IMG/VR virus record: IMGVR_UViG_3300044492_000085
Span: 1-48,016 of that record
Length of the DNA stretch: 48,016 bases
From: a virus
Reading direction: 5' to 3' (one strand)
Shown in pieces: positions 1 through 48,016 of the stretch. The translations under genes and the position numbers were made by a program. The number at the start of each line of letters is the position of its first letter. The first letter of the stretch is position 1. Below the pieces are notes generated by a model. That model searched no databases, was not told the origin of the DNA, and saw only the letters and a list, made by a program, of their open reading frames with translations.

Positions 1-127
1 AACCCCAGCGAATGCCCACATCGCGCGTCCCGAGCAGCACCGGAAGAACCGCTGGTGTGGCACCCGAGCCTACGTCACTGCTGGAAGCAGTCAGATTTGC
101 TCGCGAGGGAGCGCCGCGCCTCTAATT
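1..127. repeat. Terminal redundancy, copy A (identical to 47890-48016)
   Basis: Read directly: the first 127 nt (aaccccagcgaatgcccacatcgcg...gcgccgcgcctctaatt) are repeated exactly at the 3' end of the window. Confidence 0.97.
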
Positions 128-141
128 ACAGAGGTGCTTAA

Positions 142-1260
142 ATGCCTACCTATTCTGCGCCACTGCTCGCCCACATCACTACGGCGGCGTTGGACTACTG
201 GATGAACAAAGGGACCGCCTTCCAGGAGGCGATCCAGGAGAAGCCGCTACTGGCGGCGATGGAATCCAAGAAAAAGACCTTCCCCGGGGGTAAGGGCAAT
301 ATCATCATTTCAGTGAAGGGGGATTTCGGAAATACGGCCGCCCCTGGCACTGACGACCAGCTCAAGGGCTACCAGCTCGACGACGCGGTCACTTACTACA
401 CCCCGGCCAACCTGACCCAAGCTGTGTTTCCTTGGAAGGAAATGCACATCGGCATCATGCTCACGCACAGTGAGCTGAAGACCGATGGCATCAGCGTCTC
501 CGACTCCGGCAACATGGACGACGTCAACGAGCACTCCGGCCGCGACGACACCGTCCTGGTTGGGCTGTTGCAGGATGCATTGCAGGATGTCAGCGAGCAG
601 TACGCCCGCTGCATGAACAACCTGCTGTGGACCAACGGCGCCACTGATGCCAAAGCTTTAGCCGGCATGGCGGCGCTGGTCACCGATGATCCGAGCACAG
701 GTATTGTGGCCGGCATCAACCGGGCGCAGAAGCCATGGTGGAGAAACCGCGCCTATACCGCGGCAATGGGAACGGCAGTCGGCACCACGCCGGCGCTGTC
801 AGCCTGGGGCGGCGGTCCGATTACATCCAACGCCGCCAACGGCGGCGCGCTGATCACCCTGCTGCAGAAAGAGTATCGCCAGTTGACCCGGTACGGCGCC
901 AAGCCAAACACGGGGTTCTGCGGTTCCGACTGGCTTGCCGCCCTGGAAGCAGAGCTGCGCGCCAACGGTAACTACAGCATGCAGGGCTTCTCTGGCGCCA
1001 AGGACGTCAGTGTCGGGCAAATTTCCTATGCCGGCACCGACTTCGAATACGACCCGACACTGGACCAGCTCGGCAAGAGCAAGCGTTGCTACTGGTACGA
1101 TTCCAGGGACATCTACCTGGTCGCCATGCAGGACGAGTGGCGCCACCAGCACTCGCCCGATCGCGCACCTGACAAGTACGTGATCTATCGATCACTCACT
1201 TCGACCGGACAACTCTGTGCGCGGCGCCTCAACGGCGCTGTCGTCATGGACATTGTCTGA
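142..1260 (+). CDS. Major capsid protein (assigned by position)
   Basis: 372-aa ORF with an AGAGGTG RBS upstream. It directly follows the portal and scaffold-like genes across the circular junction and is followed by a strong hairpin. Size and placement are typical of an HK97-fold capsid gene. No motif-level recognition. Confidence 0.7.
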   Translation: MPTYSAPLLAHITTAALDYWMNKGTAFQEAIQEKPLLAAMESKKKTFPGGKGNIIISVKGDFGNTAAPGTDDQLKGYQLDDAVTYYTPANLTQAVFPWKEMHIGIMLTHSELKTDGISVSDSGNMDDVNEHSGRDDTVLVGLLQDALQDVSEQYARCMNNLLWTNGATDAKALAGMAALVTDDPSTGIVAGINRAQKPWWRNRAYTAAMGTAVGTTPALSAWGGGPITSNAANGGALITLLQKEYRQLTRYGAKPNTGFCGSDWLAALEAELRANGNYSMQGFSGAKDVSVGQISYAGTDFEYDPTLDQLGKSKRCYWYDSRDIYLVAMQDEWRHQHSPDRAPDKYVIYRSLTSTGQLCARRLNGAVVMDIV

Positions 1261-1271
1261 TCGCAGCGCGG

Positions 1272-1311
1272 GACCGGAGTGCGGGGAGCGGACACTCTTA
1301 GCACTCCGGTT
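1272..1311 (+). terminator. Stem-loop after the capsid gene (candidate attenuator or terminator)
   Basis: Perfect 10-bp arms, accggagtgc (1273-1282) and gcactccggt (1301-1310), with an 18-nt loop, followed by tctaatt. This resembles the post-capsid terminator arrangement of T7-like phages. Confidence 0.45.
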
Positions 1312-1332
1312 CTAATTCCATAGGGAGACGAG

Positions 1333-1809
1333 ATGGCGAAGCAGATCCAATACTGCGCCTGCAAGATCAATCTTGCCGGCCAGAACTGTCACACTGTGAT
1401 TTACGGCGCGCACAACCCGGTGACATGGCCGGAGATACAAGTGCTCCAGGCCTTGCATGGCGACGAGAACGTCATGGACATAATGCCGATCGGAATAGGC
1501 GAAGTGTGGCCGACCGAGGAGAAGAACCGGCTGATGTCGATCTACGGTCGGCAAGTGGTCGAGGCGTGCTTCCCGGGGCGGGCATTCCGCATGGACTACA
1601 TGATGACCGACGAGGTGAACCTGCCGCGCTATGAGGGCGGCGCCATCTCCACCAAGGTTGCGCCAGCGATCACCAACGGCAACGGCGACGACGAGGACGA
1701 CGACGGCGAGGATGAAGTCGCCAAGGCAGGAACCCAACTCGAGCCAATCTTCCGCCCGGCCCGCGGCCGGCGGACACCGCCGCCACCGGAGCATAAGGAC
1801 GCCGGCTAG
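1333..1809 (+). CDS. Hypothetical virion-module protein with an acidic tract
   Basis: 158-aa ORF with a GGGAGACGAG RBS, lying between the capsid and adaptor-like genes. It contains the run NGNGDDEDDDGEDE. No recognisable domain. Confidence 0.55.
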   Translation: MAKQIQYCACKINLAGQNCHTVIYGAHNPVTWPEIQVLQALHGDENVMDIMPIGIGEVWPTEEKNRLMSIYGRQVVEACFPGRAFRMDYMMTDEVNLPRYEGGAISTKVAPAITNGNGDDEDDDGEDEVAKAGTQLEPIFRPARGRRTPPPPEHKDAG

Positions 1810-2606
1810 TGCCATTGGGGGTCACGCTGCTGGAGCTGCGCCGTGAGCTGCGTGCCGAGACTGGCGCGTCGCTCAACCCTGCCCAGGGGATCCAGGCGCA
1901 GGACACGATCGACATACTGTTGGCCCGGCAGCAGCGCGAGCTATGGGACGCCTACAACTGGCAGCACCTGAAGATCTGGACCGACTTGCCGCTGGTCGGC
2001 GGCCAGGCGGTCTATTCCTACCCAAAGGAAATGGCGTTCGACCAAATCGCCAGGGTCTATATCTCGCAAGTCACCCGCGCCGACGTCATGGATCCGCAGA
2101 AGATCACTGCAGCGACCTCATGGTCGCCGCTGACCTACGGCATCAAGGCGCACATGATGCACCTGGGGCCGACCAGCTACGGCACGCCGGTGCGCTGGAG
2201 CAACGTCGCCTCGGTCAATATCGCCGGACCTACTCCGATCACCAACCCGGTCGGCCAGTTCCAATTGCTGCCGGTGCCAGTCGACGACGTCACGCATCCG
2301 CAGCTCGGCTACATGCTGCGGTTCGAAGGCCAGGCGCCGCTGTCGCCGCTGATTGCGCCGACTGACACATGCGTGTTGGATTCCAAGATCATTGTGCTGT
2401 TCGCCGCTGCCGAGATGCTGGCCACCCAGAAGAGTGAAGCCGCGCCGATGAAGCTGACCAAGGCGCAGAACGCGCTGCGGCGGGTGCTCGCCGACCAGGG
2501 GGCGGACAAGCGGCAGAACTACAACATGGGCGGCAACCAGCGCGGCGGCTTCGATCCCGACAAGAGTACGCGCCACGTCCGCTATCTCGACTACATCCCG
2601 AACTGA
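1809..2606 (+). CDS. Putative head-tail adaptor (T7 gp11 position)
   Basis: 265-aa ORF with a GTG start overlapping the upstream stop (TAGTG). It sits between the capsid and the nozzle-like gene. The call is positional only. Confidence 0.4.
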   Translation: MPLGVTLLELRRELRAETGASLNPAQGIQAQDTIDILLARQQRELWDAYNWQHLKIWTDLPLVGGQAVYSYPKEMAFDQIARVYISQVTRADVMDPQKITAATSWSPLTYGIKAHMMHLGPTSYGTPVRWSNVASVNIAGPTPITNPVGQFQLLPVPVDDVTHPQLGYMLRFEGQAPLSPLIAPTDTCVLDSKIIVLFAAAEMLATQKSEAAPMKLTKAQNALRRVLADQGADKRQNYNMGGNQRGGFDPDKSTRHVRYLDYIPN

Positions 2607-2618
2607 TGGAGGGAGTAG

Positions 2619-4055
2619 TTGCCCTACTTCACCATCACCGACTTCGCTGCCGGGTTGGATCTACGGCGCAGTGAGTTGACCGCGCCAGCGGGAACGCTGC
2701 GCCGCATGACCAACGCCCACGTCACGCCGGGCGGCGAGATCGAGAAGCGGATGGCATTCGTGCCGTTCTGGACGGTCGACGCCGCCAGCCGCGGATTGGT
2801 CGAGGTCAACCAGAAGCTCTACACCTTCGGCCCGAACGGCCCATACAAGGTCGAGCCGCCGAGCGGCACTTGGTCGATCGGCGTGCTCGGCCAGCAGACC
2901 ACCACCATCTACGAGATTGTCGACTACGACCTGTTCGACAACAAAGTATTCGTGATCCTGTGGAAGGACGCCGCCGGCAATGTCGGCCGCTATTACGACG
3001 GCCTCGACCTGCCGCTGGCACGCGGCTTCTACTGCCGCACCTACAAGAACAAGATGTACACGGTCGAGCACAGCATCTTGTACTTCTCGGCGATCGGTAA
3101 CGCCGGCGACTGGTCCGGCATGGCGCCGCCGGCGCCGACCAACTTCATCGACCTGTCGATGGGCGACAGCGACATGACCGATAGTGTCGCCTTAGAGGTC
3201 TACTACGACAAGCTGGCGATCTTTTCATCGACCGCGGTGCAGCTGTGGATCATGGATCCAGACTTTACCAAGAACCAGTATGTGCAGACCCTGCGCCAGG
3301 CCGGCACCACGGCGTGGCGCTCGGTGATGCAGTACGGCTCCGGCGACGTGATGTACCTGTCGCAGTCCGGTGTCAGATCGCTGCGCGCCAGGAACTCTTC
3401 GCTGGCGGCGGCCGTGTCCGACATCGGCTCGCCACTGGATCCATTGATGCAGGATCTGTTCCGTGCCATGGGGCCGGACTGGATGAGCGGCACGATCGCA
3501 TTGCTGCAGCCGGTCACCGGAAGGTTCTGGATCATCATGGCGGGATCCAAGGCCGATGAAGCTTCGCCAATGACATCGAAGATCTACGTGCTGTCGGCGT
3601 TTCCTGGTCCTAAGATTACAGCCTGGTCGGAGTATGACGCCGGCTTTGTTATAACCGCCGCGTGTCTGCACCAGAACCGGGTGGTGGTGCGCGACGACAA
3701 CAACACCGTCTACGCCTACGGCGGCACCTCCGATGTCGGTCCGGTGTACGACGACTGCCCGGTCGAGCTGATCTTTCCATTCCACGCCGGCGAGGGCGTC
3801 GCCACTTTCAAGGGCTTCACCGCGCTCGACGCCACCTGTTCTGGCGTGCCGTGGCAGGTGTCGGCCGCGTTCAACGTGGCCGACCCCACGATCGAGGACG
3901 TCATCGGCGAGTTCAACGGACCGTCGTTCCCGCAGGGTAAGATCCAGCTATTCGGCCACGCCACGCACATGTCGCTGCGGCTGCGGTCGCAGGAGCTGGG
4001 ACCGCAAACCCTGTCCAACATGGTGGTGCATTACGCAGGGGCCGAGACCGGATGA
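2619..4055 (+). CDS. Putative tail nozzle / tail tubular protein B-like
   Basis: 478 aa, TTG start after a GGAGGGAG RBS. The N-terminus GLDLRRSELTAPAGTLRRMTNAHVTPGGEIEKR resembles the N-terminal pattern of T7 gp12 (GGISQQP..LR......Q.N.......G..KR), compared from memory. Confidence 0.45.
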   Translation: MPYFTITDFAAGLDLRRSELTAPAGTLRRMTNAHVTPGGEIEKRMAFVPFWTVDAASRGLVEVNQKLYTFGPNGPYKVEPPSGTWSIGVLGQQTTTIYEIVDYDLFDNKVFVILWKDAAGNVGRYYDGLDLPLARGFYCRTYKNKMYTVEHSILYFSAIGNAGDWSGMAPPAPTNFIDLSMGDSDMTDSVALEVYYDKLAIFSSTAVQLWIMDPDFTKNQYVQTLRQAGTTAWRSVMQYGSGDVMYLSQSGVRSLRARNSSLAAAVSDIGSPLDPLMQDLFRAMGPDWMSGTIALLQPVTGRFWIIMAGSKADEASPMTSKIYVLSAFPGPKITAWSEYDAGFVITAACLHQNRVVVRDDNNTVYAYGGTSDVGPVYDDCPVELIFPFHAGEGVATFKGFTALDATCSGVPWQVSAAFNVADPTIEDVIGEFNGPSFPQGKIQLFGHATHMSLRLRSQELGPQTLSNMVVHYAGAETG

Positions 4056-4570
4056 TCGAGATCGCCCAGGCCGACGTCGGCATAATCCGGCATGTGCTGC
4101 AGCACATGCGCGAGGAAGATGCAGCCGAGATGACCGCGGCCGGCACCGACATGGAGCGGCTGCCAGGATTGATCATGCGGCACAAGCTGTTTGCGTACTG
4201 CGCCTGGAGCCTCGACCGCGGCCCGATCTCGGTGTGGGGTGCGGTGCTAAAACGCCAGGGCGTGGCCGCCGGCTTCGCCTTCGGCACTGACGACTGGGGC
4301 CGCGCCGTGTTACCAATGATGCGGCAGATCCGTGGTTTCGTTCTACCGATGTTGGTCGACCTCGGAATACACCGCGTCGATGCGGTGGCACTACGCCACC
4401 GAGATGATGTCCGCAGATTCATGAGTCTAATTGGCGCCAGGGCCGAGGGCGTGTTGTCCGGCTATGGCATCGAGGGTGAGGACTTCATTTCGTACAGGTG
4501 GCTGGCTGATGAATATAGCTGTGACCGAACTACCAAAGCCCAAGCGTTCTGTGCGCACACCGCACATTAA
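4052..4570 (+). CDS. GNAT-fold-like protein in the T7 gp13 position (uncertain)
   Basis: 172 aa with an ATGA overlap to the nozzle-like gene. The C-terminal half, GIHRVDAVALRHRDDVRRFMSLIGARAEGVLSGYGIEGEDFISYRW, resembles the RimJ/RimL-type GNAT C-terminal pattern (RIxAxVxxxNxxSxxxxxKxGFxxEGxLR......G...D...Y). Confidence 0.35.
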   Translation: MIEIAQADVGIIRHVLQHMREEDAAEMTAAGTDMERLPGLIMRHKLFAYCAWSLDRGPISVWGAVLKRQGVAAGFAFGTDDWGRAVLPMMRQIRGFVLPMLVDLGIHRVDAVALRHRDDVRRFMSLIGARAEGVLSGYGIEGEDFISYRWLADEYSCDRTTKAQAFCAHTAH

Positions 4571-5027
4571 CGTCCGCATGGCCGAGGCTAGTGATGCCAA
4601 GCAACTGGCCGTCTTCCTCGGCGAGTTCTTCCATCTGTCAGGCTGGGCCAAGCACCTGAAATATCACCAGGAGAAAACCGAACGCTACCTAGAGAACGCG
4701 GTCGGCACCCAGTTCGCCATGTACGTCATCGCGCTGGATACGCTGGACAACAACAAGCTGGTCGGCGTCTGCAGCTACCATGTGTTCGAGGTGTTCTCCG
4801 AACCGATGGGAGTAATGGACGAGACCTACACCATCCCGAAGTACCAGCGCACCGACCTCGGCCGGCGCCTAGTCGACATGGTGATCACGCTGGCGCGCCG
4901 CGACGGCTGCAAGGTGATCAACTTCCCGATCTGCTCCGGCATGCCGGAGCAGAACTCGTTAATGAACATGATCGGCCGGCACTTCGGTGGCGAGCCGGTC
5001 GGCATGATTTTCACGGTGGTGCTGTAA
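4509..5027 (+). CDS. GNAT family N-acetyltransferase
   Basis: The acetyl-CoA motif A is readable: YQRTDLGRRLVDMVITLARRDGCKVINF (Q/RxxGxG/A-like). The overall beta-alpha pattern starts at HINVRMAEASDAKQL. The start is ambiguous: ATG at 4509 (62-nt overlap with the upstream gene) or ATG at 4578 (8 nt after the upstream stop). Confidence 0.65.
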   Translation: MNIAVTELPKPKRSVRTPHINVRMAEASDAKQLAVFLGEFFHLSGWAKHLKYHQEKTERYLENAVGTQFAMYVIALDTLDNNKLVGVCSYHVFEVFSEPMGVMDETYTIPKYQRTDLGRRLVDMVITLARRDGCKVINFPICSGMPEQNSLMNMIGRHFGGEPVGMIFTVVL

Positions 5028-5386
5028 TGGGTGGCAAGGGCAAAGGCGGCGCGCCGCCCGGCGGCTCGGCCATCACCTGGGGGCCAGTAGCACGATCGGC
5101 CGGCTGGGGTTGGGATCCGCCGAGCGGATTGATCGACGAGCACCAGGCGCCGTTCGAAGCCGGCGTGCCGCAGTCCATACCCGAGCCTGCGGCCGCGGCA
5201 GGGCCGGCCGCATCAGCTGCACCGGACGCGCAGGCTACCGGCGGCGATAGTGGCAGCATCACCACCACACAGGACACTGGCGAGAAGCTCGCCCAGACGG
5301 TTACGGCGCCGTCGATGTGGACTGACCGACTGAAAGCCCAGAGCCTCAACGGCTCCGGCAGCATGCACACAACCGGACAGGTGTAA
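5027..5386 (+). CDS. Small Pro/Ala/Gly-rich virion-module protein, paralog 1 (MGGKG N-terminus)
   Basis: 119 aa with a TAATG overlap. N-terminus is MGGKGKGGAPPGG. The C-terminal motif ITTTQDTGEKLAQTVTAPSMW is shared with the next three genes. Confidence 0.6.
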   Translation: MGGKGKGGAPPGGSAITWGPVARSAGWGWDPPSGLIDEHQAPFEAGVPQSIPEPAAAAGPAASAAPDAQATGGDSGSITTTQDTGEKLAQTVTAPSMWTDRLKAQSLNGSGSMHTTGQV

Positions 5387-5388
5387 CC

Positions 5389-5754
5389 ATGCCTTGGAAC
5401 GACATCGGCGGCGGCTACCACTGGGGCTCCGAGCCGGGCTGGGCGGCGGTACCGGAGCCGCCGGCAGCGGCACCGCCACCGCTGAACCTACCGATGGCGC
5501 CGGCACAGATGGCACCACCGGCCGCACCAGTGGCGCCGCCAGTGGCGCCGGCCGGTCCCGCGGCGCCGGTCGAGCCACTAGGCCCAGCGATCTCACCCGG
5601 CGGGCCGATCATCAGCAAGCTGCAGCCCGGCGGCGGCCCGCCGCAGTCAACCGGCGCCCTGCTGGCTGGAACTCTGTTACCGCCACCGTCGATCTGGGCA
5701 AATCAATCGCAGCGGCCGGCGACCGCGCCGGGCAGCATCAGCACGACCAAGTAG
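5389..5754 (+). CDS. Small Pro/Ala-rich virion-module protein, paralog 2
   Basis: 121 aa. Contains PLGPAISPGGPIISK and GALLAGTLLPPPSIWANQSQ, and ends GSISTTK. Shares motifs with 5765-6208. Confidence 0.6.
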   Translation: MPWNDIGGGYHWGSEPGWAAVPEPPAAAPPPLNLPMAPAQMAPPAAPVAPPVAPAGPAAPVEPLGPAISPGGPIISKLQPGGGPPQSTGALLAGTLLPPPSIWANQSQRPATAPGSISTTK

Positions 5755-5764
5755 GGGGTAGCGC

Positions 5765-6208
5765 ATGGGCTTTAAAGTTTATGACGGCTACGGCGGCTGG
5801 CGAGATGAACCGGACATGATCTACGACGGCTATGGCGGGATGATTAGGAACCCGGCCCTGCCGCCGTCCTATGACGGCTACGGCACGTTCTGGACTGGTG
5901 GCGATCCTGACCCCATACCGGAAGCGCCCGTGGCTGCGCCCGAGGCACCGGCACCGGCACCAGTCGCGCCGCCGATCGAGGCGCCGATCGTAGCGCCCGC
6001 GGCTGCCGCGCCGGTCACACCGGCGGTCGACCCGAACGCGCCGCTCGGGCCGGCGATCTCGGCCGGCAGCCCGATCGGCACCGGCAGCAAAATAACCACC
6101 ACCGGCGACAAGCTGGCAGCGACGCTGCTGGCGCCGCCGTCCAATTGGGACGCGCAAGGCAAGCAGAAGGCGTCGAACACGCAAGGCAGTCTCAGCCTAA
6201 CCAAGTAG
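5765..6208 (+). CDS. Small Pro/Ala-rich virion-module protein, paralog 3
   Basis: 147 aa. Contains PLGPAISAGSPIGTGSKITTTGDKLAATLLAPPSNWDAQGKQ and ends GSLSLTK. The junction DNA ACCAAGTAGG..ATGGGC is repeated at 5746 and 6199. Confidence 0.6.
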   Translation: MGFKVYDGYGGWRDEPDMIYDGYGGMIRNPALPPSYDGYGTFWTGGDPDPIPEAPVAAPEAPAPAPVAPPIEAPIVAPAAAAPVTPAVDPNAPLGPAISAGSPIGTGSKITTTGDKLAATLLAPPSNWDAQGKQKASNTQGSLSLTK

Positions 6209-6216
6209 GAGTAGTC

Positions 6217-6567
6217 ATGGGCGGCAAAGGCGGCGGCGGACAGCAGTACTACCAAGAGCCGCTCGACAAGTCGGGCAACGCAACCTTGGAAGAGGCACAG
6301 CAGACGCTCGCCAAAAAGGCGCCGCTGGACATGACCGGCTACCAGTCGAACATCAACGTCAAGAAGGCGGCTTCGGACGCCACGGCGAAAAAGCCGGAAG
6401 ACACGTCGACGCCGGACAAGACCGCGCTGCCGACTGAAGCGGTATCCGGCACCGAGACCACCAAGGACAGCACCGGCAACATCGTCGCCAAGTCGGTGCT
6501 GACGCCGCCCGGCTTCTGGGCAGACTACAACAAGCAGGCGCCGGTCGATCCGAACGCGCAAGTATGA
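6217..6567 (+). CDS. Small virion-module protein, paralog 4 (MGGKG N-terminus)
   Basis: 116 aa from the ATG at 6217 (AGGAG RBS), an internal start of track ORF 6145-6567. N-terminus is MGGKGGGGQQYY. C-terminal motif is GNIVAKSVLTPPGFWADYNKQ. Confidence 0.6.
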   Translation: MGGKGGGGQQYYQEPLDKSGNATLEEAQQTLAKKAPLDMTGYQSNINVKKAASDATAKKPEDTSTPDKTALPTEAVSGTETTKDSTGNIVAKSVLTPPGFWADYNKQAPVDPNAQV

Positions 6568-6576
6568 GGTGAGCAC

Positions 6577-7224
6577 ATGGGCGGTAAAGGCGGAAGCGGA
6601 CCATCGAACAATCAAATGGTGCAGCTGGAGATGCAGCGCGCCCAGGAAGCTCGCGACAAAGAGAACGAACGCCAGGCTCGGCTCAATCAGGGCAAGACGG
6701 CGATCGACAGCATCTTTGGCAACGACAACTTCGGCGATGCTTTCTACGAGAAGTATCGCAAGGCCGGGCTGGACTACACCATGCCGCAGCTGGAGAAACA
6801 GTACGGCGAAGCCAAGCGCACCTCCGAAGCGGATCTCGCCAGGGCGGGATTGTTACGCTCCGGCGCCGCCGGCTTTGTGCAGAACAAGCTGACCGAGCAG
6901 CAGGGTGTCAACGAGGCGGCGCTGAAGGCCAAGGCCGACACTGATACGGCTGAGTTGCGCAAGAGTATCGCGGCGCAGCAGCAGCAAGCCTACAACCAGC
7001 TGTACGCCACCGAAGACCCGACCGTCGCCGCCAACACGGCAGCAACCTCGGCTGGCAATGCGCAGTTGCAGCAGCCGAACCCGGGCGCGCTGGGCGACAT
7101 GTTCAAGCCGATCGCCATCGGCTTGGGATCCGCGGTCGCGCCGGCGGTCGGAGAATATCAAGCCAACCGGGCGCTTGCCGCCCGGACCGGACGCGAGTCT
7201 GGATCTGGAACCGTAACGGGCTGA
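6577..7224 (+). CDS. Putative internal virion protein (MGGKG N-terminus, coiled-coil)
   Basis: 215 aa with a GAGGTGAG RBS. N-terminus is MGGKGGSGPSNN. Gln/Ala-rich helical sequence. Function assigned from position in the ejection-protein block. Confidence 0.5.
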   Translation: MGGKGGSGPSNNQMVQLEMQRAQEARDKENERQARLNQGKTAIDSIFGNDNFGDAFYEKYRKAGLDYTMPQLEKQYGEAKRTSEADLARAGLLRSGAAGFVQNKLTEQQGVNEAALKAKADTDTAELRKSIAAQQQQAYNQLYATEDPTVAANTAATSAGNAQLQQPNPGALGDMFKPIAIGLGSAVAPAVGEYQANRALAARTGRESGSGTVTG

Positions 7225-7227
7225 ACC

Positions 7228-7914
7228 ATGTGCGACCCAGTCTCGATCATCGGTCTTGGCTTCAGCATCGGCATGTCGATGTACAACATGCAGCAGCAGC
7301 AGGACATGGCGAACCAGCAAAATGCTGCCAACGATCAGTGGGTCGCATACCAACGCCGCCAATCGCAGGAGTATCTCAGGCGGGATGAACAGTTGCGGCT
7401 CAATGCCGAAGCCGCGCGCAGCGGCTCGCTCGAGGAGCTGGACGCTAAGAAGCAGACCGCGGCGCAGGAGAGCGAAGCCGATCGATTGAAGGTGGCACTG
7501 ACGCCGGAAGATATCGCCAACCAGGCCGAGGGCGATCCGAATGCGATCGCCTCTGCCATGTTCTCCGGCCAGGAGCACGGCTCCGACGAGATGAAGAGTG
7601 CCATTCAAGGGCATATCCAGCAGGCGGCGATCGAGGCGAGGAAGCGTATCGCTGCGCTCGCCAACGTGCAGTCCTATGGCGGCTCGCAGTATGGCCTGAC
7701 CAACCGCGCCAACAGCATTTTCAATGCTGCAGGCCAGGACATCCGCCTGGCCGGCAACGAGCGCGCCGGACAGTTGTCCGCCTACAACGTCGCCAAGGCG
7801 GTCGAGCCAATCAAGATTTCACAATACAGCGGCGGCGCCGCCGGGGGCCTCGCTCAAGCCGGCGCCAGCATCGCCGGCCAGGGCCTCGGCAACGCGCTAG
7901 CTACGAGCGTATGA
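7228..7914 (+). CDS. Putative internal virion protein
   Basis: 228 aa with a hydrophobic N-terminus (MCDPVSIIGLGFSIGMSMY) followed by Gln-rich helical sequence. Positional call. Confidence 0.45.
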   Translation: MCDPVSIIGLGFSIGMSMYNMQQQQDMANQQNAANDQWVAYQRRQSQEYLRRDEQLRLNAEAARSGSLEELDAKKQTAAQESEADRLKVALTPEDIANQAEGDPNAIASAMFSGQEHGSDEMKSAIQGHIQQAAIEARKRIAALANVQSYGGSQYGLTNRANSIFNAAGQDIRLAGNERAGQLSAYNVAKAVEPIKISQYSGGAAGGLAQAGASIAGQGLGNALATSV

Positions 7915-7921
7915 GGGCAGC

Positions 7922-9523
7922 ATGGGATCGGAATTTCTCACCTACCAGCAGGATCCATCCTGGGGCAGCTTAGCGACCAACATCGCCAAGAGCATCGCCG
8001 GCGCGCCGAAGGCGGCGCTGGACCAGAAGCTGACGGTCGAGCACATCGTCGCGCTGCGACAGAAGCAGGCCGAGGACAAAGCCAAGTTCGACGCCGCCGT
8101 CGCCGCCGGCGACACCGCGGCCGCGGCGATTGCCACTGCCGGGCCGCCACAGAGCACCCGCGACATCCCGATCGAGCAGCAGGGGCCGGTCAATCCGGCC
8201 GACCCGACCACGCAGCCAGGCGAGACCTTCCTGCCGCCGACCTCCTACCAGGAGAAGTACGTCGATCCGAAGGTGGCCGAACGCTACAAGGCCGAGCTGC
8301 CGTTCTTCCAGGCGACCGCACGGGCGCAGGCGCACCAGGGCGCCGGCGACCTGGCTGGCGGCTATGCCAAGGCCCGCGTCGGTTTAAGCGGCGCGCCGGC
8401 CGACCAGGACGAACAGAACCGGCTGCAGTTCCTGACCACCGGCCGGTTCCGCACCGGCGAAGAGAAAAGCGTGCCGGCGGCGCACACGCTCGCGGTGATC
8501 GGCATCGACGGCCAGCCGACCGGGCAGCGGGTCACCACCAACAACAACAAGACCGAGCTTGGCACCAACCGGCCGCTGTTTGGACCCAACGGTGTGGTGC
8601 CGCAAGGTCACACGCTGGCCACCACCGGACCTACGGATCTTACGCCGAAGCTGGATGAATCCACCGCCCGCGAGCGGCTGGCCGTGATCGCCCGGCAGAG
8701 CGTCGGCCGCGACCTCACCCAGGCCGAGCGCATGAACATCGCGATCTTTGCGCCGACCGCCTATCCATCCTCGCGCGTGCTCGAGGAAGCCAACGGCGTC
8801 AAGCAGGAGAAGTACGTCCACACCCAGGAGATGCCGCCGCATGTGGTCGACCTGCTCGGCCGCGGTGGCATGCTGTCGACGTCAGGCACCGGGACGCCGG
8901 TCGATCCGAATGCGTCACGGGTCACCGGCAGCCTGGCGGGAGATCCGCTGGACATCTCCGACCGCGTCATGCGGACCCAGGAGGTCAAGGACTACCTGTC
9001 AGCAATACCCAGCTACAACTCACTGATCGAGGCCACCAACCGGCCGATCAACAACACCACCGACCTGCAGATCGTCTACGCGATCGCCAAGCTGTTCGAC
9101 CCGGGCTCGGTGGTACGCGAAGGCGAAATCAAATTGACCCAGGGCGCCGGCACCATGGCGCAGCAGATGGCGGCGCTCTACTCCAAGCTGTTCACCGACC
9201 AGGGCATGATGAGTGCGGAGACCCGCGCCAACCTGATCGAGCAGGGCTACGTCCGCATGAAGGAGTACGAGCAGAACCGCAACGTGGTCACCGATCACTT
9301 CCGCGACACGGTGTCGAAGAGCCGCGGCGTCGACCCGAACGTGGCGGTGCCGAAGATGCCGGAGATGCATCCGTTCGATAAGGAAGCCATCCTGCAGCGG
9401 GGCCGGGCCGTAGATCCAGCCGCCGCCACCGCAACACCAGCCACTGGCGCGCGGCGCGGCGCTGCCGCCCCGGCAGTGCCGCCGGTGGTCCAACGCGGTA
9501 ACGAAGCATTCGGAGTGCAGTGA
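7922..9523 (+). CDS. Putative internal virion / ejection protein
   Basis: 533-aa ORF in the block between the nozzle-like gene and the large core proteins. No recognisable domain. Confidence 0.45.
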   Translation: MGSEFLTYQQDPSWGSLATNIAKSIAGAPKAALDQKLTVEHIVALRQKQAEDKAKFDAAVAAGDTAAAAIATAGPPQSTRDIPIEQQGPVNPADPTTQPGETFLPPTSYQEKYVDPKVAERYKAELPFFQATARAQAHQGAGDLAGGYAKARVGLSGAPADQDEQNRLQFLTTGRFRTGEEKSVPAAHTLAVIGIDGQPTGQRVTTNNNKTELGTNRPLFGPNGVVPQGHTLATTGPTDLTPKLDESTARERLAVIARQSVGRDLTQAERMNIAIFAPTAYPSSRVLEEANGVKQEKYVHTQEMPPHVVDLLGRGGMLSTSGTGTPVDPNASRVTGSLAGDPLDISDRVMRTQEVKDYLSAIPSYNSLIEATNRPINNTTDLQIVYAIAKLFDPGSVVREGEIKLTQGAGTMAQQMAALYSKLFTDQGMMSAETRANLIEQGYVRMKEYEQNRNVVTDHFRDTVSKSRGVDPNVAVPKMPEMHPFDKEAILQRGRAVDPAAATATPATGARRGAAAPAVPPVVQRGNEAFGVQ

Positions 9524-11616
9524 TGGCCGACACCCTGGAAAGCCTGGTGCAGTGGGCCACCGAGAACCAGCACCTGAAAGGCACGCCTGAGTTCCAAGCC
9601 AAGACCGATCAATACAAGCAGCTGCGGGACGGCGCCGTGCCAGCGCCGCCGGCCGGCACCGCGGCCTCGGCACCGACTGCGGAACCGACACCAGCTCCGG
9701 CCCCGGCTGCAGCTCCGGCCGCGCCAGGCGATCCCTATTCCTTCTACAACACCACGGCGCGGATCGGCGCCGGCGCCGCCACCGGCTATCCCGACTTAGC
9801 GATCGCGCTCGGCAATGCCGGATCCCGGGCCGGGATCTTTCCAGAGACCAAGATTCCCTACCTCGGGCCGATGGCGTTGGAAGCGGTCGGCGGCCAGCCG
9901 CTGCCGGCCGATGCCAGCACCACCCGGCAGCTGCTTGAGGCTGGCGCTAGCGCCCTGCTCGGCGGCGGCGGCTCGGCGATCGCCCGCGGCATTGCCGCGG
10001 CGCCGACCGGCCTGCAGGCGATCCGCGCCGCGCTGACCCGGTTCGGCACCAGCACCGTGGCGCCGACCGTCGCCTCGCACTACGGCGCCGACGTCGGCGA
10101 GAAGATCGGCCGGGCCGCCGGCGTTGACCCGGAGACCAGCGCGCTATTCGGCGCGATCCTCGGTGGCGGCGGTGCCAGTGCCGCCGGGCAGGCGCCGCGC
10201 AGCTACATTGACTGGAAGTACCGCGGCATGGGCCGGCCGGAAGCACCGCAGATTGCGCAGGCGGCGCGGGTCGAGGGCGTCCAATTGCCGGCCAGCGCGC
10301 TCGGCAACGACACCATACGGATGCGGGAGAACGCCAACGCCAACCGTTTCGGCGCGTCTACCTTCACCCAGAATCGCCGCATGACCGCCCGCGACCAGAC
10401 CGGCGGCGCCTGGGACGACATGGCCGACAACAGAGGTTCGCTTAACCCGACGCCGGCGCCGGCCGACATCGGCGCCGCGGTTGCCGACATCGCCCGGACC
10501 AACGCCGACGACCTGCGGACGCGGGTGGCGGCGCCGCAGGAGGCCCTGGCGCAGACAGTCGGTCCGGGTAGTCCAGCGGAATGGCTGCCCGTACTCAGCG
10601 CGCTGCGGCAAGCGTCACATGAAACCTACGCCGGTACGGCAGGGCCGTTGGAAGCACGCATTCGGGCGATTGAAAGCCGCCTGCCGGTCGATGCCCAAGG
10701 CAACATCATCGACACCCGTGGCACCTACAACCAGGTCAAGGACTTCCGGTCCGACACCAGGATCAAGGGCGAAGGCTACGACCCGATCCCGAGCCGCTAT
10801 GCCAGCCAAGCCGAGGATGCCGCCACCGGAGTGATGCGCGACACCGCCGACCAACAGGGCGTGCCACCGCAGACCTTCGACCGCGTCCAGGAACGCTACG
10901 CCGCGGCGATGGGCGAGGGCGGGCCGCATGAACAGCTCACTGCCGTTGCCGATAACGCCCGCACCAATGCCGCGTCCGGCTACAACTACCTCAAGCAGGG
11001 TGAGCAGGATCCGACCCGGCTGCGCATGCTGGAAGCCACCAGCCAGCCGGTCGCACGCGGGCAGGGGCCGTCGCCGCTCGACCAGACTTTCGGTGACTAC
11101 CTGCGCCTGCTCGGCAACCAGACTATCAACAGCCCGAACCAGGGCGCACCGGGGCCGCGGCAGCTTGCCACCCGGGTCCGGGGCATAGCGGACGAATCGC
11201 TGGATGTGATAGCAGGCCCGCAACGCGACCGGGTCGACCGCCTGGCACTGATCGCCCAGGCGCTGAACCAGCCCACCCGCCAAGGAGGGCTTGGCCAGAC
11301 CATGGGCAATCTCAGTCAAGGCGTCGTCGGCGGTTTGACTGCCGGCGAGGTCGGCGGCCAGATCGGCAGCGCGGCCAGCGCCGTGACCGGCGTACCCGGC
11401 GGCAACACCGCCGGGCGGATCGCCGGCTACTCGCTCGGGCCGATCCGGCGGGCGATCGGCGGCCGGATGATGCAGTCACCGACGGCGCTCAATGCGCTGG
11501 AGGGCCAGCCTTTCCAACGCGACTACACCATCGCTGACTTAGCGGCAGCGATCACCGCGGCCTCGGCAGCGGCATCCGGGCCGGGCGGACCACCACAGGC
11601 GGGGCCACGACGCTAA
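9523..11616 (+). CDS. Putative internal virion protein (T7 gp15-size class)
   Basis: About 697 aa from the ATG at 9523 (TGATG overlap; the track ORF begins with GTG at 9520). Gly/Ala-rich segments. Call rests on position and size. Confidence 0.45.
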   Translation: MADTLESLVQWATENQHLKGTPEFQAKTDQYKQLRDGAVPAPPAGTAASAPTAEPTPAPAPAAAPAAPGDPYSFYNTTARIGAGAATGYPDLAIALGNAGSRAGIFPETKIPYLGPMALEAVGGQPLPADASTTRQLLEAGASALLGGGGSAIARGIAAAPTGLQAIRAALTRFGTSTVAPTVASHYGADVGEKIGRAAGVDPETSALFGAILGGGGASAAGQAPRSYIDWKYRGMGRPEAPQIAQAARVEGVQLPASALGNDTIRMRENANANRFGASTFTQNRRMTARDQTGGAWDDMADNRGSLNPTPAPADIGAAVADIARTNADDLRTRVAAPQEALAQTVGPGSPAEWLPVLSALRQASHETYAGTAGPLEARIRAIESRLPVDAQGNIIDTRGTYNQVKDFRSDTRIKGEGYDPIPSRYASQAEDAATGVMRDTADQQGVPPQTFDRVQERYAAAMGEGGPHEQLTAVADNARTNAASGYNYLKQGEQDPTRLRMLEATSQPVARGQGPSPLDQTFGDYLRLLGNQTINSPNQGAPGPRQLATRVRGIADESLDVIAGPQRDRVDRLALIAQALNQPTRQGGLGQTMGNLSQGVVGGLTAGEVGGQIGSAASAVTGVPGGNTAGRIAGYSLGPIRRAIGGRMMQSPTALNALEGQPFQRDYTIADLAAAITAASAAASGPGGPPQAGPRR

Positions 11617-14576
11617 TGGCCTACATGGACGAACAGGCGCTCGAGCGCGAGAAGAGCAAGCAGACGATGATCGCCGGCAAGCAGCCGCTGCTCGGCGATG
11701 ATACTTCGCGTGCGCTGCACGCGCTCGGCGTCAACCTGGGTGTGGTGCCACCCGGCACACAGCCCAGCCAAATGACCCAATTCCTGGAGCGCATACTCAA
11801 GGGGCCGAGCGCGAAAGACATCCACGTAGACGAAACCAAGCCGCTGCAGGTGCAGCCGCTGGTCGGCCAGGTCACCTCGTCGCTGCAGCGGCCGATGCAA
11901 AGCGACGACAGCATCGGCGAGACAATCTCAGGCGGCTTCGGCGCCGCCAAGGACAAGGCGCTGCAGCAGAAGCTGCAGGCGCAGCAGCAGGTGAAGCCGC
12001 CGACACCGCCGGCCATGCCGGAGCGACCGCCCGGACCGGGCGCTAATAGGGCCAGGCTCAGGGCGCCGGTCGAGCGATCGGCCGAAGGCCCCGGCTACCA
12101 GGCCGACCTCGCCTTCCTGCAGGAACGCGGCGGCCACCATAGCGTGCTGAAGGACGGCAAGATCGTCGACGCGCCGCTGACCGCGGCCGGCAGCTACCAG
12201 GGAATTGATCCCGAGCTAGCCGCCCGGCTGCGCGCAGCTGGCGAGGCGTTCGAAAAGGAGAACCCCGGCAAGCGGGCGCAGTACGGCGAGTTCTCCCGCG
12301 GCGCCGACGTGCAGCAGATCTACCGCGACAAGTACGAGGCCGGCACCGGCGGCATCGCTGCCAAGGCCGGCCACTCCCAGCACCAGAAGGGTAGCGCCGG
12401 CGACCTGCCCGACAGCCCGTTCCGGCAGTGGCTGAACGCCGGCAACCAGGACAAGTTTGGCGTCCACTTCCCGGTCAAGGGTGACGCGCCGCACGTCCAG
12501 ATCAACCCCGGCTACAAAGGGCAGCCGTTCTCGGCTCCGGCAGCATCCGCGACATCCGCGACATCCGCGACACCGGCGGCTGGGCCGAACGGTCAAGTGT
12601 CACTGCACGCTGGCGAGCATCCAGGCATGGACGTGCTGACCAACAAGTCGATCCCGGCCGGCGAGCGGTTCAACAATCCGTTCAACATGTGGCACGACGG
12701 CTACGCCGGCGCGCACGGCGGCAAGCCCGGGATCCAGATCACCCAGCACGACACCCCAGCGGTCTACGCCAACAAGGAAGCCGGCGCCGCGGCGGCAATC
12801 CAAAAGATGGCGCAGTCGCCGCTGTACTCCGGCAAGACCATGCAGGACATGATCGGTACCTGGGTTGGCCACGGCACCAGCTACGCGCCGCGGATCGAGG
12901 AATGGACCGGGATCTCGCGCAACACCAGGATCACACCGGAGTTCCTAGCCTCGCCGGACGGACTGAAGTTCCTCAAGGCGATGGCGCGATACGAGACTGA
13001 TTCCTCCAAACCGTACAGCCTGACCGACGCGCAGTGGGAGAAGGCCCGCGACGTCGCGTTAAACAATCCTCCCACCCTGCCGAACTCGATCGACAGCCGG
13101 CCGGCTGGCGCCAAGCTGCGGGCGGCTACCGCCGCGGCCAAACCACCGGCTGCTGCTACCCCAGCTCCTGCACAGGCTCCCGCCCAGCCCCCGCAAGCTG
13201 AAGCGAAGCCTGCGCCGGCTGCGGCTCCGGCGGCGGCACCCACGCCAAGTGCGCCGCCGCCGGGTGCTGCTGCGATCGCGGCGACCGAGGCGGAAGCATT
13301 GCTACCGGAAGACCCAGCGGCGCCGGCCGAACCCGCAGCTACCCCAGCTCCTGTGGCCGCAGCACCTCTCCCCGCTGCGCCCGCGGTGGCAGCGGCGCCG
13401 GCCAAACCTCCGGCGGCGCCGCCCCCTGCGCCGCCGCCGGTCGCCAAGCCGGCGCCGCCAGCCGCGCCGCCGGTCAACCCGGCGCACGCGCTGCTCGACA
13501 CCAAGGTGATCGAGCTGGTCAAGCGCGGCGACCCCAGCAAGGTCAGTCAGGTGCCGGACTTCATCGGCAACAAGACCCTACGCGAGGCATTGAACACACC
13601 CTTTGTCGGCAGCCAGATCGCCGCTGGTGTGCAGCCCTACCTGCCGAAGATGGGCATCACCCAGCAGCAGTTCGACGCCGCGGTGAAGGAAGGCGCGCCG
13701 AAGCCGGCGGCAGTCGGCAAGCGCAGCAACCTCGACCTCGGCACCTCGGGGGCCACCGACTTCAGCGCCAGCAAGCGGATGGCGCCGGCGCCCGCGGTGG
13801 ATCCCAACGCCCCGACGCTCGACCCGCTGCAGCAGAAGCCCGTGCAGAACGAAGACGGCTCAATCTCGACCGTGCGAACGATCGGCGTGGAGGACCAAGG
13901 CAAGGAGGTCAACATTCCTACCGTGCCGGCCGAGGGCGGCCGCGTAATGTCTGACGCTGACGCGCGCCAGCGTTACGTAGAAACCGGCAACCATCTCGGC
14001 AAATTCGACACGGTCGAGCAGGCCGGCGCCGCAGCGGAGAAGCTGCACCAGGACGAGGCGGCACGCATCAGCGAGCAGCCGAAGGGCCAGCAAGGCGCGA
14101 TGACGCCGGAGATCGCCCAGGCCCTGACCGACGTCTACAAAGACCAAAGCCGGGTTGCGCCGGATCCGAGCCCACCACCGGCTGATGCCATGCCGGTGCT
14201 TCCGGCGCAGCCTGCCACGCCCGCCGGTGGCGCCGCCGGCGGGCTGTCTCTTGCGCCGCCGGGATTAAACTCGATCCCGACCGGCGCGGTGGCACCGGGC
14301 GCGCCCGGCAGCCAGGGCGGCAGCATAGCCTTGGCGGGTGTGCTGCCGCCCATTGAGAACAGCACCTACTCGAGCCCGCTGCTCAACCAGACGGCCGCAT
14401 CTGGCTCGACGATCGGCGGCCTGTCGCCGATCTCACCGCAGGTTCTCGGTGGCTGGGGTTGGGGTGGCGGCAACATCGGCGCCGGCCTCGACTGGGGTGG
14501 CGGCGGTGGTGGTGGCTTCGACCTCGGCGGTGGTGGCGGCTTTTCTATGCCGTCATTTGGGACTGGCGGTTGGTAA
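11616..14576 (+). CDS. Large ejection / internal virion protein with a peptidase M15 (LAS-type) cell-wall hydrolase domain
   Basis: 986 aa with a TAATG overlap. The motifs EFSRGADVQQIYRD, GHSQHQKGSAGDL (SxHxxGxAxD) and GDAPHVQ match the VanY/M15 zinc-peptidase signature. This is followed by an NNPFNMW...TMQDMIGTW domain, an Ala/Pro linker of about 125 aa (13098-13481) and a Gly/Trp-rich C-terminus. Confidence 0.7.
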   Translation: MAYMDEQALEREKSKQTMIAGKQPLLGDDTSRALHALGVNLGVVPPGTQPSQMTQFLERILKGPSAKDIHVDETKPLQVQPLVGQVTSSLQRPMQSDDSIGETISGGFGAAKDKALQQKLQAQQQVKPPTPPAMPERPPGPGANRARLRAPVERSAEGPGYQADLAFLQERGGHHSVLKDGKIVDAPLTAAGSYQGIDPELAARLRAAGEAFEKENPGKRAQYGEFSRGADVQQIYRDKYEAGTGGIAAKAGHSQHQKGSAGDLPDSPFRQWLNAGNQDKFGVHFPVKGDAPHVQINPGYKGQPFSAPAASATSATSATPAAGPNGQVSLHAGEHPGMDVLTNKSIPAGERFNNPFNMWHDGYAGAHGGKPGIQITQHDTPAVYANKEAGAAAAIQKMAQSPLYSGKTMQDMIGTWVGHGTSYAPRIEEWTGISRNTRITPEFLASPDGLKFLKAMARYETDSSKPYSLTDAQWEKARDVALNNPPTLPNSIDSRPAGAKLRAATAAAKPPAAATPAPAQAPAQPPQAEAKPAPAAAPAAAPTPSAPPPGAAAIAATEAEALLPEDPAAPAEPAATPAPVAAAPLPAAPAVAAAPAKPPAAPPPAPPPVAKPAPPAAPPVNPAHALLDTKVIELVKRGDPSKVSQVPDFIGNKTLREALNTPFVGSQIAAGVQPYLPKMGITQQQFDAAVKEGAPKPAAVGKRSNLDLGTSGATDFSASKRMAPAPAVDPNAPTLDPLQQKPVQNEDGSISTVRTIGVEDQGKEVNIPTVPAEGGRVMSDADARQRYVETGNHLGKFDTVEQAGAAAEKLHQDEAARISEQPKGQQGAMTPEIAQALTDVYKDQSRVAPDPSPPPADAMPVLPAQPATPAGGAAGGLSLAPPGLNSIPTGAVAPGAPGSQGGSIALAGVLPPIENSTYSSPLLNQTAASGSTIGGLSPISPQVLGGWGWGGGNIGAGLDWGGGGGGGFDLGGGGGFSMPSFGTGGW

Positions 14577-14815
14577 TTAACGGTGACCAGACACCACCGT
14601 GCCGGTGCTCTGCATCGGCACGCACCGTGTGACGTAGCCGAGGTCAGTCGTCCGCGATGCCTCGAGGCACGCCTCTTTGCTTGGGTATCCGGTGATTGCC
14701 CAGACCGATCCTATTAACAGAACCCACAGCATCATTTAGACCGCGCAAAATTTTTTTGCATTTTTGAAGCTTGGCCCGGCGACGTTTCACATGCACGCCG
14801 CCGGAGCCAGCAAAG

Positions 14816-15490
14816 TCAGACCGCCAACAGTCGCGCCTTACGGCGCCGGTGGAGTCCGACCAAGCCAAACATTCCTGCAACCAAGGCAGGCAGTCCGGTA
14901 CCGACCGCCGGCAGCGGCACCGCCGCAACCTGCGGCGCCACGTCGATACGGAAATGCTCGAAATCAGTAATCGAGCCACCCGCAACCCGAAGGTCAACAT
15001 CCCAGATCCGCTCGCCATCGATAGCGCGAAGATCGAACCCGTTCTGGCCGTTCTTCAGAACGCTGCTGAAGAAGAAGTTCATGAAACTGCCGTCTGCTTC
15101 CAAGGCCGTCGCACGAATGAACAGGGTACCTGTTCCCACGATGGAGAAGATGTCCCGCGTGGTCGTAAGCTGCGTGAGGTTATTGCGATCGAAGACCGTG
15201 ATATCAAGCTCGCTGGTATTGACGATCTTGATGTCGTTACCGTTGGCTGCTCCAGAGAACAGACCAGCCAATATGCCGCCGTCAGGGTTGAAGGCCGAGC
15301 GATCCAAGAACCTTACGACCTCATCGTTCTGACCGTTGAGGCGGCCAAGGATCAGGCCAGAGTTGGCGATGTTAGTGAATATCACGTTATTGCCGGTGCC
15401 ACCGATCCCGGTCTCGTCGAGCAAGATGGTGGCCTTAGCAGGCACAGTGAGTAGAAGCGCCGCCACGGCGGCGCCGAGCAGTTTATTCAT
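14816..15490 (-). CDS. Secreted protein with a C-terminal VPLPA/PEP-CTERM (exosortase) sorting signal
   Basis: Signal peptide MNKLLGAAVAALLLTVPAKA. The C-terminus, AAVPLPAVGTGLPALVAGMFGLVGLHRRRKARLLAV, has the motif, hydrophobic helix and basic cluster. The antisense 227-aa ORF looks like Arg-rich junk. Confidence 0.75.
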   Translation of the reverse strand: MNKLLGAAVAALLLTVPAKATILLDETGIGGTGNNVIFTNIANSGLILGRLNGQNDEVVRFLDRSAFNPDGGILAGLFSGAANGNDIKIVNTSELDITVFDRNNLTQLTTTRDIFSIVGTGTLFIRATALEADGSFMNFFFSSVLKNGQNGFDLRAIDGERIWDVDLRVAGGSITDFEHFRIDVAPQVAAVPLPAVGTGLPALVAGMFGLVGLHRRRKARLLAV

Positions 15491-15681
15491 TGGGGTGGTT
15501 CCTCTGTTGGGTGTTCGTCGACAGGTTCAACATTAACAGTCTTCTTGACCTTCGCCTTCGACCTATACGCTTTATTTTTATTGGCCTGCGGATCGGTTTT
15601 CTCCGCGATCTGATTGCGGACACGATAAACCTTCGCATCCTCCATCATCAGCTCGCGCAGCTGGGTTTCCGGGTCGGCCAT
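15487..15681 (-). CDS. Small charged protein, first gene of the leftward switch transcript
   Basis: 64 aa with an ATGA overlap to the downstream VPLPA-CTERM gene. No Shine-Dalgarno sequence; a -10-like TATAGT ends 8 nt before the ATG, so the mRNA may be leaderless. Confidence 0.5.
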   Translation of the reverse strand: MADPETQLRELMMEDAKVYRVRNQIAEKTDPQANKNKAYRSKAKVKKTVNVEPVDEHPTEEPPQ

Positions 15682-15696
15682 TGTACCCGACTATAA

Positions 15697-15711
15697 TTCA
15701 ACTATTTTGAG
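15697..15711. promoter_or_regulatory. Operator-like dyad O1 (TTCAACTATTTTGAG)
   Basis: Reverse complement is CTCAAAATAGTTGAA, one mismatch from the perfect dyad at 31756-31770. It lies in the spacer of a leftward TTGTAT-N16-TATAGT promoter-like element. Confidence 0.5.
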
Positions 15712-15726
15712 ATACAAGCTTGCACC

Positions 15727-15741
15727 CTCAAAAATGTTGAG
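15727..15741. promoter_or_regulatory. Operator-like dyad O2 (CTCAAAAATGTTGAG)
   Basis: Perfect CTCAA-N5-TTGAG inverted repeat, 30 bp from O1 centre to centre. It lies within the spacer of a rightward TTGCAC-N17-TAGGAC element just upstream of the Cro-like gene. Confidence 0.5.
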
Positions 15742-15755
15742 ATAGGACTGATTCC

Positions 15756-15986
15756 ATGACGACCCTACGAACGACATCTGAAATCATCGACGCGCTCGGC
15801 GGCATCGAAGCGATGGCTGAGCTAACCGGAACTTCGGAGAACGGCGTCTACAACTGGCGAGCGGGAAAGCAATTCCCGGCAGACACTTACCGGCTACTCA
15901 AAGATGAACTGAAAGAGATCGGCCACGATGCACCTGACCATCTATGGCCTATGCGAACAGCTCCGAAAAAGGCTGCGAAAAGGTAA
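15756..15986 (+). CDS. Cro-like / YdaS-like helix-turn-helix regulator
   Basis: 76 aa. IIDALGGIEAMAELTGTSENGVYNWRAGKQFP fits the small Cro/YdaS HTH pattern. It sits next to the divergent promoter region that carries the dyads. Confidence 0.6.
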   Translation: MTTLRTTSEIIDALGGIEAMAELTGTSENGVYNWRAGKQFPADTYRLLKDELKEIGHDAPDHLWPMRTAPKKAAKR

Positions 15987-16001
15987 TGCGTCCGCGGTCA
16001 T

Positions 16002-16030
16002 GCTGCGCCGGGTGATCTACCCGGCGCAGC
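16002..16030 (+). terminator. Perfect 12-bp hairpin after the Cro-like gene
   Basis: Arms gctgcgccgggt (16002-16013) and acccggcgcagc (16019-16030) with loop gatct. No U-tract follows, so it may be an attenuator or an RNA stability element. Confidence 0.4.
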
Positions 16031-16056
16031 AGCTTCACAACAGAAAGGCGAAAACC

Positions 16057-16476
16057 ATGAACGCACCTCGGCAACAGACACGTCCGCTGCCCGACGTCGA
16101 GAACGACCATCGTGTTGCTGCATTAGCGAAAGTCACGCAGATGCACGAAGACCTGATCAACGCCCAGAGCACCATCAGCCAGATGCGGATCGATTTGAAC
16201 CGCGAGCATGACCGGGTGCAGATGATGGTCGAGGAACGCGATCGCTACCGCCACGAATCCCTGCGGTTGCACAAGATGCTGATCGAATTGACCACGCAAA
16301 TGGCTAATATTGGGTTGCTGACACGCCGGGCCGAGGATTTCGTCGCCAGTGTCAACGAACTGGATAGGTCACCTACTCCGACCACCGCGGCGCTCAACGA
16401 GCTGGCCGCCGACCTCGACGTCAAAGCGCCGCCGGCCAAGCGGAAAGAAGTACTGGAAGGCATATCACATGACTGA
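16057..16476 (+). CDS. Hypothetical early protein (coiled-coil)
   Basis: 139 aa from an internal ATG with a GAAAGG RBS. The upstream part of track ORF 15928-16476 overlaps the Cro-like gene and the hairpin. Confidence 0.5.
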   Translation: MNAPRQQTRPLPDVENDHRVAALAKVTQMHEDLINAQSTISQMRIDLNREHDRVQMMVEERDRYRHESLRLHKMLIELTTQMANIGLLTRRAEDFVASVNELDRSPTPTTAALNELAADLDVKAPPAKRKEVLEGISHD

Positions 16477-16765
16477 AATCTTCAAAGTTATCAAAGGCGA
16501 ACTGGACCCGGACGCCACACTGAAAGCGGGATGGGCCGCGTTCGCCGGCAGCCTGCGCGAAGCCGGATCCGGCGAAGACCAGATCAGCGCCATGCGATCG
16601 GCCTATTTCATGGGTGGCGCGCAGGCGTTCATGAGCATCGACGCGGCGGCGAAGATCGGCCTGGCCGAGCTGTCCGCGGTCATGAACCAGATGTTCAAGG
16701 ACGTGGACGAGGAAATGACGCGCAACGCATCAGCACTGCTGCAAGACACTCAGGGGAGCGCCTGA
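16469..16765 (+). CDS. Hypothetical early protein
   Basis: 98 aa (MTEIFKVIKGELDP...). The start overlaps the upstream stop by 8 nt. No recognisable domain. Confidence 0.5.
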   Translation: MTEIFKVIKGELDPDATLKAGWAAFAGSLREAGSGEDQISAMRSAYFMGGAQAFMSIDAAAKIGLAELSAVMNQMFKDVDEEMTRNASALLQDTQGSA

Positions 16766-16977
16766 TGGCCTGGAAACCGGAGGTGCGCGTCCACAACGAC
16801 CCGAAGTGGTACGACAACGCAGTCAGGTGCGAAACCGAAGCCGAGGCGCTGGCCTACGCCAAAGACCTGGAAGCGCGCTGGACCTCGGCCCGCGAAGTCC
16901 GCGCTACCGAATGCGAGGATCCAGTGAACGGCCACTGGGTCAAGGGCAAGTGGAAATGGAACGAGGACGTGCGATGA
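16765..16977 (+). CDS. Hypothetical early protein
   Basis: 70 aa (MAWKPEVRVHNDPKWYDN...) with a TGATG overlap to the upstream gene. Confidence 0.45.
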   Translation: MAWKPEVRVHNDPKWYDNAVRCETEAEALAYAKDLEARWTSAREVRATECEDPVNGHWVKGKWKWNEDVR

Positions 16978-17552
16978 GCCAGCCCTGGACCCACGTTGCT
17001 CCGTATAGCCCCGCATATCCCCGCGTCGACGAGCATTACGTCGAGCCGTTCTGGGTCAGCGAGCGGCTGTTCGAAGAAGAGCACTTCGTCGGCGACATCT
17101 ACGACCCGGCCTGCGGCTTCGGCCGCATTATCGATTCCGCGATCAAAGCCGGCTACTTAGCGCACGGCGCCGACATGATCGATCGTCGCGGCCGCGGCGA
17201 TGTGCAGGATTTTTTTCAAAACCACATCACCACACCCGACAATATCGTTAGCAATCCGCCGTTTGATAGGTTCCAGGAGTTCACCAAGCACGCACTGGCG
17301 CGCGCCCGCAACAAGGTGGCGCTGATCATGCCAACCGCCCGGCTCAATGCCGCCCGGTGGCTAGAGGAACTGCCGCTGCGGCGCGTCTGGTTACTAACCC
17401 CACGGCCGTCGATGCCGCCCGGCCACGTCATCACCTCGGGCGGCAAGGTGGGTGGCGGCAAGTCGGACTATTGCTGGTTGGTGTTCGACCACTCGTTCGC
17501 GAATGCACCGAAGATAACAGAAATGAAGTGGATGCACCGCGATGTCCCATGA
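16974..17552 (+). CDS. N6-adenine DNA methyltransferase (small orphan type)
   Basis: 192 aa from the ATGA-coupled start. SAM motif I is DIYDPACGFGRI and catalytic motif IV is SNPPF, in the order I then IV. Confidence 0.7.
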   Translation: MSQPWTHVAPYSPAYPRVDEHYVEPFWVSERLFEEEHFVGDIYDPACGFGRIIDSAIKAGYLAHGADMIDRRGRGDVQDFFQNHITTPDNIVSNPPFDRFQEFTKHALARARNKVALIMPTARLNAARWLEELPLRRVWLLTPRPSMPPGHVITSGGKVGGGKSDYCWLVFDHSFANAPKITEMKWMHRDVP

Positions 17553-17736
17553 GAAGGAGATGTACGCGGCGCTGACTGAAATCGAACGGCAGCTCAATAT
17601 TGGCTTGCGCGAACTTATGCGGCTGGCGGAAAAGAACGAGAAGCTGCGCGAAGCCCTACGCGAAATTGCAAATTTGCATGACGTCAGTGCCGATGAAAGT
17701 ATGGGGATTGCGCAGCGCGCACTGGAACGGGATTAA
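17542..17736 (+). CDS. Hypothetical helical protein
   Basis: 64 aa, overlapping the methyltransferase gene end by 11 nt. Predicted as a helical or coiled-coil sequence by eye. Confidence 0.45.
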   Translation: MSHEKEMYAALTEIERQLNIGLRELMRLAEKNEKLREALREIANLHDVSADESMGIAQRALERD

Positions 17737-17787
17737 TGGAAGAGTATGGTGGTGACTTCACGCTCCAAACGGATAACGAGGCCCACC

Positions 17788-18000
17788 ATGCCGCCAGTGC
17801 GTTTCGTCTATCTAACCATACCCCAACGCAACACCGTCGTTCTCAACATCACTTCCGACGACACCCACACCCGGTACCGCATCAACCGCGATCAATTATT
17901 CAGACTCAACGAAGAGATCGTCGAGATCCTGACCAAAAACAAATTCGACGATGACGGCGCCCAACTGGTGCTCAGCCTGGAGAAGGCTGCTAGCATCTAG
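17788..18000 (+). CDS. Hypothetical protein
   Basis: 70 aa from the ATG at 17788 (GAGG 6 nt upstream); an alternative ATG lies at 17746. Its stop overlaps the stop of the convergent helicase gene (CTAG at 17997-18000). Confidence 0.4.
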   Translation: MPPVRFVYLTIPQRNTVVLNITSDDTHTRYRINRDQLFRLNEEIVEILTKNKFDDDGAQLVLSLEKAASI

Positions 18001-19415
18001 GCGTTGACGAATCCCTCTACTTGATGGCGCCGCAGGTAGGCTTCGAACGCCTGCTGCGCCGTCATTTTCTTATGCACCCGATCGATCTTCATCTGGTCCA
18101 CTGTGTTCGCTGCCGTACATACGCGCACCATCACCGGCTTCGCTTGACCGGAACGATGCAGCCGGGCGATCGTTTGCTCCCACAGCTCGGGTGACCAGGT
18201 CGGGCAAATCCAGGCCATGTCTGAACCGCCATGCTGTAGATTCAATCCGTGTCCGCCACTGGCGGGATGCATCGCCATGAACGGCAGCATGCCCGCATTC
18301 CATTGGGTGATGTTATGATCAGATGCCGCGTCGGTGACCCCGTCACCGAGGTAAGGAAGATCCTGGCCGAGCAGCCCACGCAGCATTTCCAAGTCCTGGC
18401 GATATTCGTAAATGAACAGCACCGGCCCATCCGCATCGTCAATGATGTCTTGTGCCCACTGCTCCTTCTCGCCGTGGAGCCGCAGGGTTGTGCCGTCGTC
18501 GTAGATGAAACCGTTGGCAATCTGCGCGAGCTTGCCGGTCGCCACGGCAGCGGAAGCAGCCAGGACGGCCTCGCCGCCGCCATCCCACAGCATCAACTTC
18601 TCCTCCATGTCCTGGTACTGCTTGCGGGCGGCGGCCGGCAGCTCAACCCGGTCGAAGATGATCGACAGTTCCGGCAGCTGCGGCAGCTCGTCATCGCGCA
18701 GGGTGACGCAAAGCGGTGCCAACTCGGCATTGATGCGTTCCTCCGCACCCGGCAGCGGCGCCCATGTGTAGCCATTGTAATCAAGCGGGTAGAAGCGATC
18801 CTTACGCCAACTGTAGAACGACTTACCCCAAAGCTTGGCACGGGTTACCACCGTGGCCGGCATAAACAGATCCTCGGCGCCGGACGGCCGGAGCGTGCCA
18901 GTTAGCCCCCAGATCATGCGCCACCGCTTGGCGTAGCGGAGTAGCCGCCGGGCGCGGACACCGGAGGGATTGCGTAGGCGGGATACCTCGTCGATCACTA
19001 AGAGATCGAACAGCCGCGAATCGTCCGGCAATTTCACCAGTGCGTCGACCAGCCACTCGACGATGTCGATGCCGACGATGGTGATGTCGACGGTGCCGGC
19101 GTGGGCCTCGGCCAGGCCGATCGCCCGCTGCTGCGGCGTGCCGGTGAGCACCTGGTATGACAGCCCGGCGGTATGCGCCCATAGCGCGATCTCGTCCGGC
19201 CATACCATGCGCGCCACGCGCTTGGGCGCGATCACCAGGGCGTGGCGGATGTGCTTGTCGCGCAGCAGCTCCTCGATCGCAGTCAGCGCCGCGACAGTCT
19301 TGCCGCCGCCCGGCCGGGCGACCGCGATCTTCTCATCGTTCTCGTAAAGCGCACTGGCGATCCGCTGCTGGTAGGCGCGCAGCTCTGATTTCTCGCGCAT
19401 CGCTATCGCACCCAT
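17997..19415 (-). CDS. SNF2-family DNA helicase
   Basis: 472 aa. Walker A is ARPGGGKT, motif II is LLVIDEVSRL, followed by WGLTGTLRP and a C-terminal helicase lobe. An alternative start lies at 19400. Confidence 0.8.
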   Translation of the reverse strand: MGAIAMREKSELRAYQQRIASALYENDEKIAVARPGGGKTVAALTAIEELLRDKHIRHALVIAPKRVARMVWPDEIALWAHTAGLSYQVLTGTPQQRAIGLAEAHAGTVDITIVGIDIVEWLVDALVKLPDDSRLFDLLVIDEVSRLRNPSGVRARRLLRYAKRWRMIWGLTGTLRPSGAEDLFMPATVVTRAKLWGKSFYSWRKDRFYPLDYNGYTWAPLPGAEERINAELAPLCVTLRDDELPQLPELSIIFDRVELPAAARKQYQDMEEKLMLWDGGGEAVLAASAAVATGKLAQIANGFIYDDGTTLRLHGEKEQWAQDIIDDADGPVLFIYEYRQDLEMLRGLLGQDLPYLGDGVTDAASDHNITQWNAGMLPFMAMHPASGGHGLNLQHGGSDMAWICPTWSPELWEQTIARLHRSGQAKPVMVRVCTAANTVDQMKIDRVHKKMTAQQAFEAYLRRHQVEGFVNA

Positions 19416-19894
19416 TCGTATGATTGATCCAGCACCAGTCGCATCTCATCCAGCTCGGCCTTAAGTTCTCCGGCGGCGTGCTCGTCGCCGCACTCGATAC
19501 GATCCATGAACACATTAAGGGCCGCGACGTAGCGCCGTCGGATCTGCCTGGCACTGTCCCTCCGCAGGTCCGCCCATCTTTCATTAATTGCCGCCGCCGT
19601 TACATCCACATCCTCGCAGACCACCCAGCGATGGGCCGCCATACCGGAGCGGTTGCTGCCGCGTCCGTGGTTACGAACGTATTGCATACGCCGCAGCTCG
19701 GAGATGCGCGGCCTGATCGCCAGCAGGCTTTCGCCCACCAGGTCAGCGATCTCGTCAGCGGTGTGGCCAGGATATTTACGTATTAAATCGTAACACAGCT
19801 TCCGCAACTTGATGGCGCGCAGGCTCATACTTTCGGCCGCTTCGCGCGATGTGTCTCCTTCTTTAAATCCAGGCTCGTCTGGGTATTTACTCAT
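19403..19894 (-). CDS. Winged-helix (MarR-like) DNA-binding protein
   Basis: 163 aa from the ATG at 19894 (ATGA overlap with the upstream gene). LCYDLIRKYPGHTADEIADLVGESLLAIRPRISELRRMQYV fits a wHTH. The longer track ORF (to 20215) overlaps the PAPS reductase gene and was trimmed. Confidence 0.55.
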   Translation of the reverse strand: MSKYPDEPGFKEGDTSREAAESMSLRAIKLRKLCYDLIRKYPGHTADEIADLVGESLLAIRPRISELRRMQYVRNHGRGSNRSGMAAHRWVVCEDVDVTAAAINERWADLRRDSARQIRRRYVAALNVFMDRIECGDEHAAGELKAELDEMRLVLDQSYEWVR

Positions 19895-20622
19895 AACGTA
19901 CACACCCGACAGGCGCCGACGTTGCGCAAACCATCGGCCGTATCCTTCACGGTGCGTGGCAGCCGGCCACTCTCGAATACAGCGCGTAGATCCTTGAGCG
20001 CGGTCGGCCAGGTATCGCGACCAGGTGTGCGGTAAGTCGCACTCAGCTCGGCCTCGTCGGCCTCGGCGTCGGCCCACAGCTCGGGAAATTCCTTCCACAG
20101 CTGCCACCACTCGCCGATCCGCTGGTGGTAGCAGCGGGCGCAGTCGGTGCGGCGGGGGATGTGAATGCGATTGCGATCGAGGTAGCCCCACACATCGTGC
20201 TCGCGCCAACCCCAATCACGCAACGGAAAGCACATCTCGACACCGGGGATGTCGGCATAGGCGCCGCCGGCGCGGCCCTCCTCATCGGCGCGCAGGCCGA
20301 CGTAGGACACGCACGGCGTGTTAGCTTGCAGCCAGCGCCGGTACGGCTCGATCTTTAGGATCCGCGTACAGAACCTGGCGCGGAAATTCGGCAGCATCTG
20401 CTCTTTGCGGATCACACCTTTAAGCCCAGTGCTGTGCATAACCGGCAGAATCTTCTTGCCGAGGCGATCGCCGAGCGATCGCCAGTGCTCGAACATCTCC
20501 GGCAGCTCGTCGCCGGTCGGCGTGCAGACGTAGGTGTAGTCGGTGTGCGGGTGCAGCTCCTTCAGCCGCAGCGCCATAGCGGTGGAATCCTTGCCGCCAG
20601 ATAGTGCTATGACATGCTTCAT
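19891..20622 (-). CDS. PAPS reductase-like PP-loop protein
   Basis: 243 aa. N-terminal PP-loop is VIALSGGKDSTAMAL. C-terminal cysteines are CARCYHQ...GACRVC. Coupled by ATGA overlaps on both sides. Confidence 0.7.
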   Translation of the reverse strand: MKHVIALSGGKDSTAMALRLKELHPHTDYTYVCTPTGDELPEMFEHWRSLGDRLGKKILPVMHSTGLKGVIRKEQMLPNFRARFCTRILKIEPYRRWLQANTPCVSYVGLRADEEGRAGGAYADIPGVEMCFPLRDWGWREHDVWGYLDRNRIHIPRRTDCARCYHQRIGEWWQLWKEFPELWADAEADEAELSATYRTPGRDTWPTALKDLRAVFESGRLPRTVKDTADGLRNVGACRVCTL

Positions 20623-21041
20623 ATCGCCCCCGCTCGCCGCGCTAAGTCACGCAGCCAAATCCATTGCTTGTCGGATAAAAAAACCAGGTCGTAGATGTTG
20701 GCACGGTCCATCATGCCGGCCAGGAACTCCCGCGCCCGCTTATTGAGAGGACTACGTAAAATCAAATGCACCAACCGCTTGAGTTCATCCGCAGTTATTT
20801 CATGACCGACAGGCATCGGCACTGGGTTGCGTGGCGGCGGCTTTGGCGCCGACGGCGCGGGCTGGCCGATCGAACCGACCACGTCATGCCAATCCAGGCC
20901 GTTCTCTTTCAGCAGGTTGTTGATCAAACCCGCCGCCGCCGCGCGCTCGCCCTCGTTGCTGGATCCGAGCATCAGCATCAGCTTGTCGAGCCGCGAGCGT
21001 ACCGACACTGGCAAAGGCCGGACTTTGGTTGAGGCAACCAT
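20619..21041 (-). CDS. Hypothetical protein with a DUF2786-like N-terminus
   Basis: About 140 aa. RLDKLMLMLGSSNEGERAAAAGLINNLLKENGL resembles the DUF2786 pattern as I remember it. The start is ATG at 21041 or GTG at 21044, overlapping the polymerase stop. Confidence 0.4.
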   Translation of the reverse strand: MVASTKVRPLPVSVRSRLDKLMLMLGSSNEGERAAAAGLINNLLKENGLDWHDVVGSIGQPAPSAPKPPPRNPVPMPVGHEITADELKRLVHLILRSPLNKRAREFLAGMMDRANIYDLVFLSDKQWIWLRDLARRAGAI

Positions 21042-23203
21042 CACTTACCCTCCCACTTCGAATAGTAGGACTGGATGGTCTCCTCCGACATCAGCGGCAG
21101 GCCGTTGGTCCAGTCAAAACCCTTGCGCATGATGTAGCGCAACGAGTTCGCCACGCCCGGCACATCCGCCTCGGCACACTCGATCAGCACCTCGTCATGG
21201 GAATGCAGTCTGACGCCCATGCCGGCCTGCTCGAGCCGGACCAGCGTGCCGCGCAGGATATCCGCGGCAGTCGCCTGCACGACGTTTTCACAGAGCGTGC
21301 CGTGCCATATTTTGGAACGGTTATGACCCTTCCAGAACCGCAACTGGGTCGTCTCGCCGATGACGTTGTCGTCGTCATCCAGCTCCTTAACCTTCTCGTA
21401 CTTGATGCCGCGGTAGGCCAGGCACCGGCCGGACGGCAGCTGGCAGTACAGCGTGCCTTTGAGGATTTGCGGTAGGTAGACGTAGGCCAGCCGGCCGGCA
21501 GTCTGGACGATGCCGGGCTCCTCGAGCGCCCGGTTGGCGGCGCCCCACAGGCCGCTGCTGATGCCGTCGGCGGTGTGGGCGCCCCAGAACCTGACACACC
21601 AGCCGTTGGCCTCGCGCCACAGCTGGACCAGGTCTCTGGCCTCATGCCGCGGCAGATAAAGCCCGTAATTTGCACCCATGGCAGCCAGCGCGCCGATGCC
21701 GCCGCCGAAGCCGAGCGCCAGCTCGGCGACCTTGCCGCGCTGCCGCAGCGCCTTGGTGACCTCACCGAGCAGCTTGATGCCGGAGATTTCGCCCGCCGTG
21801 CGGGTGTAGAGGTCCGGCAGCTTGGGATTGTCGTCGACCTCGCGGAAGATGTTTAACCGCCGCTGGGCGCCCTCGGACTGTGGACCGGCCAGCCAGGGCA
21901 ACACTCGCGCCTCAATCTGCGCGAAGTCGCTGACCACGAACTGATTCGTTCCCTGGGGAACGAATGTGGGCCGAATCAGCAACGCCAATTTGCGCACCAC
22001 CGGCGTGTCGTCGCCGAGCCGTTCCAGCTCGTCATAGTCGGCGCCGTTGAGGATCGCCTCGATCGCTTCGTGCTCGTAGGTGAGAAACGATCGCGCCAGG
22101 TTCTGGATTTGCACGCCGCGGGATGAGAACCGGCCGGTTTGCGGCGCACCATTGAAAACGTACTGGCCGAAAACCGCGCCATTCACCTCCTGAGCGAGAA
22201 TCTTTGAGTACTTGGCCGGTGTGGTCGACCCGCCGTACAAACGGATCTGGAGGGCGCGCAGCGCCTTATGGTGGCCAATCGCCTGGCAGTATGGGATCAA
22301 CTTCTCGATCCGCGACCTGGTCAGGCTGTATTTGGCCGGGCGGATGATGGTGCCGTCGTCGGACTCCTCTTCCTCCCGCTTGGTCAGCATGTCGACGCCT
22401 TCAGCCGGCAGCTGGTGCAGCAGCCACCCGGTCAGCTGCTTGACCTGGCCGACGGTGGCGACGGCGCCGCCGGTGATCTCGCGCAGCTCGTTGCCGGCGC
22501 GGGTCTTGGCAGTGCCGGCGAGACGGTCGGCCCTCCTGGCGAACTTGATATCGACGCCAATACCGCGGTCATTGATGGCTTCGGCGGTCCAATATTCCTG
22601 CCACTCGCGCAGTGGCAGCTGCCGGGTGCGCAGGAACAGTGAGCGCATGGCCTCGATGTCGCCGATCGCGTAGGCGCAAAACGCCGCCCATTCCGCCGGG
22701 TGGCTCTGCGGCGTAGCCGTCGAATCCGGCATGCAGAACAGCTTGATATAGACGCCGCCGTCTTCGACCTTGGCAGTGGATCCGCTGGCCTTGCAGGCGC
22801 TGGCCAGGTCCGGCGGCAGGCCGGCGGCGGTCGCTTGCACCGACGGATCGATGCACATGTCGGGGAACAGCTGCGGCGCATCACGCAGTGCAAAATTCCA
22901 TACGTTTCGGTCGAACCCAGCATTGAACGCGGCAAAGACGCCGTGCGCCGGACTGGCCTCAACCCGATAATAGAACTCAGTAAAATCCAGCGGCAGGTGG
23001 TGCCAGGACAAGGCCCAGTCCGCCGCCAGCGGCGCCGTGATCAGCCGCACTGGCCCGTGGCCGATCGCGTAAGTCAGGATAATCGCCGCGGCATCGGGAT
23101 CGCAGGCGTAGCGGGTGGCGCCGGCCTTCTGGAGATCCTCGCCCGACCTCGTTTCGAAGTCGAACCAGCAGATTTTATCGGAATCGAAGGTGCGCTCGGG
23201 CAT
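21041..23203 (-). CDS. Family A DNA polymerase with a 3'-5' exonuclease domain
   Basis: Exo I is CWFDFETRS, motif A is VVSDFAQIEARVL, motif B is RQRGKVAELALGFGGG and motif C is LHSHDEVLIE. I prefer the ATG at 23203. The track ORF begins at a TTG (23245) that abuts a hairpin. Confidence 0.9.
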   Translation of the reverse strand: MPERTFDSDKICWFDFETRSGEDLQKAGATRYACDPDAAAIILTYAIGHGPVRLITAPLAADWALSWHHLPLDFTEFYYRVEASPAHGVFAAFNAGFDRNVWNFALRDAPQLFPDMCIDPSVQATAAGLPPDLASACKASGSTAKVEDGGVYIKLFCMPDSTATPQSHPAEWAAFCAYAIGDIEAMRSLFLRTRQLPLREWQEYWTAEAINDRGIGVDIKFARRADRLAGTAKTRAGNELREITGGAVATVGQVKQLTGWLLHQLPAEGVDMLTKREEEESDDGTIIRPAKYSLTRSRIEKLIPYCQAIGHHKALRALQIRLYGGSTTPAKYSKILAQEVNGAVFGQYVFNGAPQTGRFSSRGVQIQNLARSFLTYEHEAIEAILNGADYDELERLGDDTPVVRKLALLIRPTFVPQGTNQFVVSDFAQIEARVLPWLAGPQSEGAQRRLNIFREVDDNPKLPDLYTRTAGEISGIKLLGEVTKALRQRGKVAELALGFGGGIGALAAMGANYGLYLPRHEARDLVQLWREANGWCVRFWGAHTADGISSGLWGAANRALEEPGIVQTAGRLAYVYLPQILKGTLYCQLPSGRCLAYRGIKYEKVKELDDDDNVIGETTQLRFWKGHNRSKIWHGTLCENVVQATAADILRGTLVRLEQAGMGVRLHSHDEVLIECAEADVPGVANSLRYIMRKGFDWTNGLPLMSEETIQSYYSKWEGK

Positions 23204-23247
23204 GGCAGGGCATTCCCCGGGATGGAAGGGAAGAGGTGTCCACAAAC

Positions 23248-23274
23248 CGGGGGGTGGTTTTCAGCCACCCCCCG
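23248..23274 (-). terminator. GC-rich hairpin between the unknown gene and the polymerase gene
   Basis: Arms cggggggtgg (23248-23257) and ccaccccccg (23265-23274) with a 7-nt loop. On the - strand it is followed by gtttgtgg. Confidence 0.45.
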
Positions 23275-23283
23275 TTGCAACGA

Positions 23284-24072
23284 TTAAGCCGCTGGCGGAC
23301 GGCGCCGCTGGGCCGGCCGCACCACGGCAGGCTCATCTGGACGCAGCAGGTCAGGCTTATCGACCAAGGCCGGCTTGCTGCGGGGCTTGGCCGCGGCCGC
23401 CGCGGGCGCCGGCTTTGGTGCATCGGGCTCGGCCGGGGCCGCTTCACCTTCCGACTTCAGGTTGCCCTGCATGTCGGCCCAGTCGACCACCTCGAACACC
23501 GGGTTCCAGATCCAGCCATAGTCGGAGTGCTTGTATTTCTCCGACTTGAATTGGATCACCGGGCAGGGGAATTTACGGTCGGTCCTGAGCTGGGCCTTGA
23601 CCGCATCCTCGAGCTTTTTAAAGCCCTTCATGGTGCCAACGGATCCGTTCTTGAACTGGACCTCGGCACCCTCATCCTCGCCGTTCAAGCACACCGCTTC
23701 AAAGCTGCGCTGCTCCTGGAACGGGAAGCCCTCGATCGGGCCGGGCTTCTGCGGCTTGGGCTCGTACATCGGCACCATGACCTCGCCGAGCCTCTCGTTC
23801 TTTCTGCTGCCCTGGTAGTTCGACCAGCAGATGAAGCCGTGGCAGATCGATACGACGTTGATCCACCACTTGGAGCCGACCTGCATCGGCTCGTCGGCTT
23901 GGCCTACGTTCCAGGTGCCGTCGTTCTTGGAGAGCTTGATTAGATCCTTGCCGCCGCCGGCTACCAGGGTGGTGGCCTGGCTGTCTTCAATGCCAGCTAG
24001 CAGCCGGTCGGCGAGGTCGTCCGGCAGCGACAGGGCTGTCGAACCAAGGTTACGTTTTGCAATCTCATTCAT
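23284..24072 (-). CDS. Hypothetical protein (candidate ssDNA-binding or annealing partner of the nuclease)
   Basis: 262 aa from the ATG at 24072 (AAAGGA RBS); a GTG alternative lies at 24144. Ala/Pro-rich basic C-terminal tail. It lies between the Cas4-like nuclease and the polymerase. Function is inferred from position only. Confidence 0.3.
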   Translation of the reverse strand: MNEIAKRNLGSTALSLPDDLADRLLAGIEDSQATTLVAGGGKDLIKLSKNDGTWNVGQADEPMQVGSKWWINVVSICHGFICWSNYQGSRKNERLGEVMVPMYEPKPQKPGPIEGFPFQEQRSFEAVCLNGEDEGAEVQFKNGSVGTMKGFKKLEDAVKAQLRTDRKFPCPVIQFKSEKYKHSDYGWIWNPVFEVVDWADMQGNLKSEGEAAPAEPDAPKPAPAAAAAKPRSKPALVDKPDLLRPDEPAVVRPAQRRRPPAA

Positions 24073-24140
24073 TTTCGCGTGTCCTTTCGGGTTCAGTTCT
24101 AGTGACCGGCGCAAACATCCAAAACCGGCCAGGTATTGTG

Positions 24141-25409
24141 TCACGGATTTTGTTCGTGACGCAATTGCTTGAGCGCCGCGGCGAACTCGAGGGTCGCCTT
24201 GGCGCGATCGATCGCCGGCGCCGGATCGCTCTCCGGCGCAATCACGGTCTCATCGGTCTCGGGCGCTGCGCGCAACGTGTCGGGGATCTTGACGCCGAGC
24301 CGCTTGGCAACCCGGTCAGTGTGGGCGAAGGTTTGCAGCTTGTCCTGCCAGATGTCTTCTTCCTCAAAACCTAATCGTTTCAAATTGAAGGCGACGGTGT
24401 CGCTGTCGATCCACTGGCGTAATTTGGTCTTCTGCTTCAGCTTCCAGCCCGGCACGGTGCCGCCGTTCGACAGATAGCTGTGGATTGCTTCATCCACCTG
24501 CTTTTTATATTCGGCGGCCAGATCGGCCAGGTACTTGGCCTTAGCCAGAAACTCACCGTAAGCAGCCGCGTTGCCGTCGTCGACTACAGAAGCTGTCAAT
24601 TGCGCCGGCATGATTTCCATGTTGACCAGATCAAACAGCGGCTTGGTGTGCTCGGGGCAGCACGGCCGGGCCGGACACCAGCGGCAGTGCTCGCCGGCGT
24701 GCAGCTTGGGGTTCTTACCCAGCGCAGCGACGATCGCTAAGTCCATATCCTCGATGAACATATCGATCTCAGTGCGGGTGATGACAGTGTGGGTCAGGCG
24801 CTCAGTGGTGCGCGGCTGGATCACCGCCACGGCGTAGCGTTTCTTGTTGAACATGGAGGGCAGCTCCTCCATGGCGCCGGCGAAATAAAACAACAATTGC
24901 GGGTTCACCCGCTCGCCGTGCTCATCTTTATAGACCGCCTTGACCGGCACGCCGGCGCCGAATTTCCAGTCGACCATCAAGACGAATTTTTTACTCGCCA
25001 GTAACAGGTCGGCGGTGCCGAAGGCGCCCGGGATGCCGGGGAATTTTACCTGCAACTCATTGGCGGCAACATGAAATCCGCCGCCGTATTCCTTCATTAG
25101 CTCATACAAGGTATCGATCGCCGGGAAGATCGAATCATCGAGGTGGTGCTGCTCGAGCACGCGATCGTAGAAGGTACTGCCGAGCATGGTCTCGGCGTCT
25201 TCAAGCATCATGGTGACAGAGGGCGGAAATCCATCGGCATACATCGCCATCAAACTATCCATCACCGCATGCATGGCGCTGCCGTAGTCGGCATATTCGC
25301 TCGGCATCTCGGCCTGGTCAGGGATCCGCTGCAGCAGCTGAAAGCTGCCGGGGCAGTTGAGTAATCTGTCCGCGGTCGAGCCGCCGACAATATTGGAGTG
25401 GCGAGACAT
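24141..25409 (-). CDS. PD-(D/E)XK Cas4-like exonuclease (DUF2800-like) with a Cys cluster
   Basis: 422 aa from the ATG at 25409 (AGAGGA RBS). The N-terminal extension of the track ORF is antisense to the VRR-NUC gene. Motifs: LLNCPGSF, GTADLLL...LMVDWKFG (D...DxK) and CRWCPARPCCPEH. Confidence 0.7.
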   Translation of the reverse strand: MSRHSNIVGGSTADRLLNCPGSFQLLQRIPDQAEMPSEYADYGSAMHAVMDSLMAMYADGFPPSVTMMLEDAETMLGSTFYDRVLEQHHLDDSIFPAIDTLYELMKEYGGGFHVAANELQVKFPGIPGAFGTADLLLASKKFVLMVDWKFGAGVPVKAVYKDEHGERVNPQLLFYFAGAMEELPSMFNKKRYAVAVIQPRTTERLTHTVITRTEIDMFIEDMDLAIVAALGKNPKLHAGEHCRWCPARPCCPEHTKPLFDLVNMEIMPAQLTASVVDDGNAAAYGEFLAKAKYLADLAAEYKKQVDEAIHSYLSNGGTVPGWKLKQKTKLRQWIDSDTVAFNLKRLGFEEEDIWQDKLQTFAHTDRVAKRLGVKIPDTLRAAPETDETVIAPESDPAPAIDRAKATLEFAAALKQLRHEQNP

Positions 25410-25455
25410 GTTATCCTCTGTTCTGTTTGCTGCAGACAACAGGGCATAGATCGCG

Positions 25456-25743
25456 ATGGCTGTCAAATTATCTGTGAGAGAGAATAAAATCGAACGCGAA
25501 CTGCGTGAGCGGGTTGAGGCCGCCGGCGGCGAATGCGTGAAAGTCACCGTATTAGGCCGGCGGGGATTCTTCGATCGCTTGGTGACCCTGCCCGGCGGCC
25601 GCGTGGTGTTCGTCGAAGTGAAGCGGCCGAGGGGCGGCCGCACGGCGGCACACCAGATGTTGTGGCATGAGCGATTTAACGAGCTAGGGGTAGCGATTGC
25701 GATCGTGAAGAACTCAGCGGATATTGACGTGTTGCTGAAATGA
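25456..25743 (+). CDS. VRR-NUC domain nuclease
   Basis: 95 aa. GFFDRLVTLPGGRVVFVEVKRPRG fits the (P)D...ExK core of VRR-NUC. Confidence 0.7.
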   Translation: MAVKLSVRENKIERELRERVEAAGGECVKVTVLGRRGFFDRLVTLPGGRVVFVEVKRPRGGRTAAHQMLWHERFNELGVAIAIVKNSADIDVLLK

Positions 25744-25746
25744 AAT

Positions 25747-25775
25747 AGCCGGCAGGGGGTCAGACCCTGCCGGCT
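25747..25775 (+). terminator. Hairpin after the VRR-NUC gene
   Basis: Arms agccggcaggg (25747-25757) and ccctgccggct (25765-25775) with a 7-nt loop, followed by ttaagtg. Confidence 0.45.
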
Positions 25776-25834
25776 TAAGTGCAGTCCCACCCCATCCCTA
25801 GGATGACCAGTGCAACCCCAAAGGAGCTAAACCA

Positions 25835-26806
25835 GTGAGCAATCAATACCATCCCGGCCAGACGGCGCAAGCGATACCACTGCAGCCGAAGCCAGCGCAT
25901 GAATACCGTAAGATATGGCGCAAAATCCGCGACAATGGCTACGATGTCATACCCTTACGCGGCCGCGACGGGCCATTCCGCGGCTGGCCAAAACAACCCA
26001 ATGACGACGAGGCGATCGAGCGGTGGAGCGGCAAGACCGCCGGCATCCGCATGCTGGGATCGACCTGCTTTGTGATCGACCTGGACGTGCGCGACTTGGC
26101 GGTGCGCCAGGCCCTGCTAGGGGCGCTGGCGCGGCGCTGGCCGGACTTCATGGCCAGCTGCCTGCGGCGGACCTCCGGCGGCACGACCTTGGCTTTGATC
26201 GGCCAGGCGGCAACGGCGCGCAAGCGGCGCTGGACGGCGCGGTTTAAGTCCGAGGAGGATAAGCCGCACCTGGTCGAGTATTTCGCTGGCAACGATAAGC
26301 GGTACGTGGCGGTGCATGGCTATCACTCGCCGGGGCGGATCTACGGCTACCAGGGCCGCTCGATCACAGAGGCGCCGCTCGATTCGCTGCCGTGGTTTCC
26401 CGAGCAAGACATTCCGCTGATGATCGCCGAGTGCGAGCAGGTGATGATCAAGCTCGGGCTCGAGCAGATTAAAACCGAGCACGCGCATCTGCCGGGCGAT
26501 CGGGTGTATGATCTCAAACCAGATGACGTGATGGTGCTGTCAGATGGCGAACATATCAAATTGTCCGAGCTGGAGAAGCGCGCCGGTGTGACGCGGATCA
26601 AAGGCTACGCCAACATCTGGGACAAGGCATCCAAGACCCGCGATCGCGTGCTGGTCAATCACTCCGGCGGCGCCGGGCTGACACTGTGGGATACTAAGAC
26701 CGGCGTGTCGCATCGCTGGGAATCGCTGTCGCCGGCAGAGGATCGCGAACTGCAGCAGCAACTGTTCGAGGTGGCGCAGGACTTCAAGCAATCCTGGGAG
26801 GGATAA
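25835..26806 (+). CDS. Bifunctional primase-polymerase (AEP / prim-pol family)
   Basis: 323 aa with a GTG start after an AAGGAG RBS. GYDVIPLRGRDGPFRGWPKQPND...TAGIRMLGSTCFVIDLDV matches the prim-pol N-terminal pattern. Confidence 0.65.
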   Translation: MSNQYHPGQTAQAIPLQPKPAHEYRKIWRKIRDNGYDVIPLRGRDGPFRGWPKQPNDDEAIERWSGKTAGIRMLGSTCFVIDLDVRDLAVRQALLGALARRWPDFMASCLRRTSGGTTLALIGQAATARKRRWTARFKSEEDKPHLVEYFAGNDKRYVAVHGYHSPGRIYGYQGRSITEAPLDSLPWFPEQDIPLMIAECEQVMIKLGLEQIKTEHAHLPGDRVYDLKPDDVMVLSDGEHIKLSELEKRAGVTRIKGYANIWDKASKTRDRVLVNHSGGAGLTLWDTKTGVSHRWESLSPAEDRELQQQLFEVAQDFKQSWEG

Positions 26807-26809
26807 TCG

Positions 26810-28270
26810 ATGGCGACAATCTCTAAGCCGATGCCGATAAAGCCGAAAGACACCGATCCGCTCAAGGACAAGATCGAGTGGCTGGTGCGGACGCACGGCT
26901 TTGATGCGCGAGCCGATCGGGTGATCATGCTGTATGAGCCAAGTGCCTACTGCGGCCTGCGGCTCAAAGCGTTCGAGACCGAATACGCCGCCTGGTTCGA
27001 ACTGCAACCGCAGCAAACTGGCAAGCCGAAGAAGGTGCTGGCCACCTCGGCCTGGATGATGCATCCGCGGCGCGAGAGCATCGCCGGCGTGCGGATGCGG
27101 CCGGACAAGAACTTTCCGACCTACATCGAAGACGGCGAGGTGTTTAAGAACACCTACCGGAGGCCGATCCATGTCGACGATGGCACCGGCGAAGTGGATA
27201 CATTCCTAGAATTTCTGGAACGGTTCTTGCCGGATGCGATCGATCGCAATTTCTGGCTGGACTGGACCGCGCATAAGTGGCGGTACCCGGAAGTGCCTGG
27301 CACCTCGCCGTGGTATGTGGCCGACACGGAGGACGGGCCGCTGGGCGGCACATTCGGCACCGGCCGCGGCATGATGGCTAAGATCCACGCCAAGCTATTC
27401 GGTGAGGCTTACTGCAAGGATGAGGACTTCAATATCCTGACCGGCACCAGCTCGCAGGCGGTCTATACCGACTGGCAGGCCAATTGCGTGCTGGTCTCGG
27501 TTGATGAGGCGTCGACCTCGCCGACGGCACACCGTAAGGGCGAGAAGCGCAGCGTCTACACGGCGCTGAAGAGCTGCCTGGATCCGGCCGCCAAGCGGCG
27601 CAGCTTCAAGGTCAAGGGGCTGCCGGCGTATGACGGCGTGTCGTTCTGCTCGATCACGGTGGCGACCAACCACGCCAACGCTACGGCTATTCCGGCCAAT
27701 GACCGGCGCATCTCGGTGCTGCGCAATGGCCGGCCGATGACGCCGGACGAGCGCATGGCGATCGTCAATTGGATGGACAAGCCGGCCAACATCGCGGCGC
27801 TGGCGGCCTATCTGGAAACCAGCGACCTGTCGAAGTTCGACATGTATGTGCCGCTGAAAACCGCCGCCAAGGATGAGATGGCGGACCTGTCGCTGAACGA
27901 GGTCGAGCACACGCTGGTCGACTTCGCCAGTGATGACGACCGCGGCCTGGTGTTCCCGCGGCTGTTTCTCGAGCGCGAGATCGAGGCGCAGATGAATGGC
28001 GACGGCGAGCGGATCGGCCGGCGCGACACAGCCTGGCAGGGGATGCTGGCCGGCGCCTTCGACGAGCACTGTGCCAAGGTCAAGGTGCCGAGCGGCGATC
28101 GGGCGCGGATCATGGTCGGCAAGCGGCGCTACACCTTGTTCTGCTTCCGCAGCCGGGCCGCGGCTGCGGCGCTGTTGAACGAGACCGAGCGGCGCGAGCA
28201 TGCCGCCAAGTGGGGCAGTATTGACGACATCCAGACTGTGCTGCGGGCGGTGAAAAAGGACGCGGAGTAG
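26810..28270 (+). CDS. SF3 / D5-like primase-associated helicase (DUF5906 / VirE-like)
   Basis: 486 aa directly after the prim-pol gene. P-loop-like GGTFGTGRGMM and Walker B-like CVLVSVDEA. The P-loop has Arg where Lys is expected. Confidence 0.55.
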   Translation: MATISKPMPIKPKDTDPLKDKIEWLVRTHGFDARADRVIMLYEPSAYCGLRLKAFETEYAAWFELQPQQTGKPKKVLATSAWMMHPRRESIAGVRMRPDKNFPTYIEDGEVFKNTYRRPIHVDDGTGEVDTFLEFLERFLPDAIDRNFWLDWTAHKWRYPEVPGTSPWYVADTEDGPLGGTFGTGRGMMAKIHAKLFGEAYCKDEDFNILTGTSSQAVYTDWQANCVLVSVDEASTSPTAHRKGEKRSVYTALKSCLDPAAKRRSFKVKGLPAYDGVSFCSITVATNHANATAIPANDRRISVLRNGRPMTPDERMAIVNWMDKPANIAALAAYLETSDLSKFDMYVPLKTAAKDEMADLSLNEVEHTLVDFASDDDRGLVFPRLFLEREIEAQMNGDGERIGRRDTAWQGMLAGAFDEHCAKVKVPSGDRARIMVGKRRYTLFCFRSRAAAAALLNETERREHAAKWGSIDDIQTVLRAVKKDAE

Positions 28271-28550
28271 TGGCCTAGGCATTTTTCGGGTGGCTGGGCC
28301 ACAACAACAGAAGTTGATGTATCAACCAGTACACATCAATTTTTGTGATAAAAAAGTTCCATCGTGCGGCGCAAGCTGGGCCAGGGCCACATGTTTAGGC
28401 CATAGTCTAGGCCACAGGTAACTATCTGATTTTCAACAAGTTAACGCTCATGTGGCCTAGGTGGCCTAGAATATATAGAGAGAGAGATAATTCTATATGT
28501 ATTTTATATATACTACTACCCGACATGTGTTGGGCCATAGGGCCATAGAG
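28270..28550. other. Candidate replication origin: iterons flanking an AT-rich unwinding element
   Basis: GTGGCCTAG occurs at 28270, 28452 and 28461, and inverted at 28407-28415. TAGGCCAT is at 28396, tandem GGCCATAG at 28533 and 28541, GGGCCAC at 28296 and 28384. An AT-rich tract spans 28470-28519. The dyad GTTGATGTATCAAC is at 28313-28326. The region is non-coding and lies just downstream of the primase and helicase genes. Confidence 0.55.
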
Positions 28551-28637
28551 TATGCGCGGCCGGGTTTGTGCCGGCCTTGTGCATATCCGGCCGGCGTGCT
28601 CGAGTTGTCATAGGTTCGCGTTTTCGAGGTGTCCGCC

Positions 28638-29021
28638 ATGCTCAGTGCCGAAGCTATAGCCAAGGCTAAGTTGACTACGCCTTATGCGGATCATGTGCAG
28701 GTACTGCACCAGCATGATGATTGTGTGCGGATTGCCTATCAGTGGCTGGACGCGCAAGTGAAGACCCGGCGGGTGGTGCAACGGTCGCGGCCGATCAAGC
28801 ATATTATTGAGAGTTGGGCGGGGCGCTACGTTTCGCAGAACGATGTTGAGGTGGCGGCGCATATGCACCCCAGGATCCTGGGGCGTTATCCGCGGTTCAA
28901 TATCAGTGCGCGATTGCTCGAACCCAATCTGCGGCGGCTTATTGGGATTGCCGAGGCCGGCCAGCATCCCGGCTACCGGGACCGCTACGCCAAGGTTTAT
29001 GAGAACCGCACAGAGCCATGA
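28638..29021 (+). CDS. Hypothetical protein
   Basis: 127 aa from the ATG at 28638 (GAGG upstream; alternative GTG at 28629). No recognisable domain. Confidence 0.5.
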   Translation: MLSAEAIAKAKLTTPYADHVQVLHQHDDCVRIAYQWLDAQVKTRRVVQRSRPIKHIIESWAGRYVSQNDVEVAAHMHPRILGRYPRFNISARLLEPNLRRLIGIAEAGQHPGYRDRYAKVYENRTEP

Positions 29022-29041
29022 GGCGCTGTGCGGGTTGGGTG

Positions 29042-29158
29042 TCAGCGCGTGCTTGCTAGCGCGATCAGGACTACCACTGCGGCTGCGGATAGCCCGGCCT
29101 CGATGCCGGTTAAGCTCTCGTAGTTGACTACGCCGAGGATGATGCCGAGCAGGCTCAT
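29042..29158 (-). CDS. Small hydrophobic peptide (38 aa; below the track cutoff)
   Basis: My translation is MSLLGIILGVVNYESLTGIEAGLSAAAVVVLIALASTR. Its ATG overlaps the stop of the upstream HTH gene (ATGA at 29155-29158). Confidence 0.35.
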   Translation of the reverse strand: MSLLGIILGVVNYESLTGIEAGLSAAAVVVLIALASTR

Positions 29159-29538
29159 GGCTGGTGCTCCGGCGGGATCCCGTGCCGCTCGTACATGTCC
29201 ATCAGGCGGGCGATCACGGGTGGCACTGCGGCCTGGCCGCTGGCCATCCGATAGATGGTGCTCCGGCCAATACCCAATAGCTGGTTGGCGGTGTTGACGT
29301 TGTGGCCGAGCGCGGTGATCCCGGCCAGGAACCTATCCTTGGACATGGCGGGCTTAGCCCGCCGGCCGAGTTTACCCCCTGGCCTACTGGCGGATTTTTC
29401 CGCCAGCGGTTGCGGCCGCGGCTTTTGTTCGTGCCGGCCGGATAACAGCCGGTGGATTTTGCTGGCCTCGTCCGCAGTGGCATCGGTTTTGCTAATTTCA
29501 CGGTCCACTGCCGATTTACAATATTTAGCCATCACCAT
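29155..29538 (-). CDS. HTH DNA-binding protein
   Basis: About 127 aa (start at 29538 or 29532). The C-terminus NTANQLLGIGRSTIYRMASGQ is a clear helix-turn-helix. The long N-terminal extension of the track ORF overlaps the upstream gene and was trimmed. Confidence 0.55.
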   Translation of the reverse strand: MVMAKYCKSAVDREISKTDATADEASKIHRLLSGRHEQKPRPQPLAEKSASRPGGKLGRRAKPAMSKDRFLAGITALGHNVNTANQLLGIGRSTIYRMASGQAAVPPVIARLMDMYERHGIPPEHQP

Positions 29539-29831
29539 ACTCCGAGCCGTTCGAGGGCTTCGCGATCGCGCTGGGCGAGCACCTGGTACTCCCGCGGCAG
29601 GGTTTCGAAGTGGGCGCGCACTTCCTCGAGTATGGCGCGCTGTTCCGCGGTCATGAACAGCACGGCGCCGATCGATACCTGATACGGGTTGCATACCAGC
29701 ATGGCGCCCTGCCAGGCCGCGGCTGCGAGCGTGTGCGATTTGGGACAACGGGCCAGTAACTGGCCGCGGTGACGCCCGCGGGAAGCGTAGGCGCCCGCGA
29801 GGGCGCCCTTTGCTGTGTCTGAGAGGCTCAT
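29532..29831 (-). CDS. Hypothetical early protein
   Basis: 99-aa ORF coupled by overlaps to its neighbours. No recognisable domain. Confidence 0.45.
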
Positions 29832-30187
29832 GATCGGTACACTTCGAAGCGGGTGGCCCAGTCCAGGTGCGCCATGAAGCGCGGCGCCTCGGCCAGTGCC
29901 GCGGATTGGGTTGCGAAAACATCCGGGTGACAGTCGGCCGGGACATCATCGGCATTGAAGTAGCGAATCATCCAGGGTTGCTCGCCTTCGATTAGGCGCC
30001 GCGTGTGCTCGTCCATATCGTCGGCTGGCATGGTGACCAGCTCGACGTCGAGGCTATCGGCCAGGGCCTGGTCCAAGGTGTACTTTGCCGCGGCGGGGTC
30101 ATTGTCGCCCCACATTAGGAAATCGCAGCCTTGGGTTGCCTTGTCGCGGACTATGTAGCGGATGGCCGGCGGTTGTTTCAGTTTCAT
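29828..30187 (-). CDS. Hypothetical early protein (acidic)
   Basis: 119-aa ORF with ATGA-type overlaps on both sides. Confidence 0.5.
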
Positions 30188-30393
30188 GGTGCGGGCTTTC
30201 GTGTTGTTTGTTCCATTTCATTACGTAATGCGGCTCGCTCCGCGGGCGATCGATCTTCGGGCGCTCGCGCGGCTGCGTTTGCGATCATGTTCATCCAGGC
30301 TGGGCTTTTGCGTTTGGGCTGGCCTTTGTTATCAACCCAAATCAAAACGGTTTCGCCTTTGTTACCTACGGGGAATCGGCGTTGTTCAGGCAT
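30184..30393 (-). CDS. Hypothetical early protein
   Basis: 69 aa from the ATG at 30393 (AAAGGA RBS). The track start at 30408 lacks an RBS. Confidence 0.45.
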
Positions 30394-30418
30394 AGTCTGT
30401 CCTTTCATGTTTCAATTT

Positions 30419-30436
30419 TTGAAAATCCGAAAAAAT
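30419..30436 (-). promoter_or_regulatory. Conserved 18-nt motif, copy A (ATTTTTTCGGATTTTCAA on the - strand)
   Basis: Exact reverse complement of 42483-42500. Both copies read the same way relative to local transcription and lie in short intercistronic gaps. Confidence 0.5.
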
Positions 30437-30442
30437 CGCCAG

Positions 30443-30634
30443 TTACTTGGTCATGGGCTCGAGCACACAGCCCGGGTATTGTTTGGCTAGCTTTTTCTGT
30501 AGCTGTGGCCATGAGGTTTTGAACACCGCATAGGGTAACGGTAGGAAACCTGTGGCCGGCATTGCCCATGGATTCTCAGGCTCGAACGATGCCGCCCAAT
30601 GTGGGAAAGCTTGCGCGATTTTGATTGTTGTCAT
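30443..30634 (-). CDS. Hypothetical early protein
   Basis: 63-aa ORF with an ATGA overlap to the upstream gene. Confidence 0.4.
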   Translation of the reverse strand: MTTIKIAQAFPHWAASFEPENPWAMPATGFLPLPYAVFKTSWPQLQKKLAKQYPGCVLEPMTK

Positions 30635-31014
30635 TTGCCGGACTCCAGGTGATTACGGACCAGGAAATCGTGTGCGGCTTCGGCCGCGGTTGTGCCGTGT
30701 CCGGTATGAGCAAAGCCCTTGGCTTCAATGATCCACTGCACGTTACGGCTAGCCGTGACGTTAGTGGCAATGCGGGATTCTAGTGCGTCGATTACTGCAG
30801 GGACGCGTTTCATGACAGGTTCCTTTATGAAAAATTCGTGTGGTTTACCGTTTACTGTGGTGCCGTCCTGATGGGTTAATCCCCAATAGTTATTTGTTGG
30901 CGTGTAATGCACTAACCATTGGCCGATTGAGTCCTTGATGACGCGATAGCCATCATTGCTCCAACAAACGGTTTTGCCGCTTTCTACTGCCGCTTTGATT
31001 TGATCTAGAGTCAT
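30631..31014 (-). CDS. Hypothetical early protein
   Basis: 127-aa ORF (MTLDQIKAAVESGKTVCWSNDGYRV...). No recognisable domain. Confidence 0.5.
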   Translation of the reverse strand: MTLDQIKAAVESGKTVCWSNDGYRVIKDSIGQWLVHYTPTNNYWGLTHQDGTTVNGKPHEFFIKEPVMKRVPAVIDALESRIATNVTASRNVQWIIEAKGFAHTGHGTTAAEAAHDFLVRNHLESGK

Positions 31015-31031
31015 GTTCGATTCTTTCCTGT

Positions 31032-31682
31032 TTAGTGCTTGTGATAGGAGACGTTGCTAACATCTTGTGACCAGCACGCGCGGCATGTACCGCAATTGTT
31101 GTCTTGCTCGGGCGCCGGGCATACGTGACCGCGCGCGGTTTCGTGCTGATGCACTGTGGATGTAATCGGCCAGGCCTTGGTCGCGGCGCCATCCACCATT
31201 GTTGCGCTAACGCGAATTGTCAGATTCGCCGGAACCTTGCCGCCGCTTTTGATATAGCGTGACAGGATTCCAATCTCGCGTGTGGGAAGCCAGTGTGACA
31301 ATTCTGGAGTCTGTGCTGCTACTTCACAGATGCGGGCCAGATGAGTCTCTGATTGCAAGTCGCCACTATCATGCCAGCGATGATGGGCCGACAATGGCAA
31401 ACCTACTTTGCGCGGCTTGTGTGCTGCTTTGAGCAGTACCACCATGGCGTCGACCCATTGTTCATGGGTAATGCCGGTGATGCGCTTTTCGTGTGCCATC
31501 TTTACGGATGGATAGATGTAATTGCCTTTAAGCGCGTAGCATCCGTGGCAAGTGCTACCCTCGACCAGATTCAATTTGGCGCCGGTGATACAAGCTTTGG
31601 CGCTAATGCCGTAGCTTGTGCCGGGCATTTTGCTTGGGTAGCCTAATGGTCCGGCGATCGCGATCGCGTCTTTAATCAGCAT
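31032..31682 (-). CDS. Cys-rich GP88-like protein
   Basis: SKMPGTSYGISAKACITGAKLNLVEGSTCHGCYALKGNY and RWHDSGDL resemble the phage GP88 family pattern as I remember it. I prefer the ATG at 31682 (AGGAAA RBS). The longer start at 31718 abuts a -10-like hexamer. Confidence 0.4.
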   Translation of the reverse strand: MLIKDAIAIAGPLGYPSKMPGTSYGISAKACITGAKLNLVEGSTCHGCYALKGNYIYPSVKMAHEKRITGITHEQWVDAMVVLLKAAHKPRKVGLPLSAHHRWHDSGDLQSETHLARICEVAAQTPELSHWLPTREIGILSRYIKSGGKVPANLTIRVSATMVDGAATKAWPITSTVHQHETARGHVCPAPEQDNNCGTCRACWSQDVSNVSYHKH

Positions 31683-31724
31683 GGTGGCGTTTCCTGTTAG
31701 GTTCGTTTCAGTGACCATTACCTA

Positions 31725-31738
31725 GTCCCGATCGGGAC
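31725..31738. promoter_or_regulatory. Perfect 14-bp palindrome GTCCCGATCGGGAC
   Basis: It occupies the spacer of a leftward TTGCAT-N17-TAGGTA promoter-like element (31742-31747 and 31719-24 on the complement). Confidence 0.4.
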
Positions 31739-31755
31739 ATAATGCAATAGGGAAT

Positions 31756-31770
31756 CTCAAAATAGTTGAG
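31756..31770. promoter_or_regulatory. Operator-like dyad O3 (CTCAAAATAGTTGAG)
   Basis: Perfect CTCAA-N5-TTGAG. The 16-nt stretch TCAACTATTTTGAGAT is identical (as reverse complement) to 15698-15713 in the other divergent region. Confidence 0.5.
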
Positions 31771-31825
31771 TTATTTTTGGATCACTGGCGATCGGCGTAA
31801 AAGCCAACAATATCAATAGGTTAGC

Positions 31826-32161
31826 ATGCAAAATGTGAAACGTAAGCCACAATGGGGCAATGCCGCATGGAAAGCGGCAATGGTGCGAGCACAGATAAAG
31901 CCCGCATATGCGAATCGTTTACGTTGTGTTGCGATTGCAAGGCATAGTGGGAAGCCCTGCGGTCAATTGGCCATGGCCGGCGTCCCATGTTGTCGCTGGC
32001 ATGGTGGGAATATGATGCAAGCGCAAAGGCGCAATTGGGAAGCGAAGCGCAATGCCAACGAAACCGCGGTTAATCGAGCAAGCCAACAAGCCAAGCGACG
32101 ATTCAAACAATCAAGCCACTCTAAGGACAATAGTCCGCGAAGCCCTGCTAAGCGTGCTTAA
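31826..32161 (+). CDS. HGG-motif Cys-rich protein (diverged HGGxSTG-like)
   Basis: 111 aa. RCVAIARHSGKPCGQLAMAGVPCCRWHGG fits the C..C..C..HGG pattern. The basic C-terminal tail overlaps the next ORF by 110 nt. Confidence 0.45.
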   Translation: MQNVKRKPQWGNAAWKAAMVRAQIKPAYANRLRCVAIARHSGKPCGQLAMAGVPCCRWHGGNMMQAQRRNWEAKRNANETAVNRASQQAKRRFKQSSHSKDNSPRSPAKRA

Positions 32162-32309
32162 AGACGAATCAGCTAGCGCGGCCGCGAAAGCATCAGCTGG
32201 CCGCACGTTGCTACAATTCTTTACTGATGACAGCGGCCAATCGCGGCGCCGCGGCGCGGACATGACCGCGGCCGAGCTCGATTCCGCGATCGCGGATTTG
32301 GAGCGATAG
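32052..32309 (+). CDS. Hypothetical protein (start uncertain)
   Basis: 85 aa from the ATG at 32052, in the +1 frame relative to the upstream gene. A GTG at 32154 would reduce the overlap to 8 nt. Confidence 0.35.
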   Translation: MPTKPRLIEQANKPSDDSNNQATLRTIVREALLSVLKDESASAAAKASAGRTLLQFFTDDSGQSRRRGADMTAAELDSAIADLER

Positions 32310-32554
32310 CATCCCACTAGCATCCCGCGACGCTGGCGATAAAACCAAACATCAATAGAATCAATACGTTAGCTGGCCCATACCATCTGTTTACTAGATA
32401 GATGGTAGGCCCATGACAGCGTGACACATACGACAACGCGGCGCGGCGACAACGTGTCATAGGTGACGGCATGTCGTACCGCCCCCCGGCGGGGCCGGAT
32501 CGAGCGGGCGCCGGCAGCCGCAATGCTGCGTGGCAAATTTTTCGTGGTCTGAAG

Positions 32555-32631
32555 CGTCCGCTTCTTTAATCGTCATTAGAAGCGGACGGGGTATTTTCTA
32601 CTTCTGTTCTTGCTTCGGAAAATACCCCGTC
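32555..32631. other. Two abutting perfect hairpins (11-bp and 14-bp stems)
   Basis: H1 arms are cgtccgcttct (32555-32565) and agaagcggacg (32578-32588). H2 arms are gacggggtattttc (32585-32598) and gaaaataccccgtc (32618-32631). The arms share GACG. The H1 loop holds the stop codon of the - strand gene. Confidence 0.6.
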
Positions 32632-33144
32632 CAGCGCCTTCATAAACTCAAGCACCCACTTCTCGTCCGGCCACACGCCAGTAATGCCCGACGCCACGCC
32701 CGCGGCCCGCAGCATTTCCTGCATGCGATCAGTCGCGGCCGGCAGCGGCTCCGCTGGCGCCTCTTGCACCAGCTCGATCGGCTTCCTCGCCGCCCCCGAA
32801 GTGTCCGGCTGCGGATCGTAATCACCACGGCTGCGGTGCGGCTGCGCGAGATCTCGCACCGCATGGTTTTTCCAGAACTTCGACGGCCTGCGATCGATCG
32901 GCGCATCGGGAATCTGCATGTGCGTGACCGACATCATGTCGCTGACATGGTCATCGCCGGTGATCCTGATGTTGAATTTACCCCGCCGCAGATAGATCCG
33001 CCCTGCCTCTGTTAAATCGAGCTGCCCCCAGTTGTCGCAAGCGTAGCCGGCGGCGATCAACTCGCGTGCGGTTGTGTGCAGCGCGTTGTAGTGCGCGCCG
33101 TTTTCGATGCCGGACAGGGCGGCCAAAGCTTCGGCTGAGATCAT
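32566..33144 (-). CDS. Hypothetical protein divergent from the late operon
   Basis: 192 aa from the ATG at 33144 (AAGGAAAG RBS). The N-terminal extension of the track ORF is antisense to the fibre gene and was trimmed. Confidence 0.5.
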   Translation of the reverse strand: MISAEALAALSGIENGAHYNALHTTARELIAAGYACDNWGQLDLTEAGRIYLRRGKFNIRITGDDHVSDMMSVTHMQIPDAPIDRRPSKFWKNHAVRDLAQPHRSRGDYDPQPDTSGAARKPIELVQEAPAEPLPAATDRMQEMLRAAGVASGITGVWPDEKWVLEFMKALDGVFSEARTEVENTPSASNDD

Positions 33145-33175
33145 GTTCTTTCCTTTCCGCGGTTTTGTGCGATAA

Positions 33176-34621
33176 ATGGGTGGTCCGCACGATGGAAACG
33201 CGCATATGCCAGCGATCGTCCGGCCGCAGCAGCAGATTTTATTCTCCGACCGCCCGCGCGGCCAGATCCAGGCCGACTTGCTCGATGCGCAGATCCACAA
33301 TCTAATCGAGGCGATTAGCTCCACCCAGCAAGCCCTGGCGGATATTCGCCGCGACGACGGCAAACTGGCAAATAACAGCGTCGGCCCCGAGCAATTGGCG
33401 GCCGAGTTGAAGCACAGCCGCAAAGAAATCGACAGCGCCGAGCAGCGTATCGTCGCGGCGGCAGAAAAGACTGCCGACGCCATCAATATCGTCGTCGCAT
33501 CCGGCCGCGAGACCGATTTGCGTGCCACTGACGCCGAAGCGGCGGCGGTTTCCGCCGCGCAGATGCTCAGCGCGATCAGTCACGGCAACGTAAACGCCCT
33601 CGACAGCGCCTCTGACGCGGAAAATTCTGCCGATCGTGCCGAATCCGCGGCGATCGATGCGAAAAATTCGGCGAATTACAGCACGGCGCAGGCCGACAAC
33701 GCGATTGCTGCGAAAGATGAGGCTTTGCAGTGGGCCGAGTACCTCGGCGGGCCGGTTATTGATAACAGTCACGCGCTGGATTTCATCGAATCCTCGAAAT
33801 TTCCGCAAGGATTGTTCTATCAGCCGGTTTCCGGCATGGGCGGCGTTGGCGGACTGTGGTCGGCCAAGTGGTGGGCGGTCTATTGCCAGCAATTGGTCGG
33901 CAATGTCGGTTTTTATTACCTCGGGCCGTGGTCGTATCAGCCGATTCCCGGCGCCACCAACCCCAATACTGGCGAAACCGTCCCGGATCCGCTCGCGGTC
34001 GGTAGTTTCTACTATGATACCAATCTCAAGACCGTCATGGTCTGGAACGGCACCGCCTGGCAGCCGCCTGGCGTCACGGTAGCGCCTGGTTTTCGAGCGC
34101 GTTACGTTTATTTGGCCACCGACGCGCAGGTGACCTTCCGCGGCGCGGATATCAACGGTTTTGCGCCGACCTTTGTCAACGAGGGCCACGATGTCTGCTT
34201 GAACGGCGTCCGCCTGGTGCCGGAAATAGACTTCACCACCGACACCGCCGACAGCAGCATGACCCTGGTCGAGGCGCCTGGCGCCGGCGCGGTCATTCAG
34301 TGGGATTTGATGATCCCGCCCGACCAGATCAACTCCGCGCAGGTCGACGCCTTCAAGGTGCAGCCGCTTTTGCCGGACGGCACCAACAAGATCTTCACGC
34401 TGAGCTACATCGACCCGGCCGCCAGCCCCGGCACGCCGATCCCGACCAATATCGGCCAGGGCGCGCAGCTGATGGTGTCGCTCGATGGTGTCATCCAGGA
34501 GCCCGGCGTCGATTTCACTGCCACCGGCGCAACTTTATCAATGACGATAGCGCCATTAGCCGACAGCCGGCTTTGGGCGATCTGGTTTCGGCCGCATGTT
34601 GCTGTGGAGTTGCCGCCATGA
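33176..34621 (+). CDS. Tail fibre-like protein
   Basis: The N-terminus QADLLDAQIHNLIEAISSTQQALADIRRDDGKLANNSVGPEQL is a pattern common in phage fibre N-termini. An alternative ATG lies at 33206. Confidence 0.6.
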   Translation: MGGPHDGNAHMPAIVRPQQQILFSDRPRGQIQADLLDAQIHNLIEAISSTQQALADIRRDDGKLANNSVGPEQLAAELKHSRKEIDSAEQRIVAAAEKTADAINIVVASGRETDLRATDAEAAAVSAAQMLSAISHGNVNALDSASDAENSADRAESAAIDAKNSANYSTAQADNAIAAKDEALQWAEYLGGPVIDNSHALDFIESSKFPQGLFYQPVSGMGGVGGLWSAKWWAVYCQQLVGNVGFYYLGPWSYQPIPGATNPNTGETVPDPLAVGSFYYDTNLKTVMVWNGTAWQPPGVTVAPGFRARYVYLATDAQVTFRGADINGFAPTFVNEGHDVCLNGVRLVPEIDFTTDTADSSMTLVEAPGAGAVIQWDLMIPPDQINSAQVDAFKVQPLLPDGTNKIFTLSYIDPAASPGTPIPTNIGQGAQLMVSLDGVIQEPGVDFTATGATLSMTIAPLADSRLWAIWFRPHVAVELPP

Positions 34622-35007
34622 GCCAGAACCTGCGCGTCGCCACCTGGGTGCCGGTGGTCGACCCCGATGCGATCGGCAATGCCATCCACACCTCGGCCAT
34701 GCCGACCGCCAACAAGCGCATCCCGTCGGAATTTGCCATTATCAGTGGCGGCGGCGGTAGCGGCGGCGTGAGTTTCGCCAGCAACGCCGAGGTGATCGCC
34801 GGCGTGGTCGGCGACGAGGCGATTTCGCCGTCGACGCTGCGCAACGAGATGATGCGCGAGTTCGCCATCCCCGCGGCAACCTTTACCGCTGGCGCGATCG
34901 CCGTCAACGTGTCGGTCGGCGGCGGCAGCGGCAACAAGCTGATCAAGACCGATTTCAACGGCGTGATCGACCATTCGCTGCTATTGCTCGACGGCGGCAC
35001 ATTCTGA
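34618..35007 (+). CDS. Tail fibre-like small protein
   Basis: 129 aa from the ATGA-coupled start. ASNAEVIAGVVGDEAISPSTL is a typical fibre repeat motif. Gly-rich runs are present. Confidence 0.5.
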   Translation: MSQNLRVATWVPVVDPDAIGNAIHTSAMPTANKRIPSEFAIISGGGGSGGVSFASNAEVIAGVVGDEAISPSTLRNEMMREFAIPAATFTAGAIAVNVSVGGGSGNKLIKTDFNGVIDHSLLLLDGGTF

Positions 35008-35019
35008 AAGGGGCGTTCA

Positions 35020-35418
35020 ATGACGATCTCGCATATCGACAACACACAGATTCTAACCGTGATCGGCCCGGCCAAGGTCGACATTCACGGCAACAATGAA
35101 CATGATGGCCCGGTTATTTCGGAGATCGAGGCACCGACGGTCAGTAGCATCGATCCCGACACCGCCGAGTGCGGTGGCGCTGACCTTGAGCTGGTCGTCA
35201 CCGGCACCGGCTTCAACGAGGCCACCAAGATCACTTTCAACGGCCTCGACGAGCCGACCAAATTTCGCAGCGACACCGAAGTCACCACCGGCGTCAAGCC
35301 GTCGCTGTTTACCGTCGCTGCGACCTGTCCGGTCGGCGTCCGTACCGGCGGCATGAAGAGCGAAACGATGGATTTTACTTTTACTGATCCGGCAGCTGCC
35401 CGCGGCCGCAAACGCTGA
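35020..35418 (+). CDS. IPT/TIG (Ig-like) domain protein
   Basis: 132 aa. PTVSSIDPDTAECGGADLELVVTGTGFNEATKITFNG fits the IPT/TIG pattern. Confidence 0.55.
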   Translation: MTISHIDNTQILTVIGPAKVDIHGNNEHDGPVISEIEAPTVSSIDPDTAECGGADLELVVTGTGFNEATKITFNGLDEPTKFRSDTEVTTGVKPSLFTVAATCPVGVRTGGMKSETMDFTFTDPAAARGRKR

Positions 35419-35463
35419 AGATTGCCAGAGTTTTACCAGACCCTGACTTGAGGATGGGGCCAC

Positions 35464-37200
35464 ATGAAGCAATACCGGCATCGCCGCAGCGCGAATCCGT
35501 CCAATCCGTTCCCGAGCCCGCTCGAGCCTGGCGAATTAGCAGTAAACACTGCCAATCGGCAGCTCGCGGTCGGCAATGCCGACGCCGCGGCGCTCGGCGT
35601 GCCGCTGTCGCTGATCGCGATCCGCTATTTCGACACCCACGCCAGCTATCTCGCCAACGACATGGTGGTGCAGTTAGGCAAGCTCTACGTCGCCAAGGCC
35701 GCGGTGCCGCCCGGGCCGTTCAACGCCTCGCAGTGGACCGAATTTACCGGCGGCGGCGGGGGTGGCAACTACCTGCCGCTGACCGGCGGCATGCTGACCG
35801 GCCCGCTCGGCATCGGTCCGGTTTCGATATTTCCAGGCGCTCTGTTTGAGGCCGGCGACAAGGATGCCGGCACGTTTACGGTCGCGCCACTGTGGGTGGA
35901 CATGACCACACTCAACGGCGTCAATCCGTTCGATGCTGCGGCGTTTTATTTCGGTCGCTCGCGCGGTTCGTCTACGGTGCCGGCGCCGGTGCAGACCGGC
36001 GATGCGCTGGGCGGCATCTGGTGGAACGCCAACGAGGGCGGCGACTGGGCCAACGGCGCCGGCCTGACCGGCATTGTCGACGGCCCGATCGCGGTCGGCT
36101 CGGCACCGACCGCACTGGCGTTTTATACCGGCGACAAGGACGGCGGCATTGAACGGCTGCGCATCAAAAGCAGCGGCGCCTCCGAGTTTTCCGGCGAGGT
36201 GTTCAGTAAAAAAGGTATCGGGATTCTCGCGCCGCTGGGACCATACCTCACACTGGCGAAGCCGCCGGGTGTGCCTTCAGCGCAGAACACGATCGACGGT
36301 TCCATTGGCACTAAGACCGACTGGTCCGACTACAAATCGCGCTGGCAGCTTGTTTTAGGCGATGCCACCCCTGAGACAGGTGCAAACGCAGGCACCAATT
36401 TTTCCATCAATCGGTTTGCCGATGACGGCACCACCCTTCTTGGCACTCCGCTAACGATCGATCGCGCCAGCGGACAGGTCTTAATCGCGCAAGCTCCGAC
36501 GCAGCCGAGCAGCGTTGCCAGGAAAACCGAGGTCGACGCCAGGGTGTCGAAGCTCGGCGATGTGATGACCGGCGATCTGACGATCAGCAAAGCAAATCCA
36601 TCGTTCAATTTTGAGAAGGCTTTGTCTGGCGAGCGCACCGCCATCTACATGAAGACCGGCCTCGCTGGCGCGGCAAAATTGCGCTGGCGTTTATCGCTCA
36701 GCAACGGCACGGCTGAAGCCGCAGACGGTTCTGGTAGCGACATTACATTTGCGCGAGCCAACGACGCCGGGACGCTTGTCGATGATGTGATCACGATGCG
36801 GCGCGCAGACGGTTTGATCACTGTCTTGGGTGATCCGACTGCTGCGCTTGGCATTGCCACCAAGCAGTACGTCGATGCCGGTGTGCGAGCGTTCAATTCA
36901 GCCGATCGGACGGCCTACACGCTGGTGTTGTCTGACATCGGCAAGATCGTTGCACTGTGGAATAGCACGGCTTCTCCGCTGAGCCTGACTGTGCCGCCTA
37001 ATTCTGCTGTGGCCTTTGCAGTGGGCGCAGAGATCGATCTTATGGTCACCGCAAACATCATAGCGACGATCGTCCCAGGAGCAGGCGTTTCGATTACCTC
37101 TGAAGACAGTAAGCGCAAACTACCAAAGATTGGTTCTTGCGCCACGTTGGTAAAAGTCACCACCGATGGCTGGGTGCTGTGCGGGAGCTTGATCGCATGA
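35464..37200 (+). CDS. Tail fibre 1 (shared N-terminal anchor module)
   Basis: 578 aa. The N-terminal ~95 aa are paralogous to 39215-40525 (YRHRR..NP..PF..PLE.GE.AVNTANRQ.AVG...LIA.RYFD...GPFNA.QW). The fibre motif YLPLTGGMLTGPL is present. Confidence 0.7.
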   Translation: MKQYRHRRSANPSNPFPSPLEPGELAVNTANRQLAVGNADAAALGVPLSLIAIRYFDTHASYLANDMVVQLGKLYVAKAAVPPGPFNASQWTEFTGGGGGGNYLPLTGGMLTGPLGIGPVSIFPGALFEAGDKDAGTFTVAPLWVDMTTLNGVNPFDAAAFYFGRSRGSSTVPAPVQTGDALGGIWWNANEGGDWANGAGLTGIVDGPIAVGSAPTALAFYTGDKDGGIERLRIKSSGASEFSGEVFSKKGIGILAPLGPYLTLAKPPGVPSAQNTIDGSIGTKTDWSDYKSRWQLVLGDATPETGANAGTNFSINRFADDGTTLLGTPLTIDRASGQVLIAQAPTQPSSVARKTEVDARVSKLGDVMTGDLTISKANPSFNFEKALSGERTAIYMKTGLAGAAKLRWRLSLSNGTAEAADGSGSDITFARANDAGTLVDDVITMRRADGLITVLGDPTAALGIATKQYVDAGVRAFNSADRTAYTLVLSDIGKIVALWNSTASPLSLTVPPNSAVAFAVGAEIDLMVTANIIATIVPGAGVSITSEDSKRKLPKIGSCATLVKVTTDGWVLCGSLIA

Positions 37201-39212
37201 GCAAACGCGGTCTCGGCTTCACTATTCCCAGCGACGACACCCGCTACATCGACGCCTACACAACCTGGCTCATCCACATGGACGGCCCGGTCAATTCAAC
37301 CACCATGCTCGACCATTCGCCGAAGCAGAACGGTGCCGCTGCCGTCGCCAATGCCTTTGTCATTGGCGACGGCAGCAGCGGTCCCGGTCCGCTGCATGTC
37401 GCGGCGACGCAATTCAACAATAATGCGTATATTTATTCGCCAGTGAACGTCGATAACTCGTTCAACCTGGCGCTCAACGATTTCACTATCGATTGGTGGG
37501 AGCACCGGATTGGCGACGTCACAACTTACCGGCCGGCGTTCACCTGGGACACGGTCGGAGTGACGTATTCTCCCATGTTGGTCGCCTACGGCACCGACGC
37601 TGGCCTTTACTATTACGCATCCAATGACCAAGCGAGCTGGAACATCATTAGTGCGATGTTTATGGGCACCGCCCAACTCAATGTCTGGATCCACCGTGCG
37701 ATTGTCCGCAAAGGCAGCACATTCTACGCCTTTGAAAATGGTGTGTTGAAAGGCACCGCAACATCGACGTTGCCGTTCAATAACGCGAGTTACGGCCCGA
37801 TGGTTGGCTGCTGGCCAAATCCCGGCGGATACGTTTATTTCTTCGGCTACATGCAAGAGTTTCGCGTCAGCAACGGCATCGCCAGATGGACTGCCAACTT
37901 TACGCCGCCAACGAGGAAATACGAGCCGTATCCTGATCTGAACACAAGACTGCTGATGCATTTTGACAGCAGTTGGCAAGACTTCTCGCAATACAAGCGC
38001 GGCGCGGCCAGCACCTTCGCGGGATTAACTTTCTCAATAGCGCAAAGCAAGTTTGGCAGAATATCCGCTTTGTTCGACGGCCTCGATGATTATGCGTCTT
38101 ATCCAGATAGCCCCGATTGGTCGATGGGTGACGATTACACCATCGATTTCTGGGTGCGACCGACGGCAATACCGCCTGCCGGGCAGGCAATGGCTTTTCT
38201 GGCGCATCTTGCTGGTGACGGCTGGCTGTTCATGATCCTCTCTGACGGCGGCGTCACCATGCTGCAACGCCAGGCCAGTGCCGGCGGCGATTTTTCCGTA
38301 TATGCGCCCGCCTATATTACAATTAACAATTGGCACCACGTCGCATTCGTTCGCGCTAATCGGGTGAACAAAATCTACCTCAATGGTGTTGGCGGTGCTC
38401 CGATGACCACGCCGGCATTGCCCGTCATAGTCACACCTTTGACGATCGGTATGTGGGGCAGCACCGCCTATCCGTTTAAAGGCTACATGGATGAGCTGCG
38501 CATCACCAAGGGTAAGGCGCTGTGGACTGCCGATTTCACGCCGCCGACCGACGTACATGGCGCCACTGGCGACAAGACCGTGCTGATGTTGCACTTCGAC
38601 GGCGACTTCAAGGACAGCTCGCAGAAGCGGCAAGTTATCCATCCCGGCAGCGCAGCAATATCGACGGCGCAAAAGAAATTTGGCAACGCAGCTGTGCAAT
38701 TCAACGGCGCGCAGATTTGTTATGTTGCGGGCACTCCCAGCGAGCTGAATTTTGGCTATGAGGATTTCACCATTGATTGTTGGTTCTATAACACCGGCGC
38801 CGCTGGTGTGAACCAGGCACTGTTTGGCCGGTGCAGTCCAAGCCTGACCGACCTGACGATCGGCTGCTACATCACCGCTGAGAACCGCATAGTCTGTTCT
38901 TTCGGAAAAACCGGAACCGATTGGCTGGCGCAGATGACCGACGGCATAGCCACGGTCACAAAAAACGCCTGGCATCATTACGCGGTGATGCGGCGCAACA
39001 ACGTTTTCAGTCAGTATCTGGACGGTGTCCTGGACAGCAATCTGCAGGATTATGGCGCCTGGCCGCTCTACGTCAGCACTTGGTCGTTCGTAATCGGTGC
39101 GATCGGCAACAACACCAACTACTGGACCGGCTACATCGACGAGTTTCGTGTTACCAAGGGTAAGGCGTTGTGGACCGCCAATTTCACGCCGCCAGCGCAG
39201 CCGGGGAATTGA
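37197..39212 (+). CDS. Triple LamG / concanavalin-A-like lectin domain tail protein
   Basis: 671 aa from the ATGA-coupled start. It has three tandem units of about 200 aa, each with (L)HFDG-like, FTIDxW and WHH motifs and ending GYxxExRxxxGxAxWTAxFTPP. Confidence 0.65.
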   Translation: MSKRGLGFTIPSDDTRYIDAYTTWLIHMDGPVNSTTMLDHSPKQNGAAAVANAFVIGDGSSGPGPLHVAATQFNNNAYIYSPVNVDNSFNLALNDFTIDWWEHRIGDVTTYRPAFTWDTVGVTYSPMLVAYGTDAGLYYYASNDQASWNIISAMFMGTAQLNVWIHRAIVRKGSTFYAFENGVLKGTATSTLPFNNASYGPMVGCWPNPGGYVYFFGYMQEFRVSNGIARWTANFTPPTRKYEPYPDLNTRLLMHFDSSWQDFSQYKRGAASTFAGLTFSIAQSKFGRISALFDGLDDYASYPDSPDWSMGDDYTIDFWVRPTAIPPAGQAMAFLAHLAGDGWLFMILSDGGVTMLQRQASAGGDFSVYAPAYITINNWHHVAFVRANRVNKIYLNGVGGAPMTTPALPVIVTPLTIGMWGSTAYPFKGYMDELRITKGKALWTADFTPPTDVHGATGDKTVLMLHFDGDFKDSSQKRQVIHPGSAAISTAQKKFGNAAVQFNGAQICYVAGTPSELNFGYEDFTIDCWFYNTGAAGVNQALFGRCSPSLTDLTIGCYITAENRIVCSFGKTGTDWLAQMTDGIATVTKNAWHHYAVMRRNNVFSQYLDGVLDSNLQDYGAWPLYVSTWSFVIGAIGNNTNYWTGYIDEFRVTKGKALWTANFTPPAQPGN

Positions 39213-39214
39213 CC

Positions 39215-40525
39215 ATGACCTCGCACTACCGTCACCGCCGCGACAGTAATCCGACCGTGCCGTTCGCCAACCCGCTGGAGAAGGGTGAGATCGCGGTCAA
39301 TACTGCCAATCGCCAGATCGCGGTCGGCGATACCGGCGGCGCGCCGCTCGCCCTGATCGCGGTGCGCTACTTCGACCCGAAATCGCAGTATCTGCTCAAT
39401 GACTTCGTCGTCCACGACGCCGACCTCTATGTCGCGCTCGACGTCATCCAGCCCGGCCCGTTCAATGCCGCGCAGTGGCGGCTCGCTTCGAATGCGCCAG
39501 GCGACACCAGTAACCTGGCCAACTACCTGCTGCTGGCCGGCGGCATCATGACCGGGCCGCTGATCCTGCACGACGACCCGACCGATGACCTGGGCGCCGC
39601 TACCAAAGGCTATGTCGACGATTCCACGCCGCCACCGCCGGCCGCTGCCGGTGTGCCGGTTACGCCCACTGGCGGTATTGCCGCCAATAACGTGCAAGCG
39701 GCGCTCGCCGAGCTGGATGCCGAGAAGGTGGCGATCGCCGGCTCGACCATGACCGGACACCTGGCGCTGCCGACCAATCCGGGCGCGCCCAATGCCGTGC
39801 GCAAGGACTACGTCGACGCAGCTGACAGCACCAATGCCGCGGCACTTGCCAGCAAGGTCAACAAGGCCGGCGACACCATGACCGGCACCTTATCCGTTGG
39901 TGGTGATGTCTACGCCAACCGCAGTCCGACCACCGGCGTGTTGTACCTCGGCAGCAATGCCACGCATTATCTGCACTTCGACGGCTCGAGCTACCGCATG
40001 CCAAGCGGCAGTCTGGTCGTCGGCGGCGACGTCAATGCGGTAGGCGGTGTCTTCGGCGGTCAGCTGGTCGCCAACGCCGGATCCAGTTTCTCCTATCCGG
40101 GCAACCACACGCTCTACAACAACGGCGTCAATTTTGCCTCGGCCACGCCGTCCAGCGTCCAGGTCCAGGGGCCGCCTTATCCGACGATCGCGTTCCACTG
40201 CGCCGGCTATTTCGGCGCCAACTTCGGCATGTCGACCGATGGCCAGTTCTACATGGGCGGCTGGTCGCACGGCCAGGGTGTGTACTATCGGCTGCTGACC
40301 ACCCGCGAAGGCGAGCCGGTCACTCAGACCCGGCTGGTCTATGTCGGCGATTACGTCCACAGCAGCGACGAGGGATTGACTGAACCGTTTGGCGCGACCG
40401 CCTGCAACACCGGAAACAGCGGCGCCGTGCCGAGCGGCTATCCAGGCGGCTCCTATATCACCGCGCGTTACCGCGTACTGCAGGTCAAAACCGCCAGCGG
40501 CTACTACGCATCGGAAGTGGCATGA
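39215..40525 (+). CDS. Tail fibre 2 (shared N-terminal anchor module, different distal part)
   Basis: 436 aa from the ATG at 39215. The N-terminus is paralogous to fibre 1, the motif YLLLAGGIMTGPL is present, and the C-terminal two thirds are unrelated to fibre 1. Confidence 0.7.
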   Translation: MTSHYRHRRDSNPTVPFANPLEKGEIAVNTANRQIAVGDTGGAPLALIAVRYFDPKSQYLLNDFVVHDADLYVALDVIQPGPFNAAQWRLASNAPGDTSNLANYLLLAGGIMTGPLILHDDPTDDLGAATKGYVDDSTPPPPAAAGVPVTPTGGIAANNVQAALAELDAEKVAIAGSTMTGHLALPTNPGAPNAVRKDYVDAADSTNAAALASKVNKAGDTMTGTLSVGGDVYANRSPTTGVLYLGSNATHYLHFDGSSYRMPSGSLVVGGDVNAVGGVFGGQLVANAGSSFSYPGNHTLYNNGVNFASATPSSVQVQGPPYPTIAFHCAGYFGANFGMSTDGQFYMGGWSHGQGVYYRLLTTREGEPVTQTRLVYVGDYVHSSDEGLTEPFGATACNTGNSGAVPSGYPGGSYITARYRVLQVKTASGYYASEVA

Positions 40526-41043
40526 CCATGGAAATCATCGACCACGGCATATGGATCCGGTACCAGCCGGTCAAACCGCAGGCCGGCGCGCCGCACGGCG
40601 CCATCTATGCCCGGCGCGAGGCCGATAGTGTCGATTGGTATGATTACGTGCGGCCCAACTTCCTGCTGATGCAGCCGGCCAAGCCGCCGACCTATCACCC
40701 CACCACCGGCGAGCAGTTGGTTGAAGACCCGCCGCCGGAGCCGAACTTCAAGCCGGGCAGCGTGGTCTGCAATATTTACCATCACCCGCACTTCAATCGG
40801 AGTATCGTCGGCGCCGCCACCTACGATCCAACCGCGGTCCACTCGATCAATCAGCGGGTGATCGAGATCGTCGGCTACGAAGGCGACGACCCGCAGAAGG
40901 ATTTCGGCGGCAAGACCTACGACCCTAAGACCGGCACGCTGTCGGATCCGCCGCCGATGCCGCCGGCGCCGAAGTCACCGGACGAGCGGCTCGATGCTCT
41001 AGAGAAGCGCGTCAAGGCGTTGGAAGCTAGGAAGAAAAAGTGA
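40522..41043 (+). CDS. Putative tail fibre assembly / chaperone protein
   Basis: 173 aa, ATGA-coupled to fibre 2, with a C-terminal coiled-coil (ERLDALEKRVKALEARKKK). Positional call. Confidence 0.35.
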   Translation: MTMEIIDHGIWIRYQPVKPQAGAPHGAIYARREADSVDWYDYVRPNFLLMQPAKPPTYHPTTGEQLVEDPPPEPNFKPGSVVCNIYHHPHFNRSIVGAATYDPTAVHSINQRVIEIVGYEGDDPQKDFGGKTYDPKTGTLSDPPPMPPAPKSPDERLDALEKRVKALEARKKK

Positions 41044-41252
41044 TCGAGTACACCGGCAAGGCCGCGGCTGAAGTTGCCAAGGGGTTGGCAGCTGGCGGAC
41101 CGCTGGCGCTGCCGCTCGTCATCATCAACGTGGTCTGTCTCGGTGTGGTTTTCTTTACGCTTTACCATATCTCGAATGCATCCGAGCGACGTGACAGCTT
41201 AATTGCCGAGCTGGCCAAGTCTTGCCAGCCGATCGTCGAAAGGATGAAATGA
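41040..41252 (+). CDS. Single-pass membrane protein (holin or i-spanin-like candidate)
   Basis: 70 aa, GTGA-coupled. TM segment is PLALPLVIINVVCLGVVFFTLY, followed by a short helical tail. Confidence 0.4.
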   Translation: MIEYTGKAAAEVAKGLAAGGPLALPLVIINVVCLGVVFFTLYHISNASERRDSLIAELAKSCQPIVERMK

Positions 41253-41281
41253 GTCTGCAACGATAAGAAGGATGCGATGTT

Positions 41282-41635
41282 ATGAAGAAGGCCAAGCGAA
41301 AGCGCCCGGTTGTTGCGCGTAAGCGCAAGGTGACTGCGCGAAAGAAGCCGGCCAGCCCCCGTAAAAAGAGGAAGTCCAAGATGTCCAGGAAGTCGAACGA
41401 AGACGACGACAACGACGGCGACAACGAGCGCCGCACTGCACAAAAACACCCTGAGACGGCACGGCGGACTGCTGGCGATCAACCGCAGAACCCTGCCACG
41501 CCCGACCAGACTTCCGATCCGATCGAGCTTGCCAAGAAAGAGCATGCCGGCATCGACCCGATGGGCCAGCCGCCGGACAACCCGCAGGCGCCAAATCCGC
41601 CGGTGGAGGAAGACCCGGAGCGCAAGAACAAGTGA
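41282..41635 (+). CDS. Highly basic, disordered protein
   Basis: 117 aa. The N-terminus MKKAKRKRPVVARKRKVTARKKPASPRKKRKSKMSRKS is followed by an acidic tract and a Pro/Gln-rich tail. Confidence 0.5.
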   Translation: MKKAKRKRPVVARKRKVTARKKPASPRKKRKSKMSRKSNEDDDNDGDNERRTAQKHPETARRTAGDQPQNPATPDQTSDPIELAKKEHAGIDPMGQPPDNPQAPNPPVEEDPERKNK

Positions 41636-41919
41636 CCGAGTGGCCTAAAAACCCACAGCTGCGCGTTGGCGGGGAGCTGGAGCCAACCGGCCCCGTCAAC
41701 GTGTTCAATGAGAAGGTGGCGACCGCTGAAGCGATCAATCGTGCGATCGACACCAAGACCGCCTACGACACCACGCACCCGCCGCCGGCTCCGGTAACGC
41801 CAGAGGTGGTGCCGCCTGGCACGCCGATCAGCGCCGGCAGCCCCATTACCATCGACGAAACAAAGTATATGATCGAGCCGCAATTCGTTGGCCAGAAGGT
41901 GATTCCGCGCCGACGCTAG
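41632..41919 (+). CDS. Hypothetical protein carrying the PISAGSPI motif
   Basis: 95 aa with a GTGA-coupled start. GTPISAGSPITIDETK resembles PLGPAISAGSPIGTGSK in the 5.4-6.2 kb paralogs. Confidence 0.45.
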   Translation: MTEWPKNPQLRVGGELEPTGPVNVFNEKVATAEAINRAIDTKTAYDTTHPPPAPVTPEVVPPGTPISAGSPITIDETKYMIEPQFVGQKVIPRRR

Positions 41920-41928
41920 GGGGCTAGC

Positions 41929-42132
41929 ATGATCGGTACGTTGATCTCGATCGTCCTGTTGCTGGTGGTGCTCGGTGTCATCCTGTGGGCCGTGCAAGCC
42001 CTGTTGCCCATGGTGCCAATGCCGCCGCAGTTTCGCACTGTGGTGTCAGTGCTGATCACCGTCATCGTGGTGTTGATCATCGTCTACATCATTGCCGGCC
42101 TGTTGGGTGTGGTGACACCAATGAGGCTCTAG
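41929..42132 (+). CDS. Two-TM small membrane protein (holin candidate)
   Basis: 67 aa with two hydrophobic helices (LISIVLLLVVLGVILWAV and VVSVLITVIVVLIIVYIIAGLLGV). Confidence 0.5.
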   Translation: MIGTLISIVLLLVVLGVILWAVQALLPMVPMPPQFRTVVSVLITVIVVLIIVYIIAGLLGVVTPMRL

Positions 42133-42309
42133 ATGATCGTCGTCCTGGCCATGCTTGCTGTCCTGTTATCCGGCTGTATCGTGACCACCGTGACCGAACG
42201 ACCGCCGTTCTATAGTCGATATGAAATAGATGCGATCAATGCCGAAACCGCCTGCCGACAACTGGCGCGAAACCTTATCCAGATGGAACGCTGCACAGTC
42301 AGGAGATAA
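42133..42309 (+). CDS. Small lipoprotein (o-spanin-like candidate; below the track cutoff)
   Basis: My translation is MIVVLAMLAVLLSGCIVTTVTERPPFYSRYEIDAINAETACRQLARNLIQMERCTVRR (58 aa). The lipobox is LLSGC. The ATG follows immediately after the upstream TAG. Confidence 0.55.
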   Translation: MIVVLAMLAVLLSGCIVTTVTERPPFYSRYEIDAINAETACRQLARNLIQMERCTVRR

Positions 42310-42310
42310 A

Positions 42311-42475
42311 ATGGCCAAGCCAGAGCAAGATGTGTTTCCGCCGGACCCGGCTTTGATCCGGCCGCTGGTGCCGCGGATCGAAATCGCACTGACCGTGCCG
42401 GACGGCGTCGACCTGCAGATCACCGTCAACGGCGTCGGCGTGCTGATGCAGGATGACGAAGACGACGCGACCTAG
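42311..42475 (+). CDS. Hypothetical small acidic protein
   Basis: 54 aa from the ATG at 42311, preceded by an AGGAGA RBS. This is an internal start of track ORF 42230-42475. Confidence 0.45.
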   Translation: MAKPEQDVFPPDPALIRPLVPRIEIALTVPDGVDLQITVNGVGVLMQDDEDDAT

Positions 42476-42482
42476 CCCAAAA

Positions 42483-42500
42483 ATTTTTTCGGATTTTCAA
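42483..42500 (+). promoter_or_regulatory. Conserved 18-nt motif, copy B (ATTTTTTCGGATTTTCAA)
   Basis: Exact match to the complement of 30419-30436, 14 nt upstream of the ATG at 42515. A degenerate third copy, CAAAATTTTTTTGCATTTTTGAAGC, lies at 14746-14770. Confidence 0.5.
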
Positions 42501-42514
42501 CCTAGGGGAACTCC

Positions 42515-42742
42515 ATGGCCAATAAATTCGGTAAGACCGTGAACATCAAGGCGCCGCCGGTGGCCAAGCCGCCGCCGGTGTCGAAGACCCAGGACAACTT
42601 CACCCATCACACCTCGCCAGTGAAGGGACCGCAGCCGACCCCGGTCGAGCCGAGCACGATCAGCTCTAAGCCGAAGGCGTCGATCAAGAAGATGCCGGAC
42701 GTGCCGCCGGCGAAGTACAAGCATACCGATGACGGACTCTGA
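42515..42742 (+). CDS. Pro/Lys-rich small protein upstream of terL (small-terminase position, unsupported)
   Basis: 75 aa with an AGGGGA RBS, overlapping the terL start by 14 nt. The sequence looks disordered. I see no recognisable small-terminase features. Confidence 0.3.
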   Translation: MANKFGKTVNIKAPPVAKPPPVSKTQDNFTHHTSPVKGPQPTPVEPSTISSKPKASIKKMPDVPPAKYKHTDDGL

Positions 42743-44303
42743 AAAGGACGTCCAACGGAAACTGCTGAAGCGTAAACGCGCAATCCTCATCGCCCGCGAT
42801 GATTTGATAGCGTTTACAGAATTGATGATGCCCGACCCCAACTACGATGACGACGTCGGGCAGTCGCTGTACAAGCCACAACCGTTCCACCGCATGATCG
42901 GCCGCTCGCTGGAAGAGGTCGAGCGTGGCGACTACCGCAGGCTGATGATCAATGTTGGCCCGAGATTTGGCAAGACTACGCTCGCCAGCGCGATGTTTCC
43001 TGCTTGGTATGTCGGTCGGCATCCTGACCGCTCTATTATTGTTGCTACTTACAACGAGCATTATTCATGGGATCTCGGCCGACGTGTCCGAGACATCATG
43101 GAAACCCCCGAATACAAGCAAGTCTTCCCCGAAGTAGAGATCAAGGTCGGAGCCAATGCCGTCAACAGGGTTCAGACAACGCGCGATGGCGTGGTCTTCA
43201 GTGTGGGACGCGGCTCCTCGATCACCGGCCGCGGTGGTCACTGCATCTTATTGGATGACCCTATTAAGGATCGAACTGAAGCTGACTCAGTCATCGTTCG
43301 AGAGAAGCTGTGGCAATGGTACAATCAAGTCCTCAGAACTCGCCTCATGGATTCGACTGGCACTATCGTCATCGTCCAAACTCGGTGGACCGAAGACGAT
43401 CTCGTTGGCCGGCTTATCGACCCGCTTAATCCGTACTACAACGTCGAAGAAGCCAAAGCCTGGCGCAAGATTGATCTGCCGGCGCTAGCTGAAGACAACG
43501 ACGTGCTCGGCCGCAAACCCGGCGAGGCGTTGTGGCCGGAGCGGTTCACCAAGCAGTATCTGGAGGACATCCGTGCCACCGATCCGCGTGGATTTGCTGC
43601 GCTGTATCAGGGTCGTCCAGGGCCTAAGGATGGGGCCTTCTTCAAGGATAGCGACCTGGTCACCTACAATAAAATGGATGACGTCCCGGCGTTTCATACC
43701 CTTAGATTCTATGGGGCATCGGACCACGCGGTGTCGGTAGCCAAGTCTGCCGACAAGACCTGCCTGATGATCGTCGGCGTCGACGAGAAGGACAACATTT
43801 GGATCATGCCGGACATGGTCTGGGACCGGCTGGATTCGCATCAGGCGGTCGAAAGCATGATCGTGCTGATGAAGAAATATAAGCCGATGTTCTGGTGGGC
43901 CGAGGGCGGCGCCATCACCAAGAGCCTCGGACCATTCCTGCGCCGGCGCATGGCCGAGAAGCAGGCATTCTGTGCGATCGATCCGATCAATCCCGCCGCC
44001 GACAAGCAGCAACGCGCGCAGGCGATCCAGGCCCGCACCAGCATGAAGATGGTACACTTCCCTGGCTTCATCCGCAGTTGGTCGGAAATGCAGGACCAGA
44101 TCCTGAAGTTTCCGCACGGCAGTAACGATGACGTGGTCGACACTTTGAGCCTGGTTGGGCTAGGACTGTCGAAGATGCACGGGCGAACCCGCGGCAGGAA
44201 GATCGAGCCGGAAGTCTTGACCGGCACCTACCGTGAGCTGTTTGCAAACACGCGCCGGCGTGAGGGTCGAGATCTTCGGGCGAGGGGCCTGCAAGGATGG
44301 TAG
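42729..44303 (+). CDS. terL: Terminase large subunit
   Basis: 524 aa. Walker A is VGPRFGKTT and Walker B is HCILLDDPIKD. The C-terminal nuclease-like half includes GASDHAVS...D. It lies directly upstream of the portal gene. Confidence 0.85.
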   Translation: MTDSEKDVQRKLLKRKRAILIARDDLIAFTELMMPDPNYDDDVGQSLYKPQPFHRMIGRSLEEVERGDYRRLMINVGPRFGKTTLASAMFPAWYVGRHPDRSIIVATYNEHYSWDLGRRVRDIMETPEYKQVFPEVEIKVGANAVNRVQTTRDGVVFSVGRGSSITGRGGHCILLDDPIKDRTEADSVIVREKLWQWYNQVLRTRLMDSTGTIVIVQTRWTEDDLVGRLIDPLNPYYNVEEAKAWRKIDLPALAEDNDVLGRKPGEALWPERFTKQYLEDIRATDPRGFAALYQGRPGPKDGAFFKDSDLVTYNKMDDVPAFHTLRFYGASDHAVSVAKSADKTCLMIVGVDEKDNIWIMPDMVWDRLDSHQAVESMIVLMKKYKPMFWWAEGGAITKSLGPFLRRRMAEKQAFCAIDPINPAADKQQRAQAIQARTSMKMVHFPGFIRSWSEMQDQILKFPHGSNDDVVDTLSLVGLGLSKMHGRTRGRKIEPEVLTGTYRELFANTRRREGRDLRARGLQGW

Positions 44304-46909
44304 ACGCCTTCCAAGACGACATGATGCGCGTGTTTGCCGGCCTTGATGAGCAGTCCAGCGAGCCGGACATCAACGCCACTACCGGAAAACCTAACTCGAT
44401 CCCGCGCGCCAATCCCGATCCGCCAGACCGCCGCCGCAACCTGGTCCGCGACTGGACCAGCAAGGTGAAGAAGGCCAAGCGGTACTGGAAACCTTCATTC
44501 GACCGGATGCGGGAAGATCAAGAGTTCTGCTTCGGCAAACAGTGGTCCAAAGATAGCAAAGACAAGCGTTACGTCGCCAACCTCACGCTCAGGCTGGTGG
44601 CGCAAAAGACGGCATTTCTGTACGCCAAAAACCCCAAGGCCGTCGCGAAAAAGCGGCCGCGGCTCAATGCCACCAGCTGGGACGAGAGCCAGACCACGCT
44701 CAATCAGCTGATGCAGTCTGCCGCCATGATGATGCAGCAGGCGCAAGCTGCCGGCGCCATGGGCCAGGGGCCGATGGCGCCAGGTGGCATGCCCGGCATG
44801 CCGCCTGGCATGATGGGCCAGGTCGCCGGCGCCGCCGGCGGCGCCATCCAAGGCATGATGCCGATGGCGACCGGCAGCCCGCCCGACATCGGCATGCTGA
44901 TGGCTGGCGGCATGCCGCCCAACCCGGCGACCATGCCGTCGCCCGACGTCAACCAGATCTCCGGCCAGATGGGCGCCGCGCTCGGCGGTGCGACCATGCC
45001 GGGCATGGGCGCCGGCCCAATCCCTGGCGAAATGCAGCAGCCGCAGGGGCTGGGCGACCAGCTCGGCCAGGCCGCGGCTGGTGCCGCCGCCGGCGGCATG
45101 GCGCCGCCGGGCTCGCCGATGATCGCCCAGGCGGTCGGCAGCGGCATGGACATCATGATGGATGCGGCTCGGGTCAAATCCGAGAACATCATGATGGACA
45201 AACTGGCCCGGACACTCGAGCTGCTCTACGCCTACGAGGTCGACAACCAGCCGCATCCGTTCAAATCAATGCTGAAGATGTCGGTGCGGCGCGCCGTCAC
45301 CAACGGCGTGGCCTATGTGAAGCTTGGGTTTGAGCGGGTGATGCAGCTGCGGCCCGACCTGGAGAAGGGCATCGCCGACGCCAACGAGCGGCTGGCTACG
45401 CTCGAGCGGTTAGCGGCCGACGCCACCGACGCCATCACCGACGACAGCGACATGGAAGCCGAGCAGCTGCGGCTGCTATTAGCGGACCTGGTCAAGTCGC
45501 AGGGTGCAGTGGTGCGTGAAGGGCTTACCTTTGATTTCCCGCTGTCGACCCGCATCATCCCGGACATCAAGTGCATTGATCTGCGCAACTGGGTGGCAGC
45601 CGGCTGGGTCGCCGAGGAGTATCTGTTATCGGTCAGTGAGATCGAAGAGATCTATGGCGTAGATGTTAGGGGTCACTGTACCGAGTACGGCTCAGACAGC
45701 GACACTGATCCATCCAAGGCGATGGAAGAATGGATGAGCAGCAAAGACAAAGACAAGAACCGCGGCGAGCCGAACGCGATCGTCTGGGAGATCTACAATC
45801 GCAACGACGGTTTGGTCTATGTGGTGTGCGATGGCTATCGGGAATTTTTGAAAGAGCCGGCCTCGCCGGAGATCTACAACGAGCGGTTCTATCCCTGGTA
45901 TGCCTTGATATTCAACGGCATCGAAGACGAACACGAACTGTTTCCGCCAAGCGACGTCAGGTTAATGCGCGACATGCAGCTCGAATACAATCGCTGCCGC
46001 GAGGGCCTGAAAGAGCAGCGGATCGCCGGCCGGCCGTTCACCGCGGTGGTAGCCGGCTCCATGGACGAAGACGACATGGAGAAACTGACCAACCGCGAAG
46101 CCAACGCGGTGATCGAGTTCAATGCGCTGCAGCCGCAGCAGGACGTCAAGCAGCTGCTGCAGCCCTATGCCGGTCCCGGCATCGATCCGAACCTGTACGA
46201 GGTCAATCCGGTCTACGAAGACATTCTGCGCACCACCGGCATCCAGGAAGCCAATCTTGGTGGGACCAGTAACACCACGGCGACCCAGGCGCAGATTGCC
46301 GAAGGTAGCCGCATGACCAGCATGGGCAGCAATATCGATGATTTGAACGACCTGCTGACGCAACTTGCGCGTAACGGCGGCCAGATACTGATGCGCGAGA
46401 TGTCGCAGGAACGGGTCAAGAAGATTGTCGGCCAGGGGGCGGTGTGGCCGGCCGAGCCGGTCGCTCAGGATATCGCCAACGAAATCCTGCTCGAGATCGA
46501 GGCGGGCTCGATGGGCCGGCCGAACCAAGCCCAAGAGATCGCCAACGCCCAGCGGCTGATGCCGCTGCTCATTCAACTTCCCGGCATCGACCCGGAGTTC
46601 CTGGCCAAGGACACGCTGCGCCGGCTCGACGATCGCCTCGATCTGACCGAAGCATTCAAGTCCTCGCTGCCGAGTATCGTTGCGATGAACGGTGCTATGT
46701 CTGGCAGCGCCGGCCCAACCGCGGCCGGTGCAGGCGCTGCACCGGGCGCGGCTATGGGGCCGCAGGGTGCCGTCAACGCGCCAGACGGCGGCGCCAAGGC
46801 GGCGCCGCCACCGTCGGCGCCTGATGCGCAGCAGACACTGTCAGGCGCGCCGCCGCCTCGGCCGCATCCGATGCCGCAGCAGGTGACGATGCCGACCATG
46901 CCGGGTTGA
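44297..46909 (+). CDS. Portal protein with a Met/Gly/Pro-rich insert
   Basis: 870 aa, overlapping terL by 7 nt and followed by the scaffold and capsid genes. It contains a low-complexity insert of about 150 aa (44711-45160) and an Ala/Pro-rich C-terminal tail. Confidence 0.7.
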   Translation: MVDAFQDDMMRVFAGLDEQSSEPDINATTGKPNSIPRANPDPPDRRRNLVRDWTSKVKKAKRYWKPSFDRMREDQEFCFGKQWSKDSKDKRYVANLTLRLVAQKTAFLYAKNPKAVAKKRPRLNATSWDESQTTLNQLMQSAAMMMQQAQAAGAMGQGPMAPGGMPGMPPGMMGQVAGAAGGAIQGMMPMATGSPPDIGMLMAGGMPPNPATMPSPDVNQISGQMGAALGGATMPGMGAGPIPGEMQQPQGLGDQLGQAAAGAAAGGMAPPGSPMIAQAVGSGMDIMMDAARVKSENIMMDKLARTLELLYAYEVDNQPHPFKSMLKMSVRRAVTNGVAYVKLGFERVMQLRPDLEKGIADANERLATLERLAADATDAITDDSDMEAEQLRLLLADLVKSQGAVVREGLTFDFPLSTRIIPDIKCIDLRNWVAAGWVAEEYLLSVSEIEEIYGVDVRGHCTEYGSDSDTDPSKAMEEWMSSKDKDKNRGEPNAIVWEIYNRNDGLVYVVCDGYREFLKEPASPEIYNERFYPWYALIFNGIEDEHELFPPSDVRLMRDMQLEYNRCREGLKEQRIAGRPFTAVVAGSMDEDDMEKLTNREANAVIEFNALQPQQDVKQLLQPYAGPGIDPNLYEVNPVYEDILRTTGIQEANLGGTSNTTATQAQIAEGSRMTSMGSNIDDLNDLLTQLARNGGQILMREMSQERVKKIVGQGAVWPAEPVAQDIANEILLEIEAGSMGRPNQAQEIANAQRLMPLLIQLPGIDPEFLAKDTLRRLDDRLDLTEAFKSSLPSIVAMNGAMSGSAGPTAAGAGAAPGAAMGPQGAVNAPDGGAKAAPPPSAPDAQQTLSGAPPPRPHPMPQQVTMPTMPG

Positions 46910-46976
46910 TGACAAAGTATCTGAATTGACGTAATGATCGCTTGAAGGTGCCGATTGGCACCGGGGGAATTTCAGT

Positions 46977-48014
46977 ATGGCAGATGACGACAAGCACCTA
47001 CCCGCCGAGGTAGTGCCGTCGATCGAACAGGTACCTTCGCCAGGTACGGACGCCGGCGATACCGGCGGTAGTCTGCTGGACGCCATCCAGAGCGCAGTGC
47101 CTGAGCTGCGACAGGATGACGACTACTCAGACACCGACGGCTCAAAGGGGGATCCGCCATCCCAAGTCGCAAGGAAGTCCGAACGCGAACCCGAATTGTC
47201 GGAAGAGCCGACACCTGACGAACTAGCCAAGCTTTCCAAAGCCGCGCAACGGCGCATCAAGAAGCTCAATTCGCAACGACAGAAGTTGTCGGGCGAGGTG
47301 CAGCGACTGAAGGCGCTCGAGCCGGACGCTGATATGGCGCGCAAGGTCACCGATTATCTTCGCAAGAACGATATCGGTCAGGACGATTTCCTGTTTGGCC
47401 TTGAGCTGATGGCGGCGATGCGCCGCGGTGACTTCGTGAAGTTCTATGAGGGGACGCGCCCCTACATGAAACTCTGCGAGGAATACCTCGGCATCTCGCT
47501 GCCCCCTGATTTGCAGCAGTCAGTGCAGCAGGGGCATATGACGACACAGGCCGCGGCCATGTACTCGCGAGAGCGCATGGACAAGGCGATGGCGCAGAAC
47601 AATGCGGTCCGACAACAGGCCGCACTGCAACAGCACCAGCAGGTGTCGCAGAATCAGCAAGAGCAACTGCGCAAGGAAGTCTTGGCAGAGAAGGTGGCGA
47701 TAGCCGTCAATAACTGGGAACTGGGAATAGTGCGATCGGACCCTCGCTATGCGGCGAAAAAAGCCGCTGTTCAGTCCACGATGATGGCACTCGTCCAGGA
47801 GTACGGTCCACCCAAGTCGCCCGAGAACGGCATCCAACTCGCCCAAGAGGCGTATCGCCGTGTCAACGAGCAGTACAAGGCTTGGTCCCAACCCCAGCGA
47901 ATGCCCACATCGCGCGTCCCGAGCAGCACCGGAAGAACCGCTGGTGTGGCACCCGAGCCTACGTCACTGCTGGAAGCAGTCAGATTTGCTCGCGAGGGAG
48001 CGCCGCGCCTCTAA
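46977..48014 (+). CDS. Scaffolding protein (assigned by position)
   Basis: 345 aa with an acidic N-terminus and Gln-rich coiled-coil segments. It lies between the portal and capsid genes, and its last 41 codons lie in the terminal redundancy. Confidence 0.55.
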   Translation: MADDDKHLPAEVVPSIEQVPSPGTDAGDTGGSLLDAIQSAVPELRQDDDYSDTDGSKGDPPSQVARKSEREPELSEEPTPDELAKLSKAAQRRIKKLNSQRQKLSGEVQRLKALEPDADMARKVTDYLRKNDIGQDDFLFGLELMAAMRRGDFVKFYEGTRPYMKLCEEYLGISLPPDLQQSVQQGHMTTQAAAMYSRERMDKAMAQNNAVRQQAALQQHQQVSQNQQEQLRKEVLAEKVAIAVNNWELGIVRSDPRYAAKKAAVQSTMMALVQEYGPPKSPENGIQLAQEAYRRVNEQYKAWSQPQRMPTSRVPSSTGRTAGVAPEPTSLLEAVRFAREGAPRL

Positions 48015-48016
48015 TT
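47890..48016. repeat. Terminal redundancy, copy B (identical to 1-127)
   Basis: Exact 127-nt match to the window start. It contains the last 41 codons and stop codon of CDS 46977-48014. Confidence 0.97.

Follow-up and report, generated by a model that had tools for sequence, protein, structure and literature searches.

The four small genes in tandem at positions 5027 to 6567 of the window (the whole 48,016-nucleotide stretch analysed here, IMG/VR record IMGVR_UViG_3300044492_000085, which is a complete genome of ca. 48 kb from a metagenomic soil podovirus) are real, selected, and mutually related. As paralogues, designated A to D, they represent an undescribed and phylogenetically narrow family of acidic proteins of ca. 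100 to 165 aa that are predicted to be largely disordered. In analogy to gp7.3 and gp6.7 of phage T7, we give about an even chance to the reading that they are accessory internal-virion or ejection proteins docked by a shared C-terminal module.

The gene order in the window is: portal (44297-46909); scaffold-like protein; capsid protein; SU10-type adaptor (1809-2606); a nozzle-like protein of 478 aa (2619-4055); the gp13-like gene of PHROG 308; a GNAT acetyltransferase; genes A to D; E; F; and genes for three large proteins of 533, 698, and 986 aa (G, H, and I). The slot assigned to the array in the earlier note, between the gp13-like gene and the large core proteins, is the one it occupies, more precisely the place after the PHROG-308 and GNAT genes and before E, the gp14-like F, and the three large proteins. 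This block, with the boundaries of a podovirus ejection module, has the same order in all relatives. The connection of the gp13-like protein to T7 gp13 is through PHROG 308 only, a direct BLASTP comparison being non-significant, and F is the analogue of T7 gp14 by position and N-terminus (MCWAAAIPIA… in T7 gp14). Podovirus core proteins carry Amidase_2 or transglycosylase domains: in the relatives a cell-wall hydrolase is present as Amidase_2 in the last large protein and, in Microcystis phage Mae-Yong1326-1, as a ‘peptidoglycan transglycosylase’, while a search for such a domain in the 698- and 986-aa proteins of the window gave no Pfam match. Genes A to G overlap or are separated by at most 10 nt (A to D: from a 1-nt overlap to a 10-nt gap), and the stop codon of the GNAT gene has 1 nt in common with the ATG of A. 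The sole terminator-like hairpin on the + strand from the capsid gene to 14.2 kb, a weak one at 4320, lies upstream of the array, in a scan of little power because consensus matches were no commoner than in shuffled sequence. No match to positions 4000-11900 was obtained by blastn among GenBank phages; relatives of the window were recovered at the protein level only. Related prophages occur in Bosea and Salinarimonas (order Hyphomicrobiales).

Table. Features of the array and its surroundings in the window
Feature	Position	Strand	Remarks
gp13-like protein	4052..4570	+	PHROG 308 match, ‘internal virion protein’
GNAT acetyltransferase (PF00583)	4509..5027	+	Context; possible modifying enzyme
Gene A, 119 aa	5027..5386	+	Head MGGKGKGG..ITWGP..GWGWD, then Ala/Pro spacer; C-terminal module contains TGEKLAQTVTAPSMW; protein end GSGSMHTTGQV
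A C-terminal module, last 62 aa	5198..5383	+	Core motif 5276-5320
Gene B, 121 aa	5389..5754	+	Head MPWNDIGGGYHWGSEPGW, then Pro/Ala spacer; C-terminal module contains PLGPAISPGGPI and TGALLAGTLLPPPSIW; protein end GSISTTK
B C-terminal module, last 62 aa	5566..5751	+	Core motif 5650-5697
Junction repeat, copy 1	5709..5755	+	3' end of B and stop (…ACCAAGTAGG)
Gene C, 147 aa	5765..6208	+	Head with three YDGYGxW repeats, then Pro/Ala spacer; C-terminal module contains PLGPAISAGSPI and TGDKLAATLLAPPSNW (helix 113-122 in AF2 model); protein end GSLSLTK
C C-terminal module, last 62 aa	6020..6205	+	Core motif 6101-6148
Junction repeat, copy 2	6163..6209	+	3' end of C and stop
MGGKGG-coding repeat	6216..6241	+	5' end of D (cATGGGCGGCAAAGGCGG…); identity of 88% with the 5' end of E (6576-6601)
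Gene D, 116 aa	6217..6567	+	Head MGGKGGGGQQYYQEP, then Lys/Ala/Thr-rich middle; C-terminal module contains TGNIVAKSVLTPPGFW (helices 86-95 and 99-104 in AF2 model); protein end DPNAQV
D C-terminal module, last 62 aa	6379..6564	+	Core motif 6472-6519
Gene E, 215 aa	6577..7224	+	Kept throughout the clade, including cultured relatives
Gene F, 228 aa	7228..7914	+	Context; begins MCDPVSIIGLGFS…; T7 gp14 analogue

The earlier note, made from the letters and their open reading frames, placed the four ORFs correctly, and all the peptides it quoted were found verbatim. For D the longest ORF begins at TTG 6145; the ATG at 6217 is preceded by an AGGAG ribosome-binding site and is also the start in independent metagenome gene calls. 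As had been noticed, two genes of the array and the gene that follows them start alike (A, D, and E begin MGGKG(K/G)(G/S)), and B and C have in common PLGPAIS(P/A)G(G/S)PI and the ending GS(I/L)S(T/L)TK. The repeated junction that had been taken as a trace of unit duplication is present as well: ACCAAGTAGG at 5746 lies inside a 47-nt direct repeat (5709-5755 versus 6163-6209, 72% identical), its second copy being at 6200 and not at 6199.

The paralogy of the four proteins goes beyond their composition. Whole-protein Smith-Waterman alignments, scored against composition-preserving shuffles, gave z values of 4.1 to 13.1 for all six A-D pairs and of at most 1.8 for pairs with E or F. With the Pro/Ala cores left out, so that only the last 45 residues were compared, the A-D pairs still reached z = 4.7 to 10.1 (at most 1 in 2000 shuffles attained the observed score), which rules out an artefact of Pro/Ala composition and disposes of the possibility, raised in the earlier note itself, that the shared motifs are no more than low-complexity chance. 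Over all six translated frames of the 48 kb, the regular expression TG..[LIVM][AG]..[VLIT][LTM].?[AP]P..W has four matches, one in each of the genes A to D, and none in shuffles of the three + frames; the motif TGxxLAxT(L/V)LxPPxxW is likewise restricted to A-D. An HMM of the C-terminal module matched A (5e-17), B (1e-13), C (2e-20), and D (2e-12), and no further ORF of the window. The shuffle-tested alignments and the repeats together bear out a tandem family that arose through unit duplication.

That A-D are chance ORFs in GC-rich, low-complexity DNA was considered since the region is 70% GC and has long ORFs in several frames; this reading, to which we had left almost no probability, is already refuted. 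GC3 is 0.76 to 0.85 in the called frames, the highest of the codon positions; the HMM matches are confined to these frames; frame and gene order are kept down to ca. 25% identity; and independent gene callers predict the same genes. The dN/dS ratio is below 0.5 in 23 ortholog comparisons, and exactly 0.50 for D versus its counterpart in relative L012. Translation of the four frames, on which the earlier note had depended, is supported by both GC3 and dN/dS. Against the diverged relative L006 the ratio is 0.44 for A, 0.25 for B, 0.25 for C, and 0.19 for D, while the capsid protein, E, and F have 0.06, 0.10, and 0.15. By these ratios, selection on A-D is purifying, with a faster rate of evolution than in the neighbouring genes.

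Every member of the family begins with a head that varies, continues with a spacer of low complexity, and closes with the conserved C-terminal module; both termini are conserved in family comparisons and the middles are otherwise unalignable. The head often has MGGKGG and a patch rich in Trp, Tyr, and Gly. The spacer is free in length and composition: Pro/Ala in the window; poly-Pro, Ala/Lys/Asp, or Glu/Val/Lys in relatives. The module, of ca. 45 aa, reads P(L/I)G(P/D)xIS.GG … TGxxLAxT(L/V)LxPPxxW … GS(L/I/M)xxT(K, QT, or GQV)-COOH. Of the Trp-containing tail proposed in the earlier note, the shared C-terminal module has held up and the Trp has not: it is not a defining feature because the orthologues in L009 and L012 dropped PPSxW and kept the rest of the module, with (S/T)TGxxLAQT and a GSxxxT(K/R) end. 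The tail thus occurs in variants with PPSxW, with PSQWQ, and without Trp. At the other terminus, MGGKGG is ancestral for the whole family and for E, as judged from distant relatives in which four of four members begin with it. Disorder-promoting residues make up 58 to 70% of the composition of A-D. The AF2 models of C and D (mean pLDDT 58 and 54) have as their sole recurrent element a short helix on TGxxLAxT(L/V)L; the head of C is modelled with strands at residues 3-28.

The earlier note did not recognise this family, and neither do the databases: it is without match in Pfam, PHROG, and NCBIfam (at E ≤ 0.1, Pfam returned zero matches for A to E). An exhaustive search with a profile of 154 positions, in which the Pro/Ala columns were retained, matched 14 clusters among 1.84 billion representatives; one of the 14 (P0063, a repetitive protein of 924 aa) is a composition artefact attributable to those columns. 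A word-indexed protein search with a C-module alignment of 14 sequences was swamped by low complexity, returned two fragments, and missed the window's own proteins, and it says nothing on how widespread the family is. At ca. 60 metagenomic loci the family is always found between GNAT and E. D, the best-conserved member, adjoins E on its upstream side in every resolved array. Neither of the cultured relatives, Rhizobium phage RHph_N65 and Mae-Yong1326-1, has the array, nor does any relative with an E of no more than 51% identity; in these array-less relatives E is abutted by GNAT, or by the gp13-like gene where GNAT is missing. By this comparison the array is a clade-specific insertion directly upstream of E.

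The content of the array varies in a position that does not. The C-module HMM finds 1 to 5 members per locus; with the diverged members that were recognised by eye in the gaps, each resolved locus has 2 to 5. Copy number differs between near-identical genomes. No copy is essential by itself, since close relatives have two or three members and the cultured relatives none. Comparison of the loci shows change in copy number at a fixed site, shuffling of heads and tails between paralogues, and homogenised tails. In locus L040 a C-type and a B-type head are followed by tails that are 83% identical in nucleotides, and in L039 the tails of a C-type and an X-type member (the latter with the head MPTQAEIDNA…) are 82% identical in amino acids in a gapped alignment; the head types remain orthologous across genomes. 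Since conserved 5' and 3' ends are common to all paralogues, recombination between copies lets the array expand, contract, and swap heads or tails.

For the function of A-D, the position of the genes suggests presence in the virion, all members of the array-bearing clade being uncultured; docking, ejection, and any role of the heads we likewise infer. The C-terminal module would act as a docking or ‘address’ peptide that, as the particle assembles, attaches several copies of the protein at a symmetric site of the portal-core-nozzle complex, while the spacer would remain unstructured. A-D would exit the particle as infection starts, either together with the core proteins E to I or before them, and the variable heads may then work in the cell envelope or inside the cell. 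The scheme has precedents in T7, where six copies of gp7.3 are anchored in the nozzle via residues 84-98 only, with the remainder unresolved, and where twelve copies of gp6.7 sit on the portal barrel via a short loop (loop I) and are ejected (PMC11784390). Against the scheme, some orthologues no longer have the PPxxW stretch of the module, close relatives do with two or three members and cultured ones with none, homology to gp7.3 or gp6.7 was not detected, and A-D are acidic (net charge -1 to -6, pI 4.3-5.5) whereas gp7.3 (+10) and gp6.7 (+4) are basic.

The likeness to gp7.3 (PF11653, ‘tail assembly / host range and adsorption protein’, 99 aa) is one of form only. It too is a small, mostly disordered podovirus protein that starts MGKK (MGGK in the family) and has a middle rich in Ala, Pro, and Glu; its ordered part is a short C-terminal peptide, KKSLSVARSSGGGIN, to be compared with GSLSLTK and GSLSVTK of the family, and this peptide docks in six copies at the nozzle-adaptor junction. 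Disorder apart from a short terminal peptide of docking type is predicted for the family as well, given the low pLDDT values of C and D and the conserved module. Homology to gp7.3 was rejected: there is no Pfam match, hhalign gave a probability of 0.1% (family alignment of 36 members versus 15 gp7.3 sequences), and the resemblance of SLSVAR to SLSLTK is too short to count. Moreover, gp7.3 is strongly basic (pI 10.1) and holds the DNA end, a role that is not transferable to the acidic A-D, and its gene is single-copy and precedes that for the portal, whereas A-D form a tandem array between GNAT and the core genes. The other small T7 protein, gp6.7 (DUF5476, 88 aa), is core-associated, is flexible except for the loop that holds it, and joins the gp14 channel upon ejection; it differs from the family in being basic and single-copy, without Pfam match to it, and in starting MC (MCFSPK), an N-terminus that in this phage is found on F and not on A-D. 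Gene E is nearer at hand. It adjoins the family in the same operon, likewise begins MGGKGG, and ends in a similar GSxTxTx-COOH, but its body of 180 aa is conserved and probably helical, and it has a hydrophobic stretch close to the C-terminus. Every member of the clade has E, which evolves slowly. That the family is homologous to E was not accepted either, since hhalign aligns the first 9 columns only (E 0.003) and the last 20 non-significantly.

The same features have been weighed under other roles. A-D could be disordered assembly chaperones or scaffolds that load or arrange E to I, or join nozzle to adaptor, and are then released from the particle. Their place in the operon is as compatible with a role in assembly as with one in structure, the variable copy number suggests a dispensable, dosage-type role, and gp7.3 of T7 has been described as a scaffold for assembly of the nozzle on the adaptor; yet gp7.3 itself remains in the virion (PMC11784390), and a conserved peptide at the extreme C-terminus, together with tails homogenised within a genome, fits stable docking at least equally. 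The observations agree with both readings, of which we regard release after assembly as rather unlikely. A hyperplastic locus with diverse heads, conserved ends, raised dN/dS, and differences in copy number is also the pattern described for the internal proteins of T-even phages with their conserved capsid-targeting sequence (PMC3012670). These proteins (IPI-III, from the hyperplastic IP locus) are likewise a small, variable set with a short conserved terminal peptide and variable locus content, and by this comparison A-D would be packaged host-directed effectors, for example against host defences, with the termini as loading signal and the fast-evolving heads as the active part. The T4 signal, however, is N-terminal and is cut by the prohead protease, whereas the best-conserved signal of A-D is C-terminal; the T4 bodies are folded and lie inside a myovirus head, whereas those of A-D are low-complexity coil. 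No homology was found between the two. With heads that are short, low in complexity, mostly disordered, and without recognisable domain, and with no protease among the ORFs scanned, an effector role appears improbable; it is in any case a refinement of the docked ejection-protein reading rather than an alternative to it.

The earlier note had also thought of membrane insertion and of proteolytically processed cargo. A short hydrophobic helix (LAATLLAPPSNW) is followed by a Trp, which might lie at a membrane interface, and the shared N-termini could mark precursors cut after MGGKG by a phage protease, A-D then being membrane-inserting or pore-forming subunits of an ejectosome, or such precursors. 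Hydropathy and charge rule out a transmembrane segment or signal peptide: the 19-residue Kyte-Doolittle mean is at most 1.16 in A-D (nowhere above 1.2), which is not near transmembrane values, the pI is low, and the proteins are mostly Pro/Ala/Gly coil from which the Trp has been lost in some orthologues. Processing is not supported either, as B and C are without the MGGKG site and no protease family, the prohead protease included, was detected in 34 of the larger ORFs of the window (28 scanned against Pfam, 20 against PHROGs, 10 against NCBIfam; the scan covered the ORFs of at least 150 aa except ca. 12, mostly at 29-42 kb). What probability we leave to the two proposals is very slight.

Another connection concerns the upstream GNAT, which might acetylate or acylate the MGGKGG N-terminus of A, D, and E, on Gly2 after removal of Met or on Lys4, and in this way set charge, stability, or targeting. 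Besides the overlap of the GNAT stop with the start of A, MGGKGG is kept across otherwise unalignable proteins and is the one segment that hhalign aligned between family and E. At all loci with a GNAT of PF00583 type directly upstream, E has M, then G, S, or A, and then a Gly- and usually Lys-rich stretch, while in the three GNAT-less relatives (L125, L126, and Mae-Yong1326-1) E starts MC; this correlation may merely mirror phylogeny, since the three cases amount to perhaps two lineages. Against modification by GNAT, B and C lack MGGKGG and are nevertheless conserved and under selection, and RHph_N65 and ca. 30 distant loci have GNAT without the array. A PDB profile search returned as closest solved relatives small-molecule amine acetyltransferases (polyamine, phosphinothricin, aminoglycoside, thialysine) and not N-terminal or fatty-acyl transferases, so that a fatty-acyl or N-myristoyl type finds no support. 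We hold modification of these N-termini to be improbable. No better odds can be given to the wider proposal that array, E, and GNAT form an enzyme-substrate system, in which GNAT would modify the exposed Gly-rich, Lys-bearing N-termini of loaded and injected proteins, an N-terminal Cys (MC…) would take the place of these N-termini in GNAT-less relatives, and the aromatic-rich heads and the spacers would be exchangeable cargo carried by one shared docking peptide at the C-terminus. If true, modification by GNAT would be a phage counterpart of the N-terminally modified penetration proteins of animal viruses, and, if the connection of GNAT with the start of E is real, a function would be at hand for the acetyltransferase or gp13 genes that are so far unexplained in many podovirus virion modules.

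Within the DNA-delivery machine of podoviruses, the small and flexible proteins of the particle are the part that is understood least; gp6.7 and gp7.3 of T7 were reportedly located in structure only in 2024. The family of A-D is a natural experiment on such proteins, in which one peptide of docking type is combined with heads and spacers that are swapped, lengthened, duplicated, and deleted between near-identical phages. Should the C-terminal module prove to be a loading signal, it would provide a short, protease-independent tag to put foreign peptides into a podovirus particle, and would help to tell where in the portal-core-nozzle complex accessory proteins are taken up.

The four small genes A to D, described in an earlier note as a tandem family of Pro/Ala/Gly-rich proteins with a common C-terminal motif, are confirmed as such by our analysis. 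All peptides and motifs quoted there are in the sequence where it placed them, as is the first copy of the junction repeat; the second copy lies at 6200, not 6199. The shared motifs go beyond Pro/Ala composition: all six A-D pairs score above composition-preserving shuffles (z 4.1 to 13.1), and so do the tails alone (last 45 residues, Pro/Ala cores excluded; z 4.7 to 10.1), for which at most 1 in 2000 shuffles was as good. A six-frame translation of the window has four copies of the core motif, one per gene, and shuffles of the three forward frames have none; an HMM of the C-terminal module finds no further match on either strand of the window. The frames are translated and under selection: GC is highest at the third codon position, dN/dS is 0.07 to 0.50 across 24 ortholog comparisons, and these genes are also called by four independent annotation pipelines. 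Against one reference genome dN/dS amounts to 0.44 (A), 0.25 (B), 0.25 (C) and 0.19 (D), with 0.06 for the capsid protein, 0.10 for E and 0.15 for F (the next two genes downstream).

The family members (36, gathered from a dozen diverged loci) follow a three-part plan: head, spacer, and C-terminal module. Head types are orthologous across genomes: A (MGGKG…ITWGP…GWGWD); B (MPWxDIGGxYHWG); C (three YDGYGxW repeats); X (MPTQAEIDNAI…); and D (MGGKGGGGxxYYQEP). All members of the most distant genomes (L049, L050, L053, L055) begin with MGGKGG. The spacer is free in both length and composition, being Pro/Ala in the window, Ala/Lys/Asp in L049 and L050, Glu/Val/Lys/Pro in L055, and an uninterrupted run of 13 to 17 Pro in diverged members at L044 (3366-3659) and L052 (2927-3235). 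The family-defining feature is the C-terminal module: P(L/I)G(P/D)xI(S/A)xGG; then (S/T)TGxxLAxT(L/V)LxPPx(Y/F/I)W and 8 to 18 polar residues; and at the very end GS(L/I/M)xxT plus K, QT or GQV, replaced in D-type members by DPNAQV or TTTTQI. Thus the tail is conserved as claimed, but its Trp is not universal: PPSxW is missing from the L009 member at the B/X position, the L009 C orthologue and a C-type member of L012, which retain TGxxLAQT and the terminal GSIxxT(K/R). The A-D proteins are acidic (pI 4.3 to 5.5), with 58 to 70% disorder-promoting residues. AlphaFold2 models C and D as low-confidence coil (mean pLDDT 58 and 54), each with a short helix that coincides exactly with TGxxLAxT(L/V)L. 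The YDGYGxW repeats of C (residues 6-40, window 5780-5884; 15-nt DNA repeat at 5780, 5822 and 5870) are strongly conserved across all C orthologues and form a small region of short strands in the model. This aromatic/Gly pattern suggests a role as a small unit for binding sugars or the envelope, or for self-association.

Family members match no Pfam, PHROG or NCBIfam model, and of 1.84 billion representative proteins searched exhaustively with a profile, 14 matched at E<=0.001, namely 13 family members and one compositional artefact. In sequence the family is new, and its distribution is narrow. Every member with readable context lies between the acetyltransferase (GNAT) gene and E, and the array is restricted to one sub-clade, in which E has 64% identity or more to its window counterpart. 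GNAT abuts E, with the array absent, in RHph_N65, four relatives embedded in genomes or in MAGs, and some 30 viral contigs that are more distantly related; in the GNAT-less Mae-Yong1326-1 (L017), L125 and L126 the gp13-like gene abuts E, and the array is again absent. Within the sub-clade array content changes fast: there are four members in the window, three in L023-L025 (A absent) and L031-L033 (C absent), five in L039 and L040, and two in L044 and L048. Because the C-module HMM missed the Pro-run members of L044 and L052, found only by eye, copy numbers from the HMM are minima. Conservation is strongest in D, which adjoins E wherever the array is resolved. Paralogues of one genome have common tail variants that are absent from their orthologues elsewhere: a C-head and a B-head member of L040 have tails 83% identical in DNA, three members of L039 have LPSQWQ/LPPQWQ, and two of L009 have lost the Trp alike. 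From the copy-number changes and this tail sharing we infer that members of the array duplicate, are deleted and recombine between their conserved ends; the junction repeat of 47 nt and the recurring MGGKGG-coding 5' ends in the window are consistent with such events.

The window is a complete, circularly permuted podovirus genome, for which metagenomes are the only known source; proteins identical to its own are carried by contigs as long as 49.2 kb, many of them 47-49 kb (NCBI, JGI, ENA and Logan assemblies).

Virion-module features of the window
Feature	Position	Strand	Remarks
Large terminase	42729-44303	+	
Portal	44297-46909	+	
Scaffold-like protein	between portal and major capsid protein	+	345 aa
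Major capsid protein	142-1260	+	
158-aa protein	between capsid gene and adaptor	+	
Adaptor	1809-2606	+	SU10-type
Nozzle-like protein	between adaptor and gp13-like gene	+	478 aa
gp13-like protein	4052-4570	+	172 aa; PHROG 308 'internal virion protein'
GNAT	4509-5027	+	172 aa; PF00583
A, B, C, D	5027-5386, 5389-5754, 5765-6208, 6217-6567	+	downstream of GNAT
E	6577-7224	+	215 aa
F	7228-7914	+	228 aa; gp14-like
Three large proteins	downstream of F (first, G, 7922-9523)	+	533, 698 and 986 aa

Elsewhere the genome encodes a family-A DNA polymerase, an SNF2 helicase, a primase-polymerase, a PD-(D/E)XK nuclease and a tail-fibre-like protein with a lectin fold. Its only two cultured relatives are Rhizobium phage RHph_N65 and Microcystis phage Mae-Yong1326-1 (capsid protein identity 40% and 52%); prophage-like relatives occur in genomes of Bosea and Salinarimonas, and another is on a Cellvibrionaceae MAG contig. 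RHph_N65 (L016, 12621-13739) has an integrase and a cro-like repressor, and L133, L135 and L136 are embedded in chromosomal contigs of Bosea or Salinarimonas; this marks the wider clade as temperate and ties it to Hyphomicrobiales. One contig of 94,958 nt (IMGVR_UViG_3300021082_000020) holds two differing module versions 46.5 kb apart (L018 and L024), with gene A at one site and without it at the other; these appear to be two related genomes head to tail, an assembly chimera or a mixed concatemer. Identity of G to its counterparts in L018-L052 jumps (98%, 69%, 55%, 25-34%) while E and F stay 75-99% identical in the same genomes, so this first large core protein is mosaic, swapped independently of its neighbours. 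F and all its homologues (L016 6539-7267, L017 8847-9503) begin with MC(D/E)P and a hydrophobic small-residue stretch; T7 gp14 (L137 1229-1699; MCWAAAIPIA) has the same Met-Cys and hydrophobic start, and T7 gp6.7 (MCFSPK) the Met-Cys. The N-terminal Met-Cys is conserved across these podovirus channel and core proteins.

The MGGKGG start common to A, D and E, and a GNAT stop codon overlapping the start of A, raise the more interesting though improbable reading that these proteins are GNAT substrates. In our comparison (L125, L126, L017, L016, L104-L136, and window 4509-5027 and 6577-6600), every genome of the wider clade in which a PF00583-type GNAT lies directly upstream encodes an E that starts with M, then G/S/A, then a Gly- and usually Lys-rich stretch (e.g. 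MGGKSGPS, MGKKGGG, MSGGGKGG, MSKKDGG, MGQKASK), whereas in the three GNAT-less relatives E starts with MC (MCGGGNN, MCFGGGS, MCRLPGPK). This correlation, however, may represent only two independent GNAT losses; B and C lack MGGKGG, GNAT is older than the array, and its nearest solved relatives are small-molecule amine acetyltransferases, including polyamine, phosphinothricin and aminoglycoside acetyltransferases. We thus consider modification of the A, D and E N-termini by GNAT quite unlikely. Earlier work on SIO1-like and Cobavirus podoviruses had noted a GNAT beside internal virion protein genes and equated it with T7 gp13 (PMC6775973). Here the gp13-like and GNAT genes overlap by about 60 nt; the Mae-Yong1326-1 gp13-like homologue is annotated as an N-acetyltransferase, and BLASTP of the gp13-like protein against T7 gp13 was not significant.

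As to function, the earlier interpretation is partly supported. Tandem family, duplication and position in the ejection block hold; membrane insertion is disfavoured, as a hydropathy scan of A-D found no segment near transmembrane hydrophobicity and their pI is low, and so is proteolytic processing, with no protease found among the window ORFs scanned with Pfam, PHROGs and NCBIfam. T-even internal proteins resemble the array in placing variable bodies on a conserved address peptide, but in their case a protease removes the signal, which is N-terminal (PMC3012670). In T7, residues 84-98 alone fix six copies of gp7.3 in the nozzle-adaptor junction, the remainder being unresolved around the DNA end, and twelve copies of gp6.7, attached to the portal barrel through a short loop, exit with gp14 to form the channel (PMC11784390). 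The likeness of A-D to these proteins is an analogy, not a family assignment: the Pfam models of gp7.3 and gp6.7 do not match A-D at E<=0.1, and both T7 proteins are of opposite charge. Homology to gp7.3 was rejected by hhalign against gp7.3 sequences (probability 0.1%).

Since gene position, tight operon, conserved terminal peptides on sequence that is unconstrained elsewhere, and predicted disorder match the small T7 proteins, we read A-D, with about an even chance of being right, as accessory internal-virion proteins docked by their C-terminal module. On this reading the module would bind, as a docking peptide, to a symmetric site of the portal-core-nozzle complex; the spacer would serve as a tether without structure, and the variable part, possibly host-directed, would be the head. 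The kind to which the family would belong, flexible and small accessory proteins in podovirus particles with only a terminal peptide in common and a locus of variable content, has precedents.

Follow-up and report, generated by a model that had tools for sequence, protein, structure and literature searches.

The stretch of DNA that we analysed (the window, 48,016 nucleotides) is a closed phage genome of 47,889 bp, circular and complete, and the gene described here is therefore phage-encoded, as had been claimed for it. We refer to it as the cargo gene. It is antisense and has the end of the virion operon on one side (the gene for a 986-aa protein stops at 14576) and a Cro/HTH-like gene on the other; this is the place given in the original prediction. 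The features of the locus are as follows:

14577-14735, minus strand: 52-aa ORF, hydrophobic near its N-terminus, on the same strand as the cargo gene and downstream of it; no family match.
14769-14811, minus strand: GC-rich hairpin right behind the stop codon of the cargo gene, with no adjacent U-tract.
14816-15490, minus strand: cargo gene, an ORF for a 224-aa secreted protein (stop codon 14816-14818).
14831-14851, minus strand: basic cluster of the cargo protein, residues 214-220 (HRRRKAR), predicted cytoplasmic anchor, read from the sequence.
14852-14893, minus strand: hydrophobic transmembrane segment, residues 200-213, read from the sequence (helix 200-223 in the structural model).
14888-14920, minus strand: type-A signature motif, residues 191-201 (VPLPAVGTGLP), which fits the consensus AVPGPIVGAGLPGL from unrelated proteins.
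14933-15430, minus strand: mature all-beta domain, residues 21-186 (strands 21-184, pLDDT mostly 80-95).
15431-15490, minus strand: signal peptide, residues 1-20 (MNKLLGAAVAALLLTVPAKA), with a predicted, rule-based SPase I cut after A20.
15487-15681, minus strand: charged 64-aa ORF, ATGA-coupled to the cargo gene; no family match.
15682-15755, no strand assigned: divergent intergenic region of 74 bp between the cassette and the Cro-like gene, with presumed promoters.
15756-15986, plus strand: small Cro/HTH-like DNA-binding protein, with which the early rightward genes begin.

The ORF at 14816-15490 encodes exactly the 224-aa sequence quoted in the original prediction. The protein consists of a signal peptide, a beta-sandwich domain and a C-terminal sorting tail of a kind that we call type A (AlphaFold2 model, pLDDT 80). 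Its N-terminus carries K3 and a hydrophobic core of 13 residues, followed by A18-K-A20|T21. Across 59 homologues A20 was invariant and A18 at least 90% conserved, and residues 2-13 formed a helix in the model; these observations support the proposed Sec signal peptide, which was called here by rule. In the mature domain the GGTGNNV and FEHFRIDV motifs were invariant, and the 59-sequence alignment had 54 invariant columns. Fold searches with this domain returned only weak jelly-roll or CBM-like matches (TM-score at most ~0.5), and a PDB sequence search with the family profile gave nothing useful. The composition of the domain was 8.4% Thr, 9.0% Asn, 0% Cys and 1.2% Lys. As in PEP-CTERM proteins, an N-terminal signal peptide (rule-based) is present and no transmembrane segment precedes the tail, residues 21-184 being all-beta in the model. 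The whole protein matched no family in NCBIfam, Pfam or PHROGs, and tblastn against 50,697 GenBank phages gave no match. Identity as a u-spanin was rejected, since the lipobox Cys is absent and an SPase I site is present; identity as a virion protein was rejected because of the signal peptide and membrane anchor. We conclude that the cargo protein is built like a secreted protein with C-terminal sorting.

The ATGA coupling described originally was observed, with the cargo start overlapping the stop of the 64-aa ORF. This partner was found at 11 loci (54-84% identity), including those on the unrelated phage backbones L010-L012, and the junction was kept in 9 of the 11. Downstream of the cargo gene, the segment 14730-14825 (minus strand) folded with -36.1 kcal/mol (z = -2.9), and 0 of 200 shuffles were as stable. 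The terminator scan did not call the hairpin at 14769-14811 and gave no canonical terminator for the cassette; the hairpin is possibly a terminator or an RNA-stability element. The 52-aa ORF was 96-100% identical in L007, L008, L009 and L039, even where the cargo was only 62% identical, and its membership in the cargo unit is uncertain. In the divergent region, the only site that passed the promoter scan was a sigma-70-like one on the plus strand (15707-15735), which was not above shuffle expectation. On the minus strand a sub-threshold TTGTAT-16-TATAGT could be seen by eye just before the ATG of the 64-aa ORF. The Cro/HTH-like gene itself had sub-threshold matches (NF046037, carph-isopro, 35.4 against 38; P22_Cro, 19.6 against 30.2; phrog_8008 and phrog_409). 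The cargo gene had also been described as less GC-rich than its flanks. At 0.579 it is below the structural genes (0.66-0.69), but it is close to the adjacent early region (0.588; genome, 0.619) and no outlier, as 20% of same-size segments had a GC as low or lower.

We then consider the C-terminal tail. V191 and P192 of its motif were invariant in the 59 homologues, and the model shows disorder nowhere but at residues 190-199, where the motif sits. Next come a hydrophobic stretch of ~14-17 residues (roughly 199/200-213) and an Arg-rich cluster that is conserved across all tail types of the family. The three parts named in the original prediction were present at the extreme C-terminus (residues 191-201, 200-213 and 214-220 of 224). 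The assignment to VPLPA-CTERM did not hold. TIGR03370, the model for this class, gave 7.5 bits (E = 4) with the tail alone, against a cut-off of 25.35, and no match with the whole protein; the relative P0005, as positive control, scored 28.0 and 31.3 bits. Similarly, the PEP-CTERM models TIGR02595 (threshold 16 bits) and PF07589 (Pfam gathering score) matched neither the whole protein nor the tail alone. In place of the near-invariant Pro-Glu-Pro described for PEP-CTERM (PMC1569441), the window protein has V-P-L-P and the type-A consensus V-P-G-P, with no Glu. Tail-only family scans gave sub-threshold LAVTG, MYXO-CTERM and VPLPA matches only. A GlyGly-CTERM/rhombosortase signal was rejected, as no model matched and the GG motif is absent.

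A type-A model made from 142 unrelated tails, by contrast, gave 42.8 bits with the window tail. None of 1000 shuffled window tails reached this score (maximum 6.5), which places the match far from chance. PEP-CTERM and VPLPA-CTERM relatives scored 3.0-6.3 bits on this model, and true VPLPA tails 6.3 and -10 bits. After the VPLPA string the window tail reads VGTGLPAL, which is the type-A pattern, whereas true VPLPA-CTERM tails read G-x-W-L-L-x-x-G-L. On these sequence comparisons, we conclude that the VPLPA pentapeptide is coincidental and that the tail is of another class, not yet curated.

This class, defined here as VP[GLI]P-x2-GAG[LI]PGL followed by a transmembrane helix and RRRR (in summary form, VPxP..GAGLPGL-TM-RRRR), is a large one. 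Its profile matched ~5,200 clusters at 50% identity (E <= 1e-3). The proteins that bear it are 45-449 aa long with the tail at the extreme C-terminus, and in almost all of the 150 matches listed no more than a few residues, if any, followed it. In 148 of the best 150 matches the mature domain of the cargo family was missing; the unrelated 449-aa protein P0124, for example, has AAVPLPAVGTGLPSL as the corresponding motif. Type A is thus one short domain found on many unrelated secreted proteins. No NCBIfam or Pfam model matched the tail, and nine of the ten type-A proteins tested were without a Pfam or NCBIfam domain. The FxDxF family of PEP-CTERM cargo (NF038126) also occurs with type-A tails, and a member of the cistern family, likewise named for PEP-CTERM cargo (NF033947; 125.7 against a cut-off of 60), has one as well. 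Cluster look-up of ten type-A proteins returned entries from metagenomes only, all named 'hypothetical protein' and without taxonomy. When the canonical type-A tail was searched against plasmids with tblastn there was no match, probably because of low-complexity masking, and a literature search with the type-A motif strings and NCBIfam family names found nothing relevant. We read type A as a PEP-CTERM-like signal.

We also evaluated the distribution of the cargo family. The cargo protein has 256 homologues. Intact copies of conserved length occurred across 130 viral contigs (IMG/VR), against only two distant relatives among 185,579 species genomes (one in an alphaproteobacterial MAG, one in a Bradyrhizobium MAG). 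This comparison of phages with bacteria, suggested in the original prediction, indicates that the family is overwhelmingly phage-borne. Its members sit in phage backbones of at least three kinds. One phage (L007) has the same gene at the same position with 94% identity; in other related phages it is co-directional with the early genes or placed elsewhere. At L010-L012 the cargo is 86% identical and the flanks are unrelated, while at L031 and L039 the flanks are 86-89% identical and the cargo only 62-63%; at more than 50 loci the neighbours of the cargo gene had no similarity. As expected of a phage moron, unrelated backbones share the cargo gene, and its similarity is discordant with that of its flanks.

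The tails of the family are PEPxxWA/PEP-CTERM, VPLPA-CTERM or type A, on near-identical mature domains. Relatives passed the curated cut-offs for PEPxxWA-CTERM (45.4 against 35), PEP-CTERM (29.5 against 16) and VPLPA-CTERM (28-31 against 25.35). PEPxxWA-CTERM tails above the cut-off were present in about a third of the family, and the orthologues P0034, P0119 and P0037 passed TIGR02595/PF07589-type PEP-CTERM with 22-29.5 bits. The claim of an exosortase substrate is thus borne out for close relatives, which are bona fide PEP-CTERM, PEPxxWA-CTERM and VPLPA-CTERM proteins, but the window's own tail is none of these. The exchange is precise: P0047 (type A) and P0069 (PEP-CTERM) shared 188 of the 192 residues that precede the tail, and the mature domains of the window protein and P0005 (a true VPLPA-CTERM) were 97% identical. 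Parsimony required at least 24 tail-type switches among 161 sequences. Phages with extra cargo genes showed the same tail type on these as on the family gene (10 of 10 genes, in 9 phage genotypes), and cargo of the FxDxF family was also present in phage loci. The GC of A-tail and B-tail (PEP-CTERM/PEPxxWA) phage contigs did not differ (p = 0.31), so that GC gives no independent sign of different hosts. From the tail comparisons, related phages apparently swap the tail to match the sorting systems of their hosts.

A protein of ~285 aa with ~7 transmembrane segments (7-TM) adjoins type-A genes in L088 and L091. These two proteins had no Pfam match on record. The 7-TM protein has 1,379 homologues; among the 120 listed, PF09721 was present in 4 and ~25 were named 'exosortase/archaeosortase family protein' by JGI, and a Rhizobium homologue has the PGAP name 'hypothetical'. 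By these annotations, the clade appears only marginally recognised as exosortase. Residues C192 (in PACSS), N235, R238 and H253 were invariant in 28 sequences. A polytopic membrane protein with conserved Cys and Arg (and His) at the active site is the signature of the exosortase/archaeosortase family (PF09721, TIGR04178), and the 7-TM family fits it. A PDB sequence search with the enzyme profile gave nothing useful. The current annotation of type-A proteins and of the enzyme is 'hypothetical' or, wrongly, LPXTG.

The link between tail and enzyme is one of gene neighbourhood in seven cellular loci, six of which (L088, L091, L093, L094, L095 and L096) have a type-A gene directly beside the exosortase-like gene. 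All three loci that were fetched via the enzyme gene had a type-A gene 75-375 bp upstream, and Microvirga ossetica (L096) has VPGPIAGAGLP tails beside its enzyme homologue. At the Rhizobium sp. WL3 locus (L097) the enzyme homologue was present and no type-A tail was found nearby; in the type-A contexts L087, L089, L090 and L092 no exosortase-like gene was found within 10 kb. The loci carry EPS genes (TPR protein, Wzz/kinase, Poly_export, glycosyltransferases and an Asn-synthase-type amidotransferase), and a small single-TM gene comes after the enzyme gene, an order also seen for EpsH and EpsI. EpsH has been described within EPS loci of such gene content (Haft 2006, PMC1569441).

The genetic link of type A, the tail class of the window, to an exosortase-family gene makes the host prediction claimed originally feasible. 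By TerL and DNA polymerase, the closest cultured phages were a Microcystis phage (50%) and a Rhizobium phage (42%), with further matches to Nostoc, Microcystis and Octadecabacter phages (37%). Naming the host from these phages was rejected, as they are too distant.

The explanation that we favour, and consider probable, is that the cargo is a Sec-exported phage protein with a type-A exosortase-like signal, sorted by a host enzyme, and that such tails are exchanged among phages. The cargo would be exported via Sec, its signal peptide removed and its beta-sandwich domain placed outside, with the C-terminal tripartite signal holding it in the host inner membrane. The proposed host belongs to the Hyphomicrobiales-like Alphaproteobacteria. 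A divergent exosortase-family enzyme from its EPS locus may recognise and cleave the tail, and cleavage would release the mature domain or attach it, either at the surface of the cell or within the EPS. If the tail is read by a host enzyme in this way, the phage hijacks host surface sorting for cargo that travels as a mobile cassette. On a near-constant mature domain, one tail would be exchanged for another (among type A, PEP-CTERM/PEPxxWA and VPLPA-CTERM) to fit the host, and the pay-off may be surface or EPS remodelling, such as the masking of receptors, the exclusion of superinfecting phages or aggregation. There is about an even chance, in our estimate, that type A is a new and abundant exosortase-class signal, that its partner is an unrecognised exosortase clade encoded within EPS loci in Alphaproteobacteria of soil, and that tailed phages, with cassettes of 1-3 cargo proteins, re-tool these for new hosts by recombinational exchange of a 35-residue tail.

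The cargo might instead be a plain bitopic inner-membrane protein with a periplasmic beta domain and no sorting enzyme, which blocks the entry of superinfecting DNA as HK97 gp15 or P22 SieA-like proteins do. A signal peptide, a C-terminal TM segment and a positive-inside cluster are enough for anchoring, the window tail matches no curated sorting-signal model, and several type-A contexts are without an exosortase within 10 kb. However, a plain anchor needs no near-invariant 13-residue motif (VPGPxxGAGLPGL) common to ~5,200 unrelated clusters. Nor would one expect of it the precise exchange for PEP-CTERM/VPLPA-CTERM on 97-99% identical cargo, the tail concordance among the different cargo genes of one phage, or the position directly upstream of an exosortase-family gene (6 of 7 loci). 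We consider this reading rather unlikely.

It is also unlikely that type A, as a true sorting signal, is handled by a non-exosortase (a rhombosortase-like protease, a CPBP/myxosortase-like protease or another enzyme), with the 7-TM protein in an EPS polymerase/ligase-like role. The invariant Cys, N..R and His of the 7-TM family, the exosortase/archaeosortase names given by JGI to many homologues, and PF09721 in 4 of the 120 listed all argue against this, as do the EpsI-like small single-TM gene after the enzyme and the EPS locus of PrsT/Wzz/amidotransferase type. In addition, it is specifically PEP-CTERM with which type A alternates, in three cargo families. In its favour, most of the 7-TM homologues are without PF09721, one is called 'hypothetical' by PGAP, and the glutamate of PEP is missing from type A. 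Unrelated protease families can also serve tripartite signals (Haft 2023 preprint, 10.1101/2023.06.07.544157).

The original prediction had placed the gene at a lambdoid immunity position, transcribed from the leftward switch promoter. We observed that the phage has replication genes of its own (Prim-Pol, primase, DNA pol A and helicase), and no integrase or CI-type repressor, as a lambdoid immunity region would have, was recognised among the 40 ORFs scanned (NCBIfam/Pfam/PHROGs-type family searches). The HTH-type matches in the window were the small Cro/HTH-like protein and one weak HTH_31 match only. Lysis genes were searched for in the window and none was recognised. The promoter scan passed no minus-strand promoter, and related phages place and orient the gene differently, co-directional with the early genes or elsewhere. 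For these parts of the prediction we find no support. XrtD is the cognate exosortase of VPLPA-CTERM proteins. A VPLPA-CTERM (TIGR03370) protein processed by XrtD, acting in the lysogen as an immunity or exclusion gene from a lambdoid leftward promoter, would agree with the VPLPA pentapeptide at residues 191-195, with P0005, which passes TIGR03370 on a 97% identical mature domain, and with a cargo gene divergent from a Cro/HTH-like gene. Together with the genome content and gene placement, the tail scores (7.5 bits on TIGR03370 against a cut-off of 25.35, and 42.8 on the type-A model) make this reading highly improbable. That the gene is host DNA picked up by the phage, or an artefact of assembly, and plays no part in infection would be in line with a cargo GC slightly under the genome mean and with the distant cousins in the alphaproteobacterial and Bradyrhizobium MAGs. 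This reading is effectively refuted by conservation across more than 100 phage contigs (intact, length-conserved copies in 130, with 54 invariant columns), by the self-closing genome with phage genes on either side of the cargo, and by the 94%-identical gene in the same place in L007.

If sorting of type-A cargo by a host enzyme is correct, a large signal class (~5,200 clusters at 50% identity) and a candidate enzyme would join the catalogue of C-terminal sorting systems, and phages would encode exosortase-type substrates, the first such exploitation of surface sorting. Pairs such as P0047 and P0069 are a natural domain-swap experiment, in which the specificity of signal and enzyme is directly testable. 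The tail would also be a readable marker of the host sorting machinery, and allow host prediction for uncultured soil phages. It would point to phage manipulation of EPS or surface (exclusion, aggregation, biofilm) in soil Alphaproteobacteria. In agreement with the remark that such cargo had not been described as phage-encoded, our literature search found no paper describing phage-encoded PEP-CTERM/exosortase cargo. The sole mention of PEP-CTERM in virus-like mobile elements that it returned concerned the Dehalococcoides IME1 elements, in which a conserved gene was noted to have such a domain (bioRxiv 10.64898/2026.09.15.751708). That case differs in host phylum, element and protein, and its description mentions neither tail swapping nor an enzyme link nor a tailed-phage setting.

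Of the known systems, PEP-CTERM/exosortase (EpsH, XrtA; PMC1569441) likewise has a signal peptide combined with a Pro motif, a TM helix and an Arg cluster. As with type A, one signal is found on many unrelated cargo proteins and is linked to an exosortase-family protein in an EPS locus. PEP-CTERM cargo is Thr/Asn-rich and Cys-poor, mostly with no known domains, and the composition of the window cargo (rich in Thr and Asn, with no Cys and few Lys) fits that reported for it (PMC1569441); orthologues of the window protein carry genuine PEP-CTERM tails. Type A differs in having VP[GLI]P with no Glu and an additional conserved GAGLPGL, and it fails TIGR02595 and PF07589. Its enzyme clade is mostly missed by Pfam and PGAP, and the window cargo is phage-encoded. 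With VPLPA-CTERM (TIGR03370), of which P0005 is a true member, the window tail shares its opening VPLPA and its tripartite layout; it differs from that class in continuing with VGTGLPAL and in its score. PEPxxWA-CTERM (NF035944), FxDxF (NF038126) and cistern (NF033947) also bear comparison, the last two as parallel cases of the same cargo with another tail, but the window mature domain is in none of these families and its tail is not PEPxxWA.

The NCBIfam 'choice-of-anchor' families are those in which one domain occurs with different C-terminal anchors. The cargo family resembles them as one secreted domain with several alternative C-terminal sorting signals, but here the alternation is among 97-99% identical phage copies and tracks the phage, and no such model matched. 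Among phage proteins, the T5 lipoprotein Llp masks FhuA, and the lambdoid Cor and the SieA-type proteins are exclusion proteins. These have no sequence or fold kinship with the cargo, and use lipoprotein or plain membrane targeting. By analogy, the cargo would resemble them as a small accessory, non-structural and exported envelope protein whose gene sits where modules meet and moves among phages, and a role in blocking superinfection or protecting progeny is plausible.

The cargo gene was found as predicted: the ORF translates to the expected 224-aa protein, and its start codon shares an ATGA junction with the stop codon of a 64-aa partner ORF. It lies antisense between the last virion gene and a Cro/HTH-like gene:

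11616-14576 (+), 986-aa last virion gene
14577-14735 (-), 52-aa ORF with an N-terminal hydrophobic segment
14816-15490 (-), cargo gene, 224 aa
15487-15681 (-), partner ORF, 64 aa
15756-15986 (+), Cro/HTH-like gene

At its N-terminus the protein carries a Lys and a hydrophobic core of 13 residues, then A18-K-A20 just ahead of T21. Across 59 aligned homologues A20 was invariant and A18 at least 90% conserved, and A18-K-A20 resembles a cleavage site of signal peptidase I. The AlphaFold2 model (mean pLDDT 80) had four parts:

residues 2-13, N-terminal helix
residues 21-184, all-beta domain
residues 190-199, the sole disordered stretch, exactly over VPLPAVGTGL
residues 200-223, C-terminal helix, followed in the sequence by HRRRKAR

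Since the ORF, the conserved AxA-type site and the four-part model agree, the proposed architecture of signal peptide, domain and tripartite tail is real. The mature domain has 54 invariant columns in the same alignment, and its fold showed a weak likeness to carbohydrate-binding jelly rolls (TM-score at most ~0.5). The cargo, a beta-sandwich protein borne by phages and secreted in the Sec manner, ends in a tripartite C-terminal signal whose class is uncurated. The gene had also been described as less GC-rich than its flanks; at 0.579 it is indeed below the structural genes (0.66-0.69; genome 0.619), but it is near the adjoining early genes (0.588), and 20% of windows of that size have no higher GC.

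We observed zero matches for the whole protein in NCBIfam, Pfam and PHROGs. The tail alone scored 7.5 bits on VPLPA-CTERM (TIGR03370; cut-off 25.35) and did not match PEP-CTERM. The original prediction had named it a VPLPA/PEP-CTERM protein and had itself made HMM matches the test, so this assignment fails. Alternative tails occur in the family (scores vs cut-offs in bits):

type A, VP[GLI]P-x2-GAG[LI]PGL, TM segment, RRRR; about two thirds of the family, including the window protein; no curated model at E <= 10
type B, VPE..TWAMMI.GF…RK; PEPxxWA-CTERM 45.4 vs 35, PEP-CTERM 29.5 vs 16
tail of the protein P0005, VPLPAGVWLFGSGIAGLGLL…RRRK; VPLPA-CTERM 28-31 vs 25.35

A type-A tail profile matched 5,200 clusters at E <= 1e-3 (312 at E <= 1e-10) in a database of 1.84 billion representative proteins. 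These matches lay at the very C-terminal end of proteins of 45-449 aa; among the best 150, 148 were without the family's mature domain, and most began with signal peptides. On a model built solely from 142 unrelated type-A tails the window protein scored 42.8 bits, a score reached by none of 1000 shuffled tails (maximum 6.5), and the family's PEP-CTERM and VPLPA-CTERM members scored 3-6 bits. The exact tail variant of the window, AAVPLPAVGTGLPSL, was also present in an unrelated 449-aa protein (P0124). When ten unrelated type-A proteins were scanned, none had a Pfam domain, and one was a full-length 'cistern family PEP-CTERM protein' (125.7 vs 60) with a type-A tail. Judged from these sequences, type A appears to be a modular sorting signal and not a peculiarity of one family; the motif was not found in the searchable literature. 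JGI sometimes names type-A-tailed proteins 'LPXTG-motif cell wall-anchored protein' (P0277, P0285, P0344, P0350, P0375), which is likely a systematic mis-annotation from the common tripartite layout.

The type-A signal is exchanged modularly with genuine PEP-CTERM-class signals. From the signal peptide through '…RIDV.P.V.AVP', P0047 (type A) and P0069 (PEP-CTERM) agreed at 188/192 positions, and past that point they were unrelated; the mature domains of the window protein and P0005 were 97% identical. Parsimony gave at least 24 tail switches when 161 distinct mature domains were placed on a tree (mean with shuffled labels, 56). The exchange is recent and precise. GC was the same for A-tail and B-tail phage contigs. 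Hybrid tails, with VPGPVAG and then VPEPATW, also exist, and may be recombination intermediates or dual-specificity signals. In the hybrids (proteins P0068, P0082, P0085, P0100; loci L035-L038) the type-A-like VPGPVAG stands directly before a full PEP-CTERM (VPEPATWAM…), and the C-terminal extension is unusually long.

Tail type is concordant within a phage. Nine phage genotypes carried 1-2 more secreted-protein genes after the family gene, sequence-unrelated to it, and all of these (10/10) shared the tail type of their own phage's family gene:

type A with type A: loci L019/20, L042, L071 (two genes), L072, L077, L080-82
type B with type B: loci L050, L064/65, L083/84
second or third cargo genes: L019 10684-11280; L064 12021-12602; L083 11297-11884; L080 10387-11130; L071 5505-6308 and 6772-7608; L077 2443-3138

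Given these second and third cargo genes with matching tails, some phages carry multi-gene 'sorted cargo' cassettes, and tail type is a property of the phage. One B-tailed second cargo was a bona fide 'FxDxF family PEP-CTERM protein' (78.4 vs 50), with an A-tailed counterpart, 44-47% identical, in another phage. Since FxDxF and cistern members carry type-A tails besides the window's family, three independent cargo families alternate between PEP-CTERM and type A.

The proposal that this cargo is phage-encoded was borne out when homologues were compared between phages and bacteria. There were 256 homologues of uniform length, with 130 relatives in IMG/VR and only two distant chromosomal ones (39% and 28% identity) among 185,579 species, one genome each. 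These two, in an uncultured alphaproteobacterial MAG and a Bradyrhizobium MAG, both had canonical VPEPxTWAMM tails; the Bradyrhizobium copy adjoins another PEP-CTERM protein. The alphaproteobacterial copy (L005, 11924-15399) adjoins a primase/AAA-like gene and split integrase-like ORFs, and for this reason may also be at the edge of an integrated element. All genomic contexts of the family were phage. Some belong to the window's own lineage and have its Cro-like, helicase, polymerase and 986-aa genes; in many contigs the neighbours have nothing in common with the window; and others are ~85-kb phages with base-hypermodification genes. The ~85-kb contigs L002 and L064, from phages unrelated to the window's, encode HMUDK_hel, HMUDK_HMUD1, ADDT and Pam3_Gp34-like proteins. 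In loci L031 and L039 the flanks were 86-89% identical to the window and the cargo gene 62-63%; in L010-L012 the cargo was 86% identical and the flanks unrelated. Because of this discordance, the gene appears to behave as a mobile accessory cassette. The 52-aa ORF was 96-100% identical in L007, L008, L009 and L039, even where the adjoining cargo gene was 62% identical; the cassette thus seems to diverge or be swapped much faster than its immediate flank. Only one subclade (11 loci) has the partner ORF alongside the cargo gene.

Bases 1-127 recur at 47890-48016 (127 bp), so the window is a complete phage genome that closes into a circle of 47,889 bp; after closure the head gene at its start is contiguous with the terminase and portal at its end. 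PHROGs and Pfam matched a major head protein, large terminase, portal, tail fibre, baseplate-like proteins, family-A DNA polymerase, SNF2 helicase, PD-(D/E)XK exonuclease, Prim-Pol, primase and a DNA methyltransferase. The proposed lambdoid immunity position was unsupported, because the ~40 ORFs scanned yielded no recognisable integrase, CI-type repressor or lysis gene and the closest cultured phages are remote (TerL 50% to a Microcystis phage, 42% to Rhizobium phage RHph_N65). The promoter scan gave no minus-strand promoter for the cargo gene, and a strong hairpin without a U-tract lies directly 3' of it. All family matches of the Cro-like protein were sub-threshold (NCBIfam 'carph-isopro' narrowly missed, 35.4 vs 38 bits; YdaS, HTH_17 and P22_Cro weak). 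The 986-aa virion protein matched no family and includes very long stretches of low complexity, some rich in Ala/Pro and some in Gly; the Amidase_2 domain of its 1,276-aa counterpart in L003 points to a cell-wall hydrolase that is ejected or tail-associated.

By gene neighbourhood, the type-A signal is linked to an exosortase-like gene. Cellular type-A genes are often inside polysaccharide loci (Wzz/kinase, Wzm/Wzt, glycosyltransferases, TPR proteins, Asn-synthase-type amidotransferase), and in L088 and L091 a ~270-285-aa, ~7-TM protein is directly beside them. It had 1,379 homologues, many named 'exosortase/archaeosortase family protein' by JGI; among the 120 listed, at least four matched PF09721. 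A Cys (PACSS), N..R and a His are invariant. As an unbiased test, three further loci were retrieved by the enzyme alone: in all three, a gene with a type-A tail stopped 75-375 bp upstream of the enzyme gene, two had a second type-A gene nearby, and none had a type-B tail. The adjacency is based on seven loci; the enzyme was located at:

L088 10443-11300
L091 1361-2164
L093, L094, L095 10001 to ~10860
L096 (Microvirga) 12001-12789

The closest named relative of the enzyme (40% identity) is encoded by a megaplasmid (NZ_CP016617.1) in Microvirga ossetica V5/3m, the only cultured organism where signal and enzyme were seen paired. Small Gly-rich ORFs (11177-11452 (-) and 11544-11897 (+)) flank the site immediately upstream of it, and both end …GVPGPIAGAGLPFLL.AGGYVL.RRYR (tails also given as VPGPIAGAGLPFLL..RRYR); this stretch is unannotated in PLSDB. 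The Rhizobium sp. WL3 homologue (WP_147884957.1, 34% identity, 'hypothetical protein' in PGAP) is inside an EPS locus, where no type-A neighbour was found. The clade is mostly missed by Pfam, and current models place it marginally in the exosortase family; we consider it a candidate for a new subtype of exosortase.

Once exported and freed of its signal peptide, the cargo protein would be held in the inner membrane by its tail. A type-A-specific exosortase-like enzyme of the host would recognise VPxP..GAGLPGL at the periplasmic face, remove the anchor and deliver the mature domain to the EPS or the cell surface; the phage might gain surface remodelling, e.g. receptor masking, exclusion or aggregation.

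The idea of an exosortase cargo was right in spirit and the feature is real, but its class and lambdoid context were wrong. The type-A class, the candidate enzyme clade, phage carriage and apparent host-matched tail swapping were absent from NCBIfam 20, Pfam and the searchable literature, except that one source mentions in passing a PEP-CTERM domain carried by a Dehalococcoides virus-like element (bioRxiv 10.64898/2026.09.15.751708). Tripartite C-terminal sorting signals and exosortases are already a known kind. With Thr at 8.4%, Asn at 9.0% and no Cys, the cargo has a composition in keeping with PEP-CTERM cargo (PMC1569441). A small single-TM gene comes after the 7-TM enzyme gene, as EpsI comes after EpsH. 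The PEP-CTERM/EpsH loci that Haft described in 2006 (PMC1569441) are a close parallel to the conserved locus here, which consists of TPR protein, type-A cargo, enzyme, small TM protein, Wzz/kinase, NusG-like, sugar enzymes, amidotransferase and Poly_export.
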